Shown: piece after piece, positions 1-37,708 of the stretch
Layout: every line of letters starts with the position of its first letter
How positions within the stretch are numbered: the stretch's first letter is position 1
Virus record (IMG/VR): IMGVR_UViG_3300026255_000014
Coordinates: 1-37,708 of that record
Strand: one strand, 5' to 3'
From: a virus
Length of the DNA stretch: 37,708 nt
Program-made: the position numbers and the translations under genes
The notes under the pieces: generated by a model
Databases searched by the model: none
The model's input: only the letters and a program-made list of their open reading frames with translations
What the model was told of the DNA's origin: nothing

Positions 1-312
1 CCGTTTTGTGGGAGGACACCGAATCCAGACTGGACTGATGAGAGCTACATAGAGTGTACAAATCGTAAATGTTCTCTTTATGGTTATGGAATGAGTACAG
101 GCGACTGGAACACCCGCCCAATTGAGGATGACCTTCGCAAGCGCATTGCCGAGTTGGAGGCGCTTGTTAATGTGTCGGAAGGTCTTTACGAGCGTATCTA
201 TGAGCAAGCAGCCCGCATTGCCGAGCTGGAGGCGGAGATTGTCCAACTTACCGCTCACGATGCTACAGAGCGGCAAGATGATAAGTGGATACCGGAGGTG
301 CAGGATGTGTAA
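1..312 (+). CDS. Lar-like zinc-ribbon protein, 5' truncated by window edge; duplicate copy of 37306..37638
   Basis: ORF track 91..312 translation is identical to the C-terminal part of 37306..37638; the frame is open back to position 1. Confidence 0.5.
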   Translation, partial: PFCGRTPNPDWTDESYIECTNRKCSLYGYGMSTGDWNTRPIEDDLRKRIAELEALVNVSEGLYERIYEQAARIAELEAEIVQLTAHDATERQDDKWIPEVQDV

Positions 313-382
313 CTTTTTCAGTTTTGTAACAGACCCAGTGAATCACCCAGCGGAGTATTACTACTTCGACTGGGAATATCGC
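1..382. repeat. Terminal redundancy, left copy; identical to 37327..37708
   Basis: Direct comparison of the first and last 382 nt of the window shows identity; implies a unit genome of about 37,326 bp. Confidence 0.9.
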
Positions 383-1069
383 AAGGCGCACCTAAACGAC
401 GATGGAGTGGACAGCCATTCGCATATCTGTGCATACTACCTCCTCAACGAGGATAGATGTAACAAATATGAGTTCAATCCGCTGACTGGAAGATTTGATA
501 TTGACCAAATCAACTCGGAGCGTGATGATTCAAATGCTGCAGAAAAGTGGGCGAAACGGCAGGACTTCAAAGAGATTGTCGAGACACTTATTATCAAGCC
601 GATTGTCAAACCGTTTGAGTTGCCAAAGGTAGAACAAGTGACAGATGAACAAATTGGCTGGCTGAAGGAGTGGGCTTCGGTCAGGGATTTGGTCGGGGCT
701 TCGGTCTGGGCTTTGGTCGGGGATTCGGTCAGGGATTCGGTCTGGGCTTTGGTCGGGGTTTCGGTCAGGGATTTGGTCTTGGATTCGGTCAGGGATTTGG
801 TCGGGGCTTCGGTCTGGGCTTCGGTCAGGGCTTCGGTCAGGGATTTGGTCGGGGCTTCGGTCTGGGCTTCGGTCAGGGATTCGGTCTGGGCTTCGGTCTG
901 GGCATATATCAGCAGTTTTTTCGCCATCAACTACAAATACAACTTTTCGTCTGTAGCAAATCTTTGGAACGCAGGGCTTGTACCCTCATTTGACGGTGAG
1001 ACATGGCGGTTGCATAGCAGCGAGAATGCGGATGTGGTTTACGAGTGGACGCCGGAGGTGCAGGAATGA
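305..1069 (+). CDS. Hypothetical protein with internal tetrapeptide tandem-repeat array and C-terminal WTPEVQE tail
   Basis: Same frame as ORF 122..1069; likely start ATG 305 sits 5 nt after GGAGGTG and overlaps the upstream stop. Ends in the conserved junction CCGGAGGTGCAGGAATGA. Frame assignment through the repeat is ambiguous. Confidence 0.5.
   Translation: MCNFFSFVTDPVNHPAEYYYFDWEYRKAHLNDDGVDSHSHICAYYLLNEDRCNKYEFNPLTGRFDIDQINSERDDSNAAEKWAKRQDFKEIVETLIIKPIVKPFELPKVEQVTDEQIGWLKEWASVRDLVGASVWALVGDSVRDSVWALVGVSVRDLVLDSVRDLVGASVWASVRASVRDLVGASVWASVRDSVWASVWAYISSFFAINYKYNFSSVANLWNAGLVPSFDGETWRLHSSENADVVYEWTPEVQE
672..899. repeat. 19 tandem copies of a 12-bp unit GGGNTTYGGTCN
   Basis: Read directly from sequence. 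No stop codons in any forward frame, which is why ORFs 122..1069, 670..993 and antisense 436..930 all cross it. Confidence 0.9.
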
Positions 1070-1395
1070 ACACGCTTAAACCCTGCCCGTTTTGTGGGAG
1101 GACACCGAATCCAGACTGGACTGATGAGAGCTACATAGAGTGTACAAATCGTAAATGTTCTCTTTATGGTTATGGAATGAGTACAGGCGACTGGAACACC
1201 CGCCCAATTGAGGATGACCTTCGCAAGCGCATTGCCGAGTTGGAGGCGCTTGTTAATGTGTCGGAAGGTCTTTACGAGCGTATCTATGAGCAAGCAGCCC
1301 GCATTGCCGAGCTGGAGGCGGAGATTGTCCAACTTACCGCTGATAGCACAGACGAGCGGAAAGATGATAAATGGATACCGGAGGTGCAGGAATGA
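1066..1395 (+). CDS. Lar-family-like zinc-ribbon protein (putative restriction alleviation), paralog B
   Basis: N-terminus MNTLKPCPFCG...C..RKC is a CxxC/CxxC zinc ribbon resembling Lar family proteins, followed by a coiled coil. Near-identical to 37306..37638 except the last ~12 codons. ATG 1066 overlaps the upstream stop (ATGA). Confidence 0.6.
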   Translation: MNTLKPCPFCGRTPNPDWTDESYIECTNRKCSLYGYGMSTGDWNTRPIEDDLRKRIAELEALVNVSEGLYERIYEQAARIAELEAEIVQLTADSTDERKDDKWIPEVQE

Positions 1396-1670
1396 TACCC
1401 AAAATTTCCAAAATTGTTAGCTGTGTTTGCGGATGTCATTTGGTCAAATTTGAGAAATGGACGGACGATGAAGGTGCGTGGATGATGATCTATGAGAACT
1501 CTTTTTACTCGAAACAGGGTGGAAGAATCAGGTCATATCTGAAACGGCTATGGTCAGCAATTCGAGGAAAAGAATATTTGCTGATGGAAATCAGCATGTC
1601 AGACGAGGATACTGTTGGGCTAAGAAATGCACTAATCGAGGCTACAACACCGCCGGAGGAAATCCAATGA
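1392..1670 (+). CDS. Hypothetical small cysteine-containing protein
   Basis: ORF track 1371..1670 with internal ATG 1392 overlapping the upstream stop; contains CVCGC. Confidence 0.5.
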   Translation: MIPKISKIVSCVCGCHLVKFEKWTDDEGAWMMIYENSFYSKQGGRIRSYLKRLWSAIRGKEYLLMEISMSDEDTVGLRNALIEATTPPEEIQ

Positions 1671-2014
1671 ACCGGACATACGAGGAGTGGGTTGAGAAGG
1701 TGACGGACAGCAGCGCGGACATTGCGCTCGCGGACATGCTGGCGGACTGGCAGGCGGACATCATCCGGCGAATGAAGGCTGAGCACGCGCTGAATAAGCG
1801 CATTGCCGAGCTTGAGGCGGAAATTGACCAACTTACCGCTGATAGCACAGACGAGCGGAAAGATGATAAGTTACCTGAGCGGGAAGTGTGTGAAGCCTGT
1901 GGGGGCGATGGCACATTGCTTTTAGTAGACAACTATAAAGGGCAAGCAACTGCAACTGTGGATTGTCCGTATTGCAACGGCACTGGACGTGTAAACAAGG
2001 AGTGTGAGAAATGA
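1667..2014 (+). CDS. Hypothetical protein with coiled coil and DnaJ-type CxxCxGxG zinc finger
   Basis: Translation contains CEACGGDG and CPYCNGTG; the coiled-coil segment RIAELEAEIDQLTADSTDERKDDK is shared with the Lar paralog at 1066..1395. ATG 1667 overlaps the upstream stop. Confidence 0.55.
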   Translation: MNRTYEEWVEKVTDSSADIALADMLADWQADIIRRMKAEHALNKRIAELEAEIDQLTADSTDERKDDKLPEREVCEACGGDGTLLLVDNYKGQATATVDCPYCNGTGRVNKECEK

Positions 2015-2271
2015 GCGAACAAAAACATCCGGATGATATGACGCGTGAGGAGTTGATAACCCTCGTGTTTGCAATGAGCTGGGCGGCGTTGGATTTAGCA
2101 CAACACTTGGATTTTACAACAAAAATGCTGAAAGAAGAATATCGAAAAGAAGCTTACAAAAAAGCGACACGAATGGCATATGAACTTGTTTTTCTTTGGG
2201 AAGTAGAACCAGATGAGAATAAAAATTCGGGGATACTTATTTTTGGTGAAAATGGATTGGAGCACGGGTGA
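2011..2271 (+). CDS. Hypothetical protein
   Basis: ORF track; ATGA overlap with upstream gene. Confidence 0.5.
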   Translation: MSEQKHPDDMTREELITLVFAMSWAALDLAQHLDFTTKMLKEEYRKEAYKKATRMAYELVFLWEVEPDENKNSGILIFGENGLEHG

Positions 2272-2585
2272 GCAAGTCAGCGCTTGAAGCAGAGTTAGCC
2301 TTGCAGATCAAGGCGTTGGGCTTGCCAGAGCCGATTCGCGAATACCAGGCAATCAAGGGGCGCAAGTTCCGCTTTGACTTCGCTTGGCTTGAGCACAGGT
2401 TGCTGGTGGAAGTGAACGGCGGCACTTACACGAAGGGTGCTCACTCTACAGGTCGGGGCATTGCGCGAGACTACGAGAAGGCGAACCTGGCTACGCTTGA
2501 CGGCTGGCGCGTGCTGATGTTTGACGGCAAGGCGGTGAAGTCGGGTGTAGCGGTTGAAGTGATTAGACAGGCGTTGGAGGCGTGA
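2268..2585 (+). CDS. Putative PD-(D/E)xK-type endonuclease (DUF559/Vsr-like motif pattern)
   Basis: GTG start overlapping the upstream stop; pattern FRFDFAW...LLVEVNGG...H...RD...L...GW.VLMF recalled from DUF559-like nuclease domains. Confidence 0.45.
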   Translation: MSKSALEAELALQIKALGLPEPIREYQAIKGRKFRFDFAWLEHRLLVEVNGGTYTKGAHSTGRGIARDYEKANLATLDGWRVLMFDGKAVKSGVAVEVIRQALEA

Positions 2586-2586
2586 G

Positions 2587-2793
2587 ATGGGATTTTGGGA
2601 AGAGTTGTTTTATGTCATGAAAATAGGCACGGTGGTTACCGTGTGTGGGCTGTTGGCAAGTTTGCCGATAGCGTTTATAGTGCACCTCGCGATTGAAAGA
2701 GGGTCATGGTTGTTAGGTGTTCTGGCGTTCTTTGTACTTATAGCGATTGCGAGTATAGCGGTTGTTATCCAAGAACGGTTGGAGGCTGAATGA
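2587..2793 (+). CDS. Small membrane protein (two predicted TM helices)
   Basis: Hydrophobic segments VVTVCGLLASLPIAFIV and LLGVLAFFVLIAIASIAVV. Confidence 0.5.
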   Translation: MGFWEELFYVMKIGTVVTVCGLLASLPIAFIVHLAIERGSWLLGVLAFFVLIAIASIAVVIQERLEAE

Positions 2794-2993
2794 ACCTGAT
2801 TGATTTCCTAAGCGAAGAGGACGCGGAAAAGCGGATTGAGGTGCAAGAGCGAATTGACGATCTTAGTCGCATAGAGAGAGCGATGCTGCATTTGTGGGTG
2901 GAAGGGTACACCCAGGCAGAGATTGCGCACATGTTTGGTTACTCGCAAGCCAGAATAAGCCAAATACTCAATGCGATTTATAAAAGCTGCTGA
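2790..2993 (+). CDS. Putative HTH transcriptional regulator (sigma-70 region 4-like)
   Basis: C-terminal YTQAEIAHMFGYSQARISQIL resembles a sigma region 4 / LuxR-type helix-turn-helix. Confidence 0.45.
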   Translation: MNLIDFLSEEDAEKRIEVQERIDDLSRIERAMLHLWVEGYTQAEIAHMFGYSQARISQILNAIYKSC

Positions 2994-3021
2994 AAAGTGG
3001 CTGTAGTATATAGAGACCATT

Positions 3022-3225
3022 GTGGAAACTAAACGTTGTGTTTGTGGAAAAGTTATAACGAGCCAATTTGATCTTTGCAACAAGTGTCAAGCAGAATACG
3101 GGCTTGACCGTTCTAAGTGGGATGATTGGCTTATTTTCATGGTTGCCGACTTGAAGCGAGAGCGTCGCCAACAAGCAATCATTGACGAACGCGAAATCCC
3201 GTTTTCAGAATTAGGAATTTATTAA
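3022..3225 (+). CDS. Small zinc-ribbon protein
   Basis: GTG start; CVCG...CNKC motif. Confidence 0.45.
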   Translation: METKRCVCGKVITSQFDLCNKCQAEYGLDRSKWDDWLIFMVADLKRERRQQAIIDEREIPFSELGIY

Positions 3226-3238
3226 CTCGGAGGCTTGA

Positions 3239-3571
3239 ATGGAATTTGACGTAACACTTTTAGGAATCGTAATCGGAATGATGGTACTGGCTAACCGCTT
3301 GGTGGCAATGCTCATTACTCCGCTGTGGGATAAGTACGGCTGGGACAAATTCTGGCTGGCTTATCCGGCCTGGATTCTATCGGGCGTGTTCGTGTGGCTG
3401 ACTGAAGTCAACCTATTCGCCGCGTTTATCCCGAACGCGCTTATCGGTCAAATTCTGACTGCCATTGTTGCAGGGGGCGGGTCAAATTTGCTCCACGACC
3501 TAACTGACAAGCCATCCAATCTGATTGCCGTGTTTGATGCGCTTGAAGATTACGAGGACGCTAACGGATGA
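3239..3571 (+). CDS. Membrane protein, possible holin
   Basis: 110 aa with multiple hydrophobic helices and an acidic C-terminus; holin assignment is an inference from size and topology only. Confidence 0.4.
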   Translation: MEFDVTLLGIVIGMMVLANRLVAMLITPLWDKYGWDKFWLAYPAWILSGVFVWLTEVNLFAAFIPNALIGQILTAIVAGGGSNLLHDLTDKPSNLIAVFDALEDYEDANG

Positions 3572-3996
3572 GCGAGAACGTCTGGGTCGCAATCATAGCA
3601 GCGGTGCTGGGCGGAGGCGGCTTAGGCGCGGCTATTGTGAATGCGCTTGCTAACCGCAAGAAAATCCAGGCGGACTGTGTAGCAACGCTATCATCCGCAT
3701 ACGAAACGAGGATAAACGCTCTCAATAAGCGGGCGGATGAGTTGGCGGCGAAGGTGGACGTCTTAGAGGCGCAAGTCTGTGGCTTGCGTTCTGCATTGTC
3801 AGACAGGGAAGCAATGATTGTGAATTTGCAGCAGGAAAATGTTGATTTGCAGGCGCAAGTGGACAAGTTGAGCAAGGTGGTCAACAACAAGGATAAGCGT
3901 ATTCGGGAATTAGAGCGACAGGTCGCTGACCTGACCACGCGTCTTAATGCGATGAATGGTGGAAGCGGTGAGGCTTGGCTCGGTGGTACTGATTGA
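3568..3996 (+). CDS. Membrane-anchored coiled-coil protein
   Basis: N-terminal TM segment WVAIIAAVLGGGGLGAAIV followed by a long heptad-rich region. Confidence 0.5.
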   Translation: MSENVWVAIIAAVLGGGGLGAAIVNALANRKKIQADCVATLSSAYETRINALNKRADELAAKVDVLEAQVCGLRSALSDREAMIVNLQQENVDLQAQVDKLSKVVNNKDKRIRELERQVADLTTRLNAMNGGSGEAWLGGTD

Positions 3997-4059
3997 CTTC
4001 AAGGGCGGACGTGAGTGCCTGTGGACGTACTCTCGCTTACTTGAAAAGACGAGGATTAT

Positions 4060-4233
4060 TTGGAAACGATCAAATTTGATGCAGTAGTTTATAAATTACA
4101 GACATTGGCTGACGGTGGAATCAGAATCACGCTTGATATGAGCGAGACCTCGATTCCTCAAATGGCAATGTTAGCAGAAACCAAACGACAGGGTTTGGCT
4201 CTTTCGTTTGAAGCGAAGGCGAGCGGCAGTTAG
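4060..4233 (+). CDS. Possible small ORF (57 aa, TTG start)
   Basis: Hand translation of otherwise empty DNA between 3996 and 4237; no motif support. Confidence 0.2.
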   Translation: METIKFDAVVYKLQTLADGGIRITLDMSETSIPQMAMLAETKRQGLALSFEAKASGS

Positions 4234-4236
4234 TTT

Positions 4237-4584
4237 ATGGCTTATGCGCCAGCAAGACAATGTGTTGTGCCAGGATGTCCGAATCTTGTGACAGAGCCTG
4301 GTGTTAGCCGTTGTCCAGAACATCAAAAACAATACAAAAAAGAGTTGACAAGACCGCGTGATGTCAAATACACGAGTCAACGATGGCGCAAGACCTCGAA
4401 GGTGTTTTTGAGTCGCAATCCAATTTGTGAACGTTGTGGTGAGCCGAGTGAGATCGCACACCACATTATTCGTAAGCGTGATGACGGGGCAGACGACTTC
4501 GACAATCTGGAAGCACTTTGCCGAAAGTGTCATGAAGCCGAACATCATGCAAGCGGTGAAAGGTGGGGTAGGCGTGCGAGGTAG
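4237..4584 (+). CDS. HNH homing-type endonuclease
   Basis: CxxC...CxxC plus HH..RKRDDG...N...LC..CH arrangement typical of the HNH fold; canonical position just upstream of the terminase small subunit. Confidence 0.8.
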   Translation: MAYAPARQCVVPGCPNLVTEPGVSRCPEHQKQYKKELTRPRDVKYTSQRWRKTSKVFLSRNPICERCGEPSEIAHHIIRKRDDGADDFDNLEALCRKCHEAEHHASGERWGRRAR

Positions 4585-5071
4585 AACGCCATTGCCAGAT
4601 GCTTTGAAAGAAGCACAGGGAACGCTGAAGAAGAGCCGAGTAAATGACTCTCAGGCTCGTTTTGACGTACCTAAAGACTCACCGAAACCGCCGACAACGC
4701 TCAATCTCTATGGCAAGCGGTTGTGGAAAGAAATGCTGCCAAAGTTGGTTGAAACAGGTCTTTATACCGAAGGTGATCACCAGGCGTTTGAATTGCTTTG
4801 CATGGCTTATGGTGATCTGATTCAGGCACGCAAAGACCTTAAAGAGTCGGGTACGATTGTTATCACAGACAAGGGCACGGTTTATCAGCACCCTAACGTT
4901 GGGATCGCAAACCAGGCTTGGAATCGGGTGAAACTGATGTTGGGGCAGTTTGGGCTGACACCAGCAGAGCGGACACGAGTAAAAGCACGCTCACCCGAAG
5001 AGAAAAGGGGCAGTTTGGCAGAATCGTTGTTTGCTGCTGCACGTGAAAAGGTTGAGGGTGAGACTGAGTGA
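4574..5071 (+). CDS. terS: Terminase small subunit (P27-family-like)
   Basis: Motif GQFGLTPAERTRVKA and N-terminal RGRTPLP resemble P27-family TerS. Start uncertain: GTG 4574 follows an AGGTGGGG SD; ATG 4547 and 4532 are in-frame alternatives. Confidence 0.7.
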   Translation: MRGRTPLPDALKEAQGTLKKSRVNDSQARFDVPKDSPKPPTTLNLYGKRLWKEMLPKLVETGLYTEGDHQAFELLCMAYGDLIQARKDLKESGTIVITDKGTVYQHPNVGIANQAWNRVKLMLGQFGLTPAERTRVKARSPEEKRGSLAESLFAAAREKVEGETE

Positions 5072-6375
5072 GTGCAAATCTGTATTTAGGTGACTGTCTG
5101 GAAGTCTTATCAACGCTTGAAGCGGATAGCATTGACACCTGCATCACTGACCCGCCTTACGAGTTAGGTTTCATGGGTAAGAAGTGGGATTCAAGCGGCA
5201 TTGCGTTCCAGCCTGAAACTTGGCAAGCCGTATTCAGGGTGCTGAAACCAGGTGCAATTCTGCTTGCCTTCGGCGGCACTCGCACCTATCACCGCATTGC
5301 TTGCGCTATTGAGGACGCTGGCTTTGAAATCCGTGACACTATCGCTTGGGTATACGGGAGCGGATTCCCTAAAAGTTACGACATAAGTAAGGGAATTGAC
5401 AAACAAGCTGGAGCTGAAAGGGAAATAGTAGGCTACAAGGAAACATCAACTTATCCAGATAGCGATGGTGTTGCTCATTACAAAAACAGGCAACAAAGCA
5501 ATGGTTCTCAAGTCAATACAGGAGGTATGCCAGAAATCACCGCGCCCTCCACCCCCGAAGCGCAACTCTGGGATGGCTGGGGCACGGCGTTGAAGCCTGC
5601 CTTTGAGCCGATAGTTGTTGCGATGAAGCCGATTGACGGCACGTTTGTCAACAACGCGCTCACTTGGGGCGTGGCTGGCTTGTGGATTGACGGGGGTAGG
5701 GTGGGGACGTCAAAAAACGTTCCTGCATCACCAAGCGATAAAGGCACTCTGCAATGTAAAGGTTTGGGCGGTGGATGGGATAGAAGCGGAATGAATCCGA
5801 ACATTGGTCGCTTCCCTGCCAACTTGATTCACGACGGCTCGGATGAGGTGGTGAGTGGGTTTCCGAATACTACGAGCGGCAAGGTTGCGGCTGGAACTAT
5901 GCGAGGCTTGAAAAGCAATCACAATGTGGCATACGCAGACATCGCCGCCGGAACTGAATTGACTGGCTACGGCGACTCTGGCTCAGCCGCGCGCTTTTTC
6001 TACTGTGCGAAAGCCAGCCGAAGCGAGCGCAACGCTGGGCTGGAGGGGATGGAAGAAAAGGTCGGCGGTGGAATGAAGGGCACGGAAGACCAAACGCTTT
6101 TGACTGGCTCTGGAAACATCCGCAACAATAAAATGCAAAACCACCATCCCACCGTCAAGCCAATCGAACTGATGCGCTACCTTGTTCGGCTTACCAAAAC
6201 GCCAACAGGCGGGGTGGTACTTGACCCGTTCATGGGGTCTGGCACGACTGGCATTGCTTGCGTGTTGGAAGGACGCGAGTTTATCGGAATTGAGCGGGAA
6301 GCGGAGTATGTCGAGATTGCAGAAAAGCGGATTGCGCATTACAGGTTGCCGATATTGGAAGAAGTGATCGAGTGA
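5068..6375 (+). CDS. DNA methyltransferase (N6-adenine/N4-cytosine, beta-class order)
   Basis: N-terminal DPPY (ITDPPYELGF) and C-terminal AdoMet motif LDPFMGSGTTGIA. Confidence 0.85.
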   Translation: MSANLYLGDCLEVLSTLEADSIDTCITDPPYELGFMGKKWDSSGIAFQPETWQAVFRVLKPGAILLAFGGTRTYHRIACAIEDAGFEIRDTIAWVYGSGFPKSYDISKGIDKQAGAEREIVGYKETSTYPDSDGVAHYKNRQQSNGSQVNTGGMPEITAPSTPEAQLWDGWGTALKPAFEPIVVAMKPIDGTFVNNALTWGVAGLWIDGGRVGTSKNVPASPSDKGTLQCKGLGGGWDRSGMNPNIGRFPANLIHDGSDEVVSGFPNTTSGKVAAGTMRGLKSNHNVAYADIAAGTELTGYGDSGSAARFFYCAKASRSERNAGLEGMEEKVGGGMKGTEDQTLLTGSGNIRNNKMQNHHPTVKPIELMRYLVRLTKTPTGGVVLDPFMGSGTTGIACVLEGREFIGIEREAEYVEIAEKRIAHYRLPILEEVIE

Positions 6376-8966
6376 AAAAGTACGATCCCTGGAATTGCGA
6401 CCTTGATAAGTACGAATTTGACCCTGTGGCTGGGCAGGTTGCAGTCGACTTTATTGAAAATTATATTACCCATGTCAAAGGGGAGTTAGGCGGCAAGCCT
6501 TTTTTGCTTTTGGAGTGGGAAAAGGATTTTGTAAGAAACCTTTTCGGTTGGAAAGAAAAGGAAACAGGTTATCGGCGTTACCGTGAGGCGTTTGTATTTG
6601 TGGCACGGAAAAATGGCAAAGCATTAGAAGTCAATACTCCGATTCTGACTACTACAGGTTGGAAGAAACACGGCGATTTAGTCCCTGGAGACTTTGTTTT
6701 TTCTCCTGATGGCGTACCCGCAAAGGTTATCTATTCTACTCCTCATTATGAGGGGAATTGTTATTTTGTGGATTTCTCAGGCGATGAAGCAATTATCGCT
6801 CACGAAAATCACGAATGGAAAACTAACCGCACCTGGTATACAGGAAAGCCCAAATGGATAGAAGGTGAAAAGCCTTTGGTTACCACTAAGCGGATTGCGG
6901 AAACTCTACGATGTGGGAAACGCCAAGACCTTGTGCATTCTGTGGATGTTGCGAAACCGATACAGTTTGAGCCAAAAGAATACACAATACCCCCGTATGT
7001 TTTAGGCGTTTGGCTTGGCGATGGCGACTCTGACAGTTGCAGGATCACGATTGCAGAACCTGAAATTGTCCAGAAGCTATCTGATTATGGTTATCCAGCC
7101 GAATATAGATCAAGATACCGACACCTTGTTGGACGGGGGAAGTTTCAAAAGCAACTGCGTGAAAAGGGCTTACTGGGCAATAAGCATATACCACAAGAAT
7201 ACTTGCTTGGTTCAGTTGAGCAAAGGATCGACCTCTTGCGCGGATTGATGGACACAGACGGTTATGTGTCTTCGGCTGGACAATGCGGAATTGCATTAAC
7301 CGACGGTAATTTGTTTCGCCAAGTTGTCGAATTAATTACAGGCTTGGGATTAAAGCCTCGCGTAATGATTGATCGTGCTCAGTTAAATGGGGTTGACTGC
7401 GGAGTTAGATATAGAGTCCACTTCTATGCCTATCAAGACACGCCAATAGCATATATTGAGCGAAAAGCCAAACGGCAAAAAGAAACTCCAAAAACAAGGC
7501 GGCGCAGCCAGACTCGGATGATTTCAAATGTTACGCCCGCAGGTAAGCAAACAGTCAACTGCATCACAGTCGAAGGCGGGATGTATCTCGCAGGAAAGCA
7601 ACTTATCCCAACTCACAACTCACCTCTTGGGGCTGCCATCGCGCTTTATCTGTTGATTGTAGACAATGAGCCTGGTGCAGAGTTGATCTCTGTAGCAGCA
7701 GACCGAGACCAGGCACGGGCGATTTTTGACACGGCTCGTTTTATGGTAAAGCAAAACGCCGCCCTGGACGAATTGGTTAGTGCATATCGAAATGCGATTG
7801 TCGCTAAGCAAGGGGCTTCAGTTTACAAAGTTGTTTCATCGGATGCTGGCACTAAGCATGGTGGAAACTTACATGCTGCGCTTTTTGACGAGTTGCACGC
7901 TCAGAAGAACCGAGACCTTTACGATGTTGTGCAAACCAGTTTTGGCGCGCGCCGTCAACCACTGCTGATTTCTTTTAGTACGGCAGGGTTTGATCGTGAG
8001 TCGATCTGCTATGAAGTTTACTCAATGGCAAAGCAGATTTCTGAGGGCATAATCCAGCGAGATTGGTTTTACCCCGTAATATACGAGGCATCGCCAGAAG
8101 ACGATTGGACAAGCGAAGATACGTGGAAGAAAGCCAATCCGAGTTTGGGACACTCGATCAAGATTGATTACCTGCAGAAGAATTATGAAAAGGCTCTATC
8201 AAGCCCGCAGTTCCAAAACACTTTCAAGCGTTTGTATCTCAATATGTGGACATCGGCAGAAACACGCTGGCTTGATATGCAAAACTGGGACAAATGCGGT
8301 GAGCAACCGATTGACATGGGACTGCTTGAAGGGGCTGAATGTTACGGCGGTCTTGACCTTGCGACAGTTTCTGACATTGCTGCTTTTGTACTGGATTTCC
8401 CGAATGAAAGCGGTGAAGAGGAATTGCACACCTGGCTTCCGACCTTGTTCTGTCCAGAGTCAAAGTTGACCGACCCAGGTTTCATTGACCGCGACATTTA
8501 CAGGGCTTGGGCTGACCAGGGCTATTTGATTGCAACGCCTGGAAACGTGATTGACTACGAGTACATCATTGCTGAAATTGAGCGATTAGGTGAACTTTAC
8601 AACATTAAAGAGATCGCATTTGACCGTTGGGGTGCTGCACAGATTTCACAAACGCTTACCAATATGGGCTTTACTTTGGTTGGTTTTGGTCAAGGGTACG
8701 TGAGCATGTCACCACCCACAAAAGAAGTTGAGCGGTTGATATTACAAGGCAGGGTGAGACATGGAAACCACCCTGTAATGCGTTGGATGGCGGATAACGT
8801 TATGGTTACGACTGACCCTGCAGGGAATATCAAGCCAGACAAGAAGAAAAGCAGGCAGAAGATTGACGGCGTGGTTGCGGCAATCATGGCAACCGATAGG
8901 GCAATTAGAAATTCTGTAGGTCGCAAGGACTCTGTTTACGAAAAAAGAGGGTTGGTTGTTCTATGA
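6372..8966 (+). CDS. terL: Terminase large subunit, interrupted by an in-frame intein
   Basis: 864 aa; removing residues 84..416 yields the P-loop ARKNGKS and a Walker B-like LLIVDNE with a C-terminal nuclease-like domain. GTG start overlaps the upstream stop. Confidence 0.9.
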   Translation: MKKYDPWNCDLDKYEFDPVAGQVAVDFIENYITHVKGELGGKPFLLLEWEKDFVRNLFGWKEKETGYRRYREAFVFVARKNGKALEVNTPILTTTGWKKHGDLVPGDFVFSPDGVPAKVIYSTPHYEGNCYFVDFSGDEAIIAHENHEWKTNRTWYTGKPKWIEGEKPLVTTKRIAETLRCGKRQDLVHSVDVAKPIQFEPKEYTIPPYVLGVWLGDGDSDSCRITIAEPEIVQKLSDYGYPAEYRSRYRHLVGRGKFQKQLREKGLLGNKHIPQEYLLGSVEQRIDLLRGLMDTDGYVSSAGQCGIALTDGNLFRQVVELITGLGLKPRVMIDRAQLNGVDCGVRYRVHFYAYQDTPIAYIERKAKRQKETPKTRRRSQTRMISNVTPAGKQTVNCITVEGGMYLAGKQLIPTHNSPLGAAIALYLLIVDNEPGAELISVAADRDQARAIFDTARFMVKQNAALDELVSAYRNAIVAKQGASVYKVVSSDAGTKHGGNLHAALFDELHAQKNRDLYDVVQTSFGARRQPLLISFSTAGFDRESICYEVYSMAKQISEGIIQRDWFYPVIYEASPEDDWTSEDTWKKANPSLGHSIKIDYLQKNYEKALSSPQFQNTFKRLYLNMWTSAETRWLDMQNWDKCGEQPIDMGLLEGAECYGGLDLATVSDIAAFVLDFPNESGEEELHTWLPTLFCPESKLTDPGFIDRDIYRAWADQGYLIATPGNVIDYEYIIAEIERLGELYNIKEIAFDRWGAAQISQTLTNMGFTLVGFGQGYVSMSPPTKEVERLILQGRVRHGNHPVMRWMADNVMVTTDPAGNIKPDKKKSRQKIDGVVAAIMATDRAIRNSVGRKDSVYEKRGLVVL
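6621..7619 (+). mobile_element. Intein (333 aa) with LAGLIDADG homing endonuclease domain inside the TerL Walker A motif
   Basis: Begins ALEVNTPILT, contains LGVWLGDGDS and LLRGLMDTDGYV, ends ...LIPTHN followed by Ser; splicing restores ARKNGK|SPLG. Confidence 0.8.
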
Positions 8967-9172
8967 GTTTATTTGGATGGTTTGCAGAATTGAGACCAGT
9001 TATTGTCAACACAAAGTTTGGCAAGGATTTCAGGGGCGTTGTTTGGAAGAAAACAAACGACTGCATCGTTCTGAAAAACGCAGAGTGGTTGTCGCCTGAT
9101 GGGGCGAAAAAACTGGATGGTGAAACAATCATCTTCATCAAAGAAATCGAATTTATACAGGCGGTCTCATGA
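8963..9172 (+). CDS. Hypothetical protein
   Basis: ORF track; ATGA overlaps with both TerL and portal. Confidence 0.5.
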   Translation: MSLFGWFAELRPVIVNTKFGKDFRGVVWKKTNDCIVLKNAEWLSPDGAKKLDGETIIFIKEIEFIQAVS

Positions 9173-11115
9173 CAACGATTATTTCAGAAACTAACCTAAT
9201 AACGATGCCAGCGAATTGGTGGACAAACGCAAACAACATCACGCTTTCATCGGTGCGATCCGATTACAACTTCGATTATTTGGCGATGTACAGGAATCAC
9301 ATGAACGTGAGGATTTGCGTTGATTTCCTGGCTCGAAATATCGCTCACCTGGGGCTGCACGTTTACACGCGAAAAGAAGACAATGACAGAGAGCGATTGC
9401 GAGACCACAGGGCGGTACAAATTCTGAAACAACCGCTGCCGGCAAAGTTTAAGGTGACACAGTTCCAACTGGTTGAATCGGCAGTCGCAGACATGCTGAT
9501 CAGCGGTAATGGTTATTTACTCAAACACAGAAACGGTGAGGGTGAGATCATCGCGCTTCAGCGTGTGCCTTATATGCTTATGAGTGTCAAGGGCGAGTTA
9601 GTTCCTACGAAATACAAAATTGGCTATATCGAGAAAGAGTACAAGCCAGAAGATATTATCCATTTTCGATTTTACAACCCTGAGAACTCTACCATCGGCG
9701 TTTCACCGCTTGAAGGTTTGCGCGAAGTGTTGGCTGAAGAATGGGAAAAGTCGAAGTACAGTTCTGGTTTCTGGCGGAATGCCGCTCGTATTTCTGGTGT
9801 GATCGAAAGACCGCTGGAAGCAAAAGAAATGAGCGAAGCAGCAGCACGCAACTTCCGTCAGCAATGGCAGGAAATGTATGCAGGTGAAGACAACAGCGGC
9901 AAGACTGCTTTGTTGGAAGAGGGCATGGTTTTCAAACCGATGTCGTTCAGCCCGAAAGAAACTGAGTATATCGAGAGCAGAAAACTAAACCGAGAAGAAT
10001 GCGCGAGAGCATATCACATCCCCCCGCCAATGGTCGGAATTTTAGATCGCAGTACGTTCTCGAACATTACCGAGTTGCACAAGTCGCTTTACATGGATGT
10101 GCTTAGTCCAATGTGTGCCAGACTTGAGGACGATTGGGATTTGCAGTATTTGAGTGAGTTCAAAGATTTGAAGGGCGCATACACTGAGTTCAATATTGAC
10201 GAAAAACTACAGTCTGATTTCAGTATGCAACTTGAGTCACTACGGCAGTCTGTGGGCGTGCCTTACATGACACCGAACGAAGGTCGTGCGATTCTGAACC
10301 TTCCACGTTTGAAGAACCCCCTGGCTGACACCCTGGTTACCCCTCTCAATATGGCAACCCCTGAAATGGTTATGCGACAACAACAGAACAAAAGTGAAAT
10401 GCCAATAATTGAGACTAAGGCATCGGCTGAGTCTATCATGCCAGAATATCCCGACCTGGACAAAGACTTTGGTGAGAAATGGCACAAGTTGATGGTGAAC
10501 GTTTTTACACGCCAGAGAGACGCAGTGTTACCAAAAGCGAAGATGGACAAGTTGGATGTGCTTTGGGACAAAGAGCGTTGGGACAGGGAAGTCGCTGAGG
10601 ACTTTCTGAAACTTGCGGAAGAAACCGCCTGGGCTTATGCGGATGCTTTTGCAGGGCAGTTAGGCGCAGAGTACAAGCGCGAGTGGATGGAAAAATGGTT
10701 GCAGGAAAACTCCAGGATTGCCGCTGAATATATCAACGCCAGCACCTACGACCAGCTCGCAAAGGCGATGCAGGGTGAAAATCCAGTTGACGCAATCAAA
10801 GAGGTGTTTGCGTCAGCATTGGCGGTAAGAGCGGTGCAATTGGCTGAGGATCGCCGCGCGATGGTGGAAAGTTATGTTGAAGCAAAGATTGCAGATGCGG
10901 TTGATTCCGTTATCGGGAAGATTTGGACAGTTAGAAGCAACAACCCCCGCCCAGAACACGAGAAGATGAATGGCGAGTTTATTGAGAAAAGGGAAGTGTT
11001 TTCAAACGGACTACAGTACCCACGAAGTTACAAGGGTAGTGCTAAAGACAATGCCAACTGTAAATGTAAGGTGATGTGGGTCAGAAAACCTGTAGACACC
11101 ACGCCTTTGAGGTGA
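9169..11115 (+). CDS. Portal protein with C-terminal MuF-like (minor head protein) domain
   Basis: Central region resembles HK97-family portals; C-terminus carries RPEHEKMNGEF, a MuF-like motif. Confidence 0.75.
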   Translation: MTTIISETNLITMPANWWTNANNITLSSVRSDYNFDYLAMYRNHMNVRICVDFLARNIAHLGLHVYTRKEDNDRERLRDHRAVQILKQPLPAKFKVTQFQLVESAVADMLISGNGYLLKHRNGEGEIIALQRVPYMLMSVKGELVPTKYKIGYIEKEYKPEDIIHFRFYNPENSTIGVSPLEGLREVLAEEWEKSKYSSGFWRNAARISGVIERPLEAKEMSEAAARNFRQQWQEMYAGEDNSGKTALLEEGMVFKPMSFSPKETEYIESRKLNREECARAYHIPPPMVGILDRSTFSNITELHKSLYMDVLSPMCARLEDDWDLQYLSEFKDLKGAYTEFNIDEKLQSDFSMQLESLRQSVGVPYMTPNEGRAILNLPRLKNPLADTLVTPLNMATPEMVMRQQQNKSEMPIIETKASAESIMPEYPDLDKDFGEKWHKLMVNVFTRQRDAVLPKAKMDKLDVLWDKERWDREVAEDFLKLAEETAWAYADAFAGQLGAEYKREWMEKWLQENSRIAAEYINASTYDQLAKAMQGENPVDAIKEVFASALAVRAVQLAEDRRAMVESYVEAKIADAVDSVIGKIWTVRSNNPRPEHEKMNGEFIEKREVFSNGLQYPRSYKGSAKDNANCKCKVMWVRKPVDTTPLR

Positions 11116-11126
11116 AAGGAATAATT

Positions 11127-11735
11127 ATGAAAATGGAAAAGAAATCATTTGAAACCGAACTTGAGTTCAAAGAAAACGCCGATGAGACTGGTCAATTCAA
11201 GGCAGTGTTCAGTTGGTTTGATGTAATTGACAAACACGGTGATGTTACCTTGCCAGGGGCGTTTGAGGAAGGGGCGAAAGTCAAGATTGCTTCCTGGGGG
11301 CATCGGTGGGAAAACCTGCCTGTTGGTCGCGGTGAAGTCCACCAGGATGAAGAGAAAGCCTGGGTGGACGGTAAGTTTTTCCTTGATACTGAAGCGGGTC
11401 TTGAAACCTACAAGACCGTCAAAAATCTTGGTGAGTTACAAGAGTGGTCGTATGGATTCGAGACCATTGACTCATCCGAGGATAAGAAAGACGGACGGAC
11501 AGTGCGAGTGTTGAAGAAACTCAAAACTTTCGAGGTGTCGCCTGTATTTATTGGTGCAGGGAACGACACTCAAACTTTAGCCATTAAGAGCGAGGGCGAA
11601 GAGTCTGAGCCAGAAGTGGAGCAGGAAGTCAAAACTGAATCAGAGACCGTGGAAGTCGGGAATGAGAGCGGCGTTGATCCTGCTGACATGAAATTACTAA
11701 TCGAAATAATTGCTTTGGAGGCAAAACATGAATAA
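11127..11735 (+). CDS. Prohead protease (HK97 family)
   Basis: Pattern DVIDKHGDVTLPGAF...SWGH...SYGF...FEVSPV. Start ATG 11127 chosen inside ORF 11076..11735. Confidence 0.75.
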   Translation: MKMEKKSFETELEFKENADETGQFKAVFSWFDVIDKHGDVTLPGAFEEGAKVKIASWGHRWENLPVGRGEVHQDEEKAWVDGKFFLDTEAGLETYKTVKNLGELQEWSYGFETIDSSEDKKDGRTVRVLKKLKTFEVSPVFIGAGNDTQTLAIKSEGEESEPEVEQEVKTESETVEVGNESGVDPADMKLLIEIIALEAKHE

Positions 11736-13020
11736 CGAAAAATTTATGAATCTTTTGGGCGATGCCCGTGAGATTGTTGAAAAGGCTCTTGTTGAGGGTC
11801 GCCCTATGACAGAGGACGAGCGCAATAAGTCCATGAACATGGTAGAAGAAGCCAAACAAGGTCTTGATGACGTTGCTTTGGAACGCAAGATCGCTGAACT
11901 TCAGGCTGCTGCCGCAAAGGGCAAAGAAGAAGAAACCCAAGAGGAAGTAAAAGGCAGTATGGGTGAACGCTTTGCTCAGAGCAAGGCATACAAAGCCTGG
12001 ATGAAACAGGTTGCTCCCAACGGTCACATTCCTGAGAGTGCGAAGGGCATCAATTCCCCCGCTTTCCAGGTCGACATGCCGTTTGAAAAGAAAGCCGTTC
12101 TTACTGGCGCATCTGCCACTTCTGGCGGCGCGTTCATTCAGAACGACGACACTGGCATTTACGTTCCTATGGGACGCAAACCGCTGAAGTTGCGCGACCT
12201 GATCAGCGTCCGTAGTACCAATAGCGACATGGTTGAGTTTGTTCGCCAGACTGCACAGGTTACCCAGGCGGCTGGCGTTGCTGAAGCGACTTCTGCTGCC
12301 GCCCCTACAGTTGTCACAACTGCGACTGGTAATCCAACGCTGGTCTATACCAGCACTGTGACTAACAACGCAGGTGGCGGTTACAAACCCGAAGGCGCAA
12401 TGGCTTTTGAAAAAGTTACCGCTCCCGTGGAAACCGTTGCAGTATGGATTCCTGTAACCAAACGCGCTCTGGCTGACGCAGCTCAATTGCGCGGAATTAT
12501 TGACCAGGAATTGCGCGACTCTCTCATGGATGAGATCGAAACCAACATCCTGTTTGGGCAAGCCACTCCCGATTTTGTCGGTTTGGCTGAAACGCCGAAT
12601 ATTTTGAGCCAGGCTTTTAGCACCAACATTCTGACTACTGCCCGTAAAGCCATCACTAATTTGGCGACAAACGGTTTGGAAGCCAGCCCCACCGCATTCG
12701 TGGTTGCACCTGCCGATTGGGAAGCGGTTGAGTTAGCTCTCTTTGCTGCCGCACCGTACCTGCCTTATCAGCAATCCATGTGGCGTATTCCTGTGGTTGA
12801 GTCACAGTATCTCACCGCTGGTACTGCCTATTTGGGCAACTGGAAACAGGCGGTTATGTGGGATCGCCAGCAGGTCACTATCAGCGTAAGCGATAGCCAT
12901 GCTGATTTCTTCATCCGCAACCTGGTTGCAGTGCTTGCTGAGGCTCGTGCAGCTTTCGGTGTGCTGAAACCAAAGTCCTTTGTTGAGATCGCTACCGCCG
13001 CAAGCGGCAGCCCATCTTAG
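11728..13020 (+). CDS. Major capsid protein (HK97 fold) with N-terminal delta/scaffold-like coiled coil
   Basis: ATG 11728 preceded by GGAGG; ~100-aa charged coiled-coil N-terminus followed by a capsid-like body; followed by a strong terminator. Confidence 0.85.
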   Translation: MNNEKFMNLLGDAREIVEKALVEGRPMTEDERNKSMNMVEEAKQGLDDVALERKIAELQAAAAKGKEEETQEEVKGSMGERFAQSKAYKAWMKQVAPNGHIPESAKGINSPAFQVDMPFEKKAVLTGASATSGGAFIQNDDTGIYVPMGRKPLKLRDLISVRSTNSDMVEFVRQTAQVTQAAGVAEATSAAAPTVVTTATGNPTLVYTSTVTNNAGGGYKPEGAMAFEKVTAPVETVAVWIPVTKRALADAAQLRGIIDQELRDSLMDEIETNILFGQATPDFVGLAETPNILSQAFSTNILTTARKAITNLATNGLEASPTAFVVAPADWEAVELALFAAAPYLPYQQSMWRIPVVESQYLTAGTAYLGNWKQAVMWDRQQVTISVSDSHADFFIRNLVAVLAEARAAFGVLKPKSFVEIATAASGSPS

Positions 13021-13037
13021 GCTTAGTTGATTGATTA

Positions 13038-13063
13038 GGGCGGGGGCGATTTCGCCCCCGCCC
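13038..13063 (+). terminator. GC-rich hairpin downstream of the capsid gene
   Basis: GGGCGGGGGCG-ATTT-CGCCCCCGCCC perfect 11-bp stem, with a T-run at 13074..13078. Confidence 0.6.
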
Positions 13064-13078
13064 TGAGAGGAAGTTTTT

Positions 13079-13285
13079 ATGGTTGAAAAAGACGTAATGG
13101 TGATCGTCCCGATTGGCGAGTACGAAGGCATCAAGATGTGGCGGTCTGAGGCTGAAAAGCAAGGGCTGAAATACAAGGTGATCGGCAAAGAGTATGTCCC
13201 TGAGATCGAGGACAAAATGGTCGAGCCTGTGGAAGATAAGGCTCTGCCGAAAAAGACCACAAGACGGAAAACTACGAAGAAGTAG
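13079..13285 (+). CDS. Hypothetical protein (basic C-terminus)
   Basis: ORF track; RBS GAGAGGAAG upstream. Confidence 0.5.
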   Translation: MVEKDVMVIVPIGEYEGIKMWRSEAEKQGLKYKVIGKEYVPEIEDKMVEPVEDKALPKKTTRRKTTKK

Positions 13286-13292
13286 GTGAGGA

Positions 13293-13889
13293 ATGGGATT
13301 TTGCTCAATTGACGACATCAACACTTTTTTAGGCACAACAATATTGCCAGATGACGCGCAAGCACTTCTGGCGATTGATGAGGCAACCGCAGTAATTCAA
13401 AATTATTGCAATCAGAAAATTGAGCAAGTCTCAGACGATACTATCCTGCTTGACGGCACTGGATCGACCAAATTGTTTTTGCCTGAGTTGCCTGTTGTTT
13501 CGATTACAAGCGTTGAAGTGGATGGGGTACTCTTAGACCCGACTTACTATGCTTTGGCTGAAAACGGGGTGCTCTGGCGGAAGTACGGGGTGTGGACAGT
13601 TGGTGCTCGAAACATCAGTATCACTTACACCCACGGTCACGATGTAATACCAGAAGAAGTCCGAGGGGTTTGTTACCGATCAGCGGCACGGTTATACCAG
13701 GCGCAATTGAAAGCGAGACGACAGGATTTTGTGTCGGGGTTGCAATCTGTGAGTGTCGGGGACTGGTCTGAAACCTACGAAACCGCAGGTGGATCATCGG
13801 GCGAGTCTGACAAAGGCGTATCTGCTGCACGGACTTTGTTGATGAGCGAGAAGGATATTCTGAACCATTACCGCTATAAGAGGATTTGA
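13293..13889 (+). CDS. Head-tail connector protein (gp6-like)
   Basis: N-terminal pattern resembles gp6-like connector proteins; position immediately after the capsid gene. Confidence 0.55.
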   Translation: MGFCSIDDINTFLGTTILPDDAQALLAIDEATAVIQNYCNQKIEQVSDDTILLDGTGSTKLFLPELPVVSITSVEVDGVLLDPTYYALAENGVLWRKYGVWTVGARNISITYTHGHDVIPEEVRGVCYRSAARLYQAQLKARRQDFVSGLQSVSVGDWSETYETAGGSSGESDKGVSAARTLLMSEKDILNHYRYKRI

Positions 13890-14260
13890 TGTCTAAGTTT
13901 CCGCACACAATGACCTGGTACGCAAAAACTACCACCGCAAACGTGTTTACACGCAGGGTGGTGACAGAAGTGATGTGGCAAGCGCAAAAGGTCGCTAACA
14001 CCAAAAAATCAGGTTTGCTTGATTCGGACAAAGCGATTGTCTATGTGCCGTTTGTTACATCGGATGGCACAGACCGCTCAGCGGAATTGACTTTCAAGAT
14101 CGGCGATTACTTAGTGCCTGGTGAAGCGAGCGAGACAATGGTGGACGGCACATACACGCCTACAAAATTACTTGCAGCCTATCCGCGCACAATTCAGATC
14201 AGGACTGTGGACTGGAAAGACTACGGCGCATTACAGCACGTCCAGATTGGCGGTAAGTAA
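13889..14260 (+). CDS. Hypothetical head-tail joining protein
   Basis: Position only; ATG 13889 overlaps upstream stop (TGATG). Confidence 0.45.
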   Translation: MSKFPHTMTWYAKTTTANVFTRRVVTEVMWQAQKVANTKKSGLLDSDKAIVYVPFVTSDGTDRSAELTFKIGDYLVPGEASETMVDGTYTPTKLLAAYPRTIQIRTVDWKDYGALQHVQIGGK

Positions 14261-14670
14261 TGGATAACGTCTATGTTACCCAACCCCAGGACAGAATCAT
14301 CAAGACGCGGAACGGCGATATGCTGGTCAAGTGGAATCCTAATTTTGCAAGGCAGCGAAACACCCGATATAACCGCGCTCAAAGGTTTGTAGATTCAAGA
14401 GTGCTTTATTACTCTGAGAACTATATCCCTGTTGACACAGGCGAGCTGCTATTGTCAGGACGCAGGGAAACAAAGATTGGATCGGGCATGGTTATATGGA
14501 AAGCCAGGGGGCGGCCTTACACGAGACCACAATACTACGGATGGCGCAGGGCGCATAAAAGCAACTTACCGAAAATCCATCACGGAAATTACTGGTTCAG
14601 GAAAGTCAAAGCCCAGCATGGCAAACAGATTGTTAACACGGCTAAGGGCATGGCAGGTGGAGGTAGCTGA
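14260..14670 (+). CDS. HK97 gp10-like tail/neck component
   Basis: Motif PVDTGELLLSG resembles the HK97 gp10 family signature. Confidence 0.55.
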   Translation: MDNVYVTQPQDRIIKTRNGDMLVKWNPNFARQRNTRYNRAQRFVDSRVLYYSENYIPVDTGELLLSGRRETKIGSGMVIWKARGRPYTRPQYYGWRRAHKSNLPKIHHGNYWFRKVKAQHGKQIVNTAKGMAGGGS

Positions 14671-14672
14671 CT

Positions 14673-15125
14673 ATGAGTGAAGAGCCTATCGAAGAAGAAG
14701 GCACGACCATCATTCAGGCATTGCAGACTTACATTGCAGATTGCGAGCTTTTGTCTGAAATGGGGCTGACACCGCTTGTCAACTGGTTAGAACAAACGCC
14801 AGACAGTTACGGGATTTTTCCTTTACCTGGCGATAAACAAATATACAGTTACCCAGCAAAAGGGGGAATGTACGAGTTCCCATTTGCGCTTCAGGTCAAT
14901 TCTTCAAACGCTGACGATCTGGCGAGATTGCAGACACAAGGCTTTTTTGAGAAATTTGGGAAATGGCTTGACGCTCAGAACGAGGCGGAAAACTATCCTA
15001 CGTTGAGCAGCGGTGAAACTGTTTATGAAATTGAAGCTCTTGGTCAGGGTTACTTGCTCGACCAGGGGGATTCTGATGTAAGCACCTACGAAGTGCCTTG
15101 CAGACTTACTTACGAAAGGATTTAA
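14673..15125 (+). CDS. Hypothetical neck/tail completion protein
   Basis: Position only. Confidence 0.4.
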   Translation: MSEEPIEEEGTTIIQALQTYIADCELLSEMGLTPLVNWLEQTPDSYGIFPLPGDKQIYSYPAKGGMYEFPFALQVNSSNADDLARLQTQGFFEKFGKWLDAQNEAENYPTLSSGETVYEIEALGQGYLLDQGDSDVSTYEVPCRLTYERI

Positions 15126-15129
15126 CAAC

Positions 15130-15606
15130 ATGGCAATCAAGCGTTCAAAACTATTGCATTTTATGAACACTACGCCGTCAAGCACGGCAACTTACTACTT
15201 GATGAACACTGGTATCACCAGCCTTAGTATCAACAAGAATCCAACTTACCTGGAAGAAGGGTACATCGCTGACGATGTTGGCAGCAAACAGTTGGAAAGT
15301 CTTGCGCCTGAGTTCACATTTGAGATCAACGTGGACTCGGCTGACGAAGTTTCAAAGTTCTTGACTGGTTTGGAATGGAACGACAAAACCCTGACCGATG
15401 TTGAGACAGACATTGTTTCTGTGCAGTATTGGAAAACCCCAACTGGAACTGCCTATCCTGCAAAAAAGTATAAGGTTTCTGTTTCTGTTGAAACAATCGG
15501 TGACGAAGCGTTGAAGACGCTAAAACATTCCGTTACCTGTGGCGTTATGGGCGATGCGGTCTTTGGGACATTCAACACCTCTTCCAAAGCCTTTAGTGCG
15601 ACCTAA
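15130..15606 (+). CDS. Major tail protein, paralog 1
   Basis: Position upstream of chaperones and tape measure; homologous to the adjacent gene. Confidence 0.6.
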   Translation: MAIKRSKLLHFMNTTPSSTATYYLMNTGITSLSINKNPTYLEEGYIADDVGSKQLESLAPEFTFEINVDSADEVSKFLTGLEWNDKTLTDVETDIVSVQYWKTPTGTAYPAKKYKVSVSVETIGDEALKTLKHSVTCGVMGDAVFGTFNTSSKAFSAT

Positions 15607-15623
15607 TTAGAAAGGAATAAATA

Positions 15624-16133
15624 ATGGCGATCAAAAGATCAAAATTACAACATTTTATGAATACCACGCCAGACGAGACAACTCCATCTGGCGGTGAAAC
15701 ATGGTCGTTGATGAACACTGGCATTACCAGCCTGAGCATCAACAAAAACCCAACCTATCTTGAGGAAGGGTACATTGCCGACGATGTTGGCAGTAAACAG
15801 CTTGAGAGCCTTGCGCCTGAGTTCACTTTTGAGATCAATGTAGATGAGGACGACCCTGTGTCTATTTATCTGACTGACTTAGAGTGGGAAGATGCAACTT
15901 TGGAAGACGTTGAAACCAGCATCGTGTCTGTGCAGTTGTGGCAGACTCCCTCTGGCACTGCTCCAAACTTATTGTACCCTGCGAAGAAATACAACGTGTC
16001 AATCTCGGTTGAAACCATTGGCGATGAAGCGTTGAAAACGCTAAAGCATTCGGTGACCGCTGGTGTGATGGGCGATGCGGTCTTTGGGACTTTCAATCCG
16101 AACACAAAAGCCTTTGTAGAAGACGAGGATTAG
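15624..16133 (+). CDS. Major tail protein, paralog 2
   Basis: Protein is alignable along its length with 15130..15606 (identical N-terminus MAIKRSKL.HFMNTTP and long shared blocks). Confidence 0.6.
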   Translation: MAIKRSKLQHFMNTTPDETTPSGGETWSLMNTGITSLSINKNPTYLEEGYIADDVGSKQLESLAPEFTFEINVDEDDPVSIYLTDLEWEDATLEDVETSIVSVQLWQTPSGTAPNLLYPAKKYNVSISVETIGDEALKTLKHSVTAGVMGDAVFGTFNPNTKAFVEDED

Positions 16134-16136
16134 TTG

Positions 16137-16577
16137 ATGGAATCAATCAATATCAAAACCGATAGCCAGCGGACTTTGTGTATCAACGATGACGAGTCCA
16201 GGTGGATTTCGTTTGATGCAGAAGACCTGAATTTCTACGGTAGGCTGAAGGTCTTATATAGTTCGCTTGGTGGAAAGCAAAAAGAGTTTGAAGTCAAAGA
16301 AGCCGAAGCACGTGCTCTTGAGGGCGAGGATGAGAACGGTGCGCCGTTGTCTGCTTTGGCTTTGATTGACATTCAGACCGAGTTTGCCAGTCATGTGACT
16401 GAAGGAATGGACGCGGTATTCGGTGAGGGCACTTGCCAACGCCTGTTTGGAAACACGTTCAATCCAGACGCTTACGGTGAACTAATCAAGGCTATTTTGA
16501 CACACATTTCAAAATACCGTGAGAAGAAACTGCAGGCTGAACTGAAAAAAAATCCAGGCAAAAAGGTAATGAAATAA
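16137..16577 (+). CDS. Tail assembly chaperone (candidate)
   Basis: Acidic ~147-aa protein immediately upstream of the tape measure gene. Confidence 0.45.
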   Translation: MESINIKTDSQRTLCINDDESRWISFDAEDLNFYGRLKVLYSSLGGKQKEFEVKEAEARALEGEDENGAPLSALALIDIQTEFASHVTEGMDAVFGEGTCQRLFGNTFNPDAYGELIKAILTHISKYREKKLQAELKKNPGKKVMK

Positions 16578-16578
16578 G

Positions 16579-17196
16579 TTGAAGAACTTTCTGATCGAGC
16601 AGTTTCCTGATGCAATCGAGATTGACGGTGAAGTATATGCCGTCAATACTGATTTTCGTGTCGGGTTACAGATTATGGCTGACTTTGAGAATCCTGAGTT
16701 TGACCAGGATGAGAAGGGCTATCTAATGCTCAATCGGCTTTATCGTGATTTGCCAGATGACAGGGACGGCGAGTTTTATCAGGAAGCGTTATCAAAGGCG
16801 ACTAAATTTCTGAACGCTGGCGATGAGGCAGGACAAGACGTTGACGGCAAACCACGGCTTTACTCGTTTGACAAAGACGCACGGTTGATCTATTCTGCTT
16901 TCTCACAGACTCACGGTGTAGACCTGCAAACAGCCGATATGCACTGGTGGAGGTTTATCGCTCTCTTCATGGATTTGGGGGCAGATACGGCTTTCAATTC
17001 TATGGTCAACCTACGGAAACGTTATCACGAAGGCAAGTTGACCGATGAAGAAAAGAAATTGGTAGCGCGGTTAGGCAATGATTTTCTACTTGAGCAGGAA
17101 GAAAGTTATGAGCCGCTTGACCCTGATGAAATTGCATTTATTGAACTTTTACCAGAAGAAGACCAAAAGAGGTTTTGGGAAAGCAGGAAACGCTAA
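16579..17196 (+). CDS. Tail assembly protein (Gp15-like, candidate)
   Basis: TTG start; N-terminal pattern recalled from the Gp15 family; stop overlaps the TMP start (TAATG). Confidence 0.4.
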   Translation: MKNFLIEQFPDAIEIDGEVYAVNTDFRVGLQIMADFENPEFDQDEKGYLMLNRLYRDLPDDRDGEFYQEALSKATKFLNAGDEAGQDVDGKPRLYSFDKDARLIYSAFSQTHGVDLQTADMHWWRFIALFMDLGADTAFNSMVNLRKRYHEGKLTDEEKKLVARLGNDFLLEQEESYEPLDPDEIAFIELLPEEDQKRFWESRKR

Positions 17197-19901
17197 TGGC
17201 GTATGATGGCAGTATACGGATTAATACAAAAATTGACGGCAAGGGCTTCAACACTGGCATAAAGAGAATGATGTCCAGCCTGGGAAGCCTGACCGCTGCG
17301 ATTGGTGTTGCTTTAAGCGTGGCGGGTCTGGTCAACTTTGGCAAGAAAAGCGTAGAAACTGCTATGCAAATGGAAGCAGGTTGGCAAGGCTTGAGTTATA
17401 TGGCAAGAGCCTACGGCAAAGACATCAACCAAATCTCAGAGTTTTTGCAGGACTACACAAAAGACGGTTTAGTGCCAATGATGAACGCACAGCAAGCCTA
17501 TAAGAACATGCTTGCCCGTGGGTACGACACAGAACAGCTTGAAAAGATGCTGCTGATTATGAAAGACAGCGCAGTTTATCTTCGCAAAGGGCAGTTGAGC
17601 ATCGGCGATGCAATCGAGAAAACCACAATGGGCTTGCGGACAGAGCGATCTATCCTGACCGACTCCTCTGGTATCGAAAAGAACATGTATAAAATGTGGC
17701 AAGCCTACGCAAAGGAAATGGGAACAACCATTTCGGCTTTGACGGAAGAGCAGAAACTTATCGCCGAGTTCCAGGGTTTCATGGAAGAGGGCGCGGTTTA
17801 TGCTGGGGCTGCCGCTGAGTACACCCAAACTTACGCTGGTCGAGTGGCGCAATTAACCGCAGCAATGGTCGGTTTGAAGGTGTCCGTGGGTAACATGCTC
17901 ATCCCATTGCTGAATGCGATGCTGCCGAAAATTATTGAGATAGTACATTGGTTTACCCGCCTTTTCAACATCGTTGGGCGCGTGTTGAACTTATTATTTG
18001 GCACAAACGTTGGGGCAATAGACGCTATAGCTGAAGGGACTGAAGATGCCGCAGATGCACAGGACGCGTTGGCTGATGCGACTGGCGAGGCGGGCAAGGC
18101 GGCTAAAGGTGCATTGGCTGCGTTTGACAAGTTGAATGTACTGGCACAACCAAAAGCAGCGAGCGGTGCTGGTGACACAGACTTAGGCTTGCCAGAAGAA
18201 GAGGAAGACGGTGGTGCGCTTGGCAAGATTGGGAAAGCACTTGATGAGTTAGAGATAAAGATTGCGGCTTTCAAACAGAACTTGCTTGCTTTCTTCGCAC
18301 CATTACAAGAGCCGTTTAATCGCTTGAAAGAGGCTTTTCTGACCTTAGGCGCGACCATCGGTACTGGCTTAGGCTGGGCGTGGGAAAACATCTTGCAGCC
18401 ATTTTTCACCTGGATAGTCCAAAGCGTTGCTCCCGTTGCTCTTGACATTATTTCTGGAGCACTTGGTGTCCTAAACGAGATTTTGATTGCAGTTTCTCCG
18501 TTGTTTGTCGCTCTGTGGGAGAACGTACTGAAGCCGTTAGGGGAGTGGGCTGGCGAGGCGTTTATCCAAGCCCTGACTTGGATTTCAGAAAAACTTACGG
18601 AGCTAAGCGATTGGATCAGCACTCACCAGGAGACAGTTCAGACAATTGCAACCATCTTAGGAAGTTTCGCCGCAGCATGGATTCTCGTGAACGGCGCGAT
18701 TGGTATTTGGAGTGGAATAGCTGCTATAGCCACGAGCGTAACAACTGCGTTTGCTGGTGCGGTTGCGTTTCTGACATCGCCAATAGGGTTGGTGGTTTTG
18801 GCAATTGGGGCGGTAATTGCAATTGGTGTGTTACTGATCCAGCATTGGGACGACGTAAAAGCCTGGGCGATTAGCACCTGGGAAAAGATCAAAGAAGTTT
18901 GGGGTGTAGTCGCAGGCTGGTTTAACGAGAAGGTAGTTGAGCCACTAAAGGCGTTCTTTGCTCCAATAGCTGAATGGTTTTCAACCAACGTTACTGATCC
19001 ACTGAAAGAGAAGTTTGCAAACCTTGTCGAGAAGTGGACTGAACTCAAAGACGTGATCAAAGAGAAGATCATTGACCCTGTAGTAAAATTCTTTGAGGAA
19101 ACCCTTAAGCCGCTGATTGCAGCCGTCCTGGACTTTCTGAAGGATTACTTTGCTGAAGTTTGGGAGGGCATAAAAGATGTCATATCTACAGTGATTGGTG
19201 CAATCGGTTTGATTTTCGAGACACAGCTTGAGTTTTGGAAAGGCATTTTTTCAGGTGTCTTCGAGGCTATCGGTGGAATTATCAAAGGTGCGTTGGAGGT
19301 TATTACTGCGGTAATAGGGACGATCATTGACGTAATCGCTGGGATTATCACCTTCCTGACTGGTGTGTTTACTGGCGATTGGGACAAAGCCTGGCAGGGT
19401 ATCAAAGACATCGTGATTGGCATTTGGGACGGGATTGTTGGTGTAATCAAGGGCGCAATCAATGGGATCATCGGGTTTATCAACGGGATGATCAATGGCA
19501 TTGTATCTGGAATCAACAACGTAATCGGCGTGCTCAATAATCTGAATATTGAAATCCCCGATTGGATTCCATTTTGGGGCGGAAAGACTTTTGGCTTCAA
19601 CCTACAAGCCCTTACTGCCCCGCAAATTCCTTTACTTGCCACTGGCGCAGTTATCCCCGCCAATGCGCCGTTCGCGGCAATCCTGGGCGACCAGAAGTCT
19701 GGTACGAATGTCGAAGCACCGCTGAAAACCATTGAGCAAGCTGTGGACAATGTGCTGGCACGGCGGGGGCTTAATACTGGTACAGACAATGGGTTGATCC
19801 ACAACGTTATCAAATTGGACGGGCAAGTCTTATATGATGCGTTTAAGAAAATTGACAAGCGCGTTGGCAGAAGCATGATTGCAGGGAGCGGTATACGATG
19901 A
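17196..19901 (+). CDS. Tail tape measure protein
   Basis: ~900 aa, alpha-helical N-terminal part, Gly/Ala/Ile-rich hydrophobic C-terminal region, position after chaperones. Confidence 0.85.
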   Translation: MAYDGSIRINTKIDGKGFNTGIKRMMSSLGSLTAAIGVALSVAGLVNFGKKSVETAMQMEAGWQGLSYMARAYGKDINQISEFLQDYTKDGLVPMMNAQQAYKNMLARGYDTEQLEKMLLIMKDSAVYLRKGQLSIGDAIEKTTMGLRTERSILTDSSGIEKNMYKMWQAYAKEMGTTISALTEEQKLIAEFQGFMEEGAVYAGAAAEYTQTYAGRVAQLTAAMVGLKVSVGNMLIPLLNAMLPKIIEIVHWFTRLFNIVGRVLNLLFGTNVGAIDAIAEGTEDAADAQDALADATGEAGKAAKGALAAFDKLNVLAQPKAASGAGDTDLGLPEEEEDGGALGKIGKALDELEIKIAAFKQNLLAFFAPLQEPFNRLKEAFLTLGATIGTGLGWAWENILQPFFTWIVQSVAPVALDIISGALGVLNEILIAVSPLFVALWENVLKPLGEWAGEAFIQALTWISEKLTELSDWISTHQETVQTIATILGSFAAAWILVNGAIGIWSGIAAIATSVTTAFAGAVAFLTSPIGLVVLAIGAVIAIGVLLIQHWDDVKAWAISTWEKIKEVWGVVAGWFNEKVVEPLKAFFAPIAEWFSTNVTDPLKEKFANLVEKWTELKDVIKEKIIDPVVKFFEETLKPLIAAVLDFLKDYFAEVWEGIKDVISTVIGAIGLIFETQLEFWKGIFSGVFEAIGGIIKGALEVITAVIGTIIDVIAGIITFLTGVFTGDWDKAWQGIKDIVIGIWDGIVGVIKGAINGIIGFINGMINGIVSGINNVIGVLNNLNIEIPDWIPFWGGKTFGFNLQALTAPQIPLLATGAVIPANAPFAAILGDQKSGTNVEAPLKTIEQAVDNVLARRGLNTGTDNGLIHNVIKLDGQVLYDAFKKIDKRVGRSMIAGSGIR

Positions 19902-20266
19902 TAGTGATTGACGGCACTTCTTACGACATCCCAATCAAGTCCATTCAAGGTAAAGCGGATATGCTGGACAAATATGCCGAAAGAACTTTGGACGGCGTAC
20001 TCCATCGTGAGTTGATTGGTGTATACGACAACTATGAAATCGAGTTTGCGGCAACCTATCGGAATCCAACAGTTTATTCTGACCTTTGGTTTAAGTTGAC
20101 TGAGCCAGTGCCCTGGCACACCGTTACATTTCCTACTGTCTTTGGTGACCGTGCGATTGTTGGTTATTTTGCCAATACTTCACACGATATTTCAAAACAA
20201 AAAGATGGGACAACATACTGGAAAAATCTGACAACTTCTTTTGTTTCCCGTGAGAAGAGACCATAG
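19898..20266 (+). CDS. Hypothetical tail protein
   Basis: Position after the tape measure gene. Confidence 0.4.
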   Translation: MIVIDGTSYDIPIKSIQGKADMLDKYAERTLDGVLHRELIGVYDNYEIEFAATYRNPTVYSDLWFKLTEPVPWHTVTFPTVFGDRAIVGYFANTSHDISKQKDGTTYWKNLTTSFVSREKRP

Positions 20267-20268
20267 CA

Positions 20269-21849
20269 ATGTCTTATACCTACCCGATTGTCACTCTTAG
20301 CATTATGAATGATACCATCGTGTTTCAAGACACCGATGTAATTGAGGCAGAAGTCACGCAGGAAATCCATCCGATTGGGATTGAAGTTCCTGCTTCAAAA
20401 GCAACGATTAGAGTATGGCTTGATGATGAAATTGTGGATGAAGAGGGTAGAACGCTAAGGGATAAGTTTAGACCTTTTTCAGACGGGATTTATTACCAAT
20501 CCATGACCACAGGCTTGATAGTGGATGTCAGTGAGCGGATAGTCGATGAAGACAACTCAATTGACACAGAGCATTTTGTTGGTCGGTTTTATCTCGAAGG
20601 GTGGAATACCACAAAAGAAGGTGAACTCGAACTCGATTGCACTGATGCCGTTGGTCTTTTGGAAAACACAACTTATTTAGGGAATTTCTATGAGACACCG
20701 ACACGCGCTGACGTAATTCTTGCAGATATTTTTAATAATGTTGACTTGCTTTATTCTGTGGAAACAGGTATCGCACAAAAATATTTGAAAGGCTACATCC
20801 CTGGGGACATCACTTTACGTGAGGCTTTGCAGCAAGTGCTGTTTGCTTGTGGGGCTTTTGCTATAACAGAAAAGAACGAAATTGATATTGTATTTCTCAA
20901 TATCAAAAGTGGAAGACTGCCGATTGCCAATCCCGTTTACCCTGGCTACTACTATGAAGAAGAAGGCGAAACAGAGCCTGTTTCGACATATGATGGTGAT
21001 GCCTGGTATACCAATGTTCTTCTGGACACAATTGTCACAAATGAAGAAAAGACTGATTCGCAGGAGCTCAATATTTTGCAGTTAGTCACTGGTGTCGAAA
21101 TCACAAGTCACGACTATTCAAAAAGCGAAACACTTGAAGAGATATACAACGCTTATCTTGCCCCAGGCGAATATATGGTTGTTTACGATAAACCGTACTG
21201 GCATGTCGAAGCGTCTGGTGTTGGTGACAGAATTACTTATCTTGGCACAACAACACCAACAAATGATGACGGACAAGATGAAGTTCTTGTTTTCCCTTAT
21301 TCTGGCGCAACATATCCTGATGTGACGATTCTTACAACTTATGGCGAATTTGAGTTTGGCGTAAATTATGTCTATCTATATGTGCCAGAGCCAGGCGGAA
21401 CGGCAGTGGTTAGTGGCAAACCCTGGTTGGATGCAAAACAAAATTTCATCTGGGTGAATCCAGCTGGAATAACATCGTATGAAGAGGGTGCGGTTTATGA
21501 TGACCCACTTGCCTTATATAATGATGCGGTCTATTACCGTGACTGGAACACCTATGCCCCACCAAATGTTTGGAAAATTACCAATGCTACACTTGTGCCT
21601 TTTAATAAATCTGATGCTGAGGTGACTGTAGAAGAAGTCTTGGCGAGAGTCGCAGAATACGCAAGTTTGCGCTATCAGCAAAAGGCTAATTTGTTTCCAC
21701 GGACAGACCTTGAGTTAGGCGAGATTGACATTATCGAATCGCTTTATGGCAAAAGCGTGGTAGGCGTTGTGGAGCGTATAAATAGCGATTTAACTGGCGG
21801 CTACCTGATTGATGCTGAGTTTATTGGAGTCGAAAGGGTGACGGTATAG
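20269..21849 (+). CDS. Tail/baseplate protein (candidate)
   Basis: 526 aa, position in tail tip module. Confidence 0.45.
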   Translation: MSYTYPIVTLSIMNDTIVFQDTDVIEAEVTQEIHPIGIEVPASKATIRVWLDDEIVDEEGRTLRDKFRPFSDGIYYQSMTTGLIVDVSERIVDEDNSIDTEHFVGRFYLEGWNTTKEGELELDCTDAVGLLENTTYLGNFYETPTRADVILADIFNNVDLLYSVETGIAQKYLKGYIPGDITLREALQQVLFACGAFAITEKNEIDIVFLNIKSGRLPIANPVYPGYYYEEEGETEPVSTYDGDAWYTNVLLDTIVTNEEKTDSQELNILQLVTGVEITSHDYSKSETLEEIYNAYLAPGEYMVVYDKPYWHVEASGVGDRITYLGTTTPTNDDGQDEVLVFPYSGATYPDVTILTTYGEFEFGVNYVYLYVPEPGGTAVVSGKPWLDAKQNFIWVNPAGITSYEEGAVYDDPLALYNDAVYYRDWNTYAPPNVWKITNATLVPFNKSDAEVTVEEVLARVAEYASLRYQQKANLFPRTDLELGEIDIIESLYGKSVVGVVERINSDLTGGYLIDAEFIGVERVTV

Positions 21850-21864
21850 AAGGAGTGAAAATTT

Positions 21865-22920
21865 ATGGCTGAGCCTTTAACTAAGAAAATTAATGATTTA
21901 CCCGAAATGGGTGTCGTAGCAGCGTCTAACGACAAATTGCTGATGCTTGATGTGAGCGAGAGTGCTGTTAACATGACAAAGTTAGTGCCGATGAATTTGC
22001 TTTCAATTCACACGGCATCGCAACTTGCCGCAAATACGGTGGGCAGTTCTCAGATAAAAGCAGGCGCAGTAACAAACAGCAAACTTGGCGCAGACGCTGT
22101 TAATGGGGCTAAGATTGCAGATGACGCAATTGGCAATGAGCACATTAGAGACTCCGTAGCTTTGTCGGTTATCGGGCGTTCTTCCAGTACCAGCGGTAAC
22201 CCCGCTGACATCGTTGCAGGTACAAACGGTCACGTGCTCAGACGATCTGGTACAACACTTGGTTTCGGCCAAGTTGCCAATGCTGGAATTGCTAACGGTG
22301 CAGTAACAAACAGCAAACTTGGCGCAGACGCTGTTGATGGGGCTAAGATTGCAGATAACGCAATTGGCAATGAGCACATTAGAGACTCTGCTGCATTATC
22401 TGTAATTGGGCGTTCTGCGAATAGCAGCGGTAACCCCGCTGACATTGCAGCTACTACCGATGGTTATGTCCTGAGACGATCAGGAACAACTTTGGGATTT
22501 GGTCAGGTTGTTACTGCTGGAATTGCGAATAATGCTGTTACCGAAGAGAAGTTAGGCACGATTAAGCGCACCCTCTTTCTTCGGGTGACCGCGCCAGACG
22601 ACACATTAACAGTGGGAAGCACCACCAAATTCTTCCCGTTCCCGATTACCCTAAACAACTTTATCGTTGTCGACGCAAGAATCAATCTCATTACGGCATC
22701 GTCAAGTGGAACGGTCACAGTCGCTTTGTTAAATCAAGGCGGCACAATGACGACCTTATCACTTGCTGCTGGAGCAACGGGCATGAGCGCAAGCGGAACA
22801 ATCTCAACATCGTACCGCACTGCGATAACGAATAACTTTCTCGGTGTGAACGCAACCGCCGCTGGAACAGGGGCTAAAGGGCTTAGCATAACACTCGTTT
22901 TGCAAGGAGTGCCTGCATGA
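21865..22920 (+). CDS. Tail fiber protein with two tandem ~80-aa repeats
   Basis: Internal duplication AVTNSKLGADAV.GAKIAD.AIGNEHIRDS.ALSVIGRS...SGNPADI......G.VLRRSGTTLGFGQV, roughly nt 22060..22540. Confidence 0.6.
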   Translation: MAEPLTKKINDLPEMGVVAASNDKLLMLDVSESAVNMTKLVPMNLLSIHTASQLAANTVGSSQIKAGAVTNSKLGADAVNGAKIADDAIGNEHIRDSVALSVIGRSSSTSGNPADIVAGTNGHVLRRSGTTLGFGQVANAGIANGAVTNSKLGADAVDGAKIADNAIGNEHIRDSAALSVIGRSANSSGNPADIAATTDGYVLRRSGTTLGFGQVVTAGIANNAVTEEKLGTIKRTLFLRVTAPDDTLTVGSTTKFFPFPITLNNFIVVDARINLITASSSGTVTVALLNQGGTMTTLSLAAGATGMSASGTISTSYRTAITNNFLGVNATAAGTGAKGLSITLVLQGVPA

Positions 22921-23486
22921 TAAAAACCTTGACGTTGCCAATGGTTTGGAATAGATACGGCTCAAGCTACGGCTCAGCGGCTGACGAAATCCGTTTGGGT
23001 TGGCGGGAGTTCAATTTTATCAACTACAAATACAACTCCTGGGCGAAGTTCAATGTTTCAGAAGTGCTTGCGCTGAATCTGCAGGCAAGATACATTGTCT
23101 CAGCAAAGATTGTCATGTTCCTGAGTGGCACCGATTACGATGTCAGTTGTAAGGTCTATAACACCCTCAAGCCCGCCACGAGTGGGGCAAACTGGAACAC
23201 CTACAACGGCACTAACTCATGGACAGTGCCTGGCGGAGAAGGCAGCGGAACAGACCACGGCTCAGAGTTAGCTAATGCCAGCAATTTTGGTCAAACAACG
23301 GTTGAAATCCCCTTATCTGGTGCGGCTCTGATGGAAGCCGTTGTAACTTCAAACGGGATATTCTCGTTTATTACAACCAGCCCTCAAGGAACAAACGATT
23401 ATATTGTCGCATATTCAACAACGTACCCGCCCTATTTATCGGTAACTTATAACAAACCATCTATGTTCGACGTAATAATATTTTAG
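22917..23486 (+). CDS. Hypothetical tail-associated protein
   Basis: Position only. Confidence 0.4.
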   Translation: MIKTLTLPMVWNRYGSSYGSAADEIRLGWREFNFINYKYNSWAKFNVSEVLALNLQARYIVSAKIVMFLSGTDYDVSCKVYNTLKPATSGANWNTYNGTNSWTVPGGEGSGTDHGSELANASNFGQTTVEIPLSGAALMEAVVTSNGIFSFITTSPQGTNDYIVAYSTTYPPYLSVTYNKPSMFDVIIF

Positions 23487-23504
23487 ATAGAGAGGATAAT
23501 AAAC

Positions 23505-24014
23505 ATGGCAGCATCATACCCAGGAACGATAAAACCATTTTCAACGAAAGAACCCGGTCAAGCAATCGCCTCCAGCCACATTAACGAATTGCAGGACGAA
23601 GTGGTCGCCATCGAAACCCAACTCGGCACGAACGCAGGAATATGGCAATCTTATACGCCTACCACAGTAATAGGATGGGAGGCAGGCTATACCGTAGATT
23701 ATAGATATGCCGTAATAGGCGATTTATGCTTCATAGCCCTGTCTATATCAGGAACAAGCAACAACAATCAAGCACGAGTCAGTACACCAGTACCAGTAGG
23801 GGGAACTGGCTATTTATATACACCAGTAGCACTATATAAGGATAATGACGTAATGGTTTACGCTGGCGGCAGAGTTTTTGGTCAGATAAGACCGCACACC
23901 GTATCTGAACCAGATATGGTATTTTTCTGGATTGACGGCTCGGCTTCTAGTTGGACAGAAACTAAAGGAAAACAAATATATTTTAACGCATTTTACCCGA
24001 TTTACCGAGCATAA
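23505..24014 (+). CDS. Hypothetical protein
   Basis: Position only. Confidence 0.4.
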   Translation: MAASYPGTIKPFSTKEPGQAIASSHINELQDEVVAIETQLGTNAGIWQSYTPTTVIGWEAGYTVDYRYAVIGDLCFIALSISGTSNNNQARVSTPVPVGGTGYLYTPVALYKDNDVMVYAGGRVFGQIRPHTVSEPDMVFFWIDGSASSWTETKGKQIYFNAFYPIYRA

Positions 24015-24057
24015 AGCATGAAACCAATAATTGACATAAGCAGCCACCAGGAGGATT

Positions 24058-25470
24058 ATGACTTATCCGTTCGGCATTGACATTTCGGCTTACCAATACT
24101 CACAAGACGGCTCACGAAAGCCCGACTTCGACCTAATCAACGAAAAGTGTGACTTCGTTGCCGTGCGTGCTGGCATCAGTTGGGGGTACACCGACAAGTG
24201 GTTTGAGTATTCGTGGTCACACGTTCTCAGACCGAGGCTGGGGTATCACGTGGTTTACCCTGGCGAGAGTGCGACTGCACAAATGAAACACTTTCTCAAC
24301 ATCGTGCATCCAACTCAGAATGACCGCCTTGTGCTTGATATGGAACTCGACCACGGCTATAGCAAGGCTCGAATCACAAAAACGCTTGTGGACTGTATGA
24401 ACATTATACAGACAGAGACGGGGCGTTATCCTGTGATTTACAGCAGGGCTTATTGGATTAACCAGTTTGTAGACGTGAACGCTTTGCCAGAAAAGACCGA
24501 CTGGTGGTTAGCAAACTACCTGCGTTCTAATCCCGACCCGTATTTCACGCCAGAGATGACACCGCCGCCTATGTTGCCAAACGGTGTGAAGAATTGGCTC
24601 ATCCATCAAACGTCAAAAGAACAGGACGGCAGTAAGGTGGGCGTGGTTAGTCACTATGTGGACACTAATCGTTGGAACGGTACACACGATGAGTTGCTGG
24701 CTTACTTCGGTTACGATGAGCAACCAGAGCCTGAACCTGAACCTGAACCGGAAGAGCCTTTGTTCCAAGCACGCGTTTACAGCTGGGCGACTCCCTACGT
24801 CAACGTGAGAGCCGAACCTTCATTAAGCGCAGGGAAAGTCGGCTTCAAATACCCGTTAGCGGTGACCGATGTTATGAGCACGATGCCTGACTGGTACGAA
24901 GTGCCCGAAGGCTGGATGATGTCTCGATTCTTAGAACGGCTTGACTATGACCCGCCCGCCACGATGCTTGCAATCAAGCCGCTCTCACAAAGAGACACGC
25001 GCTGGGCTTCTCACAAACTCGGTTATTCCTATTACACGATAGGCGGTTACGGATGCCTTATCACAGCTATCAGTATGATACTGAACTGGTACGGCAAGCA
25101 GACCGACCCGGCGCAACTCAATGACGCTTTGGTTAGGGTGGGCGGTTTCACGGGTGCAAACCTTTATTGGAACGCAATCGCGCAAGTTCAGCCTGACATT
25201 TACCTTGCAAAGGCTATCGACTGCTACTATATTCCAGCACCCTTGCACGAAATAGACGCTCTGCTTGCGGATGACGTTCCCGTCTTGGTGCACGTTGACT
25301 TCACGCCGGGTGGCGCGGTAGATCAGCATTGGGTGCTGATTGTCGGCAAGTCGGGCGATGATTACATCATCAATGACCCGTGGACTGGGGAGCAAGGTAG
25401 TTTCCGCACTCGTTATGGCGATCCTGCCCGCTGGATATTCCGCATCAGGGCGTATCGGAGGCAAGCATGA
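24058..25470 (+). CDS. Modular endolysin: GH25 muramidase, (EP)n linker, C-terminal C39-like cysteine peptidase
   Basis: N-terminal FGIDISAYQ typical of GH25; linker EPEPEPEPEPEEP; C-terminal GYGCLITAISM and DQHWVLIVG suggest a papain-like Cys/His pair. Confidence 0.8.
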   Translation: MTYPFGIDISAYQYSQDGSRKPDFDLINEKCDFVAVRAGISWGYTDKWFEYSWSHVLRPRLGYHVVYPGESATAQMKHFLNIVHPTQNDRLVLDMELDHGYSKARITKTLVDCMNIIQTETGRYPVIYSRAYWINQFVDVNALPEKTDWWLANYLRSNPDPYFTPEMTPPPMLPNGVKNWLIHQTSKEQDGSKVGVVSHYVDTNRWNGTHDELLAYFGYDEQPEPEPEPEPEEPLFQARVYSWATPYVNVRAEPSLSAGKVGFKYPLAVTDVMSTMPDWYEVPEGWMMSRFLERLDYDPPATMLAIKPLSQRDTRWASHKLGYSYYTIGGYGCLITAISMILNWYGKQTDPAQLNDALVRVGGFTGANLYWNAIAQVQPDIYLAKAIDCYYIPAPLHEIDALLADDVPVLVHVDFTPGGAVDQHWVLIVGKSGDDYIINDPWTGEQGSFRTRYGDPARWIFRIRAYRRQA

Positions 25471-25513
25471 CCTTCGTGATCAATTCAAACATTCAACCTA
25501 TAGGAGATAACTA

Positions 25514-25924
25514 ATGGCAACTTACACAAAATTTCAACAATTCGTAGAAGACCTTGCAGAGAAGAAACACAATCTCGCAACCGACACACTCAAGGTCGCG
25601 TTTTCCAACGCCGCTAACGCCCCATCTGCTTCGGCTGACGTCAAGCTGGCTGACATTACCACCATTGTCGCAACCAACTTGGGCGACGTTACCCTAACCG
25701 TATCGAGCTCAAGCCAAACCGCCGGCACGTACAAGTTGGTGGTTGCAGACAAGACCCTAACCGCGGTGGGCGCAGTACCAGCGTTCCGCTATGTGATCAT
25801 CTACAACGACACCGCCGCTAACGACGAGTTAATCTGCTTCTTCGACTACGGCTCGGAAGTCACGCTCGCATCGGGCGACACGTTCAAGCTCGACTTCGGC
25901 ACAGAACTGTTTAGCTTGGCGTAA
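25514..25924 (+). CDS. Hypothetical protein (Thr/Ala-rich, beta-rich)
   Basis: ORF track; no motif recognised. Confidence 0.4.
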   Translation: MATYTKFQQFVEDLAEKKHNLATDTLKVAFSNAANAPSASADVKLADITTIVATNLGDVTLTVSSSSQTAGTYKLVVADKTLTAVGAVPAFRYVIIYNDTAANDELICFFDYGSEVTLASGDTFKLDFGTELFSLA

Positions 25925-26032
25925 TCGTGGCGAATATGATACCGCCTCGGCGTTGGGTCGGGGCGGCAAGTTGAGCGAGATGTATCCACGCGCCGTCATT
26001 CGTTACGGCTCATATAGGAAGGTAAATTAGTT

Positions 26033-28426
26033 ATGGCAAATTGGGCTAAGTTACAAGAGCAACTGACAGGACTGCCTGTTGTAAAGCGAGACAAGCACAG
26101 CATCCACTTTGCCAAAGGTGACGGGCAAATCGTTGCCAACTTCTCAGGCGCACCCTGTCACTATGAAGAGAACGGCATCTGGAAAGCACTCGACACCGCC
26201 ATCGTTGAACTGGAAGACGGCTCACTTGGCGCAAAGGGCGTACCAGTCCGCTTGAACCTGAACGGGCTTGTCAGGCTTATCAACGAAAACAACGAGGACT
26301 TATACAGTCAAGTCACGACACGGGTGGGCGTGTTCAATAGCACTACCCGCAACTTGGTAGATTACATCAACCTGCCAGTAGGACAAGTTCAAGACGACCT
26401 GCTGATAAAAGACACCGACCTCTATTCTCACAGTTTGCGCTTGACCGAAACAGGCTTGCGCGAAGAAATTGTCATCAAGTCAAAGCCAGCGTTTGTAACC
26501 GACAAGGCTAACTTATGGCTGGTACTTGACACGGTTGTGACGGGCGTAAGTTTCGAGGACGGCTGGCTGGATGCGTTTGAGATTGCGCAAATGCACTTCC
26601 CACCTCCAACCGCTACCGATGCGGAGGGGCGAGAGGGCACGGCGAAACGCTATGCCAAGAATATTGGTGGCGTTCAGCACATCTTTACTGGCTTGAAATT
26701 CAGTGAGTTGTATCGGGCGGCTTACCCTGTAACGGTTGACCCTGACTTTAGTGGTGGGTCTGGATATGTAATTACTAGTCAAAGTACTGATTATGCTACT
26801 GCAAGAACAACGAGTGTATCTTCAGCAGCTTGGTCGAATAGGTCTGACGTTGGGCAGGGACAGTGGTCTGTTTATCTAAGAACTTTACGCATCTTTACAA
26901 AGTTTGACACATCAAGTATAGGAGCAGGCTCAACAGTTACACAAGTTAACTTGGCTATGTGCCCTTATTATAACAATTCTGCTACAGATTTTGACATCCA
27001 GATATGTATGCAAGACTGGTCGGCTCAAGACCCCATAGCATCGGGAAATAGAGAAACAGCGTTTGACAACTGTCTCGCAGAAACAGATTACGATGTTTGG
27101 TTGAACAGTGCTGATTGTCCGAAAAGACAGAGATATACGGGTGGAAATATGACCACATCGTGGATTAACAAGACTGGCACAACATATTATAGTATTCGCT
27201 CAAGTAGGGACTACAACGGCGATGAGCGTGTAATTGATGGAAATACTGAAACTGTTAACTTGTGTGCGCCAGATAACGCCACCGAATCCTACCGCCCCGT
27301 TCTTACCGTCACCTATCTCATTCCCGACTACACCCTCACTTGCGCCGCCGGTTCATACTCGCTGACTGGCACGGATTGCACGCTTACGCACACTCCGGCA
27401 TCGCAAAACCTGACCCTCACCTGTTCCGCTGGCTCATATTCGCTAACAGGCACGAACGCCGACTTGACGGTCAAGCGGAATTATGTGCTGGCGTGTGGTG
27501 CTGGAAGTTATTCGCTCACCGGCTCGGATGTGGATTTTGTTCTGCAACGCAATTACTCGCTTGAATGCGGTGCTGGAAGTTACAGCCTGACTGGTACGGA
27601 CACGACATTCGAGGTCAAGCGAAATTACACGCTTGTCTGTGAAGCTGGAAGCTACAGTCTTACTGGTACTAACGCCGACTTGACGGTCACCCGACATTAC
27701 ACGCTAACCTGTGAGACTGGAAGTTATGCGCTTGCTGGCACTAACGCCGACCTTATTTTACAGCGCAACTATGTGTTAGCTTGCTCTGCTGGCAATTACT
27801 TAATCACAGGCACGGACGTAACACTCACTGTTCAACGCAATTACACCCTCACCTGCGCCGCCGGTTCATACTCGCTGACTGGCACTAACGTCACGCTCAC
27901 ATCAACCGTAAAGCAAAACTTGACGCTGGCTTGTTCTGCAGGCTCGTACTCGCTTACTGGCACTAACGCCGACTTGACGGTCACCCGACATTACACGCTA
28001 ACCTGTGAAGCTGGAGGTTATGCGCTTACTGGCTCAATCGTTGATCTGACAGTCCAGCGCAACTATGTGTTGGTGTGTGAAGCTGGTAGTTACGCGCTAA
28101 CCGGAACAAACGCAGGCTTGACTTCTGCTCGCACAATGGCACTCGAATCAGGTTCGTACGCCTTGACTGGCACGAATGCCGGTCTATACCGCGCGTTGGT
28201 TATGGCTTGTGAGGCTGGAACTTATGCGCTCACAGGCTCGGATGCTACGTTCAATGCCAATTACATATTTGCTCTCGGAATGGGGAGTTACGTTCTGGTT
28301 GGCACGAGCGTGGGATTGTTCGTTCTCTCGCCAACACCGGCTTGCAGAACCGCGACAATCGAATTTGAGAACAGAACATTTGCAATTCCGCATGAGAATA
28401 GAACATTAGAGGTCACATGTCACTAA
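26033..28426 (+). CDS. Large repeat protein: ~430-aa N-terminal domain plus ~16 tandem 22-23-aa Cys-containing repeats
   Basis: Repeats of consensus YTLTC.AGSYSLTGTNADLTV.RN span roughly nt 27320..28330. Confidence 0.6.
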   Translation: MANWAKLQEQLTGLPVVKRDKHSIHFAKGDGQIVANFSGAPCHYEENGIWKALDTAIVELEDGSLGAKGVPVRLNLNGLVRLINENNEDLYSQVTTRVGVFNSTTRNLVDYINLPVGQVQDDLLIKDTDLYSHSLRLTETGLREEIVIKSKPAFVTDKANLWLVLDTVVTGVSFEDGWLDAFEIAQMHFPPPTATDAEGREGTAKRYAKNIGGVQHIFTGLKFSELYRAAYPVTVDPDFSGGSGYVITSQSTDYATARTTSVSSAAWSNRSDVGQGQWSVYLRTLRIFTKFDTSSIGAGSTVTQVNLAMCPYYNNSATDFDIQICMQDWSAQDPIASGNRETAFDNCLAETDYDVWLNSADCPKRQRYTGGNMTTSWINKTGTTYYSIRSSRDYNGDERVIDGNTETVNLCAPDNATESYRPVLTVTYLIPDYTLTCAAGSYSLTGTDCTLTHTPASQNLTLTCSAGSYSLTGTNADLTVKRNYVLACGAGSYSLTGSDVDFVLQRNYSLECGAGSYSLTGTDTTFEVKRNYTLVCEAGSYSLTGTNADLTVTRHYTLTCETGSYALAGTNADLILQRNYVLACSAGNYLITGTDVTLTVQRNYTLTCAAGSYSLTGTNVTLTSTVKQNLTLACSAGSYSLTGTNADLTVTRHYTLTCEAGGYALTGSIVDLTVQRNYVLVCEAGSYALTGTNAGLTSARTMALESGSYALTGTNAGLYRALVMACEAGTYALTGSDATFNANYIFALGMGSYVLVGTSVGLFVLSPTPACRTATIEFENRTFAIPHENRTLEVTCH

Positions 28427-28698
28427 CATTACAAAATCCATTGAAAGACCCTTCCGCAGTGCTGGATTATGTGTTCGACTGGACGGAATGGCTGGCAACC
28501 GGCGAAACAATCACCGACCATACTATCACAGCCGACACGGGTATCACCGTTGACAGTTCGACTGAATCAGACGGCAAAGTTACCGTCTGGCTCTCAGGCG
28601 GTACGGCTGGTATCAATTACAAAGTGGCGTGCCTGATTACAACGTCCGCAGGGCGAACCGACGAGCGCACAATCTGGATCAAGGTGGTCGAAAGGTGA
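28417..28698 (+). CDS. Small conserved-looking phage protein (possible fiber-associated)
   Basis: Pattern DYVFDWTEWL...VTVWLSGGTAG.NYKV recalled as a recurrent phage family; function unknown. Confidence 0.35.
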   Translation: MSLTLQNPLKDPSAVLDYVFDWTEWLATGETITDHTITADTGITVDSSTESDGKVTVWLSGGTAGINYKVACLITTSAGRTDERTIWIKVVER

Positions 28699-30185
28699 GC
28701 AATTTGTTTCCAGACATAACGGGCGTGCTATATGAAGAAGAACAGTCAAAATTACATGAGATAGCCAAAACAACTACGCATCCAATTGTCAACATTGGCG
28801 TATATCAAGGATTGTCTACCGCACAACTTGCAAGTGGCACAAAGCAGAGCGTGTACGCCATTGACATTTGGGATGAGCGACCAGCAGGGTATGTCCCAAG
28901 TAAAAGGGACTTGATGAGGGGATACCACCTGAAGAAAACTCAGGACGTTTTCCTTGAAAACATGGAAAAGCACGGCTTGACAAACGTTATCCCGATAAAG
29001 GGTAACAGCAAGGTGGTTGGCAAAACCTGGGACACCCCGATAGGCGTGTTGTTTATCGACGGTGATCACCATTACAAATCCGCGCTTTCGGATTACAGCT
29101 TGTTTGCAAAACACATTGTAGTCGGCGGATGGTTAGCAATTCACGATTATCACATAAAAGACGTTAGAAGGGTGATAGACGAGATCATCATTCCTTCGGG
29201 ACTGTGGACGGACATTGAACTGACAGAGACCTTATGGGTTTGCAAGAGAAAGTCGTGCACGACAGCAGACGCAAAACCGCCTATGACATACTGGATACGC
29301 CATCATCAGCACAAAGGGAAGCCAATTGAAGACGCTTTAATTAGTCAAGGATGGCAGTGTAGTGACGCGCCAGATATTGCCTTGTTCGACACCGCGAGGA
29401 ACAAACCTATAGAACGCAGGTTTAGAAGAGGGGGCGCAACGCTTGTAGTCTATCCGCATACGGCAATTGCTGGCTGGTGGTACGACGGGATATTAGAACC
29501 GCCTAACGGCTTTAGTGCAATACTGGCTATCGGGGAAGGACAGAAGGAAGTCCAGAATATCATCACGCCGAACATCAGGGTTGAAACAATTGGTTGGAGT
29601 TATTGTCCAATCTTGCCATTTCAAAAGCCAAAGGCGATCAAGCAAATACTGTTTGCCCCCATCCATCCAAGCCTCAATGGCAAGTTGAGATCAGAGGCAA
29701 AAGACGTGAACGTCAGGGTGTATAAGCGTTTGCTGGAAATGAAAGGCGTGCAGATAAACCTTCGTGTTATTGGCGATCTTGAAAAGAATGGATTATGGCA
29801 CTCGCCAGATGTTACAACCACAGAAGCCCAACCAGACGGAAGTTATGCAGAAATTGATTCTGCAGATTTGGTGATAGGCGAGGGCATGTTTCTATCGCTT
29901 GCAGTAGCCAGAGGGAAGCCAGCTATCGGAATGAATCAGCGCGTAACACAGAAAGTAAACTGGAGTGGGCGCGTTCCAAAACGGTGGAACGAATATAACC
30001 ACTTACAAGCATATCCGATTGACTTTGATGACGCTGATCTGCCGGAGTTGATTGACAAGGCGGTAGACGAATCACAGGTAAGCAACTGGAAGAAACGCTT
30101 TATCGGTGAGCAGTTGCAACCTGAGCATTTATCAAACGTGCTAAAGGACATCAGGAATGAGCATGCCAAACAGAGAGAACAATAA
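28695..30185 (+). CDS. Fusion protein: class I SAM-dependent methyltransferase-like N-terminus, glycosyltransferase-like C-terminal domain
   Basis: NIGVYQGLST...FIDGDHHY...GGWLAIHDY resembles Methyltransf_24-type O-methyltransferases; C-terminal ADLVIGEGMFLSLAVARGKPAIG resembles GT-B C-terminal domains. GTG start overlaps upstream stop. Confidence 0.5.
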   Translation: MSNLFPDITGVLYEEEQSKLHEIAKTTTHPIVNIGVYQGLSTAQLASGTKQSVYAIDIWDERPAGYVPSKRDLMRGYHLKKTQDVFLENMEKHGLTNVIPIKGNSKVVGKTWDTPIGVLFIDGDHHYKSALSDYSLFAKHIVVGGWLAIHDYHIKDVRRVIDEIIIPSGLWTDIELTETLWVCKRKSCTTADAKPPMTYWIRHHQHKGKPIEDALISQGWQCSDAPDIALFDTARNKPIERRFRRGGATLVVYPHTAIAGWWYDGILEPPNGFSAILAIGEGQKEVQNIITPNIRVETIGWSYCPILPFQKPKAIKQILFAPIHPSLNGKLRSEAKDVNVRVYKRLLEMKGVQINLRVIGDLEKNGLWHSPDVTTTEAQPDGSYAEIDSADLVIGEGMFLSLAVARGKPAIGMNQRVTQKVNWSGRVPKRWNEYNHLQAYPIDFDDADLPELIDKAVDESQVSNWKKRFIGEQLQPEHLSNVLKDIRNEHAKQREQ

Positions 30186-30188
30186 ATT

Positions 30189-31493
30189 ATGAGCGAAACC
30201 GCTTTGATCGACAATATCTCAAGAGAGATATTTGAAGGTAATGGAAACGCACAAGAGAAACTACGTAGAATATATGGTAAAGAACTAAACTATACCAACG
30301 CCAAAAAATACTTGGCTGGGATAAAACTGCACCTGAACACGGTCAAGGGCTTAGACAAAAACCAACAAACTTTTGGTACATCGAAAGAGATCAGTTTCAA
30401 TGCTGACAAAAGTCAAACCGTAAAACAAGACGTTTACCTGACACCGGACGAGGCAGCCGATCCTTCAAAGATAATGCGGAGGATGGGCTTTGATCCTTTG
30501 TTATGGGAAGTTATAACCTGCAACGTGATCAGCGGATCGTGGGATGTTACGATCAAGAACGAAGCCTATGAGGGCGTGAAATACACGAACCAAAAATACT
30601 CGATAAAGTTGACCGTGAAACCGTTGGGGGGCAACCTGACGTTTCCACAAGTGCTGAGTGCTTTCAAGGAACTGCAACCTGCCAAAGTTATCGAGTACGA
30701 CTACGAACCGATTGTAACAGGAAAAGGGCTTTTGTTTGAACTGCCAATTATGGATTTCCACTTAGGCAAACTCGCCTGGTCTGGCGAAACAGGCGATGAT
30801 GATTATGATCTGAAAGCCGCTGCAAAGTTGTGGAAGAAAACTGTAGACGATCTGATAGACAAGGCTTGCAGCTTTGGCGAGATTGAGAAAATATTGTTTC
30901 CAGTTGGGCAAGACTATTTTCATTTTGACACGCCAACGGTTACTACAACCGCTGGAACTCAACTCGATTCTGACACACGTTGGCAGAAGATGTTTAGCAA
31001 AGGCGTGGAGTTGTTGGTTTGGGCGGTAGAGCAATTGAGAAAGATTGCGCCAGTTGAAGTATTGTGGATTCCAGGCAACCACGATCAGATGTTATCTTAT
31101 GCGGCAACTGTGGGCTTGGCTCAACGGTATGCAGAAACTAAAAGCGTAAAGGTGGACTTGAGCGCAACCCCCAGGAAGTATCGCTTGTTTGGAAATAGCC
31201 TTATCGGATATTCTCACGGCGAAAAAGAAGGCAAGCGGCTGGAGGGGCTTATGCAGATTGAAGCACCTGAACTTTGGGGTGATTCTATCTTCAGGGAATT
31301 TCATATGGGGCATTTGCACACTGAATCAACCGTCACAAAAAACGGTATCGTGTTTCGCAGGATCAGTGCGATCACCGCACCCAATGCCTGGCACGTGGAA
31401 AATGGTTTCATTGGCAGTGTACGACAGGCGCAAGCGTTTATGTGGGATAAGGAACGCGGCTTGCAAGCTATCTTGAATAGTAATGTGAGGTAA
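30189..31493 (+). CDS. Calcineurin-like metallophosphoesterase-like protein
   Basis: Ordered motifs DFHLG, GQDYFHFD, GNHD, YSHGE, GHLH resemble the metallophosphatase signature. Confidence 0.5.
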   Translation: MSETALIDNISREIFEGNGNAQEKLRRIYGKELNYTNAKKYLAGIKLHLNTVKGLDKNQQTFGTSKEISFNADKSQTVKQDVYLTPDEAADPSKIMRRMGFDPLLWEVITCNVISGSWDVTIKNEAYEGVKYTNQKYSIKLTVKPLGGNLTFPQVLSAFKELQPAKVIEYDYEPIVTGKGLLFELPIMDFHLGKLAWSGETGDDDYDLKAAAKLWKKTVDDLIDKACSFGEIEKILFPVGQDYFHFDTPTVTTTAGTQLDSDTRWQKMFSKGVELLVWAVEQLRKIAPVEVLWIPGNHDQMLSYAATVGLAQRYAETKSVKVDLSATPRKYRLFGNSLIGYSHGEKEGKRLEGLMQIEAPELWGDSIFREFHMGHLHTESTVTKNGIVFRRISAITAPNAWHVENGFIGSVRQAQAFMWDKERGLQAILNSNVR

Positions 31494-31494
31494 T

Positions 31495-31713
31495 ATGCCC
31501 GTCTACGTTTACCATTGTGACAATTGCCTGAAGCAGACCGAGATATTTCAACACTTCACCGATGACCCGATAACCGTGTGCCCTGAGTGTAAACAGCCGA
31601 CTTTGCAGAAAGTGTATCAGGTTGCGAACGTGCATTACAAGGGCAATGGCTTCTATGTCACGGATAAACGAGGGGCTGAACAAGTGTCGGGGGAGTCTTC
31701 GGACAACTCATAA
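31495..31713 (+). CDS. FmdB-family-like zinc-ribbon protein
   Basis: MPVYVYHCDNC...CPEC...GNGFYVTD matches the FmdB-type zinc ribbon pattern. Confidence 0.65.
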   Translation: MPVYVYHCDNCLKQTEIFQHFTDDPITVCPECKQPTLQKVYQVANVHYKGNGFYVTDKRGAEQVSGESSDNS

Positions 31714-31742
31714 CGCGGGGGCAGTACCCGCCAGCTCCACTA

Positions 31743-31780
31743 AAAGAGCACCAGCTAAATTGTAGGTGCTCTTTCGTTTT
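31743..31780 (+). terminator. Rho-independent terminator closing the late operon
   Basis: AAAGAGCACC-loop-GGTGCTCTTT followed by CGTTTT. Confidence 0.7.
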
Positions 31781-31781
31781 A

Positions 31782-31855
31782 AGTATTGTATTCGAGTATT
31801 GTAATTAAGTATTGTAAGACGCATCCCATTTTAAGTATTGATTTCAGGTATTGTA
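31782..31855. repeat. Five direct copies of RGTATTGW (AGTATTGTA core), iteron-like
   Basis: Copies at about 31782, 31795, 31808, 31834, 31847. Confidence 0.7.
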
Positions 31856-32029
31856 ACGCCTTCTTCTGCCATTGCCTTATCAAGCAGGTTGCGTAGAGTA
31901 CGGCTGATCCCCTGTGGCTGTGACGTAAAAAAAGGGGGTAAAAACAGGGGTTATTATAATATCGCATAATTACACCTTATTATAATACAACGCTTATTTT
32001 AGGGGTATTTTATCGCTTGCAATGGCCAC

Positions 32030-32101
32030 GGGTTCAGGGTTCAGGGTTCAGGGGTTCACGATCTCAGGGTTCAGGGTTCAGCGTCCAGGGGTAGGGGGGG
32101 G
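32030..32101. repeat. Tandem GGGTTCA heptamer array ending in a G8 run
   Basis: GGGTTCA x3, GGGGTTC, gap, GGGTTCA x2, degenerate copies, then GGGGTAGGGGGGGG. Confidence 0.85.
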
Positions 32102-32214
32102 CGAAATCTCTACCGCGCAAGCCCCCCGAGCGCGCGCGTAATCTTAGGCACGCGAGGGCAAATATCCGACAGGGGGTTAATCTTACCAATTATTCAAGAA
32201 ATCCCGAAAAACAC

Positions 32215-32242
32215 TTGACTTTTGCTTTAATTTGTGTATAAT
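32215..32242 (+). promoter_or_regulatory. Sigma-70-type promoter, near consensus (probable early promoter)
   Basis: TTGACT (32215..32220), 16-nt spacer, TATAAT (32237..32242); RBS TAAGGAGC and ATG at 32284 downstream. Confidence 0.65.
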
Positions 32243-32283
32243 TCAGGTGTAGTAAAGTAATTCACACAAAGATAAGGAGCAAA

Positions 32284-32475
32284 ATGTTTGACACGCAAGA
32301 AATCTATTTATCCCGATTAGAACCACAAGAAGAAGAAATTGTCACTTGCCCACATTGCGAAAGTTATCTCGTTGAGCATCAGGACAATTTCACCTACGTC
32401 TGCCTGGATTGTCTGCAAGAGTTCAGCATCCACCCGATGGCAGATGACGACTCAATACCGTTTCGAAAGGAGTAA
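32284..32475 (+). CDS. Small zinc-ribbon protein (first early gene)
   Basis: CPHC...CLDC motifs; strong promoter and RBS upstream. Confidence 0.6.
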   Translation: MFDTQEIYLSRLEPQEEEIVTCPHCESYLVEHQDNFTYVCLDCLQEFSIHPMADDDSIPFRKE

Positions 32476-32477
32476 CG

Positions 32478-32594
32478 ATGTTAGACCAACTTTTTGATTT
32501 CATAGTAGGATTCGGAATTATCTGCATACCGATGATGATCGGCGCAGTTGTGGCCGGCATCATCGAGACAAGACGTGAGCGGAGGGGAAGATGA
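32478..32594 (+). CDS. Small hydrophobic peptide (38 aa)
   Basis: Hand-translated MLDQLFDFIVGFGIICIPMMIGAVVAGIIETRRERRGR; AAGGAG 7 nt upstream; below the ORF-track size cut-off. Confidence 0.4.
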   Translation: MLDQLFDFIVGFGIICIPMMIGAVVAGIIETRRERRGR

Positions 32595-32683
32595 CCGCAC
32601 TCGGAATTGACATGAGCAGCCGTGATGCAGGTGGGGGTACTCGCCAGCGCAATCTATGAGAAGTGGCAGGAAAGAAGGGCTAA

Positions 32684-33031
32684 ATGAAGGAAATATCGGC
32701 CTATAAATGCGGTTACTGCAAAAGAATATACCAGTTCCAGCGCAACGCTCAGAAGCATGAGGCAGTATGCCATTATAACCCGTCTATGCGCTCATGCTTT
32801 ACTTGTGGGCTGTTTGTTCGTGAAGCAGACATCTCAGACTATGATGGCGAGTTTGTTCCATCTGCCCGATGCGAAAAAGGGTTTGATATAGATGAACCAT
32901 TTGACCACATAAGGCTTGCGCAAGTCGGTTGCAAGTTTTGGGAGCCAAGAGAAAACCACCCAGGCGAGTATGTGAAGTTTAGAACTGGCTTTGGTGGATA
33001 CAGAAAGCTTTATGAGGAGAGCAAGAAATGA
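32684..33031 (+). CDS. Cysteine-rich hypothetical protein
   Basis: ORF track; CGYC, C..C pairs. Confidence 0.5.
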   Translation: MKEISAYKCGYCKRIYQFQRNAQKHEAVCHYNPSMRSCFTCGLFVREADISDYDGEFVPSARCEKGFDIDEPFDHIRLAQVGCKFWEPRENHPGEYVKFRTGFGGYRKLYEESKK

Positions 33032-33300
33032 CCGTACTCGGAATCAACGTAACAGACAGAGATCCAGACTTATTTTATTGGCCAAAGCCTAACTGGCACG
33101 GCAAACCTGCAGAGTTGTTGAGAGTTGAAAGCAAGATTGAAGATCTGTGGGAGTGTTACGGAAAAAAGTGTGACATTATCCCGTTGCCGAATATCGAACT
33201 TGACGAGCTATTAGACGAAATTGATCACCTGGAAAAAATCAAAACAAGATTATGGAACGAATGGCAACACTTAGAAACAGAAAAGGAGCTAACACAATGA
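33028..33300 (+). CDS. Hypothetical protein
   Basis: ORF track; ATGA overlaps at both ends. Confidence 0.5.
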   Translation: MTVLGINVTDRDPDLFYWPKPNWHGKPAELLRVESKIEDLWECYGKKCDIIPLPNIELDELLDEIDHLEKIKTRLWNEWQHLETEKELTQ

Positions 33301-33953
33301 ACAAGTCAGAATCAATTCAGAACTTATCAGCAGCCTTATCGAAGGCGCAAGCGGAAATGCCTGCTATCAAGTTTGACAGCAAAAATCCGTTTCTCAAAAA
33401 CGACTACGCCAGTTTAGGCGCAATCATAGCGGGGGCGCGACCCGTACTCGCGAAGCACGGCCTCTCGGTAGCACAACTCACTTTTGGCGAAGATGGTGTG
33501 GCTGGAGTCGAGACCGTACTCATGCACGCTTCCGGCGAATGGATCAGTAACTCTATCTCAATGCCTATTGGCGAAGAGAAGGGCAAGTCATCCGCGCAGG
33601 TTGCAGGTTCTATTGTAACGTATCTTCGCCGGTACAGCCTGGCTTCAATACTGGGTATCTATTCAGACGAAGACGGTGACGGCAATAAGCCAGAGCCAAC
33701 GCGCAAGCCAACCAGAACAAAGCCAGAAGCTCAAGCCAACGATGACATCATGACTATCGAGCGAGCATCAAAAGTCACGAACAGCAAAGGCACGCCTTAC
33801 GTTGACATCGCAAGTGACGTGTTGCAACGAATGGTGATCGGCATCAATAAGGGTTTGCAGAACAGCGCGGATGACGAAAAACGAGCCGAGTATCTCGAAA
33901 AGAAACAGGCTATTGGCGTGATATTGAAGGCACGCGCAGACAAGTCAATTTGA
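33297..33953 (+). CDS. ERF-family single-strand annealing protein
   Basis: Motif SAQVAGSIVTYLRRYSLASILGI and overall pattern typical of ERF recombinases; ATG 33297 inside ORF 33252..33953. Confidence 0.7.
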   Translation: MNKSESIQNLSAALSKAQAEMPAIKFDSKNPFLKNDYASLGAIIAGARPVLAKHGLSVAQLTFGEDGVAGVETVLMHASGEWISNSISMPIGEEKGKSSAQVAGSIVTYLRRYSLASILGIYSDEDGDGNKPEPTRKPTRTKPEAQANDDIMTIERASKVTNSKGTPYVDIASDVLQRMVIGINKGLQNSADDEKRAEYLEKKQAIGVILKARADKSI

Positions 33954-34017
33954 GCGGGTTTCCCTCTCCTTTACCGCAGCCTGCTGGCCGGCGTTGTAGA
34001 CCAGCAGAAAGCAGAGT

Positions 34018-34980
34018 ATGAATAATGAACTAATAACGCTTGATGAGAGAAGCCGTTTATACCAGCTTGAAGAAACTATCAGGCAAGGGCTGAATACCTT
34101 CGTGGATGTTGGGAACGCCCTGCTTGAGATACGGGACAAACGGCTTTACAGGCAAGAGCACAGCACGTTCGAAGAATACTGCAATAAGCAGTGGAACTTT
34201 ACAAAACAGCGTGTCTACCAACTTATGGATTCTGCCTCTGTAATCGACACTCTAAAAAAGTCAACCGTGGTTGACTTTTTACCAACCTCTGAACGCCAAG
34301 CCCGCCCGCTTGCGTCACTTGAGCCAGAAGAACAGGTTGAAGCATGGAAGCGCGTTATTACATCAACGCCGGAGGGCAATGTTACAGCCAAGATTGTTTT
34401 GAAGGCTGTAAAGGAAGTTGAGCGCGAGAAGCGCATTGAGCGAAGGCAAGAGCGCATAGAAAGTACTCCTGTAATTCCAAACGGGAAATACAACGTCATT
34501 TATGCTGACCCTCCCTGGCAATACGCATTTGGGTTTGATATTCATGGGGCAGCCGATAGACACTACTCCACTATGTCAATTGATGAACTTTGTGAATTGC
34601 CGATAAGAGACTTGACCGAAGACAACGCAGTCTTATTTATGTGGACGACATCACCAAAGTTATTTGATTCTTATGCTGTAATAAAGGCATGGGGATTTGA
34701 GTATAAAACTTCCTTCGTCTGGGACAAAGTGAAACATGTCATGGGGCACTATAACAGTGTCAGGCATGAGTTCCTTCTACTTTGCACAAAGGGAAGTTTT
34801 CCAAAACAGTCTAATACTTTACACGACAGCGTTATTGAAATCGAGCGATCGGACGAACACAGCGAAAAACCTGAATATTTTCGGCAACTAATTGAGACGA
34901 TGTATCCGCTATCGAAAAAAATAGAGTTATTCGCACGTAAAACTGTCGATGGCTGGGATGGCTGGGGGAATGAAATATGA
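34018..34980 (+). CDS. MT-A70-family N6-adenine DNA methyltransferase with N-terminal putative DNA-binding domain
   Basis: VIYADPPWQY, FMWTT, KAWGF, VWDK, EHSEKP, ELFARK...GWDGWGNE are MT-A70 signatures. Confidence 0.85.
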   Translation: MNNELITLDERSRLYQLEETIRQGLNTFVDVGNALLEIRDKRLYRQEHSTFEEYCNKQWNFTKQRVYQLMDSASVIDTLKKSTVVDFLPTSERQARPLASLEPEEQVEAWKRVITSTPEGNVTAKIVLKAVKEVEREKRIERRQERIESTPVIPNGKYNVIYADPPWQYAFGFDIHGAADRHYSTMSIDELCELPIRDLTEDNAVLFMWTTSPKLFDSYAVIKAWGFEYKTSFVWDKVKHVMGHYNSVRHEFLLLCTKGSFPKQSNTLHDSVIEIERSDEHSEKPEYFRQLIETMYPLSKKIELFARKTVDGWDGWGNEI

Positions 34981-35456
34981 CAGAACAGGAAAAGAAAGAA
35001 TACTTCAAGTTCGAAAAGGATTCTCAACTAATCATCGACCAATATTACGTGCTGAGAGGACACACCGTAGACAGATCAACCTCGTGCATTTCTTACGACT
35101 GCATATTAGATGGCAAGGATAAAATCGAAGAGAAAATTCGACAAATAGAGCGATCCGATATTCTTGTTGAATTTATCCAAGACGCTGTAAGTTACGCTCC
35201 TGGTTGGTTTTACGAAACAAGATGTGATTATTTACACTACATCTTCATGGACAAAGCTGGAGGATTTATCAGTAGATTTGTCAGGTTGAGTTGGAATAAA
35301 TTCAAGAGTTGGTGCTTGACTGATTATCTTACGAAGAATAAGCACCCATACAGTGTGATTAGCGACAAAGGGTGGGGGCTTACGATTAACTTCTCAATTC
35401 CGATAGATGCTATACCAAAATCCATAGCTACTTATGACAGCAAGACAGGAGGTTGA
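34977..35456 (+). CDS. Hypothetical protein
   Basis: ORF track. Confidence 0.5.
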   Translation: MTEQEKKEYFKFEKDSQLIIDQYYVLRGHTVDRSTSCISYDCILDGKDKIEEKIRQIERSDILVEFIQDAVSYAPGWFYETRCDYLHYIFMDKAGGFISRFVRLSWNKFKSWCLTDYLTKNKHPYSVISDKGWGLTINFSIPIDAIPKSIATYDSKTGG

Positions 35457-35458
35457 AA

Positions 35459-36211
35459 ATGGCTTGGACCCGGATTGACGACAACTTCAAGAATAATATA
35501 AAAGTCCGCAAGGCTGGTGGTGATGGAGTCTTACTCTATCTTTACGGATTGATTCATTGCAATACTAACCTGACAGACGGTTATATTGACGAAGTTTATT
35601 TACCGCAACTGTTTGCAGACGCATTTTGTAAAAGGCCAAAAACTACAGTTGAAAAATTGCTTGAGGTCGGTCTTTGGATCAAAGTTGATGGTGGTTACCA
35701 GGTGAATGACTTTTTAGAATATAACCTGACAAAAGCAGAAATTGAAAAACGTAGGCAAGCAAAAGTAAAAGCAGGACGCAAGGGCGGACTAATCTCAAGT
35801 GAAAGCAAACAGAAAACAGAGAGCATACCAGATGCTCAAGCAAGTGCTCAAGCAGATGCTCAAGCAAAATTCAACCCCATAACCCATAACCCATTCCCAT
35901 TACCAGATAACCCTAAAGATACTACTACCGGTACTTCTTTTTCAGACGTTGCAAAAGCCTATGAAGATGTTTGTGGAGTTCTAAATTCAGTTACCGCTGA
36001 CAAGCTGAAACTGGCTTACAGCGAATATGAGCCTTCCTGGATTATGGATGCTTTGAAAGAGACGGCCGTGCAGAATAAGCGTTCTTGGGCTTATACGGAG
36101 GCAATCCTGAAACGCTGGCAAAAAGAAGGGCGCAATAACGGCAAGCGCGCGGTCAAGCCGGAGCGGTCAGCTGACACGTTCAGGCAGTACCGGAAGGCGG
36201 TGGGGGCGTGA
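35459..36211 (+). CDS. Replisome organizer / DnaD-like replication initiation protein
   Basis: N-terminus WTRIDDNF resembles phage replisome organizer N-terminal domains; C-terminal SWAYTEAILKRWQKEG resembles the DnaD-domain signature. AGGAGG 6 nt upstream of ATG 35459. Confidence 0.55.
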   Translation: MAWTRIDDNFKNNIKVRKAGGDGVLLYLYGLIHCNTNLTDGYIDEVYLPQLFADAFCKRPKTTVEKLLEVGLWIKVDGGYQVNDFLEYNLTKAEIEKRRQAKVKAGRKGGLISSESKQKTESIPDAQASAQADAQAKFNPITHNPFPLPDNPKDTTTGTSFSDVAKAYEDVCGVLNSVTADKLKLAYSEYEPSWIMDALKETAVQNKRSWAYTEAILKRWQKEGRNNGKRAVKPERSADTFRQYRKAVGA

Positions 36212-36402
36212 GCGACAAAATGTGCGCGACTTGTAAATATTTTCAAACTTCAATCAGGCAGCCGCAGGGGTCTAGTCAGAAAGAGTTAGTCATGACCTGC
36301 CGCAAAGGGCACGTTCCTATCGCGTGGTTTAGCGGTAGAGAGTGCGAAGACTATCAACCAAAACTATCAGAGACACAGGAGCAAACATGTACCAAAAACT
36401 AA
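36208..36402 (+). CDS. Small cysteine-containing hypothetical protein
   Basis: ORF track; CATC...C..GH. Confidence 0.4.
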   Translation: MSDKMCATCKYFQTSIRQPQGSSQKELVMTCRKGHVPIAWFSGRECEDYQPKLSETQEQTCTKN

Positions 36403-36746
36403 TATTGATCGGCCATTTAGGCAACATTCCAGACACTCGCTACACAGCAAAAGGTGATCCCGTGACGAGCTTCAGCGTGGCGACTTCGCGGCGTTACGGT
36501 GAGACGGACGAGACCACCTGGTTCAGAGTGTCGGTGTGGGGCAAGCAAGCGGAGGCGTGCCAGACTTACTTGCACAAAGGCGCGAAGGTGCTGGTGGAAG
36601 GCAGGTTACGCCCTGACTCGAACGGCAACCCGACCACGTTCCAGCGCAAGGACGGCACGTGGGGCGCGAGCTTCGAGGTGACCGCAGAGAACGTAAGGTT
36701 CTTAGACGGCAAGGCTGATAGTGAGCCTGCTGAAGTGCCGTTTTAG
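36387..36746 (+). CDS. ssb: Single-stranded DNA-binding protein
   Basis: MYQKLILIGHLGNIPDTRYT...TWFRVSVWGKQAEAC..YLHKGAKVLVEGRL is the SSB OB-fold signature. Confidence 0.85.
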   Translation: MYQKLILIGHLGNIPDTRYTAKGDPVTSFSVATSRRYGETDETTWFRVSVWGKQAEACQTYLHKGAKVLVEGRLRPDSNGNPTTFQRKDGTWGASFEVTAENVRFLDGKADSEPAEVPF

Positions 36747-36755
36747 GAGGATGAG

Positions 36756-37124
36756 ATGAGTAAAGAGTTCAAAATAAATCTTCTCGAAGAAATGGATTTG
36801 CTTTATGCCAAGATACACAGACTCGAAGACGTTTGTGAACAGGCGAACATTATGCTGAATCAGCGAGATGAAATCGAAGAGGGGCTCAACAAGCGCATTG
36901 CCGAGTTTGAGGAAAAGCAACGCTGGCGTGTTGTTGCAGATGGAGAGTTGCCGGAGGTGTATCGGGATGAAGACGGCGAATTTATACCCTTTCTTGTTTG
37001 CGAAGGAGACGGAGACCGCCCATTCATAGCAATGTATGGCGGTAAAAACTGGCATGCTGGAATATTTGTGCCTGACATCACCCACTGGATGCCCTTGCCA
37101 GAATTGCCGGAGGTGCAGGAATGA
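36756..37124 (+). CDS. DUF551-like protein
   Basis: C-terminal HWMPLPELP resembles the DUF551 signature; ends in the conserved PEVQE junction. Confidence 0.5.
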   Translation: MSKEFKINLLEEMDLLYAKIHRLEDVCEQANIMLNQRDEIEEGLNKRIAEFEEKQRWRVVADGELPEVYRDEDGEFIPFLVCEGDGDRPFIAMYGGKNWHAGIFVPDITHWMPLPELPEVQE

Positions 37125-37309
37125 GCGACATTAAAGAGTATCAGTCAGATTCAATAGTTTGCGATTTGTGTAATGGAAAAGGAAATATATTGATGACCTT
37201 CCATGATTGGATTTTAGATGAAACGCGCACGGAAGTGAGTACCTGTATCCGTTGTAAAGGCAAGGGCTTCTTGCATGATGGCAAACAGCCGCCGGAGGTG
37301 CAGGAATGA
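37121..37309 (+). CDS. Small zinc-ribbon protein
   Basis: CDLCNGKG...CIRCKGKG; ends in the PEVQE junction. Confidence 0.55.
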   Translation: MSDIKEYQSDSIVCDLCNGKGNILMTFHDWILDETRTEVSTCIRCKGKGFLHDGKQPPEVQE

Positions 37310-37638
37310 ACACGCTTAAACCCTGTCCGTTTTGTGGGAGGACACCGAATCCAGACTGGACTGATGAGAGCTACATAGAGTGTACAAATCGTAAATGTTC
37401 TCTTTATGGTTATGGAATGAGTACAGGCGACTGGAACACCCGCCCAATTGAGGATGACCTTCGCAAGCGCATTGCCGAGTTGGAGGCGCTTGTTAATGTG
37501 TCGGAAGGTCTTTACGAGCGTATCTATGAGCAAGCAGCCCGCATTGCCGAGCTGGAGGCGGAGATTGTCCAACTTACCGCTCACGATGCTACAGAGCGGC
37601 AAGATGATAAGTGGATACCGGAGGTGCAGGATGTGTAA
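37306..37638 (+). CDS. Lar-family-like zinc-ribbon protein (putative restriction alleviation), paralog A
   Basis: Same N-terminal zinc ribbon and coiled coil as 1066..1395; complete copy of the gene truncated at 1..312. Confidence 0.6.
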   Translation: MNTLKPCPFCGRTPNPDWTDESYIECTNRKCSLYGYGMSTGDWNTRPIEDDLRKRIAELEALVNVSEGLYERIYEQAARIAELEAEIVQLTAHDATERQDDKWIPEVQDV

Positions 37639-37708
37639 CTTTTTCAGTTTTGTAACAGACCCAGTGAATCACCCAGCGGAGTATTACTACTTCGACTGGG
37701 AATATCGC
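37327..37708. repeat. Terminal redundancy, right copy; identical to 1..382
   Basis: Direct sequence identity. Confidence 0.9.
37631..37708 (+). CDS. 5' end of the tandem-repeat protein gene (duplicate of 305..382), truncated by window end
   Basis: Identical to 305..382. Confidence 0.45.
   Translation, partial: MCNFFSFVTDPVNHPAEYYYFDWEYR

What the first reader, a model, noticed from the sequence alone, without database searches (positions are those of the whole stretch)
28695..31713. Post-lysis accessory module: methyltransferase/glycosyltransferase-like fusion, metallophosphatase-like protein, FmdB zinc ribbon
Three co-directional, translationally coupled genes sit between the last structural-looking gene and the late terminator at 31743. 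None has an obvious virion or lysis role. The combination of a SAM-methyltransferase-like domain fused to a GT-B-like domain, a calcineurin-like phosphoesterase and a small zinc-ribbon protein is not a standard phage module. Possible roles are modification of a host surface glycan, modification of phage DNA or proteins, or degradation of a nucleotide signal.
Basis: inference. Interest (0 to 1): 0.8.

Follow-up and report, generated by a model that had tools for sequence, protein, structure and literature searches.

The report
Phage sugar-transferase/methylase fusion plus unrelated nuclease
The three genes are real, but they are not one module: the first is a fused methyltransferase and sugar-transferase-like enzyme of an unannotated phage-only family that probably decorates virion proteins, the second is a common phage Mre11-like phosphoesterase, and the third is a sporadic zinc-ribbon gene.

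Summary
Three tightly packed + strand genes (28695-30185, 30189-31493, 31495-31713) close the late operon before a hairpin terminator at 31743-31774.

X is a discrete family seen almost only in uncultured phages:
- 497 representatives among 1.84 billion protein clusters
- 0 of 50,697 GenBank phage records
- 2 MAG contigs among 185,579 species genomes

In 39 of 65 dereplicated loci X is fused or adjacent to a SAM methyltransferase. It sits in several different virion-gene contexts: after the major capsid protein, after the tail tube protein, between portal and minor capsid protein, or after a fibre and adaptor as here.

The best reading is a sugar-transfer plus methylation enzyme acting on virion proteins, as in the mycobacteriophage Corndog cassette. 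This is an inference.

Gene 2 is a separate, widespread phage metallophosphoesterase (phrog_704, Mre11/SbcD-like, all five motifs intact). It also occurs without X. Gene 3 (FmdB) is found only in the closest relatives.

The trio is synteny, not a functional unit.

The parts
28695..29282 (+). Gene 1, N-terminal domain (residues 1-196): class I SAM-dependent methyltransferase, Methyltransf_24 type
   Evidence: Pfam PF13578 at E 2.2e-16, covering the whole profile, plus a weak TylF hit. The best solved structure by sequence is 6g7d, E 6.3e-10. It is 49% identical to a free-standing 191-aa Methyltransf_24 gene in L003. The AF2 model of this domain is poor (pLDDT below 55), because few aligned sequences cover it.
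29283..30185 (+). Gene 1, C-terminal 'X' domain (residues 197-496): compact GT-B fold enzyme of an unannotated phage-specific family
30189..31493 (+). Gene 2: 434-aa metallophosphoesterase, Mre11/SbcD-like. It has an N-terminal helical domain (1-61), a beta-rich domain (67-145) and a catalytic domain (about 181-430).
31495..31713 (+). Gene 3: 72-aa FmdB-family zinc ribbon (C8xxC11 ... C29xxC32)
   Evidence: PF09723 at 2.4e-13 and TIGR02605 at 4.6e-15. It is present only in L009 (in pieces), L011 and L012 among 89 related loci.
31743..31780 (+). Intrinsic terminator closing the late operon
   Evidence: 10-bp perfect inverted repeat with a 12-nt loop, then CGTTTT. The fold energy is -26.7 kcal/mol, z = -3.1.
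28417..28698 (+). Upstream gp77-type fibre-tail adaptor gene, translationally coupled to gene 1 (context; possible partner or substrate)
   Evidence: PF23148 at 3.1e-29. The same gene lies directly upstream of the methyltransferase/X genes in L009, L010, L012, L013, L017, L018 and L019.
26033..28426 (+). 797-aa fibre-like protein with 12 copies of a 24-aa repeat, C-x-A-G-S-Y-S-L-T-G-T (context; candidate acceptor, speculative)
   Evidence: Repeats and 25% Ser+Thr content in the C-terminal part. It travels with gp77 and the methyltransferase/X genes in L010, L012 and L013, and with gp77 in L016 and L017. It is absent where gene 2 directly follows the lysin (L005, L007).

Best explanation
The region holds two unrelated functions plus an occasional passenger gene.

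(1) Gene 1 is a bifunctional late enzyme. Its C-terminal X domain is a compact GT-B fold transferase that uses an activated sugar, or a related nucleotide-linked donor. Its N-terminal Methyltransf_24 domain methylates that sugar. The most likely acceptors are virion proteins made at the same time. In this phage the candidates are the repeat-rich fibre and its gp77-type adaptor, encoded immediately upstream. In other phages they would be the major capsid or tail tube protein. The result would be glycosylated, methylated virions.

(2) Gene 2 is an independent Mn/Fe-type metallophosphoesterase of the Mre11/SbcD kind. It most likely acts as a nuclease on DNA late in infection, without a Rad50/SbcC partner.

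(3) Gene 3 is a small FmdB zinc-ribbon protein of unknown role, found only in the closest relatives.

What is shown: folds, motifs, family sizes, fusions and gene neighbourhoods. What is inferred: donor, acceptor, methylation target and nuclease activity.
For: Fold and family of X:
- The fold is GT-B at high model confidence.
- Conserved residues lie at the C-terminal ends of the predicted strands of both halves: H204-Q-x-K207, D232, Y253-P-H255, F320-A-P-x-H324, E396-G397, R406-G-K-P409, N414-Q415. This is where a GT-B cleft would be.

Coupling to methyltransferases:
- 39 of 65 dereplicated X loci have a class I SAM methyltransferase fused or adjacent, usually with overlapping stop and start.
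- Fusion arose at least twice: MT24-X here and in P0001/P0002, and X-MT23/25 in P0310.

The methyltransferases look like sugar enzymes:
- The common MT11/23/25 partner is most similar to the TylM1/DesVI dTDP-aminosugar N,N-dimethyltransferases.
- Relatives of the MT24 domain are fused to, or annotated as, glycosyltransferases: P0068 (PF13578 + PF00535) and a Synechococcus phage S-SRM01 gene.
- Some loci add a GT2 glycosyltransferase next to X.

Virion context. X sits in at least five different gene orders:
- fibre / gp77 - MT - X
- portal - MT - X - minor capsid - scaffold
- scaffold - major capsid - 138-aa gene - X - GT2
- tail tube - small gene - X - MT - tape measure
- tail terminator - major tail - X - tail chaperone - tape measure
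At least 33 of 65 loci have an annotated virion gene within four genes of X.

Precedent: Corndog carries an O-methyltransferase and three glycosyltransferase genes between its portal and protease genes. Its authors proposed that they modify the capsid (PMC4351075).

Phage-restricted distribution.

Gene 2: motifs, fold and independent distribution. A mycobacteriophage metallophosphoesterase is reported to damage host DNA (PMC12287305 abstract).
Against: There is no biochemical evidence of any kind.

- X belongs to no sequence-defined GT family.
- No sugar-nucleotide synthesis gene was found in the genome.
- The small proteins that precede X in different contexts are not homologous, so there is no common acceptor.
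- 26 of 65 loci show no recognisable methyltransferase next to X. About half have no neighbour that I could annotate as a virion gene.
- Gene position is weak evidence for a substrate.
- The gene 2 model is only moderate (pLDDT 67.5), and no nuclease assay exists for this subfamily.
Confidence: 0.45

Rival explanations
1. Gene 1 modifies phage DNA, adding a possibly methylated sugar to a base as protection against restriction. This would resemble T4 glucosyltransferases or the 5hmC/5hmU glycan pathways found in metaviromes.
Against: The window is a complete genome (382-nt terminal overlap). No thymidylate-synthase-like hydroxymethylase or 5mYOX/TET enzyme turned up among its ORFs. Those enzymes normally cluster with DNA-glycosylating GTs. 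Both DNA methylases are amino-methylases, which give no hydroxymethyl acceptor. The methyltransferases next to X are small-molecule or sugar types, not DNA types. X sits among capsid and tail genes, not among replication genes.
Confidence: 0.12
2. Gene 1 alters a host envelope glycopolymer (teichoic-acid-like polymer, S-layer glycan or capsule) late in infection. This could mask receptors so that progeny are not lost on debris, or could exclude other phages.
Against: In this phage the gene is translationally coupled to a structural gene, has no promoter of its own, and no integrase was found. X is nearly absent from bacterial genomes, with 2 short MAG contigs among 185,579 species. That is unexpected for a lysogenic-conversion gene, although the scan used only two peptide patterns. 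In most lineages X lies inside head or tail gene blocks, not at the moron position. I noticed no membrane-associated segment on reading the sequence; this was not tested.
Confidence: 0.15
3. The three genes act together as one pathway. For example, gene 2 hydrolyses a nucleotide-sugar or a nucleotide signal linked to the gene 1 reaction, and gene 3 regulates them.
Against: Gene 2 is within four genes of X in only 11 of 65 X loci, all from related lineages. Gene 2 occurs without X in L005-L007, and in 2047 GenBank phages that have no X at all. In cultured phages it sits upstream of HNH/terminase genes. Its best fold match is Mre11. There is no PADLOC hit. FmdB is absent from almost all loci.
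Confidence: 0.05
4. X is not a transferase onto a macromolecule. Instead it is a nucleotide-sugar-converting enzyme, such as a 2-epimerase or a hydrolysing NeuC-like enzyme, that supplies an unusual methylated sugar for a host or phage glycosyltransferase.
Against: Most loci, including this window, have no other recognisable glycosyltransferase next to X. No Epimerase_2 profile hit appears even at E = 5 in 27 members. At about 300 aa, X is shorter than the 360-385-aa epimerases it matches.
Confidence: 0.15

Closest known systems
Mycobacteriophage Corndog (cluster O) cassette gp35-gp38: one O-methyltransferase, two glycosyltransferases and a putative N-acetylglucosaminyltransferase inside the virion structural operon
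   Same: A SAM methyltransferase plus sugar transferase(s) is inserted among virion genes (in Corndog, between portal and protease). The Corndog gp35-38 proteins were detected in infected cells but not in virions, and were proposed to modify the capsid (PMC4351075). One X context, portal - MT - X - minor capsid, is almost the same position.
   Different: No sequence relationship to those genes was found or tested here. X has no GT profile hit at all. In this window it is fused to its methyltransferase and lies after a fibre/adaptor pair at the end of the late operon. The hosts are uncultured; relatives include an Anaerolineaceae prophage. They are not actinobacteria.
GT-B fold enzymes with solved structures: SpnG rhamnosyltransferase (3tsa), CapG/UDP-GlcNAc 2-epimerases (7ya2, 4nes), TarL/TagF (8va1, 3l7i)
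   Different: Sequence identity is only 8-14%. X is about 300 aa against 360-560 aa for the matches. It has no membership in their Pfam families. The matches span three different chemistries, so the reaction type is not fixed.
Phage DNA glycosyltransferases (T4 alpha-GT, 1y6f; metavirome 5hmC glycan clusters)
   Same: Phage-encoded GT-B fold enzymes (rank 59).
   Different: Those cluster with ThyS or 5mYOX enzymes and replication genes. None of these was found in this complete genome.
Mre11/SbcD nucleases and phage metallophosphoesterases (PHROG 704 'DNA repair exonuclease'; mycobacteriophage A10ZJ24 Gp48)
   Same: Gene 2 has all five phosphoesterase motifs and its best fold match is Mre11. 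It is a strong member of phrog_704. Gp48 is reported to disrupt host genomic DNA (PMC12287305 abstract).
   Different: No Rad50/SbcC-like ATPase gene was found in the genome. Gene 2 has extra N-terminal helical and beta domains. It is expressed late here, whereas Gp48 is early. Homology to Gp48 was not tested. No activity is known for this subfamily.
FmdB family zinc ribbon (TIGR02605 / PF09723)
   Same: Full-length match above the curated cut-offs, with two CxxC pairs.
   Different: The family itself has no established function. Here it is a terminal passenger gene found only in the nearest relatives.

Membership tests
GT-B fold glycosyltransferase superfamily | Two Rossmann-like alpha/beta domains facing a cleft | tested here: met
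GT-B fold glycosyltransferase superfamily | Sequence membership in a defined GT family (Pfam/CAZy-type profile) | tested here: not met
   No Pfam hit in any of 27 members at E up to 5. No NCBIfam hit. No PHROG covers the X domain. CAZy/dbCAN was not available.
GT-B fold glycosyltransferase superfamily | Transfer of a sugar from a nucleotide-activated donor to an acceptor | not testable with these tools
   Needs enzyme assays. The fold matches also include epimerases and alditol-phosphate transferases.
Methyltransf_24 (PF13578), class I SAM methyltransferase | Profile score above the Pfam gathering cut-off over the full domain | tested here: met
   61.1 bits against a cut-off of 26.3, covering profile positions 1-105 of 105 and residues 54-174 of the longer ORF translation.
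Sugar O-/N-methyltransferases (TylF, TylM1/DesVI type) | Specific similarity to enzymes known to methylate sugars | tested here: inconclusive
   The TylF hit is below its cut-off (14.7 against 23 bits). The best PDB match, 6g7d, is named only 'Methyltransferase domain protein'. I recall it as a mycobacterial mannoside 1-O-methyltransferase but could not verify this. The partner MT11-type genes in other loci match TylM1/DesVI at E of about 2e-9.
Calcineurin-like metallophosphoesterase (PF00149) | Five metal-binding motifs: DxH, GD, GNH(D/E), H, GHxH | tested here: met
   D189/H191, G240/D242, G296-N297-H298-D299, H343 and G374-H375-x-H377 are invariant in 43 homologues. The Pfam score itself is below its cut-off (13.8 against 21.5).
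Mre11/SbcD nuclease complex | Partner SMC-like ATPase (Rad50/SbcC) encoded alongside | tested here: not met
   No such ORF in the complete 37.3-kb genome. The only large ATPase found is the terminase.
Mre11/SbcD nuclease complex | Nuclease activity on DNA ends or hairpins | not testable with these tools
FmdB zinc ribbon (TIGR02605) | Score above the curated cut-off and a CxxC...CxxC arrangement | tested here: met
   55.4 bits against a cut-off of 31.3. C8/C11 and C29/C32 are visible in the translation.
Phage DNA sugar-hypermodification gene clusters | Co-occurrence with a hydroxymethylpyrimidine-forming enzyme (ThyS-like or 5mYOX/TET) | tested here: not met
   None was found among the window's ORFs by PHROG/Pfam. 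The genome is complete.
Virion glycosylation cassette (Corndog type) | Methyltransferase and sugar-transferase genes embedded in the virion structural operon | tested here: met
   Gene orders. In this window gene 1 is coupled to the gp77-type adaptor gene.
Virion glycosylation cassette (Corndog type) | Glycan actually present on capsid, tail or fibre proteins | not testable with these tools
   Needs mass spectrometry or glycan staining of virions or co-expressed proteins.

The most novel reading that the evidence does not exclude
The X domain founds a phage-only family of compact GT-B enzymes with about 500 sequence clusters and no cultured representative. Always working with a SAM methyltransferase, it would decorate whichever abundant virion protein is encoded beside it (capsid, tail tube or fibre) with methylated sugars. 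That would make virion glycosylation a widespread trait of uncultured environmental phages rather than a peculiarity of actinobacteriophages.
Probability: 0.3. Interest if true: 0.65.

Novelty: new variant of a known kind. Interest (0 to 1): 0.45.

Why it matters
Glycosylated phage particles have so far been discussed mainly for mycobacteriophages, where the glycans are reported to affect antibody recognition. That last point is from my own knowledge; I did not read the primary paper here.

An unannotated, phage-restricted GT-B family that travels with methyltransferases through head, tail and fibre gene blocks would extend this idea to uncultured phages of anaerobic environments. It would also give annotators a new profile for about 500 'hypothetical protein' clusters.

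The fused form in this window is the simplest construct for testing donor, acceptor and methylation chemistry in one protein.

The second gene shows that a very common phage phosphoesterase (phrog_704 and relatives in more than 2000 GenBank phages) still has no assigned activity.

Tried and rejected
- Near-identity DNA search of the region against GenBank phages: no match.
- Sequence search of X and of gene 2 against PDB chains: only noise.
- Pfam scan of 27 X members at E up to 5: nothing consistent.
- Pfam scan of ten longer X-containing proteins, to read their extra domains: only P0310 gave a hit, a methyltransferase.
- tblastn of X against 50,697 phage records at E up to 10: nothing.
- AFDB Foldseek search: the library was unavailable.
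- First genome-contig scan found nothing. The second scan gave two MAG contigs.
- Test of whether the small proteins preceding X in different contexts (gp77, c44, c12, c84 and others) share ancestry, as a common acceptor would: hhalign probabilities were all below 5%. Idea rejected.
- PADLOC scan of the three proteins: no hit.
- Attempt to confirm the identity of PDB 6g7d from the literature: not found. That lead stays a recollection.
- The longer GTG start at 28629 was rejected, because the homologues start at the 28695 position.
- Lysogenic-conversion reading for this phage was rated low, because no integrase or own promoter was found.
Full report
**What is there.** The window is a complete siphovirus genome. 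Its two ends overlap by 382 nt, and all large genes lie on the + strand.

The gene order is as follows:
- TerS (4427-5071), an N6_N4 DNA methylase (5068-6375) and TerL (6372-8966)
- portal, protease and major capsid protein
- head-tail genes and tape measure (17175-19901), then tail tip and fibre genes
- a GH25 + SH3 + C39_2 endolysin (24058-25470)
- a 136-aa gene, then a 797-aa fibre-like protein (26033-28426) with twelve 24-aa C-x-A-G-S-Y-S-L-T-G-T repeats
- a gp77-type fibre-tail adaptor (28417-28698)

The three genes of the finding follow, then a hairpin terminator at 31743-31774. After that comes a repeat-rich intergenic region and a near-consensus promoter at 32215-32242, in front of the early genes (Erf, MT-A70 methylase, replication initiator, SSB).

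- GTG 28695 overlaps the TGA of the adaptor gene.
- There is a 3-nt gap before ATG 30189.
- There is a 1-nt gap before ATG 31495.

**Gene 1, domain by domain.** Residues 1-196 are a Methyltransf_24 class I SAM methyltransferase, at 61 bits against a cut-off of 26. Residues 197-496 (the 'X' domain) have no hit in Pfam, NCBIfam or PHROGs, and neither do 26 relatives even at E = 5.

A search of 5.8 billion protein clusters found 69 relatives of gene 1. Only two (P0001, P0002) have the fused architecture. Nearly all the others are free-standing proteins of about 300 aa that cover X only.

- the SpnG rhamnosyltransferase
- CapG and other UDP-GlcNAc 2-epimerases
- TarL and TagF
- SenB
- many GT1, GT4 and GT28 enzymes

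Foldseek against viral models returns viral glycosyltransferases. The near-invariant residues (H204-Q-x-K207, D232, Y253-P-H255, F320-A-P-x-H324, E396-G397, R406-G-K-P409, N414-Q415) fall at the ends of the predicted strands of both halves. That is where a GT-B active-site cleft lies.

The fold is therefore shown. The chemistry is not. It could be sugar transfer, epimerisation or alditol-phosphate transfer.

**How big and where the X family is.** An exhaustive HMMER search with the X profile found 497 representatives at E <= 1e-3 and 335 at E <= 1e-30, among 1.84 billion cluster representatives. This is a small, sharply bounded family, not the edge of a large GT family.

- It has no member in 50,697 GenBank phage records.
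- A pattern scan of 185,579 species genomes found only two short MAG contigs.
- IMG/VR holds at least 142 stretches.

X therefore belongs to uncultured phages.

**The methyltransferase link.** I called ORFs in 89 fetched loci, clustered them, and examined 65 dereplicated loci that carry X.

- In 39 of the 65, a class I SAM methyltransferase is fused to X or directly adjacent. In 28 loci the nearby methyltransferase is an MT11/23/25-type gene, at position -1 in 23 of them, usually with overlapping stop and start. In 14 loci it is a Methyltransf_24 gene.
- L003 carries the unfused equivalent of this window: MT24 (49% identical to the gene 1 N-terminal domain), MT11, two X paralogues, then the gene 2 homologue.
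- P0310 is an independent fusion in the opposite order, X-MT23/25.
- The MT11-type partner is most similar to TylM1/DesVI, which are dTDP-aminosugar N,N-dimethyltransferases.
- Relatives of the MT24 domain are fused to GT2 domains (P0068) or annotated as glycosyltransferases.
- Several loci add a GT2 gene beside X.

Two independent fusions plus persistent adjacency are good evidence that X and a methyltransferase act in one pathway, and that the pathway concerns sugars.

**Where X sits.** X is found in at least five unrelated gene orders:
- fibre / gp77 adaptor - MT - X - (small membrane protein) - gene 2 - (TerL), as in this window
- TerL - portal - MT - X - minor capsid protein - scaffold - major capsid
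- scaffold - major capsid - 138-aa gene - X - GT2 - MT24
- tail tube - small gene - X - MT25 - tape measure
- tail terminator - major tail protein - X - tail assembly chaperone - tape measure

At least 33 of 65 loci have an annotated virion gene within four genes of X. Most of the rest are the lysin / gene 2 / TerL context or have unannotated neighbours.

In relatives where gene 2 directly follows the lysin (L005, L007), the fibre, the adaptor and the MT/X genes are all absent together. The fibre-adaptor-MT-X block thus behaves as one insertion.

The closest precedent is mycobacteriophage Corndog. There an O-methyltransferase and three glycosyltransferase genes lie between portal and protease, and were proposed to modify the capsid (PMC4351075).

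I therefore rate virion-protein glycosylation with a methylated sugar as the most likely function, at confidence 0.45. This is inference from context. The small proteins preceding X in different contexts are not homologous, so there is no shared acceptor.

**Rivals for gene 1.**
- DNA glycosylation is known for phage GT-B enzymes. Those cluster with ThyS or 5mYOX enzymes, and this complete genome has neither. Its two DNA methylases are amino-methylases.
- Host-envelope modification is compatible with the TarL/TagF matches and with the operon-end position. However, gene 1 is coupled to a structural gene, no integrase was found, and X is almost absent from bacterial genomes.
- X could instead be a nucleotide-sugar converter. 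Epimerases rank as high as transferases. That would change the step catalysed, not the pathway.

**Gene 2.** It matches phrog_704 ('DNA repair exonuclease') at 1.6e-70. More than 120 clusters share at least 62% identity with it over the full length.

Its catalytic domain has relatives in 2047 GenBank phage records. Most are 42-51-kb enterobacterial siphophages, where it is annotated as a phosphoesterase, an exonuclease or hypothetical.

Its position varies:
- Full-length relatives in cultured phages sit just upstream of the HNH/TerS/TerL genes (Bacillus phage vB_BhaS-171 gp01, Lactobacillus phage J-1 gp58).
- In L003-type contigs it lies directly before TerL.
- In temperate relatives, including an Anaerolineaceae prophage, it is the last late gene before the integrase, with no X nearby.

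It is near X in only 11 of 65 X loci. It is therefore an independent gene. It is most likely a metal-dependent nuclease working without a Rad50/SbcC partner, since none is encoded. A mycobacteriophage metallophosphoesterase that damages host DNA is a functional precedent (PMC12287305 abstract), but homology to it was not tested. No PADLOC model matches.

**Gene 3.** It is a bona fide FmdB zinc ribbon. It is found only in L009 (in pieces), L011 and L012. It is not part of any conserved unit.

**Verdict.** The three-gene 'module' is synteny within one phage lineage, not a functional unit.

The interesting part is gene 1: a fused representative of an unannotated, phage-restricted GT-B family that always travels with SAM methyltransferases through virion gene blocks. 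I class this as a new variant of a known kind (phage sugar-transferase/methyltransferase cassettes). The function is inferred, not shown.

Gene 2 is a common phage phosphoesterase of still unknown activity. Gene 3 is ordinary.

Noticed in passing
window 1-382 and 37327-37708: The first and last 382 nt are identical. The window is therefore a complete genome of about 37.3 kb, either circularly assembled or terminally redundant. All large genes are on the + strand and no integrase was detected.
   Followed up: partly
window 31778-32283: The intergenic region between the late terminator and the early promoter carries five copies of (A/G)GTATTGTAA, three of them at 13-nt phasing (31778-31817). It also has two GTAAAAA(A/C)AGGGG units, and 8.4 copies of the heptamer GGGTTCA at 32030-32090. 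A near-consensus promoter, TTGACT-16-TATAAT, follows at 32215-32242. It could be an origin, operator array or packaging site.
   Followed up: no
window 5068-8966: An N6_N4 DNA methylase gene is wedged between TerS and TerL, with overlapping boundaries. TerL is unusually long (864 aa). The usual terminase match covers residues 417-855, and other terminase-family profiles match the extra N-terminal ~400 aa.
   Followed up: no
window 26033-28426: The 797-aa fibre-like protein has twelve tandem 24-aa repeats, each with one Cys (C-x-A-G-S-Y-S-L-T-G-T...), and 25% Ser+Thr in the repeat part. It has no Pfam or PHROG family. It travels with the gp77-like adaptor and the MT/X genes in related contigs.
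   Followed up: partly
L008 9031-9216: A free-standing 62-aa ORF is 48% identical to the N-terminal helical domain (residues 1-62) of gene 2. It lies upstream of the MT11-X-gene 2 block, so this domain also exists as a separate small protein.
   Followed up: no
L014 1731-1847 and L016 4506-4622: A 39-residue remnant of the N-terminus of X (79% identical) lies between the gp77-like gene and the gene 2 homologue. An intact MT11-X pair lies about 3-4 kb (L014) or about 2 kb (L016) downstream. This looks like a scar of rearrangement at this junction.
   Followed up: no
L065, L067, L085, L003, L052, L058: Some phage contigs carry two or three X paralogues. P0190 is a 654-aa protein with two X domains. 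In L065 and L067 the paralogues alternate with a 280-310-aa gene (cluster c37) that has no Pfam or PHROG hit.
   Followed up: no
window 34018-34980: A second DNA methylase (MT-A70 type) lies in the early region. The genome therefore encodes three methyltransferase domains of three different families.
   Followed up: no

What the first reader, a model, noticed from the sequence alone, without database searches (positions are those of the whole stretch)
32030..32101. GGGTTCA heptamer tandem array with G-quadruplex potential next to the early promoter
GGGTTCAGGGTTCAGGGTTCAGGGG gives four G-tracts separated by 4-nt loops, the canonical G3+N4 quadruplex pattern on the + strand, then a second set of heptamers and a G8 run that can pair with GCCCCCC at 32119..32125. 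It lies in the only sizeable non-coding region, between the late terminator and the early promoter, where packaging sites, origins or regulatory switches are expected.
Basis: seen in the sequence. Interest (0 to 1): 0.7.

Follow-up and report, generated by a model that had tools for sequence, protein, structure and literature searches.

The report
Heptamer repeats flanking phage cos site
The GGGTTCA repeats are real, and the G-run just after them matches the conserved core of the DNA-packaging (cos) site of HK97-type phages, so the finding most likely marks the physical ends of this phage genome, with the repeats as an unusual local add-on.

Summary
There are six exact GGGTTCA units plus variants at 32030-32087, found nowhere else in the genome. 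They are followed by GGGGTA, G8 and CG-AAATCTCT.

The decisive result came from the G8 side. The pattern G8-NN-AAATCTCT recurs in 35 unrelated viral contigs, mostly between an HNH endonuclease gene and a Terminase_4 small-terminase gene. In phage HK97 the same motif sits 31 nt from the mapped right cohesive end. Two metagenomic contigs end 21-22 nt after it.

The window encodes HNH, Terminase_4 TerS and an HK97-like TerL, and carries this motif only once. I therefore read 32086-32165 as an HK97-type cos site. The heptamers look like a tandem amplification of the TCAGGG element that normally precedes the G-run.

Five related lineages keep the array, with 3 to 8 units. Ten assemblies of this strain are identical across the region.

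The proposed G8:C6 hairpin is not supported. G-quadruplex potential is real in sequence but untested, and HK97 itself lacks it.

The site is unusually placed: 9.5 kb from HNH/terS, between the late terminator and the early promoter. The termini have not been mapped. What the heptamers do is inferred, not shown.

The parts
32030..32087 (+). Tandem heptamer array: GGGTTCA x3, GGGGTTCA, CGATCTCA, GGGTTCA x2, GCGTCCA (8 units)
   Evidence: The same unit, in 3-8 copies, is found in L156, L105, L203 and L258, always directly upstream of the G-run.
32086..32111 (+). Conserved core motif CAGGGGTA-G8-CG-AAATCTCT, in the cosQ position upstream of the predicted cut
   Evidence: Matches HK97 (TCAGGGCA-G9-ATC-AAATCTTC, 31 nt from the mapped right end). 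Matches SfV and 35 distinct IMG/VR sites lying between HNH and Terminase_4 genes. It is the only such motif in the window.
32112..32128 (+). Variable spacer (ACCGCGCAAGCCCCCCG), which contains the C6 run
   Evidence: Variable among the five lineages (A3) and among other phages. The C-run is neither conserved nor enriched.
32129..32144 (+). Invariant AGCGCGCGCGTAATCT; predicted cleavage region (cosN), with cuts inferred near 32132/32133 and 32142/32143
   Evidence: Invariant in all lineages. Its position, +18 to +33 after AAATCTCT, corresponds to the HK97 end at +31 and to contig ends at +21/+22 in L213 and L222. The cut positions themselves are inferred from spacing only.
32145..32175 (+). Left-end proximal segment with the A/T tract AAATAT (32160-32165) and G5; candidate small-terminase binding site
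   Evidence: A/T tracts are enriched +44 to +66 after the motif in homologous sites (18/33). HK97 TerS binds +15 to +29 from the cut, a site that includes an A-tract (PMC11331095).
31922..32029 (+). A-tract pair (GTAAAAAAAGGGG x2, 31925-31950) plus an AT-rich segment upstream of the array
   Evidence: Conserved in L156 and L105, partly in L258, absent in L203, so it is separable from the cos core. HK97 also has an AT-rich stretch upstream of its G-run.
32215..32242 (+). Early promoter TTGACT-16-TATAAT
   Evidence: Homologous promoters occur in L184 and L203.
4237..8966 (+). Packaging enzymes expected to act on the site: HNH endonuclease (4237-4584), Terminase_4 TerS (about 4547-5071), DNA methylase (5068-6375, not part of the packaging machinery), and TerL with an intein (6372-8966)
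   Evidence: Pfam. HNH abuts TerS with no intergenic cos, both here and in 16 relatives.

Best explanation
The 3' part of the finding (CAGGGGTA-G8-CG-AAATCTCT, 32086-32111), together with about 60 nt to its right, is the cohesive-end (cos) packaging site of this phage, of the HK97 type. By analogy with HK97, TerL with the HNH endonuclease would cut about 21-31 nt downstream of AAATCTCT, within the invariant AGCGCGCGCGTAATCT, leaving a 3' overhang. TerS would bind the A/T-tract region just beyond the cut. Packaging would proceed rightward into the early genes.

The GGGTTCA array then lies on the last-packaged (right-end) side. It is a lineage-specific tandem amplification of the '(T)TCAGGG' element that precedes the G-run in ordinary HK97-type cos sites.

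I think it most likely acts in cis in duplex DNA as reiterated copies of the upstream, cosQ-like recognition element, helping the translocating terminase recognise or stop at cos. It could equally be a tolerated slippage product of that element.

What is shown: motif identity, context, conservation, and a matching enzyme set. What is inferred: the cut positions, the direction of packaging, and any role for the heptamers.
For: (1) G8-NN-AAATCTCT retrieves 35 distinct IMG/VR sites. They share one architecture: (T)CAGGGG(G)TA, G8-9, NN, AAATCTCT, about 21 nt variable, RGACC, and an A/T tract.
(2) The upstream ORF ends in an HNH motif in most of these sites. The downstream ORF starts like a P27-type TerS. 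Pfam confirms HNH and Terminase_4 in 4 of 4 pairs tested.
(3) HK97 was not retrieved by the pattern, so it is an independent comparison. It has TCAGGGCA-G9-ATC-AAATCTTC 31 nt from its right end, with the HNH gene upstream and terS downstream. Its cos gives 10-nt 3' overhangs, and TerS binds +15 to +29 (PMC11331095; PMC9410871).
(4) The SfV record ends 14 nt after GGGGAGGGGCGGG-TC-AAATCTCT. Actinophage right ends carry G-block variants.
(5) Contigs L213 and L222 end 21-22 nt after the motif.
(6) The window encodes HNH, Terminase_4 TerS and an HK97-like TerL. It has exactly one copy of the motif.
(7) HNH abuts terS with no room for a cos, and there is no G/C run within 1.5 kb, in the window and in 16 relatives.
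(8) In five lineages the array always abuts the G-run. The unit TTCAGGG matches the conserved proximal element (HK97 aTCAGGG; L221 tTCAGGGGG; L227 aTCAGGGGG).
(9) The predicted cut region is invariant while the spacer varies.
Against: The termini were not mapped, and ten assemblies read straight through the site. The site is 9.5 kb from HNH/terS, whereas the family norm is between those two genes. The predicted cut region reads GAGCG/CGCGCG rather than the common RGACC. The A/T tract is only 6 nt, against 9 in HK97. Close relatives with related early genes lack the block at this junction (L107/L108, L184, L204), and their cos is unlocated. Reiterated units upstream of the G-run are rare in other phages; only L242 shows something similar. 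A role for them in packaging is therefore not supported by comparison. The retrieval pattern came from the window, so identity over those 16 specified bases is circular. Only the flanks, the gene context and HK97 are independent evidence.
Confidence: 0.72

Rival explanations
1. The G-run region is the cos site, but the heptamer array is a neutral microsatellite. On this reading it arose by replication slippage on the TTCAGGG/TCCAGGGG seed next to the G-run and is tolerated because it lies outside the essential cos core.
For: Unit number differs among lineages: 3, 5, 6, 7 and 8. Variant units (CGATCTCA) are duplicated in L156. Such arrays are absent from HK97 and nearly all other sites of this class. 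L203 has only three units.
Against: The unit sequence is kept in five lineages whose neighbouring non-coding DNA is only 74-80% identical or unrelated. There is no length polymorphism in ten independent assemblies. The array is never lost completely.
Confidence: 0.3
2. The array is an iteron set of a replication origin, bound by the phage DnaD-like/RepA-like initiator, with the adjacent A-tract/AT-rich segment as the unwinding element.
For: A-tracts plus about 70 nt of AT-rich DNA lie next to the direct repeats. A second heptamer array sits in the linker of the initiator gene. Read on the - strand it is (GGGTTAT)n GGGGTTGA, the same form as (GGGTTCA)3 GGGGTTCA. It is conserved at DNA level in homologues that are only 50-67% identical as proteins.
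Against: L203 has the intergenic array, but its initiator gene carries 12-mers and no heptamers. L184 has the heptamer-type initiator but no intergenic array in the 780 nt upstream of its early operon. The AT-rich part is absent in L203. The core bases differ (ATGGG against CAGGG). The cos homology explains the G-run without any need for an origin.
Confidence: 0.07
3. The array is an operator made of heptads for a transcriptional regulator of the early promoter, like the 7-bp heptads bound by the ribbon-helix-helix repressor omega of pSM19035.
For: The array lies upstream of the early promoter in every lineage. It occupies the slot held by a cI-like repressor gene in L184. L203 has a small RHH-like gene as the first early gene.
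Against: The window encodes no RHH, repressor or other candidate partner nearby. The distance to the promoter varies: the block ends about 22 nt before the -35 hexamer in the window, about 45 nt in L203 and about 225 nt in L105. RHH-bearing relatives L107 and L179 lack the array.
Confidence: 0.06
4. A G-quadruplex, or the G8:C6 hairpin, formed by the + strand acts as a structural switch for transcription or replication, independently of packaging.
For: A canonical G-quadruplex motif is present, and G-rich sequence is retained in all five lineages.
Against: The hairpin is neither conserved nor favoured thermodynamically. No promoter is placed to transcribe the array in L203, where it directly follows a terminator. 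There is no Rfam match. HK97's homologous site lacks a four-tract motif.
Confidence: 0.05

Closest known systems
HK97 cos site (Escherichia phage HK97, NC_002167; 10-nt 3' overhang; cleavage by TerL gp2 stimulated by HNH gp74; TerS gp1 binds +15 to +29)
   Same: G-block, A, G8-9 run, 2-3 nt, then AAATCT(C/T)(T/C), at a fixed short distance upstream of the end. AT-rich DNA lies upstream and an A/T tract downstream. The enzyme set is the same: HNH, small terminase and an HK97-like TerL (PMC11331095, PMC9410871).
   Different: In HK97 the site lies between the HNH and terS genes; here it is 9.5 kb from them. HK97 has a single TCAGGG element and no tandem array. The predicted cut-region sequence differs. 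The termini here are unmapped.
Lambda cosQ (packaging-termination element upstream of cosN)
   Same: A short cis element on the last-packaged side of the nick site. The G-run/AAATCTCT motif and the heptamers occupy that side. This rests on my own knowledge of lambda; the paper (Cue and Feiss 1998) is listed in the references of PMC11331095.
   Different: There is no sequence similarity. Lambda makes 5' overhangs and has no HNH partner. A termination role for the motif studied here is inferred, not shown.
Herpesvirus pac1 packaging signal
   Same: An A/T-rich element flanked by G-rich tracts, cleavage at a fixed distance, and G-quadruplex-capable sequence (review PMC13595911). Herpesvirus terminases and capsids belong to the HK97 lineage (my own knowledge).
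   Different: This is an analogy of layout only. Homology was not tested. pac1 lies in terminal repeats of eukaryotic viruses.
Heptad iteron arrays bound by ribbon-helix-helix proteins (omega of pSM19035) and iterons inside initiator genes (lambda O, SPP1 G38P)
   Same: Tandem 7-bp direct repeats in non-coding DNA near a promoter. This genome also has a second heptamer array inside its initiator gene. The comparison with these systems is from my own knowledge.
   Different: No cognate RHH protein is encoded in the window. There is no co-variation with the initiator type.

Membership tests
HK97-type cos site (HNH-assisted, 3'-overhang) | G-block-(T)A-G8-9 run followed after 2-3 nt by AAATCT(C/T)(T/C) | tested here: met
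   The window has CAGGGGTA-G8-CG-AAATCTCT at 32086-32111. HK97, SfV and 35 IMG/VR sites share it. It is the only copy in the window.
HK97-type cos site (HNH-assisted, 3'-overhang) | Physical genome end at a fixed short distance (about 14-31 nt) downstream of the motif | not testable with these tools
   No reads or virion DNA were available. Comparators: HK97 at +31, SfV at +14, and contig ends at +21/+22. Assemblies of this phage read through the site.
HK97-type cos site (HNH-assisted, 3'-overhang) | Conserved cut-site segment about 20 nt after the motif (commonly RGACC|G) | tested here: inconclusive
   The window lineages have an invariant (G/T)AGCG|CGCGCGTAATCT at the same distance, but not RGACC. 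Only 17 of 36 other sites match RNACC at +20 to +23.
HK97-type cos site (HNH-assisted, 3'-overhang) | A/T tract downstream of the cut (small-terminase site; HK97 +15 to +29) | tested here: met
   AAATAT at 32160-32165 lies +49 to +54 after the motif. That falls inside the +44 to +66 interval where 18 of 33 sites have an A/T run of 6 or more. The tract is shorter than HK97's 9 bp.
HK97-type cos site (HNH-assisted, 3'-overhang) | Genome encodes an HNH endonuclease, a small terminase and an HK97-like TerL | tested here: met
   PF01844 at 4237-4584; PF05119 in 4427-5071; PF03354 and PF20441 in 6372-8966.
HK97-type cos site (HNH-assisted, 3'-overhang) | Site located between the HNH and terS genes | tested here: not met
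   HNH and terS abut or overlap, and the motif is 9.5 kb upstream on the circular map. The same gene abutment holds in 16 relatives. This is a typical arrangement rather than a mechanistic requirement.
Canonical G-quadruplex motif | Four G3+ tracts with 1-7 nt loops; a folded G4 in vitro | tested here: inconclusive
   The sequence criterion is met at 32030-32054. Folding is not testable here. HK97's homologous site has only three tracts.
Iteron-type replication origin | Repeats that co-vary with the cognate initiator, next to an AT-rich unwinding element | tested here: not met
   L203 keeps the array but has a different iteron type in its initiator gene and no AT-rich segment. L184 shows the converse.
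RHH heptad operator (omega-like) | Cognate ribbon-helix-helix regulator encoded with the array | tested here: not met
   No RHH or repressor was found among the window ORFs scanned with Pfam and PHROGs. The only RHH gene trace is a truncated remnant at 31779-31922.

The most novel reading that the evidence does not exclude
The amplified TTCAGGG units give this cos site a true four-tract G-quadruplex motif on the strand that runs 5'->3' towards the predicted 3'-overhang end. That is a telomere-like layout, and it parallels the G4-capable pac1 signals of herpesviruses. In this reading, G4 or other non-B structure at the last-packaged, first-injected end contributes to terminase pausing or cos recognition, or protects that end from host exonucleases, in the way a cluster of Chi-like sites would. 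That end carries anti-defence cargo in relatives.
Probability: 0.12. Interest if true: 0.7.

Novelty: new variant of a known kind. Interest (0 to 1): 0.42.

Why it matters
It gives a testable prediction of the physical ends of an uncultivated digester phage: cuts near 32132-32143. That sets the true gene order in the virion. The early genes would sit at the left end. The exonuclease, the tRNA-like RNA and, in relatives, an anti-CRISPR locus would sit at the last-packaged end.

It also shows that a compact motif (G-block-A-G8-NN-AAATCTCT) marks cos sites across many unrelated HNH/Terminase_4 phages, which could be used to orient metagenomic phage genomes. I found no description of this motif in the HK97 packaging papers I read, but I cannot exclude that it is described elsewhere.

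The variant here has a tandemly amplified upstream element and a cos site uncoupled from terS/HNH. It offers a natural series of 3-8 units for asking what the upstream part of an HK97-type cos does.

Tried and rejected
- BLAST of the region and of 21 kb of the genome against INPHARED phages found nothing. PLSDB plasmids also gave no match.
- An exact 21-mer of the array in IMG/VR gave 62 hits. None showed similarity to the window beyond the heptamer array itself, so I treated them as unrelated.
- The 16-mer AGCGCGCGCGTAATCT in IMG/VR gave only the window's own sequence plus chance hits in unrelated sequence that looks coding.
- Rfam on the region gave only sub-threshold tmRNA hits, which belong to a different element at 31672-31740. 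No tRNA was found.
- GC skew is uniformly positive and uninformative.
- The ssDNA fold shows no excess structure.
- Coding potential: the ORF across the array is not conserved, and its frame shifts with unit number.
- Co-variation of the intergenic array with the heptamers inside the initiator gene was not supported.
- I compared the AT-rich block by eye with the E. coli dif sequence as I recall it: 7 of 11 bases match in each arm, and the segment is not conserved in L105. No tool was run on this.
- Sigma-70 promoters inside the block: none found.
- Literature search by sequence returned only rat qPCR primers and plant telomere variants.
- Contig ends of this phage's own assemblies cluster at 33.3-34.5 kb, a strain-variable region, not at the block.

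Full report
**What the window is.** The window is a complete phage genome of about 37.3 kb with 382 identical bases at both ends of the record. All genes are on the + strand. It has an HK97-like morphogenesis module: HNH endonuclease at 4237-4584, Terminase_4 small terminase in 4427-5071, TerL with an intein at 6372-8966, then portal, protease and capsid. A replication module follows the region of interest: Erf, an MT-A70 methylase, a DnaD/RepA-like initiator at 35453-36211, and SSB. No integrase, repressor or RHH protein was found among the ORFs scanned, which cover the early, regulatory and packaging genes but not most structural genes. The phage has no match in INPHARED. It occurs in anaerobic digester and bioreactor metagenomes.

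**Observation.** The array is exactly as described. There are six exact GGGTTCA units, and none elsewhere on either strand. They are interleaved with GGGGTTCA, CGATCTCA and GCGTCCA, then followed by GGGGTA, G8 (32094-32101) and CG-AAATCTCT. It is the only canonical four-tract G-quadruplex motif on the + strand. A terminator (about 31745-31780) and a near-consensus promoter (32215-32242) bracket the non-coding region.

**First round of comparison.** Relatives were found through the upstream exonuclease gene. They show that the intergenic region is mosaic. A block from 31922 to about 32193 recurs in L156 (80% identity) and L105 (74%). The part from the heptamers rightwards recurs in L203 and L258. 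The five lineages have 8, 7, 6, 5 and 3 heptamer-like units. The array always ends ...CA-GGGG(G)(G)(T)A-G8.

Downstream there is a 13-nt variable stretch, then an invariant AGCGCGCGCGTAATCT. Ten independent assemblies of the window's own strain are identical over all 570 nt of the intergenic region. The array is therefore not hypervariable within the strain.

The C6 run said to pair with G8 is not conserved. The region folds no better than shuffled sequence. No ORF across the array is conserved, and there is no Rfam match.

**The decisive result.** I scanned IMG/VR with G8-NN-AAATCTCT, taken from the invariant part of the block. It returned 38 stretches, 35 of them distinct besides the window's own contig. 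They are otherwise unrelated in sequence but share one layout:
- (T)CAGGGG(G)TA, then G8-9, NN and AAATCTCT;
- about 21 variable nt, often followed by RGACC;
- an A/T tract, enriched +44 to +66 after the motif (18 of 33 sites).

The ORF just upstream ends with an HNH motif in most of them. The ORF just downstream begins like a P27-family small terminase. Pfam confirmed HNH and Terminase_4 in all four pairs tested. Contigs L213 and L222 stop 21 and 22 nt after the motif.

HK97 was not retrieved by the pattern, so it is an independent test. Its right end reads ...cgcatcaGGGCAGGGGGGGGGATCAAATCTTCaaaacctttgccccaaatgaccgccgccaaa|. The HNH gene gp74 lies upstream, and terS starts 50 nt into the left end. 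HK97's cos is experimentally defined, with 10-nt 3' overhangs. TerS binds +15 to +29, a site that includes an A-tract, and gp74 stimulates cleavage (PMC11331095; PMC9410871). The SfV record ends 14 nt after GGGGAGGGGCGGG-TC-AAATCTCT. Actinophage right ends show G-block variants.

**Interpretation.** The window has this motif once only and encodes the matching enzymes. In the window and in 16 relatives of its TerS, the HNH gene abuts terS. There is no intergenic space and no G/C run of 6 or more within 1.5 kb. The canonical position for cos is therefore empty in this clade.

I conclude that 32086 to about 32165 is the cos site, displaced to the junction between the late-operon terminator and the early promoter. 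By spacing, the cuts should fall near 32132/32133 and 32142/32143, inside the invariant segment. The A/T tract AAATAT (32160-32165) is where a TerS site is expected. These positions are inferred, not measured.

The heptamer unit TTCAGGG is the same as the element directly upstream of the G-run in ordinary sites (HK97 aTCAGGG, L221 tTCAGGGGG, L227 aTCAGGGGG). The array therefore looks like a tandem amplification of that submotif, on the last-packaged side where lambda has cosQ.

Whether the extra copies work in packaging or are tolerated slippage products cannot be decided here. In favour of function: the unit is kept in five lineages. In favour of a passenger: the number of units varies, and comparable arrays are nearly absent elsewhere (only L242 has TGAGGGnnnn x3).

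**Rivals.**
- An origin reading was attractive. A-tracts and AT-rich DNA adjoin the array. The genome's only other G-quadruplex motif is a second heptamer array in the linker of the initiator gene: CCCATAA x5 at 35876-35913, next to ATGCTCAAGCAA x3. It is conserved at DNA level in homologues only 50-67% identical as proteins. That intragenic array is a good candidate for the real origin. However, L203 has the intergenic array with a different intragenic iteron type, and L184 shows the converse.
- An operator reading lacks a cognate regulator, and the spacing to the promoter varies.
- A structural-switch reading lacks conservation of the hairpin. HK97 also shows that a four-tract G4 motif is not needed for this class of site.
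- A review notes that herpesvirus pac1 signals are T-rich elements flanked by G-rich tracts, direct cleavage at a fixed distance, and are G4-capable (PMC13595911). That keeps a structural contribution to packaging as a minority possibility.

**Context.** The stretch 31779-31922 is a deletion scar. Relatives L100-L104, L146, L156 and L163 carry about 3.1 kb there. In L156 it is a minus-strand operon that includes an AcrIC5 homologue (PF22147, E = 2e-16). The operon ends in a small protein that I judged RHH-like by eye, since no family matched it. GTATTGTA sites recur around this gene, and five of them survive in the window. Other relatives carry an abiF RNA motif in this region. The region next to the predicted right end therefore looks like an anti-defence island.

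**Verdict.** This is a new variant of a known kind of element: an HK97-type cos with an amplified upstream element and an atypical genomic position.

Noticed in passing
window 31672-31740 (+), overlapping the 3' end of ORF 31495-31713: A 69-nt tRNA/tmRNA-like element: GGGGCTG...GCGGGGGCAGTACCCGC-CAGCTCCAC. It has a 7-bp acceptor stem with an invariant G3-U70 pair, a T-arm, and an internal UUCG-capped hairpin. Homologues of 66-85 nt occur in many relatives. Eight of 13 predicted pairs show compensatory changes, including T-arm pairs that were not used to select the sequences. Rfam gives only sub-threshold tmRNA hits. ARAGORN finds no tRNA or tmRNA in the window and, of 13 relatives scanned, calls a tRNA only in L015, at the position of the element. 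It looks like a tmRNA tRNA-like domain without the mRNA part; its function is unknown.
   Followed up: partly
window 31779-31922; L156 723-4033: Deletion scar. Relatives carry about 3.1 kb here. In L156 a minus-strand operon includes an AcrIC5 anti-CRISPR homologue (L156 1605-1823, PF22147, E = 2e-16). The operon ends in a 69-aa protein that I judged RHH-like by eye, with no family match. There are also arrays of GTATTGTA x8 and AATACCTGGTAGCTTGC x9 between inverted duplicate promoter regions. The window keeps only the 3' end of that last gene (spurious ORF 31779-31967, minus strand) and five (A/G)GTATTG sites, four of them GTATTGTA (31781-31860).
   Followed up: partly
window 35832-35913 (inside initiator gene 35453-36211): ATGCTCAAGCAA x3 followed by CCCATAA x5. 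On the minus strand this reads (GGGTTAT)n GGGGTTGA and is the only other G4 motif in the genome. The repeats are conserved at DNA level in initiator homologues only 50-67% identical as proteins (L184, L186, L188), and replaced by other repeats where the N-terminal domain differs (L179, L203). This is a likely origin of replication inside the initiator gene.
   Followed up: partly
window 4237-5071; L264-L279: The HNH endonuclease gene abuts or overlaps the small terminase gene, with no intergenic cos and no G/C run within 1.5 kb, in the window and in 16 relatives of its TerS. The HNH-cos-terS order found for the cos motif in other phages is broken in this clade.
   Followed up: yes
window 6372-8966: The large terminase carries an intein-like insertion (Hom_end/LAGLIDADG hits at residues about 273-350) between the start of the protein and the ATPase domain.
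   Followed up: no
window 1-382 and 37327-37708; 1045-1395 vs 37306-37638: The record's first and last 382 nt are identical, which indicates circular assembly or a terminal repeat of the record. They lie inside a Lar-like restriction-alleviation gene that has a near-identical paralogue at 1045-1395. If the cos prediction is right, these are not the physical ends.
   Followed up: no
L184 933-996; L105 6363-6426: Type II hammerhead ribozymes (RF02276, 42-43 bits, above the gathering score) between early genes of relatives. None was detected in the window.
   Followed up: partly
L107 2567-2603; L015 8193-8229: abiF RNA motif (RF03085, above the gathering score) in the equivalent late/early intergenic region of relatives. 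Alongside the Acr locus, this suggests the junction is an anti-defence hotspot.
   Followed up: no
L105 5783-5800: In L105 the variable spacer between AAATCTCT and the predicted cut reads GCCATCCTGGTGGTGGTAG. It contains CTGGTGG, a 7-of-8 match to E. coli Chi (GCTGGTGG, from my own knowledge), in the orientation active for an enzyme entering at the predicted right end. This may be chance.
   Followed up: no
window 671-902: A 24-nt (also 36- and 48-nt) tandem repeat, about 9.7 copies, within the listed ORF 122-1069, where it reads as a VRDSVWASV-like repetitive stretch.
   Followed up: no

What the first reader, a model, noticed from the sequence alone, without database searches (positions are those of the whole stretch)
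32215..32283. Near-consensus sigma-70 promoter driving the early operon
TTGACT, 16-nt spacer and TATAAT, followed by a strong RBS and the first of a run of small zinc-ribbon genes. This is likely the early promoter and a defined genome starting point.
Basis: seen in the sequence. Interest (0 to 1): 0.4.

Follow-up and report, generated by a model that had tools for sequence, protein, structure and literature searches.

The report
Early promoter of an uncultured phage
The motif is real and is very probably the host-RNA-polymerase promoter that starts the replication and recombination ("early") genes of an uncultured tailed phage; it is an ordinary kind of element, and probably not the physical start of the genome.

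Summary
TTGACT (32215-32220), a 16-nt spacer, TATAAT (32237-32242), AAGGAG (32274-32279) and ATG (32284) are all present.

The window is a complete phage contig: 37,326 unique bp plus a 382-bp terminal overlap, with every gene on the + strand. The motif lies in the only large non-coding gap (31714-32283). An intrinsic terminator sits upstream. A Zn-ribbon gene and the Erf, methyltransferase, replication-initiator and SSB genes follow.

An 11/12 match is unremarkable genome-wide (0.47 expected). In this gap on this strand it is unlikely (P about 0.005).

Comparative evidence decides the matter:
- Relatives with unrelated flanking DNA keep the same hexamers and spacing in front of gp1 homologues.
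- A second lineage has an 89%-identical core in front of a different first gene.
- Perfect 12/12 sites occur four times on the coding strand of relatives, against 0.14 expected.

The claim of a "defined genome starting point" is not supported. The contig is circular or concatemeric, and the adjacent HNH and terminase genes point to ends near 4.5 kb.

This is a new member of a known kind, of low interest in itself. Two by-products are more interesting. A 71-nt tmRNA-like domain with no tag-coding (mRNA-like) part lies at 31672-31742. In one relative, an AcrIC5 homologue occupies the first-gene position.

The parts
31672..31742 (+). Adjacent element, not part of the promoter: a 71-nt tmRNA-like tRNA-like domain with no mRNA-like domain. 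It has a 7-bp acceptor stem with an invariant G3.U pair, a hairpin capped by UUCG, a T arm GCGGG[GGCAGUA]CCCGC, and an ACUA end. It overlaps the last 42 nt of the Zn_ribbon_8 ORF.
   Evidence: Rfam gives only a weak alpha_tmRNA hit (23.1 bits; gathering score 50) over the T arm and the acceptor 3' strand. The MFE fold gives the acceptor stem, the hairpin and the T arm. Homologues occur in L121, L128, L009 and L123. Five of 20 pairs show compensatory changes, and the slid controls show none at slides of 1.
31743..31780 (+). Intrinsic terminator closing the long late (structural, lysis, exonuclease) transcription unit: a 10-bp perfect stem AAAGAGCACC/GGTGCUCUUU, a 12-nt loop, then CGUUUU.
   Evidence: inverted repeat I5. 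Analogous hairpins with a TTTTCGTT tail occur at the same relative place in L121, L009 and L128.
31782..31856 (+). Direct repeats of RGTATTGTAA with 13-nt start-to-start spacing between neighbouring copies (three exact copies, one with 1 mismatch, and one degenerate copy). Function unknown; they could be origin iterons or regulator binding sites.
   Evidence: These are the only exact or 1-mismatch + strand copies clustered anywhere in the window. Relatives carry different repeats at the equivalent place (TAATCGAC in L121).
31952..31987 (.). AT-rich segment with two copies of TTATTATAATA (palindromic core ATTATAAT), 27 bp apart.
   Evidence: inverted repeat I1. No -35 partner, so not scored as a promoter.
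32030..32092 (+). GGGTTCA heptad array, followed by a G8 tract. It is G-quadruplex-capable on the coding strand. The copy number is lower in L046 and the array is absent in L041.
   Evidence: It is not needed for the promoter module, because L041 lacks it.
32088..32214 (+). Conserved upstream block that travels with the promoter and gp1 in variant phages (L041, L046, L048). It includes an A-tract (GAAAAAC) and the CnC just before the -35.
   Evidence: 77-89% identity in the matches that include it, whereas DNA further upstream is unrelated. No significant RNA structure on either strand. A C at position -3 before the -35 is invariant in the 12 stacked promoters.
32215..32220 (+). -35 hexamer TTGACT (5 of 6).
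   Evidence: Kept as TTGACT, TTGACA or TTGACC in 13 related promoters.
32221..32236 (+). 16-nt spacer.
   Evidence: The same 16-nt length occurs with different sequence in L121 and L128. In the L013 type it is 75% identical.
32237..32242 (+). -10 hexamer TATAAT (6 of 6).
32247..32251 (+). Predicted transcription start, 5-9 nt after the -10. G32249 is the best guess, and it is A in the variants L041, L046 and L048.
   Evidence: Inference from the usual sigma-70 geometry. The G/A polymorphism is seen. Not measured.
32274..32279 (+). Shine-Dalgarno sequence AAGGAG, 4 nt before the ATG, in a predicted unstructured leader.
   Evidence: leader fold -3.1 kcal/mol, z = +1.5. GGAGG or AAGGAG precedes many other genes in the window.
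32284..32475 (+). First gene of the operon: a 63-aa CxxC...CxxC Zn-ribbon protein of unknown function.
   Evidence: Its 90%-identity cluster has 72 members. Wherever upstream DNA is available, an 11/12 promoter precedes it.

Best explanation
This is a functional promoter recognised by the host RNA polymerase carrying its housekeeping (sigma-70/SigA-type) sigma factor.

Proposed mechanism:
- Transcription starts about 7 nt after the -10 element, near 32249.
- The transcript has an unstructured leader of about 35 nt with a strong SD.
- It reads rightward through gp1 (a Zn-ribbon protein), Erf, an MT-A70 methyltransferase, a DnaD-like replication initiator, SSB and many small genes.
- The phage encodes no RNA polymerase, so the first transcripts after DNA entry must come from such a host-type promoter.
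- The terminator at 31743-31780 insulates the promoter from the late unit upstream.
- In a cos-joined or concatemeric genome, the same direction of transcription runs on into the packaging and structural genes. A small Sigma70_r4-like protein (2790-2993) may help there.

Shown: the motif, its unique position, the terminator, the SD, and conservation of the promoter across lineages.
Inferred: the start site, the early timing, and the identity of the sigma factor.
For: (1) The motif matches 11/12 and is the only such site in the window.
(2) It lies on the coding strand of the only large non-coding gap of a genome whose genes all run one way. The chance of such a match in that gap is 0.0046.
(3) Upstream is a 10-bp terminator hairpin with a U-tract. 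Downstream are an unstructured leader, AAGGAG and ATG.
(4) The genes downstream are typical early or middle functions: Erf, a methyltransferase, a replication initiator and SSB. The genes upstream are structural, lysis and exonuclease genes.
(5) Phylogenetic footprint, part one. L121/L122 and L128 have the same architecture (last late gene, a gap of about 590 bp, then gp1). Their gap DNA is non-homologous, yet they carry TTGACT-16-TATAAT 40-51 nt before the gp1 start.
(6) Phylogenetic footprint, part two. The L013-type lineage has aaaaacacTTGACAtttgctttaaagtatgTATAAT. This is 89% identical over 36 nt, with unrelated flanks and a different first gene.
(7) Phylogenetic footprint, part three. L041, L046 and L048 keep the core 100% identical while upstream DNA is replaced.
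(8) L123, L124, L126, L004, L009, L026, L012 and L014 have 11-12/12 sites followed by SD and a start codon at 22-50 nt.
(9) Perfect 12/12 sites in non-redundant relatives number 4 on the + strand and 0 on the - strand, against 0.14 expected. None of 300 shuffles reached 4.
(10) In L009 the site faces a divergent XRE-HTH gene, a PR-like layout.
Against: There are no transcript data, and the host is unknown. The only host hints are two short contigs binned into Chloroflexota MAGs, so recognition by a sigma-70-type factor is inferred from the motif itself.

Genome-wide, one 11/12 site is expected by chance in 37% of shuffles.

Among relatives, the count of sites with at least 11/12 matches on the + strand (9) is not significantly above shuffles (5.5 +/- 2.2). 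Only the 12/12 class and the positional evidence are significant.

The spacer is 16 nt rather than the optimal 17, and the -35 ends in T.

No regulator of the promoter was identified in the window.
Confidence: 0.82

Rival explanations
1. The promoter is real, but its main role is as a strongly expressed, regulator-controlled immediate-early cassette for anti-defence or host-takeover genes, of the acr-aca type. gp1 would then be such a gene, and the site would not simply be the general early promoter.
For: The position just after the promoter is a variable slot. It holds gp1 in the window, L121 and L128. It holds RHH-like proteins in L004, L009, L013, L012 and L120. It holds unrelated small proteins in L123, L126, L014 and L026. 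In L124 it holds a 119-aa protein with an AcrIC5 domain (Pfam 84 bits, E = 8e-24), immediately followed by a gp1 homologue. Strong, near-consensus acr promoters repressed by Aca proteins are documented (PMC6765145; PMC9410906). Conserved early-promoter motifs have been used to find anti-defence genes (PMC11065993).
Against: gp1 matches no Acr or other anti-defence family. The window has no RHH or HTH regulator gene near the promoter. The same transcript continues into core replication genes, so this reading refines the main explanation rather than replacing it.
Confidence: 0.2
2. A chance consensus match with no promoter function; early transcription starts elsewhere in the gap.
For: One site with at least 11/12 matches per genome is expected in 37% of shuffles. 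Simple consensus scans find as many promoter-like sites as shuffles do. Enrichment of sites with at least 11/12 matches among relatives is not significant.
Against: The positional probability is 0.0046. No other candidate in the gap matches at least 10/12. The hexamers and spacing are conserved in lineages whose gap DNA is otherwise unrelated. The core is 89% identical in the L013 type. 12/12 sites are enriched on the coding strand only.
Confidence: 0.04
3. The site marks the physical start of the packaged genome (a cos or pac end, or a terminal repeat). The G-rich repeats upstream would be the packaging signal.
For: It is the only large non-coding region, and it contains several repeat arrays. 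All genes read away from it.
Against: The contig closes on itself with a 382-bp overlap lying inside paralogous genes. A 46,103-bp assembly spans the region and covers the genome 1.24 times. Ten independent contigs run through the gap without a break. HNH (47 bits), TerS and TerL are adjacent at 4237-8966, which is the usual place of cos in HNH-dependent phages (from memory of HK97-type systems). The heptad array varies in copy number or is absent in close variants.
Confidence: 0.05
4. The gap is mainly the replication origin (iterons plus an AT-rich segment). The promoter would serve chiefly to activate the origin by transcription, as lambda PR does for ori.
For: Direct repeats of RGTATTGTAA and an AT-rich palindromic segment lie 230-430 bp upstream. 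A DnaD-like initiator is encoded in the operon. Relatives have lineage-specific repeats at the same place.
Against: The promoter points away from the repeats. No binding data exist. Repeats of this kind could equally be regulator sites. This reading does not conflict with the early-promoter function.
Confidence: 0.15

Closest known systems
Early promoters of lambdoid and HK97-like siphoviruses (for example lambda PR)
   Same: A host sigma-70-type -35/-10 promoter at the head of the replication and recombination genes. It follows the end of the late region and reads towards cos. In the relative L009 it is divergent from an XRE-type repressor gene, as PR is from PRM/cI.
   Different: The window has no repressor, cro-like or integrase gene. 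No operator was identified. The 2-mismatch iteron-like sites over the start site are not above chance. The first gene is a Zn-ribbon protein rather than a Cro or RHH regulator.
Strong near-consensus early promoters of virulent coliphages (T7 A1-A3, T5 early promoters)
   Same: A near-consensus hexamer pair used by unmodified host polymerase immediately after DNA entry, in a genome whose genes all run in one direction.
   Different: Those promoters sit at the injected end of a linear genome, and in T7 there are several in tandem. Here there is a single site, about 9.7 kb from the inferred cos, in a siphovirus-type genome. Its strength has not been measured, and the spacer is 16 nt.
acr-aca anti-CRISPR operon promoters (for example acrIF8-aca2 of phage ZF40; PMC6765145)
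   Same: A promoter with a consensus -10 drives small variable genes at the very start of infection. In relative L124 the first gene carries an AcrIC5 domain. Many relatives have an RHH-like first gene that could act as an Aca-like autorepressor.
   Different: In the window there is no recognisable Acr or Aca gene and no inverted-repeat operator. The transcript continues into core replication genes rather than being a short two-gene operon.

Membership tests
Housekeeping-sigma (sigma-70/SigA) -35/-10 promoter | -35 hexamer close to TTGACA | tested here: met
   TTGACT at 32215-32220, 5 of 6.
Housekeeping-sigma (sigma-70/SigA) -35/-10 promoter | -10 hexamer close to TATAAT, including A2 and T6 | tested here: met
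   TATAAT at 32237-32242, 6 of 6.
Housekeeping-sigma (sigma-70/SigA) -35/-10 promoter | Spacer of 16-18 nt | tested here: met
   The spacer is 16 nt. The same length is kept in L121, L128, L013, L009 and L012.
Housekeeping-sigma (sigma-70/SigA) -35/-10 promoter | Lies in non-coding DNA upstream of a co-oriented gene | tested here: met
   It lies in the 570-bp gap 31714-32283, with the first start codon 41 nt after the -10.
Housekeeping-sigma (sigma-70/SigA) -35/-10 promoter | Hexamers conserved in relatives beyond the flanking sequence | tested here: met
   The excess of 12/12 sites on the coding strand is.
Housekeeping-sigma (sigma-70/SigA) -35/-10 promoter | Primary transcript 5' end 5-9 nt downstream of the -10; open-complex formation by holoenzyme | not testable with these tools
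   No transcript or biochemical data are available, and the host is not cultured or identified.
Phage early promoter | Active immediately after infection, without phage-made factors | not testable with these tools
   Inferred only. The phage has no RNA polymerase gene, and the genes downstream are replication and recombination genes.
acr-aca type anti-defence operon promoter | A recognisable anti-CRISPR gene directly downstream | tested here: not met
   gp1 and its neighbours match no Acr family in Pfam or PHROGs. The feature is met only in relative L124 (AcrIC5, 84 bits).
acr-aca type anti-defence operon promoter | An Aca-type HTH or RHH regulator in the operon and its operator at the promoter | tested here: not met
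   The window has no HTH or RHH gene after the promoter. There is no inverted repeat of at least 9 nt over the promoter.
TLD-only tmRNA (mycobacteriophage DS6A type; PMC4131195, PMC11915505) - for the adjacent element 31672-31742 | A 7-bp acceptor stem with a G3.U70 pair, and a T arm | tested here: met
   Both stems are 100% paired in 5 sequences, 3 of their pairs covary, and the G.U pair is invariant.
TLD-only tmRNA (mycobacteriophage DS6A type; PMC4131195, PMC11915505) - for the adjacent element 31672-31742 | No anticodon arm and no tag reading frame or pseudoknots between the two halves | tested here: met
   Only a hairpin capped by UUCG (20 nt) and short linkers lie between the acceptor 5' strand and the T arm. 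ARAGORN calls no tRNA or tmRNA.
TLD-only tmRNA (mycobacteriophage DS6A type; PMC4131195, PMC11915505) - for the adjacent element 31672-31742 | Reaches a curated tmRNA model score | tested here: not met
   The best Rfam hit is alpha_tmRNA at 23.1 bits against a gathering score of 50, covering only the T arm and the acceptor 3' strand. This is expected for a molecule lacking most of the model.
TLD-only tmRNA (mycobacteriophage DS6A type; PMC4131195, PMC11915505) - for the adjacent element 31672-31742 | Alanylation, SmpB binding or inhibition of trans-translation; sequence homology to DS6A | not tested

The most novel reading that the evidence does not exclude
The promoter heads a fast-evolving anti-defence 'first-gene slot'. 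On this reading the conserved promoter (CnC-TTGAC(A/T)-16/17-TATAAT, with an AATTGG motif upstream) is a portable cassette. Different phages of this group use it to express whatever small host-takeover gene sits first: AcrIC5 in one relative, RHH regulators in others. The 63-aa Zn-ribbon protein gp1, which directly follows AcrIC5 in L124 and is first in the window, would be a new anti-CRISPR or anti-restriction protein. Together with the TLD-only tmRNA 500 bp upstream, the gap would then be a hub of host-interference functions.
Probability: 0.2. Interest if true: 0.55.

Novelty: new member of a known kind. Interest (0 to 1): 0.22.

Why it matters
By itself this is a routine annotation: it fixes where early transcription starts in an uncultured bioreactor siphovirus.

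It is useful in three practical ways:
- It shows that this phage group, and so its unidentified host, uses canonical TTGACA/TATAAT promoters and SD-led translation. That excludes hosts that use neither.
- The conserved promoter gives a handle for finding immediate-early genes, possibly anti-defence genes, in related metagenomic phages. One relative has an AcrIC5 homologue in the first position.
- It orients the transcription map. The early genes read towards the HNH and terminase junction, so late transcription probably needs joined genome ends.

Tried and rejected
- BLASTN of 31400-33400 against 50,697 GenBank phages found no match. TerL matches cultured phages only below 60% identity, so no annotated relative could be used.
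- Enrichment of sites with at least 11/12 matches in relatives was not significant (9 against 5.5 +/- 2.2). AT-rich loci inflate the expectation, so I replaced this with the 12/12 test.
- Iteron-like sites over the start site (32246 and 32251, 2 mismatches each): there are 71 such 2-mismatch sites in the window against 52 expected, so I do not treat them as an operator.
- A possible remnant HTH gene on the minus strand (31835-31950; 'GISRTLRNLLDKAMAEEG') has no start codon and no homologue in any locus. Rejected.
- GGGTTCA heptads: an IMG/VR scan found 62 places. Most lie inside long open frames, and none has a near-consensus promoter within 400 bp. This gave no insight.
- Rfam at gathering threshold and ARAGORN on the whole window found nothing.
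- Folding of the conserved block 32085-32214 on either strand was no better than shuffles.
- Looser pattern scans for more copies of the tmRNA-like element returned only chance hits.
- Host assignment: a 95%-identical portal fragment lies on a 4.5-kb contig binned to an Anaerolineaceae MAG. A member of the exonuclease's 90%-identity cluster lies on a 3.2-kb contig binned to a Dehalococcoidales MAG. These are too short and weakly binned to rely on.

Full report
1. Observation

The sequence reads TTGACT (32215-32220), tttgctttaatttgtg (16 nt) and TATAAT (32237-32242). There follow 31 nt of leader, AAGGAG (32274-32279), caaa, and ATG at 32284. This is the only site in the window that matches at least 11 of the 12 consensus positions, on either strand. 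The first ORF (63 aa) has CPHC...CLDC and only sub-threshold Zn-ribbon hits.

2. Is it more than chance?

Taken alone, it is not. Dinucleotide-preserving shuffles of the 37,326-bp unique genome give 0.47 such sites, and 37% of shuffles have at least one. The general promoter scan finds no more promoter-like sites than shuffles do. What is improbable is the place. Within the 570-bp non-coding gap on the coding strand, only 0.46% of shuffles have one.

3. Context

The window is a complete phage contig. Bases 1-382 equal 37327-37708. All credible genes are on the + strand.

The gene order is as follows:
- From 32284: small genes, then Erf, an MT-A70 methyltransferase, a DnaD-like replication initiator and SSB.
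- Then many small proteins, including paralogous Lar-like Zn-ribbon genes and a Sigma70_r4-like protein of 67 aa at 2790-2993.
- Then HNH endonuclease (4237-4584), TerS, a methyltransferase, TerL, portal, major head protein, tape measure, tail fibres and endolysin.
- Finally a Methyltransf_24 protein, an Mre11/SbcD-like exonuclease and a Zn_ribbon_8 protein ending at 31713.

No RNA polymerase, integrase or repressor was seen. The only large gap is 31714-32283. Gene callers of ten independent assemblies also leave it empty, and its sequence is identical in all ten.

Directly after the last late gene lies a 10-bp perfect hairpin followed by CGUUUU (31743-31780), which is an intrinsic terminator. 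The predicted leader from about 32249 is unstructured. SD motifs of the GGAGG or AAGGAG type precede many genes, so the host uses SD-led initiation.

4. Comparative evidence

No cultured phage is close. I used the exonuclease as bait, then exact DNA patterns, then contigs that encode gp1 variants. These searches gave relatives from IMG/VR and from metagenomes; one source record is titled 'bioreactor metagenome'.

(a) L041, L046 and L048 share 32088-32283 plus gp1 with the window. The promoter core is 100% conserved, and the only change in the leader is G32249A, at the predicted start. DNA upstream of about 32088 (L041) or about 31912 (L046) is unrelated, which marks a mosaic joint.

(b) L121/L122 and L128 have the same architecture: last late gene, tmRNA-like element, terminator, lineage-specific repeats, promoter, gp1. 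Their gap DNA is not alignable with the window's apart from the tmRNA-like element at its 5' edge. Even so they carry cccTTGACT-16-TATAAT 40-51 nt before the gp1 start, with different spacer sequences.

(c) The L013-type lineage (seven contigs) has aaaaacacTTGACAtttgctttaaagtatgTATAAT. This is 89% identical to the window over 36 nt. The flanks are unrelated and the first gene is different and RHH-like.

(d) L123, L124, L126, L004, L009, L026, L012 and L014 have 11-12/12 sites followed by SD and a start codon at 22-50 nt.

(e) Perfect 12/12 sites occur 4 times on the coding strand of 239 kb of non-redundant relatives and never on the other strand. The expectation is 0.14, and none of 300 shuffles reached 4. 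The looser class of at least 11/12 matches is not significantly enriched.

(f) Stacking 12 promoters shows an invariant C three bases before the -35 hexamer, a near-invariant C one base before it, and frequent TTTG at the start of the spacer. With L128 added, AATTGG or CCAATT lies within 50 nt upstream in 9 of 13 promoters, against a 3.4% background. Part of this is shared ancestry.

In L009 the promoter faces a divergent XRE-HTH gene, which is a PR-like arrangement.

5. Mechanism

The best-supported reading is a housekeeping-sigma promoter that fires on the incoming DNA and transcribes the replication and recombination genes. The terminator insulates it from the late unit. These points are shown: the motif, its position, the terminator, the SD and the conservation. 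These are inferred: the start site (about 32249), the early timing, the sigma factor and the promoter strength. The 16-nt spacer and the T at the last -35 position are slightly suboptimal, but the 16-nt spacing is itself conserved.

6. The 'genome starting point'

This claim is not supported. The contig is closed by an overlap that falls inside paralogous genes. A 46,103-bp assembly covers the genome 1.24 times, and no assembly breaks in the gap. The adjacent HNH, TerS and TerL genes suggest HK97-like cos ends near 4.5 kb. This is an inference from the known HNH-dependent packaging systems, recalled from memory. If it is right, the early genes occupy the right arm and read towards cos, and transcription of the late genes from this side needs joined ends.

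7. The variable first gene

The position immediately after the promoter differs between relatives:
- gp1 in the window, L121 and L128.
- RHH-like proteins in L004, L009, L013, L012 and L120.
- Unrelated small proteins in L123, L126, L014 and L026.
- In L124, a 119-aa protein whose residues 59-110 match Pfam AcrIC5 (84 bits, E = 8e-24), directly followed by a gp1 homologue.

Strong consensus-like promoters controlled by Aca repressors are typical of anti-CRISPR operons (PMC6765145; PMC9410906). Conserved early-promoter motifs have been used to predict anti-defence genes (PMC11065993). This makes gp1 a guilt-by-association candidate and nothing more. It matches no known family.

8. By-product: a tmRNA-like domain

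A permissive Rfam search of the gap hit alpha_tmRNA weakly: 23.1 bits against a gathering score of 50, with E = 1.3e-5 in 111 nt. Inspection shows a 71-nt element at 31672-31742, made up of:
- the acceptor 5' strand GGGGCUG;
- a 10-nt linker;
- a hairpin closed by UUCG;
- the T arm GCGGG[GGCAGUA]CCCGC;
- the acceptor 3' strand CAGCUCC, then ACUA.

There is no anticodon arm and no tag reading frame. Homologues sit at the same place in L121/L122, L128, L009 and L123. In L009 and L123 they are fully intergenic.

On five sequences, the acceptor and T stems are 100% paired and the G3.U pair is invariant. Five of 20 pairs show compensatory changes, whereas structures slid by 1 column show none. Only about three lineages are independent, so this is good but not overwhelming support.

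A 'TLD only' tmRNA has been recorded once before in a phage, mycobacteriophage DS6A. Similar molecules inhibit tmRNA, perhaps by titrating SmpB (PMC4131195; PMC11915505).

An attP core for integration into host ssrA is the main rival explanation. The covarying 5' strand and the lack of an integrase argue against it.

9. Verdict

The finding is correct as an observation and mostly correct as an interpretation, but it is an ordinary element: a new member of the well-known class of host-type early phage promoters. Interest is low for the promoter itself. The neighbouring tmRNA-like RNA and the AcrIC5-linked first-gene slot deserve separate follow-up.

Noticed in passing
window 31672-31742 (+); homologues at L121:51-121, L009:8369-8439, L123:616-686 and L128 (minus strand; 5099-5169 on its reverse complement): A 71-nt tmRNA-like tRNA-like domain with no mRNA-like part. 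It has an acceptor stem with an invariant G3.U pair, a hairpin capped by UUCG, and a T arm with loop GGCAGUA. It lies just before the late terminator. Compensatory changes occur in 5 of 20 pairs. It resembles the 'TLD only' tmRNA of mycobacteriophage DS6A, which is thought to inhibit trans-translation by titrating SmpB. ARAGORN and Rfam gathering thresholds both miss it.
   Followed up: partly
L124:449-808 (a relative; JGI 3300010365 Ga0116251_10242390): The first gene after the homologous promoter encodes a 119-aa protein with an RHH-like N-terminus and a C-terminal AcrIC5 anti-CRISPR domain (Pfam 84 bits). A gp1 homologue directly follows it. This suggests that the hosts carry type I-C CRISPR-Cas and that the first-gene slot is an anti-defence locus.
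   Followed up: partly
window 32030-32101: A (GGGTTCA)n heptad array followed by GGGGTAGGGGGGGG, G-quadruplex-capable on the coding strand, 115-185 bp upstream of the promoter. Copy number differs in L046 and the array is absent in L041. An IMG/VR scan for the heptad gave only unrelated, mostly coding, hits.
   Followed up: partly
window 31782-31856: Direct repeats of RGTATTGTAA with 13-nt start-to-start spacing between neighbouring copies (three exact, one with 1 mismatch, one degenerate). They are the only such cluster in the genome. Relatives have different repeats (TAATCGAC, TTCACTTTATCG) at the same relative position. They may be origin iterons or regulator sites.
   Followed up: partly
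13 related promoters, -50 to -1 before the -35 hexamer (window 32182-32214): Conserved features outside the hexamers: an invariant C at -3 and a near-invariant C at -1 before the -35 (CnCTTGAC), spacers that often start TTTG, and AATTGG/CCAATT within 50 nt upstream in 9 of 13 promoters (3.4% background). In six promoters AATTGG starts 17-19 nt before the -35 hexamer. This could be a regulator or UP-like site.
   Followed up: partly
window 2790-2993 (+): A 67-aa protein that matches Pfam Sigma70_r4 above the curated cut-off (30.4 bits against 24.1). It is encoded just before the membrane-protein, HNH and terminase block. It is a candidate late-gene activator, or a competitor for the -35 element.
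   Followed up: no
window 1-382 = 37327-37708; also 1087-1386 and the gene junctions at 1037-1080, 37106-37135 and 37277-37320: The 382-bp terminal overlap falls inside a family of paralogous small Zn-ribbon (Lar-like) genes. These genes share near-identical segments and a repeated junction GCCGGAGGTGCAGGAATGA (C-terminal PEVQE plus the next start codon). This looks like a recombination-prone tandem gene family.
   Followed up: no
window 637-948 (+): Eighteen tandem copies of a 12-nt unit inside the ORF that ends at 1069. They encode a 4-residue repeat (SVRD/SVWA type).
   Followed up: no
window 6372-8966 (+): TerL is unusually long at 864 aa. It aligns end to end (31.6% identity, 99% coverage) with mycobacteriophage terminases, but to a Streptococcus phage TerL only in two pieces (71% coverage). 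This suggests an extra N-terminal or inserted domain.
   Followed up: no
L038 (JAQVUC010000125.1) and the exonuclease cluster member MFA7218788.1: A portal fragment 95% identical to the window's lies on a contig binned to an Anaerolineaceae MAG. A member of the exonuclease's 90%-identity cluster lies on a contig binned to a Dehalococcoidales MAG. Both contigs are under 5 kb. This is a weak hint of a Chloroflexota host.
   Followed up: no
ENA ERZ773285 NODE_1410 (46,103 bp; L115): This assembly carries the same phage over 1.24 genome lengths (25010 through the junction to 33786 in window coordinates). Several independent contigs end inside the Erf gene (window about 33290-33790), which suggests a strain-variable joint there.
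   Followed up: no

What the first reader, a model, noticed from the sequence alone, without database searches (positions are those of the whole stretch)
36756..37708. Cassette array of small zinc-ribbon genes joined by a conserved 18-nt junction
The string CCGGAGGTGCAGGAATGA recurs at 1055, 1377, 37097 and 37292, with the variant CCGGAGGTGCAGGATGTGTAA at 290 and 37617. It encodes the C-terminal P-E-V-Q-E of one gene, the Shine-Dalgarno GGAGGTG, and the overlapping start of the next. The array is continuous across the window junction and continues at 1..2014; it links DUF551-like, zinc-ribbon, two Lar-like genes, the tandem-repeat protein and a small Cys protein. A conserved junction between otherwise unrelated small genes looks like a module boundary that allows cassette shuffling, and two members resemble restriction-alleviation proteins, so this may be an exchangeable anti-defence island.
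Basis: partly seen in the sequence, partly recalled or inferred. Interest (0 to 1): 0.8.

Follow-up and report, generated by a model that had tools for sequence, protein, structure and literature searches.

The report
Standard gene junction swapping phage genes
An identical 18-base stop/ribosome-site/start junction joins many different small early genes in a group of uncultured wastewater phages, and comparison of relatives shows whole genes being swapped, lost or gained exactly at it, so it looks like a built-in recombination "linker" rather than a proven anti-defence island.

Summary
CCGGAGGTGCAGGAATGA lies at 37107, 37292, 1052 and 1378, with a variant one base shorter at 37618. Each copy holds the last codons (P-E-V-Q-E, stop) of one gene, the Shine-Dalgarno GGAGGTG, and the overlapping ATG of the next.

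The 18-mer recurs in bioreactor and activated-sludge phage contigs. In 92 related loci I count 107 distinct sites, joining 37 upstream to 56 downstream sequence classes. Homology between relatives stops at the motif edge. One near-identical upstream gene is followed by ten different genes. One contig differs from the window by a precise junction-to-junction indel of four genes. A second junction allele, AAGGAGCGTGAGGAATGA, behaves the same way.

Best reading: a standardised translational-coupling junction that also serves as a short-homology crossover point. This is a Botstein-type linker, analogous to T4 PeSL cassettes but lying inside coding sequence. The phage encodes ERF and SSB just upstream.

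The anti-defence idea is untested. The Lar-like matches fall below the Pfam cutoff, and the proteins have an Ea22-like layout (variable N-terminus, coiled coil, DUF551). Verdict: new variant of a known kind.

The parts
37107..37124 (+). Junction J1, exact 18-mer. End of the 122-aa DUF551-like gene (..LPELPEVQE*) and start of the 62-aa zinc-finger gene.
37292..37309 (+). Junction J2, exact 18-mer. End of the 62-aa CxxCxGxG gene (..KQPPEVQE*) and start of Lar-like gene 1.
37618..37638 (+). Junction J3, variant CCGGAGGTGCAGGATGTGTAA with a spacer one nt shorter. End of Lar-like gene 1 (..KWIPEVQDV*) and start of the repeat protein (MCNFF..). The same site is seen again at 292-312 because of the terminal overlap.
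1052..1069 (+). Junction J4, exact 18-mer. End of the repeat protein (..VYEWTPEVQE*) and start of Lar-like gene 2.
1378..1395 (+). Junction J5, exact 18-mer. End of Lar-like gene 2 (..KWIPEVQE*) and start of the 92-aa gene.
1653..1670 (+). Degenerate junction CCGGAGGAAATCCAATGA between the 92-aa and 115-aa genes. The orthologous site is the exact 18-mer in L029 and a one-mismatch copy in L091.
1997..2014 (+). Junction AAGGAGTGTGAGAAATGA, two mismatches from the second standard junction allele AAGGAGCGTGAGGAATGA.
36951..36959 (+). Internal partial copy CCGGAGGTG (E-L-P-E-V) near the start of the DUF551-like part of the 122-aa gene.
36756..37124 (+). 122-aa gene: coiled coil plus a DUF551-like C-terminus.
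   Evidence: DUF551, 22.8 bits against cutoff 22, partial profile match 38-68 of 68
37121..37309 (+). 62-aa gene with two CxxCxGxG motifs. It is missing as a precise cassette in L031/L095.
37306..37638 (+). Lar-like gene 1 (110 aa): CPFCG zinc ribbon plus coiled coil, ending at KWIP, which is where DUF551 begins in fused homologues.
305..1069 (+). 254-aa protein with a 4-residue repeat (DNA repeat at 671-903). The native C-terminus VYEWTPE is conserved in homologues whichever junction type follows.
1066..1395 (+). Lar-like gene 2 (109 aa), a near-identical duplicate of gene 1. The exception is a 3' patch that matches 1799-1869.
1392..1670 (+). 92-aa Cys-containing cassette gene. It is found behind four or more different upstream genes in relatives.
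1667..2014 (+). 115-aa gene: coiled coil (with the shared segment 1799-1869) plus a CxxCxGxG zinc finger.
37327..37708 (.). Terminal overlap, identical to 1-382. It reflects circular assembly or terminal redundancy.
33297..33953 (+). ERF-family single-strand annealing recombinase, the candidate enzyme for short-homology exchange.
   Evidence: 98 bits
36387..36746 (+). SSB gene, immediately upstream of the array.
2268..2585 (+). DUF559-like small protein (phrog_503). It is the conserved right flank of the variable array, and its presence correlates with the motif.

Best explanation
The 18-mer is a standardised gene junction in a promoter-less early operon. It supplies the last five codons and the stop of the upstream gene. 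It also supplies a 7-nt Shine-Dalgarno sequence, a 5-nt spacer and the overlapping start (ATGA) of the downstream gene, so each cassette would be translated by termination-reinitiation coupling.

The same 18 nt, and at least one alternative allele (AAGGAGCGTGAGGAATGA), flank many different small genes in co-circulating phages and occur several times within one genome. Crossovers inside the junction can therefore delete, duplicate, insert or replace whole genes. Every product automatically keeps frame, stop, ribosome site and start. The likely route is annealing-type recombination by the phage's own ERF recombinase and SSB, or template switching during replication.

The junction thus acts as a Botstein-type 'linker'. 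Cassettes flanked by it spread more easily, which in turn keeps the junction uniform.

Shown: the anatomy, the recurrence, the combinatorial flanks, the breakpoints at the motif edges, and precise junction-to-junction indels.
Inferred: translational coupling, the enzyme, any circular intermediates, and what the cassettes do.
For: - Anatomy and excess over chance in the window.
- Every exact match in IMG/VR (34 loci, 41 sites) lies on the coding strand, and the flanks are very diverse.
- Pooling viral, genome and metagenome hits gives 152 distinct sites. The conservative subset is the 92 loci that encode a homologue of the window's early or array proteins: 107 sites, 37 upstream by 56 downstream classes, 92 combinations.
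- Among site pairs, 455 share only the upstream flank, 149 share only the downstream flank and just 20 share both.
- In pairs that share only the upstream flank, identity ends at the motif. The first base after it differs in 56% of pairs and identity is lost within 3 nt in 90%, which matches the pattern for unrelated pairs.
- 35 pairs have one 150-250-nt flank at least 95% identical and the other flank unrelated.
- The 3' 150 nt of the window's DUF551-like gene (at least 98% identical) is followed, through the exact 18-mer, by ten different genes.
- L178 equals window 36870-37124 joined through a single 18-mer to window 1378-1659 (95.7% and 98.9% identity). That is a J1-to-J5 indel of 1597 nt, or four genes.
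- L031/L095 lacks exactly the 62-aa cassette between J1 and J2.
- Among 164 ATGA-overlap junctions the core 14-mer occurs 28 times and the next most frequent sequence 6 times, so the distribution is bimodal.
- The junction's duplex energy with the anti-Shine-Dalgarno sequence (-13.2 kcal/mol) is ordinary compared with other junctions (-11 to -16). Ribosome-site strength alone does not explain the exact sequence.
- The second allele shows the same behaviour: 30 sites, 18 by 28 classes.
- ERF (98 bits) and SSB are encoded just upstream. Erf-type recombinases recombine diverged or short homologies efficiently (PMC3945230).
- Recent intragenomic exchange is visible. The two Lar-like genes are near-identical duplicates bounded by the motif, and Lar-like gene 2 has a 3' conversion patch that matches 1799-1869.
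- There is no excess of promoter-like or terminator-like sites inside the array.
Against: - 18 nt is below the roughly 30 bp quoted as the minimum for Red-beta recombination (PMC3945230), so exchange at the bare motif should be rare.
- The exact-match scans are ascertained on the motif. In unbiased sets it is far from universal. It is in 12 of 71 SSB-selected loci. It is exact at only 5 of about 17 orthologous ends of the repeat-protein gene.
- The non-standard junction variants there follow the downstream gene, so part of the motif may simply travel with that gene as its ribosome site.
- No experiment or read-level evidence shows recombination, circular intermediates or coupling.
- Metagenome assemblies could contain some chimeras where homology extends beyond 18 nt. 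For Lar-like starts the conserved stretch is about 46 nt.
Confidence: 0.6

Rival explanations
1. The motif is kept identical because it is a regulatory target shared by a set of early genes. It could be a translational operator or an RNase site on the mRNA, like the T4 RegA/RegB targets in early ribosome sites. It could also be an oriented DNA site for a repressor, like mycobacteriophage stoperators. Shuffling at gene boundaries would then be incidental.
For: The spacer CAGGA is conserved although ribosome-site function does not require it. All copies share one orientation and sit in one early operon. Ribosome-site strength is unremarkable, so something beyond ribosome binding keeps the sequence exact. 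The RegA/RegB and stoperator comparisons come from my own knowledge.
Against: No candidate regulator was identified. Orthologous junctions switch freely to a quite different allele (KEREE type) or to non-standard sequences without loss of the gene. Homology breakpoints fall exactly at the motif, which regulation alone does not predict. The copies are confined to a stretch of about 2.3 kb rather than spread genome-wide as stoperators are.
Confidence: 0.15
2. The motif is only a shared remnant. It would be the C-terminal W-x-P..P-E tail of DUF551-type domains plus the ribosome site of whatever followed, inherited by descent and by domain deletions. Mosaic joints would arise by illegitimate recombination anywhere, with selection keeping those at gene boundaries (the Hendrix model). 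The motif would play no part in recombination.
For: Many upstream genes end HWMPLP..PEVQE (DUF551) or DDKWIPEVQE, and KWIP is where DUF551 starts in fused homologues (L031 protein with Lar at 27.9 bits and DUF551 at 43.5 bits; fusions). The repeat protein's native end ..EWTPE already encodes CCGGAG. A partial copy sits at the start of the DUF551-like part of the 122-aa gene, at 36951.
Against: The same 18 nt also ends unrelated proteins: an N6_N4 DNA methylase, membrane peptides, zinc fingers and the 92-aa gene. Illegitimate joints would not regenerate an identical 18-mer at more than 100 distinct boundaries. They would not place breakpoints within 0-3 nt of both of its edges either. The L178 junction-to-junction indel is the signature of exchange between the repeats.
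Confidence: 0.12
3. The junction is the recognition site of a dedicated enzyme, making this a true site-specific cassette system. The enzyme could be a site-specific recombinase, as in integrons. It could also be a nuclease encoded next to the array, such as the DUF559-like protein, whose cuts would stimulate exchange.
For: The DUF559-like gene is present in 10 of 12 motif-bearing loci against 9 of 34 motif-free loci among those chosen through SSB (Fisher p = 0.0013, uncorrected for 14 tests). Cassettes are promoter-less and all face the same way, as in integrons.
Against: The association is confounded by relatedness, and several neighbouring genes show similar p values. No integrase or other recombinase domain apart from ERF was found in the proteins scanned. 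The motif has no dyad symmetry or hairpin, and there is no copy on the other strand. The DUF559 match itself is weak (18.3 bits, below cutoff).
Confidence: 0.05
4. The apparent shuffling is an artefact of chimeric metagenome assembly across a short repeat.
For: All comparative data come from metagenome contigs. For Lar-like cassettes the conserved stretch (junction plus about 28 nt) could confuse small-k assemblies.
Against: 18 nt is shorter than the smallest k normally used (this rests on my own knowledge of assemblers). The same arrangements recur in independent assemblies from different projects: the window, L028 and L168. Five copies lie within single contigs. Many alternative downstream genes share nothing with one another beyond the 18-mer.
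Confidence: 0.03

Closest known systems
PeSL (promoter-early stem-loop) mobile regulatory cassettes of T4-type phages (Arbiol et al. 2010, PMC2839356; Comeau et al. 2014, PMC4122927)
   Same: A short conserved expression signal is repeated between small non-essential genes in a hyperplastic region. Indels and replacements between related phages end in the repeat. Exchange places the incoming gene in a correctly expressed context.
   Different: PeSLs are intergenic composites of a sigma-70 promoter and a terminator stem-loop. This junction is 18 nt, lies inside the upstream coding sequence, has no promoter or terminator, and acts at the level of translation (stop, Shine-Dalgarno sequence, start). 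Mini-circles have been shown for PeSLs and not here.
Botstein/Campbell 'linker' model of modular phage evolution (as summarised in PMC2839356)
   Same: Modules are exchanged by homologous recombination at short conserved flanking sequences that ensure proper placement and regulation.
   Different: The model was framed for multi-gene functional modules of lambdoid phages, and such linkers were rarely found. Here the unit is usually a single small gene, and the linker is an exact sequence that overlaps coding sequence.
Relaxed homologous recombination by Rad52-like phage recombinases (Red-beta, RecT, Erf; De Paepe et al. 2014, PMC3945230)
   Same: The phage encodes an ERF-family recombinase (98 bits) next to SSB. 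Such enzymes create mosaics at short or diverged homologies.
   Different: The reported minimum is about 30 bp. The bare junction is 18 bp, although homology often extends on one side. No activity was measured here.
Integron gene cassettes
   Same: An array of promoter-less, same-orientation, individually exchangeable small genes separated by a recurring sequence.
   Different: There is no integrase, no attC hairpin and no attI/Pc. The repeat is a coding and ribosome-site element, and exchange is presumably homologous rather than site-specific.
Lambda exo-xis region protein Ea22 and its variants (PMC10834534)
   Same: Early-region proteins are built from a variable N-terminus, a coiled coil and a swappable C-terminal domain, one variant of which is DUF551. 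The genes are described as mosaic.
   Different: No sequence match of the window proteins to Ea22 was detected. The N-termini here are Lar-type zinc ribbons. Function is unknown in both cases beyond Ea22's pro-lysogenic effect.

Membership tests
PeSL-type mobile regulatory cassettes / Botstein linkers | A short conserved sequence repeated at the boundaries of small accessory genes in a variable region between conserved blocks | tested here: met
   There are five copies in a 2.3-kb array between SSB and the DUF559-like gene. Array content differs between relatives while the flanks stay 82-99% identical.
PeSL-type mobile regulatory cassettes / Botstein linkers | Insertions, deletions and replacements between related genomes end within the repeat | tested here: met
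   Breakpoints fall within 0-3 nt of the motif edges. There is a precise cassette indel in L031 and a J1-to-J5 indel in L178. Ten alternative downstream genes follow one near-identical upstream gene.
PeSL-type mobile regulatory cassettes / Botstein linkers | The repeat contains an early sigma-70 promoter and a stem-loop terminator | tested here: not met
   The motif is 18 nt of coding sequence. Promoter-like and terminator-like sites in the array do not clearly exceed shuffled controls (10 found against 4.7 ± 2.1 expected; 7 against 4.0 ± 2.0) and none lies at a junction.
PeSL-type mobile regulatory cassettes / Botstein linkers | Excised circular cassettes are detectable in infected cells or virions | not testable with these tools
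   This needs inverse PCR or read-level data from the source samples.
Integron | An IntI tyrosine recombinase with attI adjacent to the array | tested here: not met
   Pfam scans of 30 proteins of the window found ERF, methyltransferases, replication, packaging and lysis domains but no integrase. Small ORFs elsewhere in the window were not all scanned.
Integron | attC sites: imperfect inverted repeats that fold as hairpins | tested here: not met
   The motif is asymmetric, and there is no copy or near-copy on the opposite strand.
Translationally coupled overlapping genes (ATGA type) | The stop of the upstream gene overlaps the start of the downstream gene, and a Shine-Dalgarno sequence lies inside the upstream ORF at functional spacing | tested here: met
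   There is an ATGA overlap at four sites and an ATGTGTAA overlap at the fifth. GGAGGTG lies 5 nt (4 nt at J3) before the ATG. The predicted duplex with the anti-Shine-Dalgarno sequence is -13.2 kcal/mol.
Translationally coupled overlapping genes (ATGA type) | Downstream translation depends on translation of the upstream gene | not testable with these tools
   This needs reporter fusions with premature stops in the upstream gene.
Lar_restr_allev (PF14354) | A match to the family profile at or above the curated cutoff (28.6 bits) | tested here: inconclusive
   The window proteins score 21.5 and 21.2 bits. The homologue in L031 scores 27.9. Many database homologues at E of 1e-18 or weaker (P0033 onwards, down to about 1e-11) carry a precomputed PF14354 hit.
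Lar_restr_allev (PF14354) | Alleviation of restriction in vivo | not testable with these tools
   No functional data exist. As far as I know, only the Rac prophage Lar protein has been tested experimentally.
DUF551 (PF04448) | A match to the family profile at or above the cutoff (22 bits) | tested here: met
   The 122-aa protein scores 22.8 bits, but only over profile positions 38-68. Relatives score 30.9 and 43.5 bits over the full profile.
Stoperator-like oriented repressor sites | Many oriented copies spread across the genome, together with a cognate repressor | tested here: not met
   All copies lie within one array of about 2.3 kb, and the only other near-match (3 mismatches to the 14-nt core) is one on the opposite strand. 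No repressor was identified.

The most novel reading that the evidence does not exclude
The standard junctions (PEVQE type and KEREE type) are the docking sites of a community-wide, integron-like cassette pool in phages. It would work without an integrase. Cassettes would be excised as circles by junction-to-junction exchange and re-inserted at any junction of a co-infecting phage. The exchange might be actively stimulated by an array-linked nuclease (the DUF559-like protein) or specifically favoured by ERF. The fast-turning-over Lar-type zinc-ribbon variants would be the arms-race payload.
Probability: 0.1. Interest if true: 0.9.

Novelty: new variant of a known kind. Interest (0 to 1): 0.62.

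Why it matters
Whether phage mosaicism arises by homologous exchange at short conserved 'linkers' or by random illegitimate joins filtered by selection has been argued since about 1980. Clear natural linkers are rare.

Here the candidate linker is sharply defined. It is 18 nt long and has a second allele. It sits at more than 100 distinct gene boundaries, with breakpoints at its edges and precise junction-to-junction indels between near-identical genomes.

It also shows a simple design principle. A junction that packs stop, ribosome site and start into one unit makes every recombinant automatically expressible.

The system can be tested directly with synthetic constructs and the phage's ERF and SSB. 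It also marks a pool of rapidly exchanged small early genes, including many Lar-type zinc ribbons and DUF551 fusions, that is worth screening for host-takeover or anti-defence activity.

Tried and rejected
- blastn of both halves of the array against 50,697 GenBank phages gave no match, so no cultured relative is available.
- The exact scan of 185,579 reference genomes gave 59 loci, almost all single chance-type hits in unrelated taxa. Only five short contigs are true relatives. They sit in MAGs labelled Anaerolineaceae, Methanospirillum, Bathyarchaeia, Fastidiosipila and 'bacterium', which are probably mis-binned, so the host stays unknown.
- NCBIfam and PDB sequence searches of the array proteins gave nothing useful. 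PHROG hits are weak or of unknown function.
- Programmed frameshift or read-through fusing neighbouring genes was considered and rejected by inspecting the sequence. There is no slippery site around CAG GAA TGA, and the fused architectures seen in relatives are encoded as continuous ORFs.
- Iterons, a replication origin or a packaging site were rejected. The copies are spread over 2.3 kb at gene ends, not clustered.
- I tested 14 neighbouring genes for co-occurrence with the motif. The DUF559-like gene scores best (p = 0.0013), but the test is confounded by relatedness and by partial contigs, so I keep it only as a lead.
- My home-made gene caller mis-called some starts, for example by merging Lar-like gene 1 into the repeat protein. 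The family maps were therefore used only qualitatively. The quantitative statements rest on flank comparisons that do not depend on gene calls.
Full report
**Observation**

- The exact 18-mer CCGGAGGTGCAGGAATGA is at 1052, 1378, 37107 and 37292, always on the + strand. With up to three mismatches allowed, shuffles give 0.04 matches on average.
- The 14-nt core is also at 292 and 37618 in the variant CCGGAGGTGCAGGATGTGTAA.
- The last 382 bases of the window are identical to the first 382, so 292 and 37618 are one site and the array has five junctions.
- An independent IMG/VR contig (L028/L094) is 99.2% identical over 7452 nt and runs straight across the window ends with the same gene order. The array is therefore continuous and is not produced by the way the window was cut.

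**Anatomy**

The genes form a chain of overlapping ORFs on the + strand:

| Gene | Coordinates |
|---|---|
| SSB | 36387-36746 |
| 122-aa coiled-coil/DUF551-like | 36756-37124 |
| 62-aa CxxCxGxG | 37121-37309 |
| Lar-like 1 | 37306-37638 |
| 254-aa repeat protein | 305-1069 |
| Lar-like 2 | 1066-1395 |
| 92-aa protein | 1392-1670 |
| 115-aa coiled-coil/CxxCxGxG | 1667-2014 |
| further small genes | up to the DUF559-like gene at 2268-2585 |

- The motif reads CCG GAG GTG CAG GAA TGA, which is P-E-V-Q-E-stop. It contains GGAGGTG, and its last four bases are ATGA.
- GGAGGTG occurs six times on the + strand of the window: at the five junctions and at one internal site, 36953. GGAGG occurs 38 times.
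- The predicted pairing with the anti-Shine-Dalgarno sequence is -13.2 kcal/mol, no stronger than other junctions of the same phage (-11 to -16).
- The motif is therefore neither the phage's generic ribosome site nor explained by ribosome-site strength.

**Genome context**

- The window is a whole phage genome of about 37.3 kb. All scanned and array genes, and every ORF of 110 aa or more that does not overlap a longer one, lie on the + strand.
- It encodes the small terminase subunit, an N6_N4 methylase, a large terminase subunit with a homing-endonuclease-like insert, portal, capsid and a GH25 lysin.
- The early block holds ERF recombinase (98 bits), an MT-A70 methylase, a DnaB_2-like replication protein and SSB.
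- A strong promoter-like site lies at 32215-32242, upstream of this block. Inside the array neither promoter-like nor terminator-like sites clearly exceed shuffled controls.
- The array thus sits where a lambdoid nin region would, inside a long early transcript.
- Domain assignments of the array proteins are weak. DUF551 scores 22.8 bits against a cutoff of 22. Lar_restr_allev scores 21.5 and 21.2 against 28.6. DnaJ_CXXCXGXG is below its cutoff.

**Relatives**

- There is no nucleotide match in GenBank phages.
- An exact scan of IMG/VR returned 34 loci with 41 sites, all on the coding strand at a TGA/ATG overlap, with very diverse flanks.
- The same scan of 596 Gb of reference genomes returned 59 loci. 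Almost all are single hits in unrelated taxa, which serves as a background. Only five short, oddly binned MAG contigs are true relatives.

**Combinatorial flanks**

- Pooling all hits gives 152 distinct sites, with 68 upstream and 89 downstream nucleotide classes.
- I then restricted the set to the 92 loci that encode a homologue of the window's early or array proteins. That leaves 107 sites, 37 by 56 classes and 92 combinations.
- Among site pairs, 455 share only the upstream flank, 149 share only the downstream flank and 20 share both.
- Where one flank is shared (mean identity 82%), identity on the other side ends at the motif. The first base differs in 56% of pairs and identity is gone within three bases in 90%, the same as for unrelated pairs.
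- Thirty-five pairs have one flank of 150-250 nt at 95-100% identity and an unrelated other flank.

**The clearest cases**

- The last 150 nt of the window's DUF551-like gene (at least 98% identical) are followed through the exact 18-mer by ten different genes in different contigs.
- L031/L095 matches the window at 92% up to J1 and then continues directly with a Lar-like gene. It lacks exactly the 62-aa cassette between J1 and J2.
- L178 joins window 36870-37124 (95.7%) through one 18-mer to window 1378-1659 (98.9%). That is a J1-to-J5 difference of 1597 nt, or four genes.
- L221 is 99.3% identical across the replication genes, 93.5% up to J1, and then unrelated until the DUF559-like gene.

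**Limits of conservation**

The exact scans are ascertained on the motif, so I also looked at sets chosen independently of it.

- Of 71 loci found through SSB homology, 12 carry the exact motif. Several close SSB relatives lack it. The + strand has 17 exact copies, 7 one-mismatch copies and 1 two-mismatch copy, against none on the - strand.
- Orthologous 3' ends of the repeat-protein gene keep the native C-terminus ..VYEWTPE. They continue with VQE* (exact motif, 5 cases), with near variants (2 cases), with KEREE*-type sequence (the second allele AAGGAGCGTGAGGAATGA and close variants, 4 cases) or with other sequences.
- Variants of the motif differ mostly in the first three bases or in the spacer.
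- Among 164 ATGA-overlap junctions the core 14-mer occurs 28 times and the runner-up 6 times.
- The second allele is just as promiscuous, with 30 distinct sites and 18 by 28 classes. A third recurrent junction is seen in L121.
- The phenomenon is therefore a small set of standard junctions, not one immutable sequence.

**Modules inside the genes**

- The two Lar-like genes differ at one position in about 290 nt. They then differ in a 3' patch where gene 2 matches 1799-1869 of the 115-aa gene.
- CGCATTGCCGAG (R-I-A-E of the coiled coil) occurs six times in the array.
- L168 is 99.9% identical to window 212-2645 but only 71-77% identical upstream, so a crossover lies at the internal coiled-coil repeat.
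- Database homologues of the Lar-like protein number 1282. They combine different zinc-ribbon variants and different coiled coils with nothing, with DUF551 or with a CxxCxGxG finger at the C-terminus. Of the best 120, 33 end in EVQE and 10 in VQDV.
- In the L031 fusion protein DUF551 begins at KWIPVSERLPE (Lar 27.9 bits, DUF551 43.5 bits). The window's Lar-like genes, which end KWIP-EVQE*, are therefore forms without DUF551.
- This layout of variable N-terminus, coiled coil and swappable C-terminal domain that can be DUF551 is the one described for lambda Ea22 variants (PMC10834534).

**Interpretation**

- The best-supported reading is a standardised translational-coupling junction that doubles as a short-homology crossover point. 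This is the linker of the Botstein model. Its closest documented analogue is the PeSL cassette of T4-type phages (PMC2839356, PMC4122927).
- It differs from PeSLs. It is 18 nt of coding sequence with no promoter or terminator, so it preserves frame, stop, ribosome site and start rather than transcription signals.
- The phage's own ERF and SSB are plausible agents, since Erf-type enzymes recombine diverged sequences efficiently (PMC3945230). However, 18 nt is below the roughly 30 bp quoted there as a minimum. No recombination was observed directly, so the enzyme and any circular intermediates are inference.

**Rivals**

- A shared regulatory target.
- A remnant of DUF551-type tails combined with illegitimate recombination.
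- A dedicated nuclease or recombinase. The DUF559-like gene co-occurs with the motif at p = 0.0013, but this is uncorrected and confounded by relatedness.
- Assembly chimeras.

**Anti-defence claim**

Nothing here tests it. The Lar-like assignment is sub-threshold for the window proteins, no array protein matches a characterised family, and an Ea22-like role is equally compatible. The high turnover of Lar-type variants at one position is suggestive of an arms race but is not evidence for one.

**Verdict**

The anti-defence interpretation remains open. I class the finding as a new variant of a known kind and score interest at about 0.6.

Noticed in passing
window 37327-37708 = 1-382: There is an exact 382-nt terminal overlap, so the window is a circularly closed or terminally redundant whole phage genome of about 37.3 kb. 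Features near either end are counted twice if this is ignored.
   Followed up: yes
window 1997-2014; loci L007, L015, L029, L108 and others: A second standard junction, AAGGAGCGTGAGGAATGA (..KEREE*), occurs in the same phage group. It has 30 distinct sites joining 18 upstream to 28 downstream classes. A third recurrent junction, GGAGGTGGTGGAATGA, occurs three times in L121.
   Followed up: partly
window 142, 214, 1228, 1300, 1799, 36894; 1297-1370 against 1799-1869: Coiled-coil coding segments (CGCATTGCCGAG.., ..QLTADSTDERKDDK) are repeated in four genes of the array and in many relatives. They act as crossover points inside genes. Examples are the L168 breakpoint near window 212, the conversion patch in Lar-like gene 2, and database protein P0002, which fuses the Lar-like N-terminus to the 115-aa gene's zinc finger.
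   Followed up: partly
window 305-1069 (repeat 671-903); L096: A 254-aa protein has about 19 copies of a 4-residue unit [S/L]-V-[R/W/G]-[D/A] (DNA periods 24/36/48, which are multiples of the 12-nt unit). It matches no family in Pfam or PHROGs. The repeat number varies among homologues, and L096 carries three tandem paralogues.
   Followed up: partly
window 6372-8966 and 5068-6375: The large terminase subunit is 864 aa. It has a homing-endonuclease (Hom_end) match at residues 273-350, ahead of the ATPase domain, which suggests an intein-like insert. The N6_N4 DNA methylase is 435 aa although its profile is 221 positions long, which suggests an insertion. A related methylase in L071 is more than 524 aa.
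   Followed up: no
window 34018-34980, 5068-6375, 28629-30185: A 37-kb genome carries three methyltransferase genes (MT-A70, N6_N4_Mtase and Methyltransf_24). Methylase genes also occur as junction-flanked cassettes in relatives (L021, L071, L110).
   Followed up: no
window 2268-2585: A 105-aa DUF559-like protein (phrog_503, E = 1.5e-28) forms the conserved right border of the variable array. Of 14 neighbouring genes tested, it is the one most associated with presence of the motif (p = 0.0013, uncorrected and confounded).
   Followed up: partly
window 32215-32242: A near-consensus promoter-like site (TTGACT, 16 nt, TATAAT; 11 of 12 positions) lies in the only sizeable intergenic gap upstream of the early block. 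It may be the early promoter that drives the array.
   Followed up: no
window 26033-28426: A 797-aa tail-fibre-like protein carries many tandem units of about 21 residues containing GSYSLTGT[ND].
   Followed up: no
L046, L071, L083, L084, L091 (genome contigs): Short contigs of this phage group are binned into MAGs labelled Anaerolineaceae, Methanospirillum, Bathyarchaeia, Fastidiosipila and 'bacterium'. The taxonomy is inconsistent, which points to mis-binning, so these labels should not be read as hosts.
   Followed up: partly
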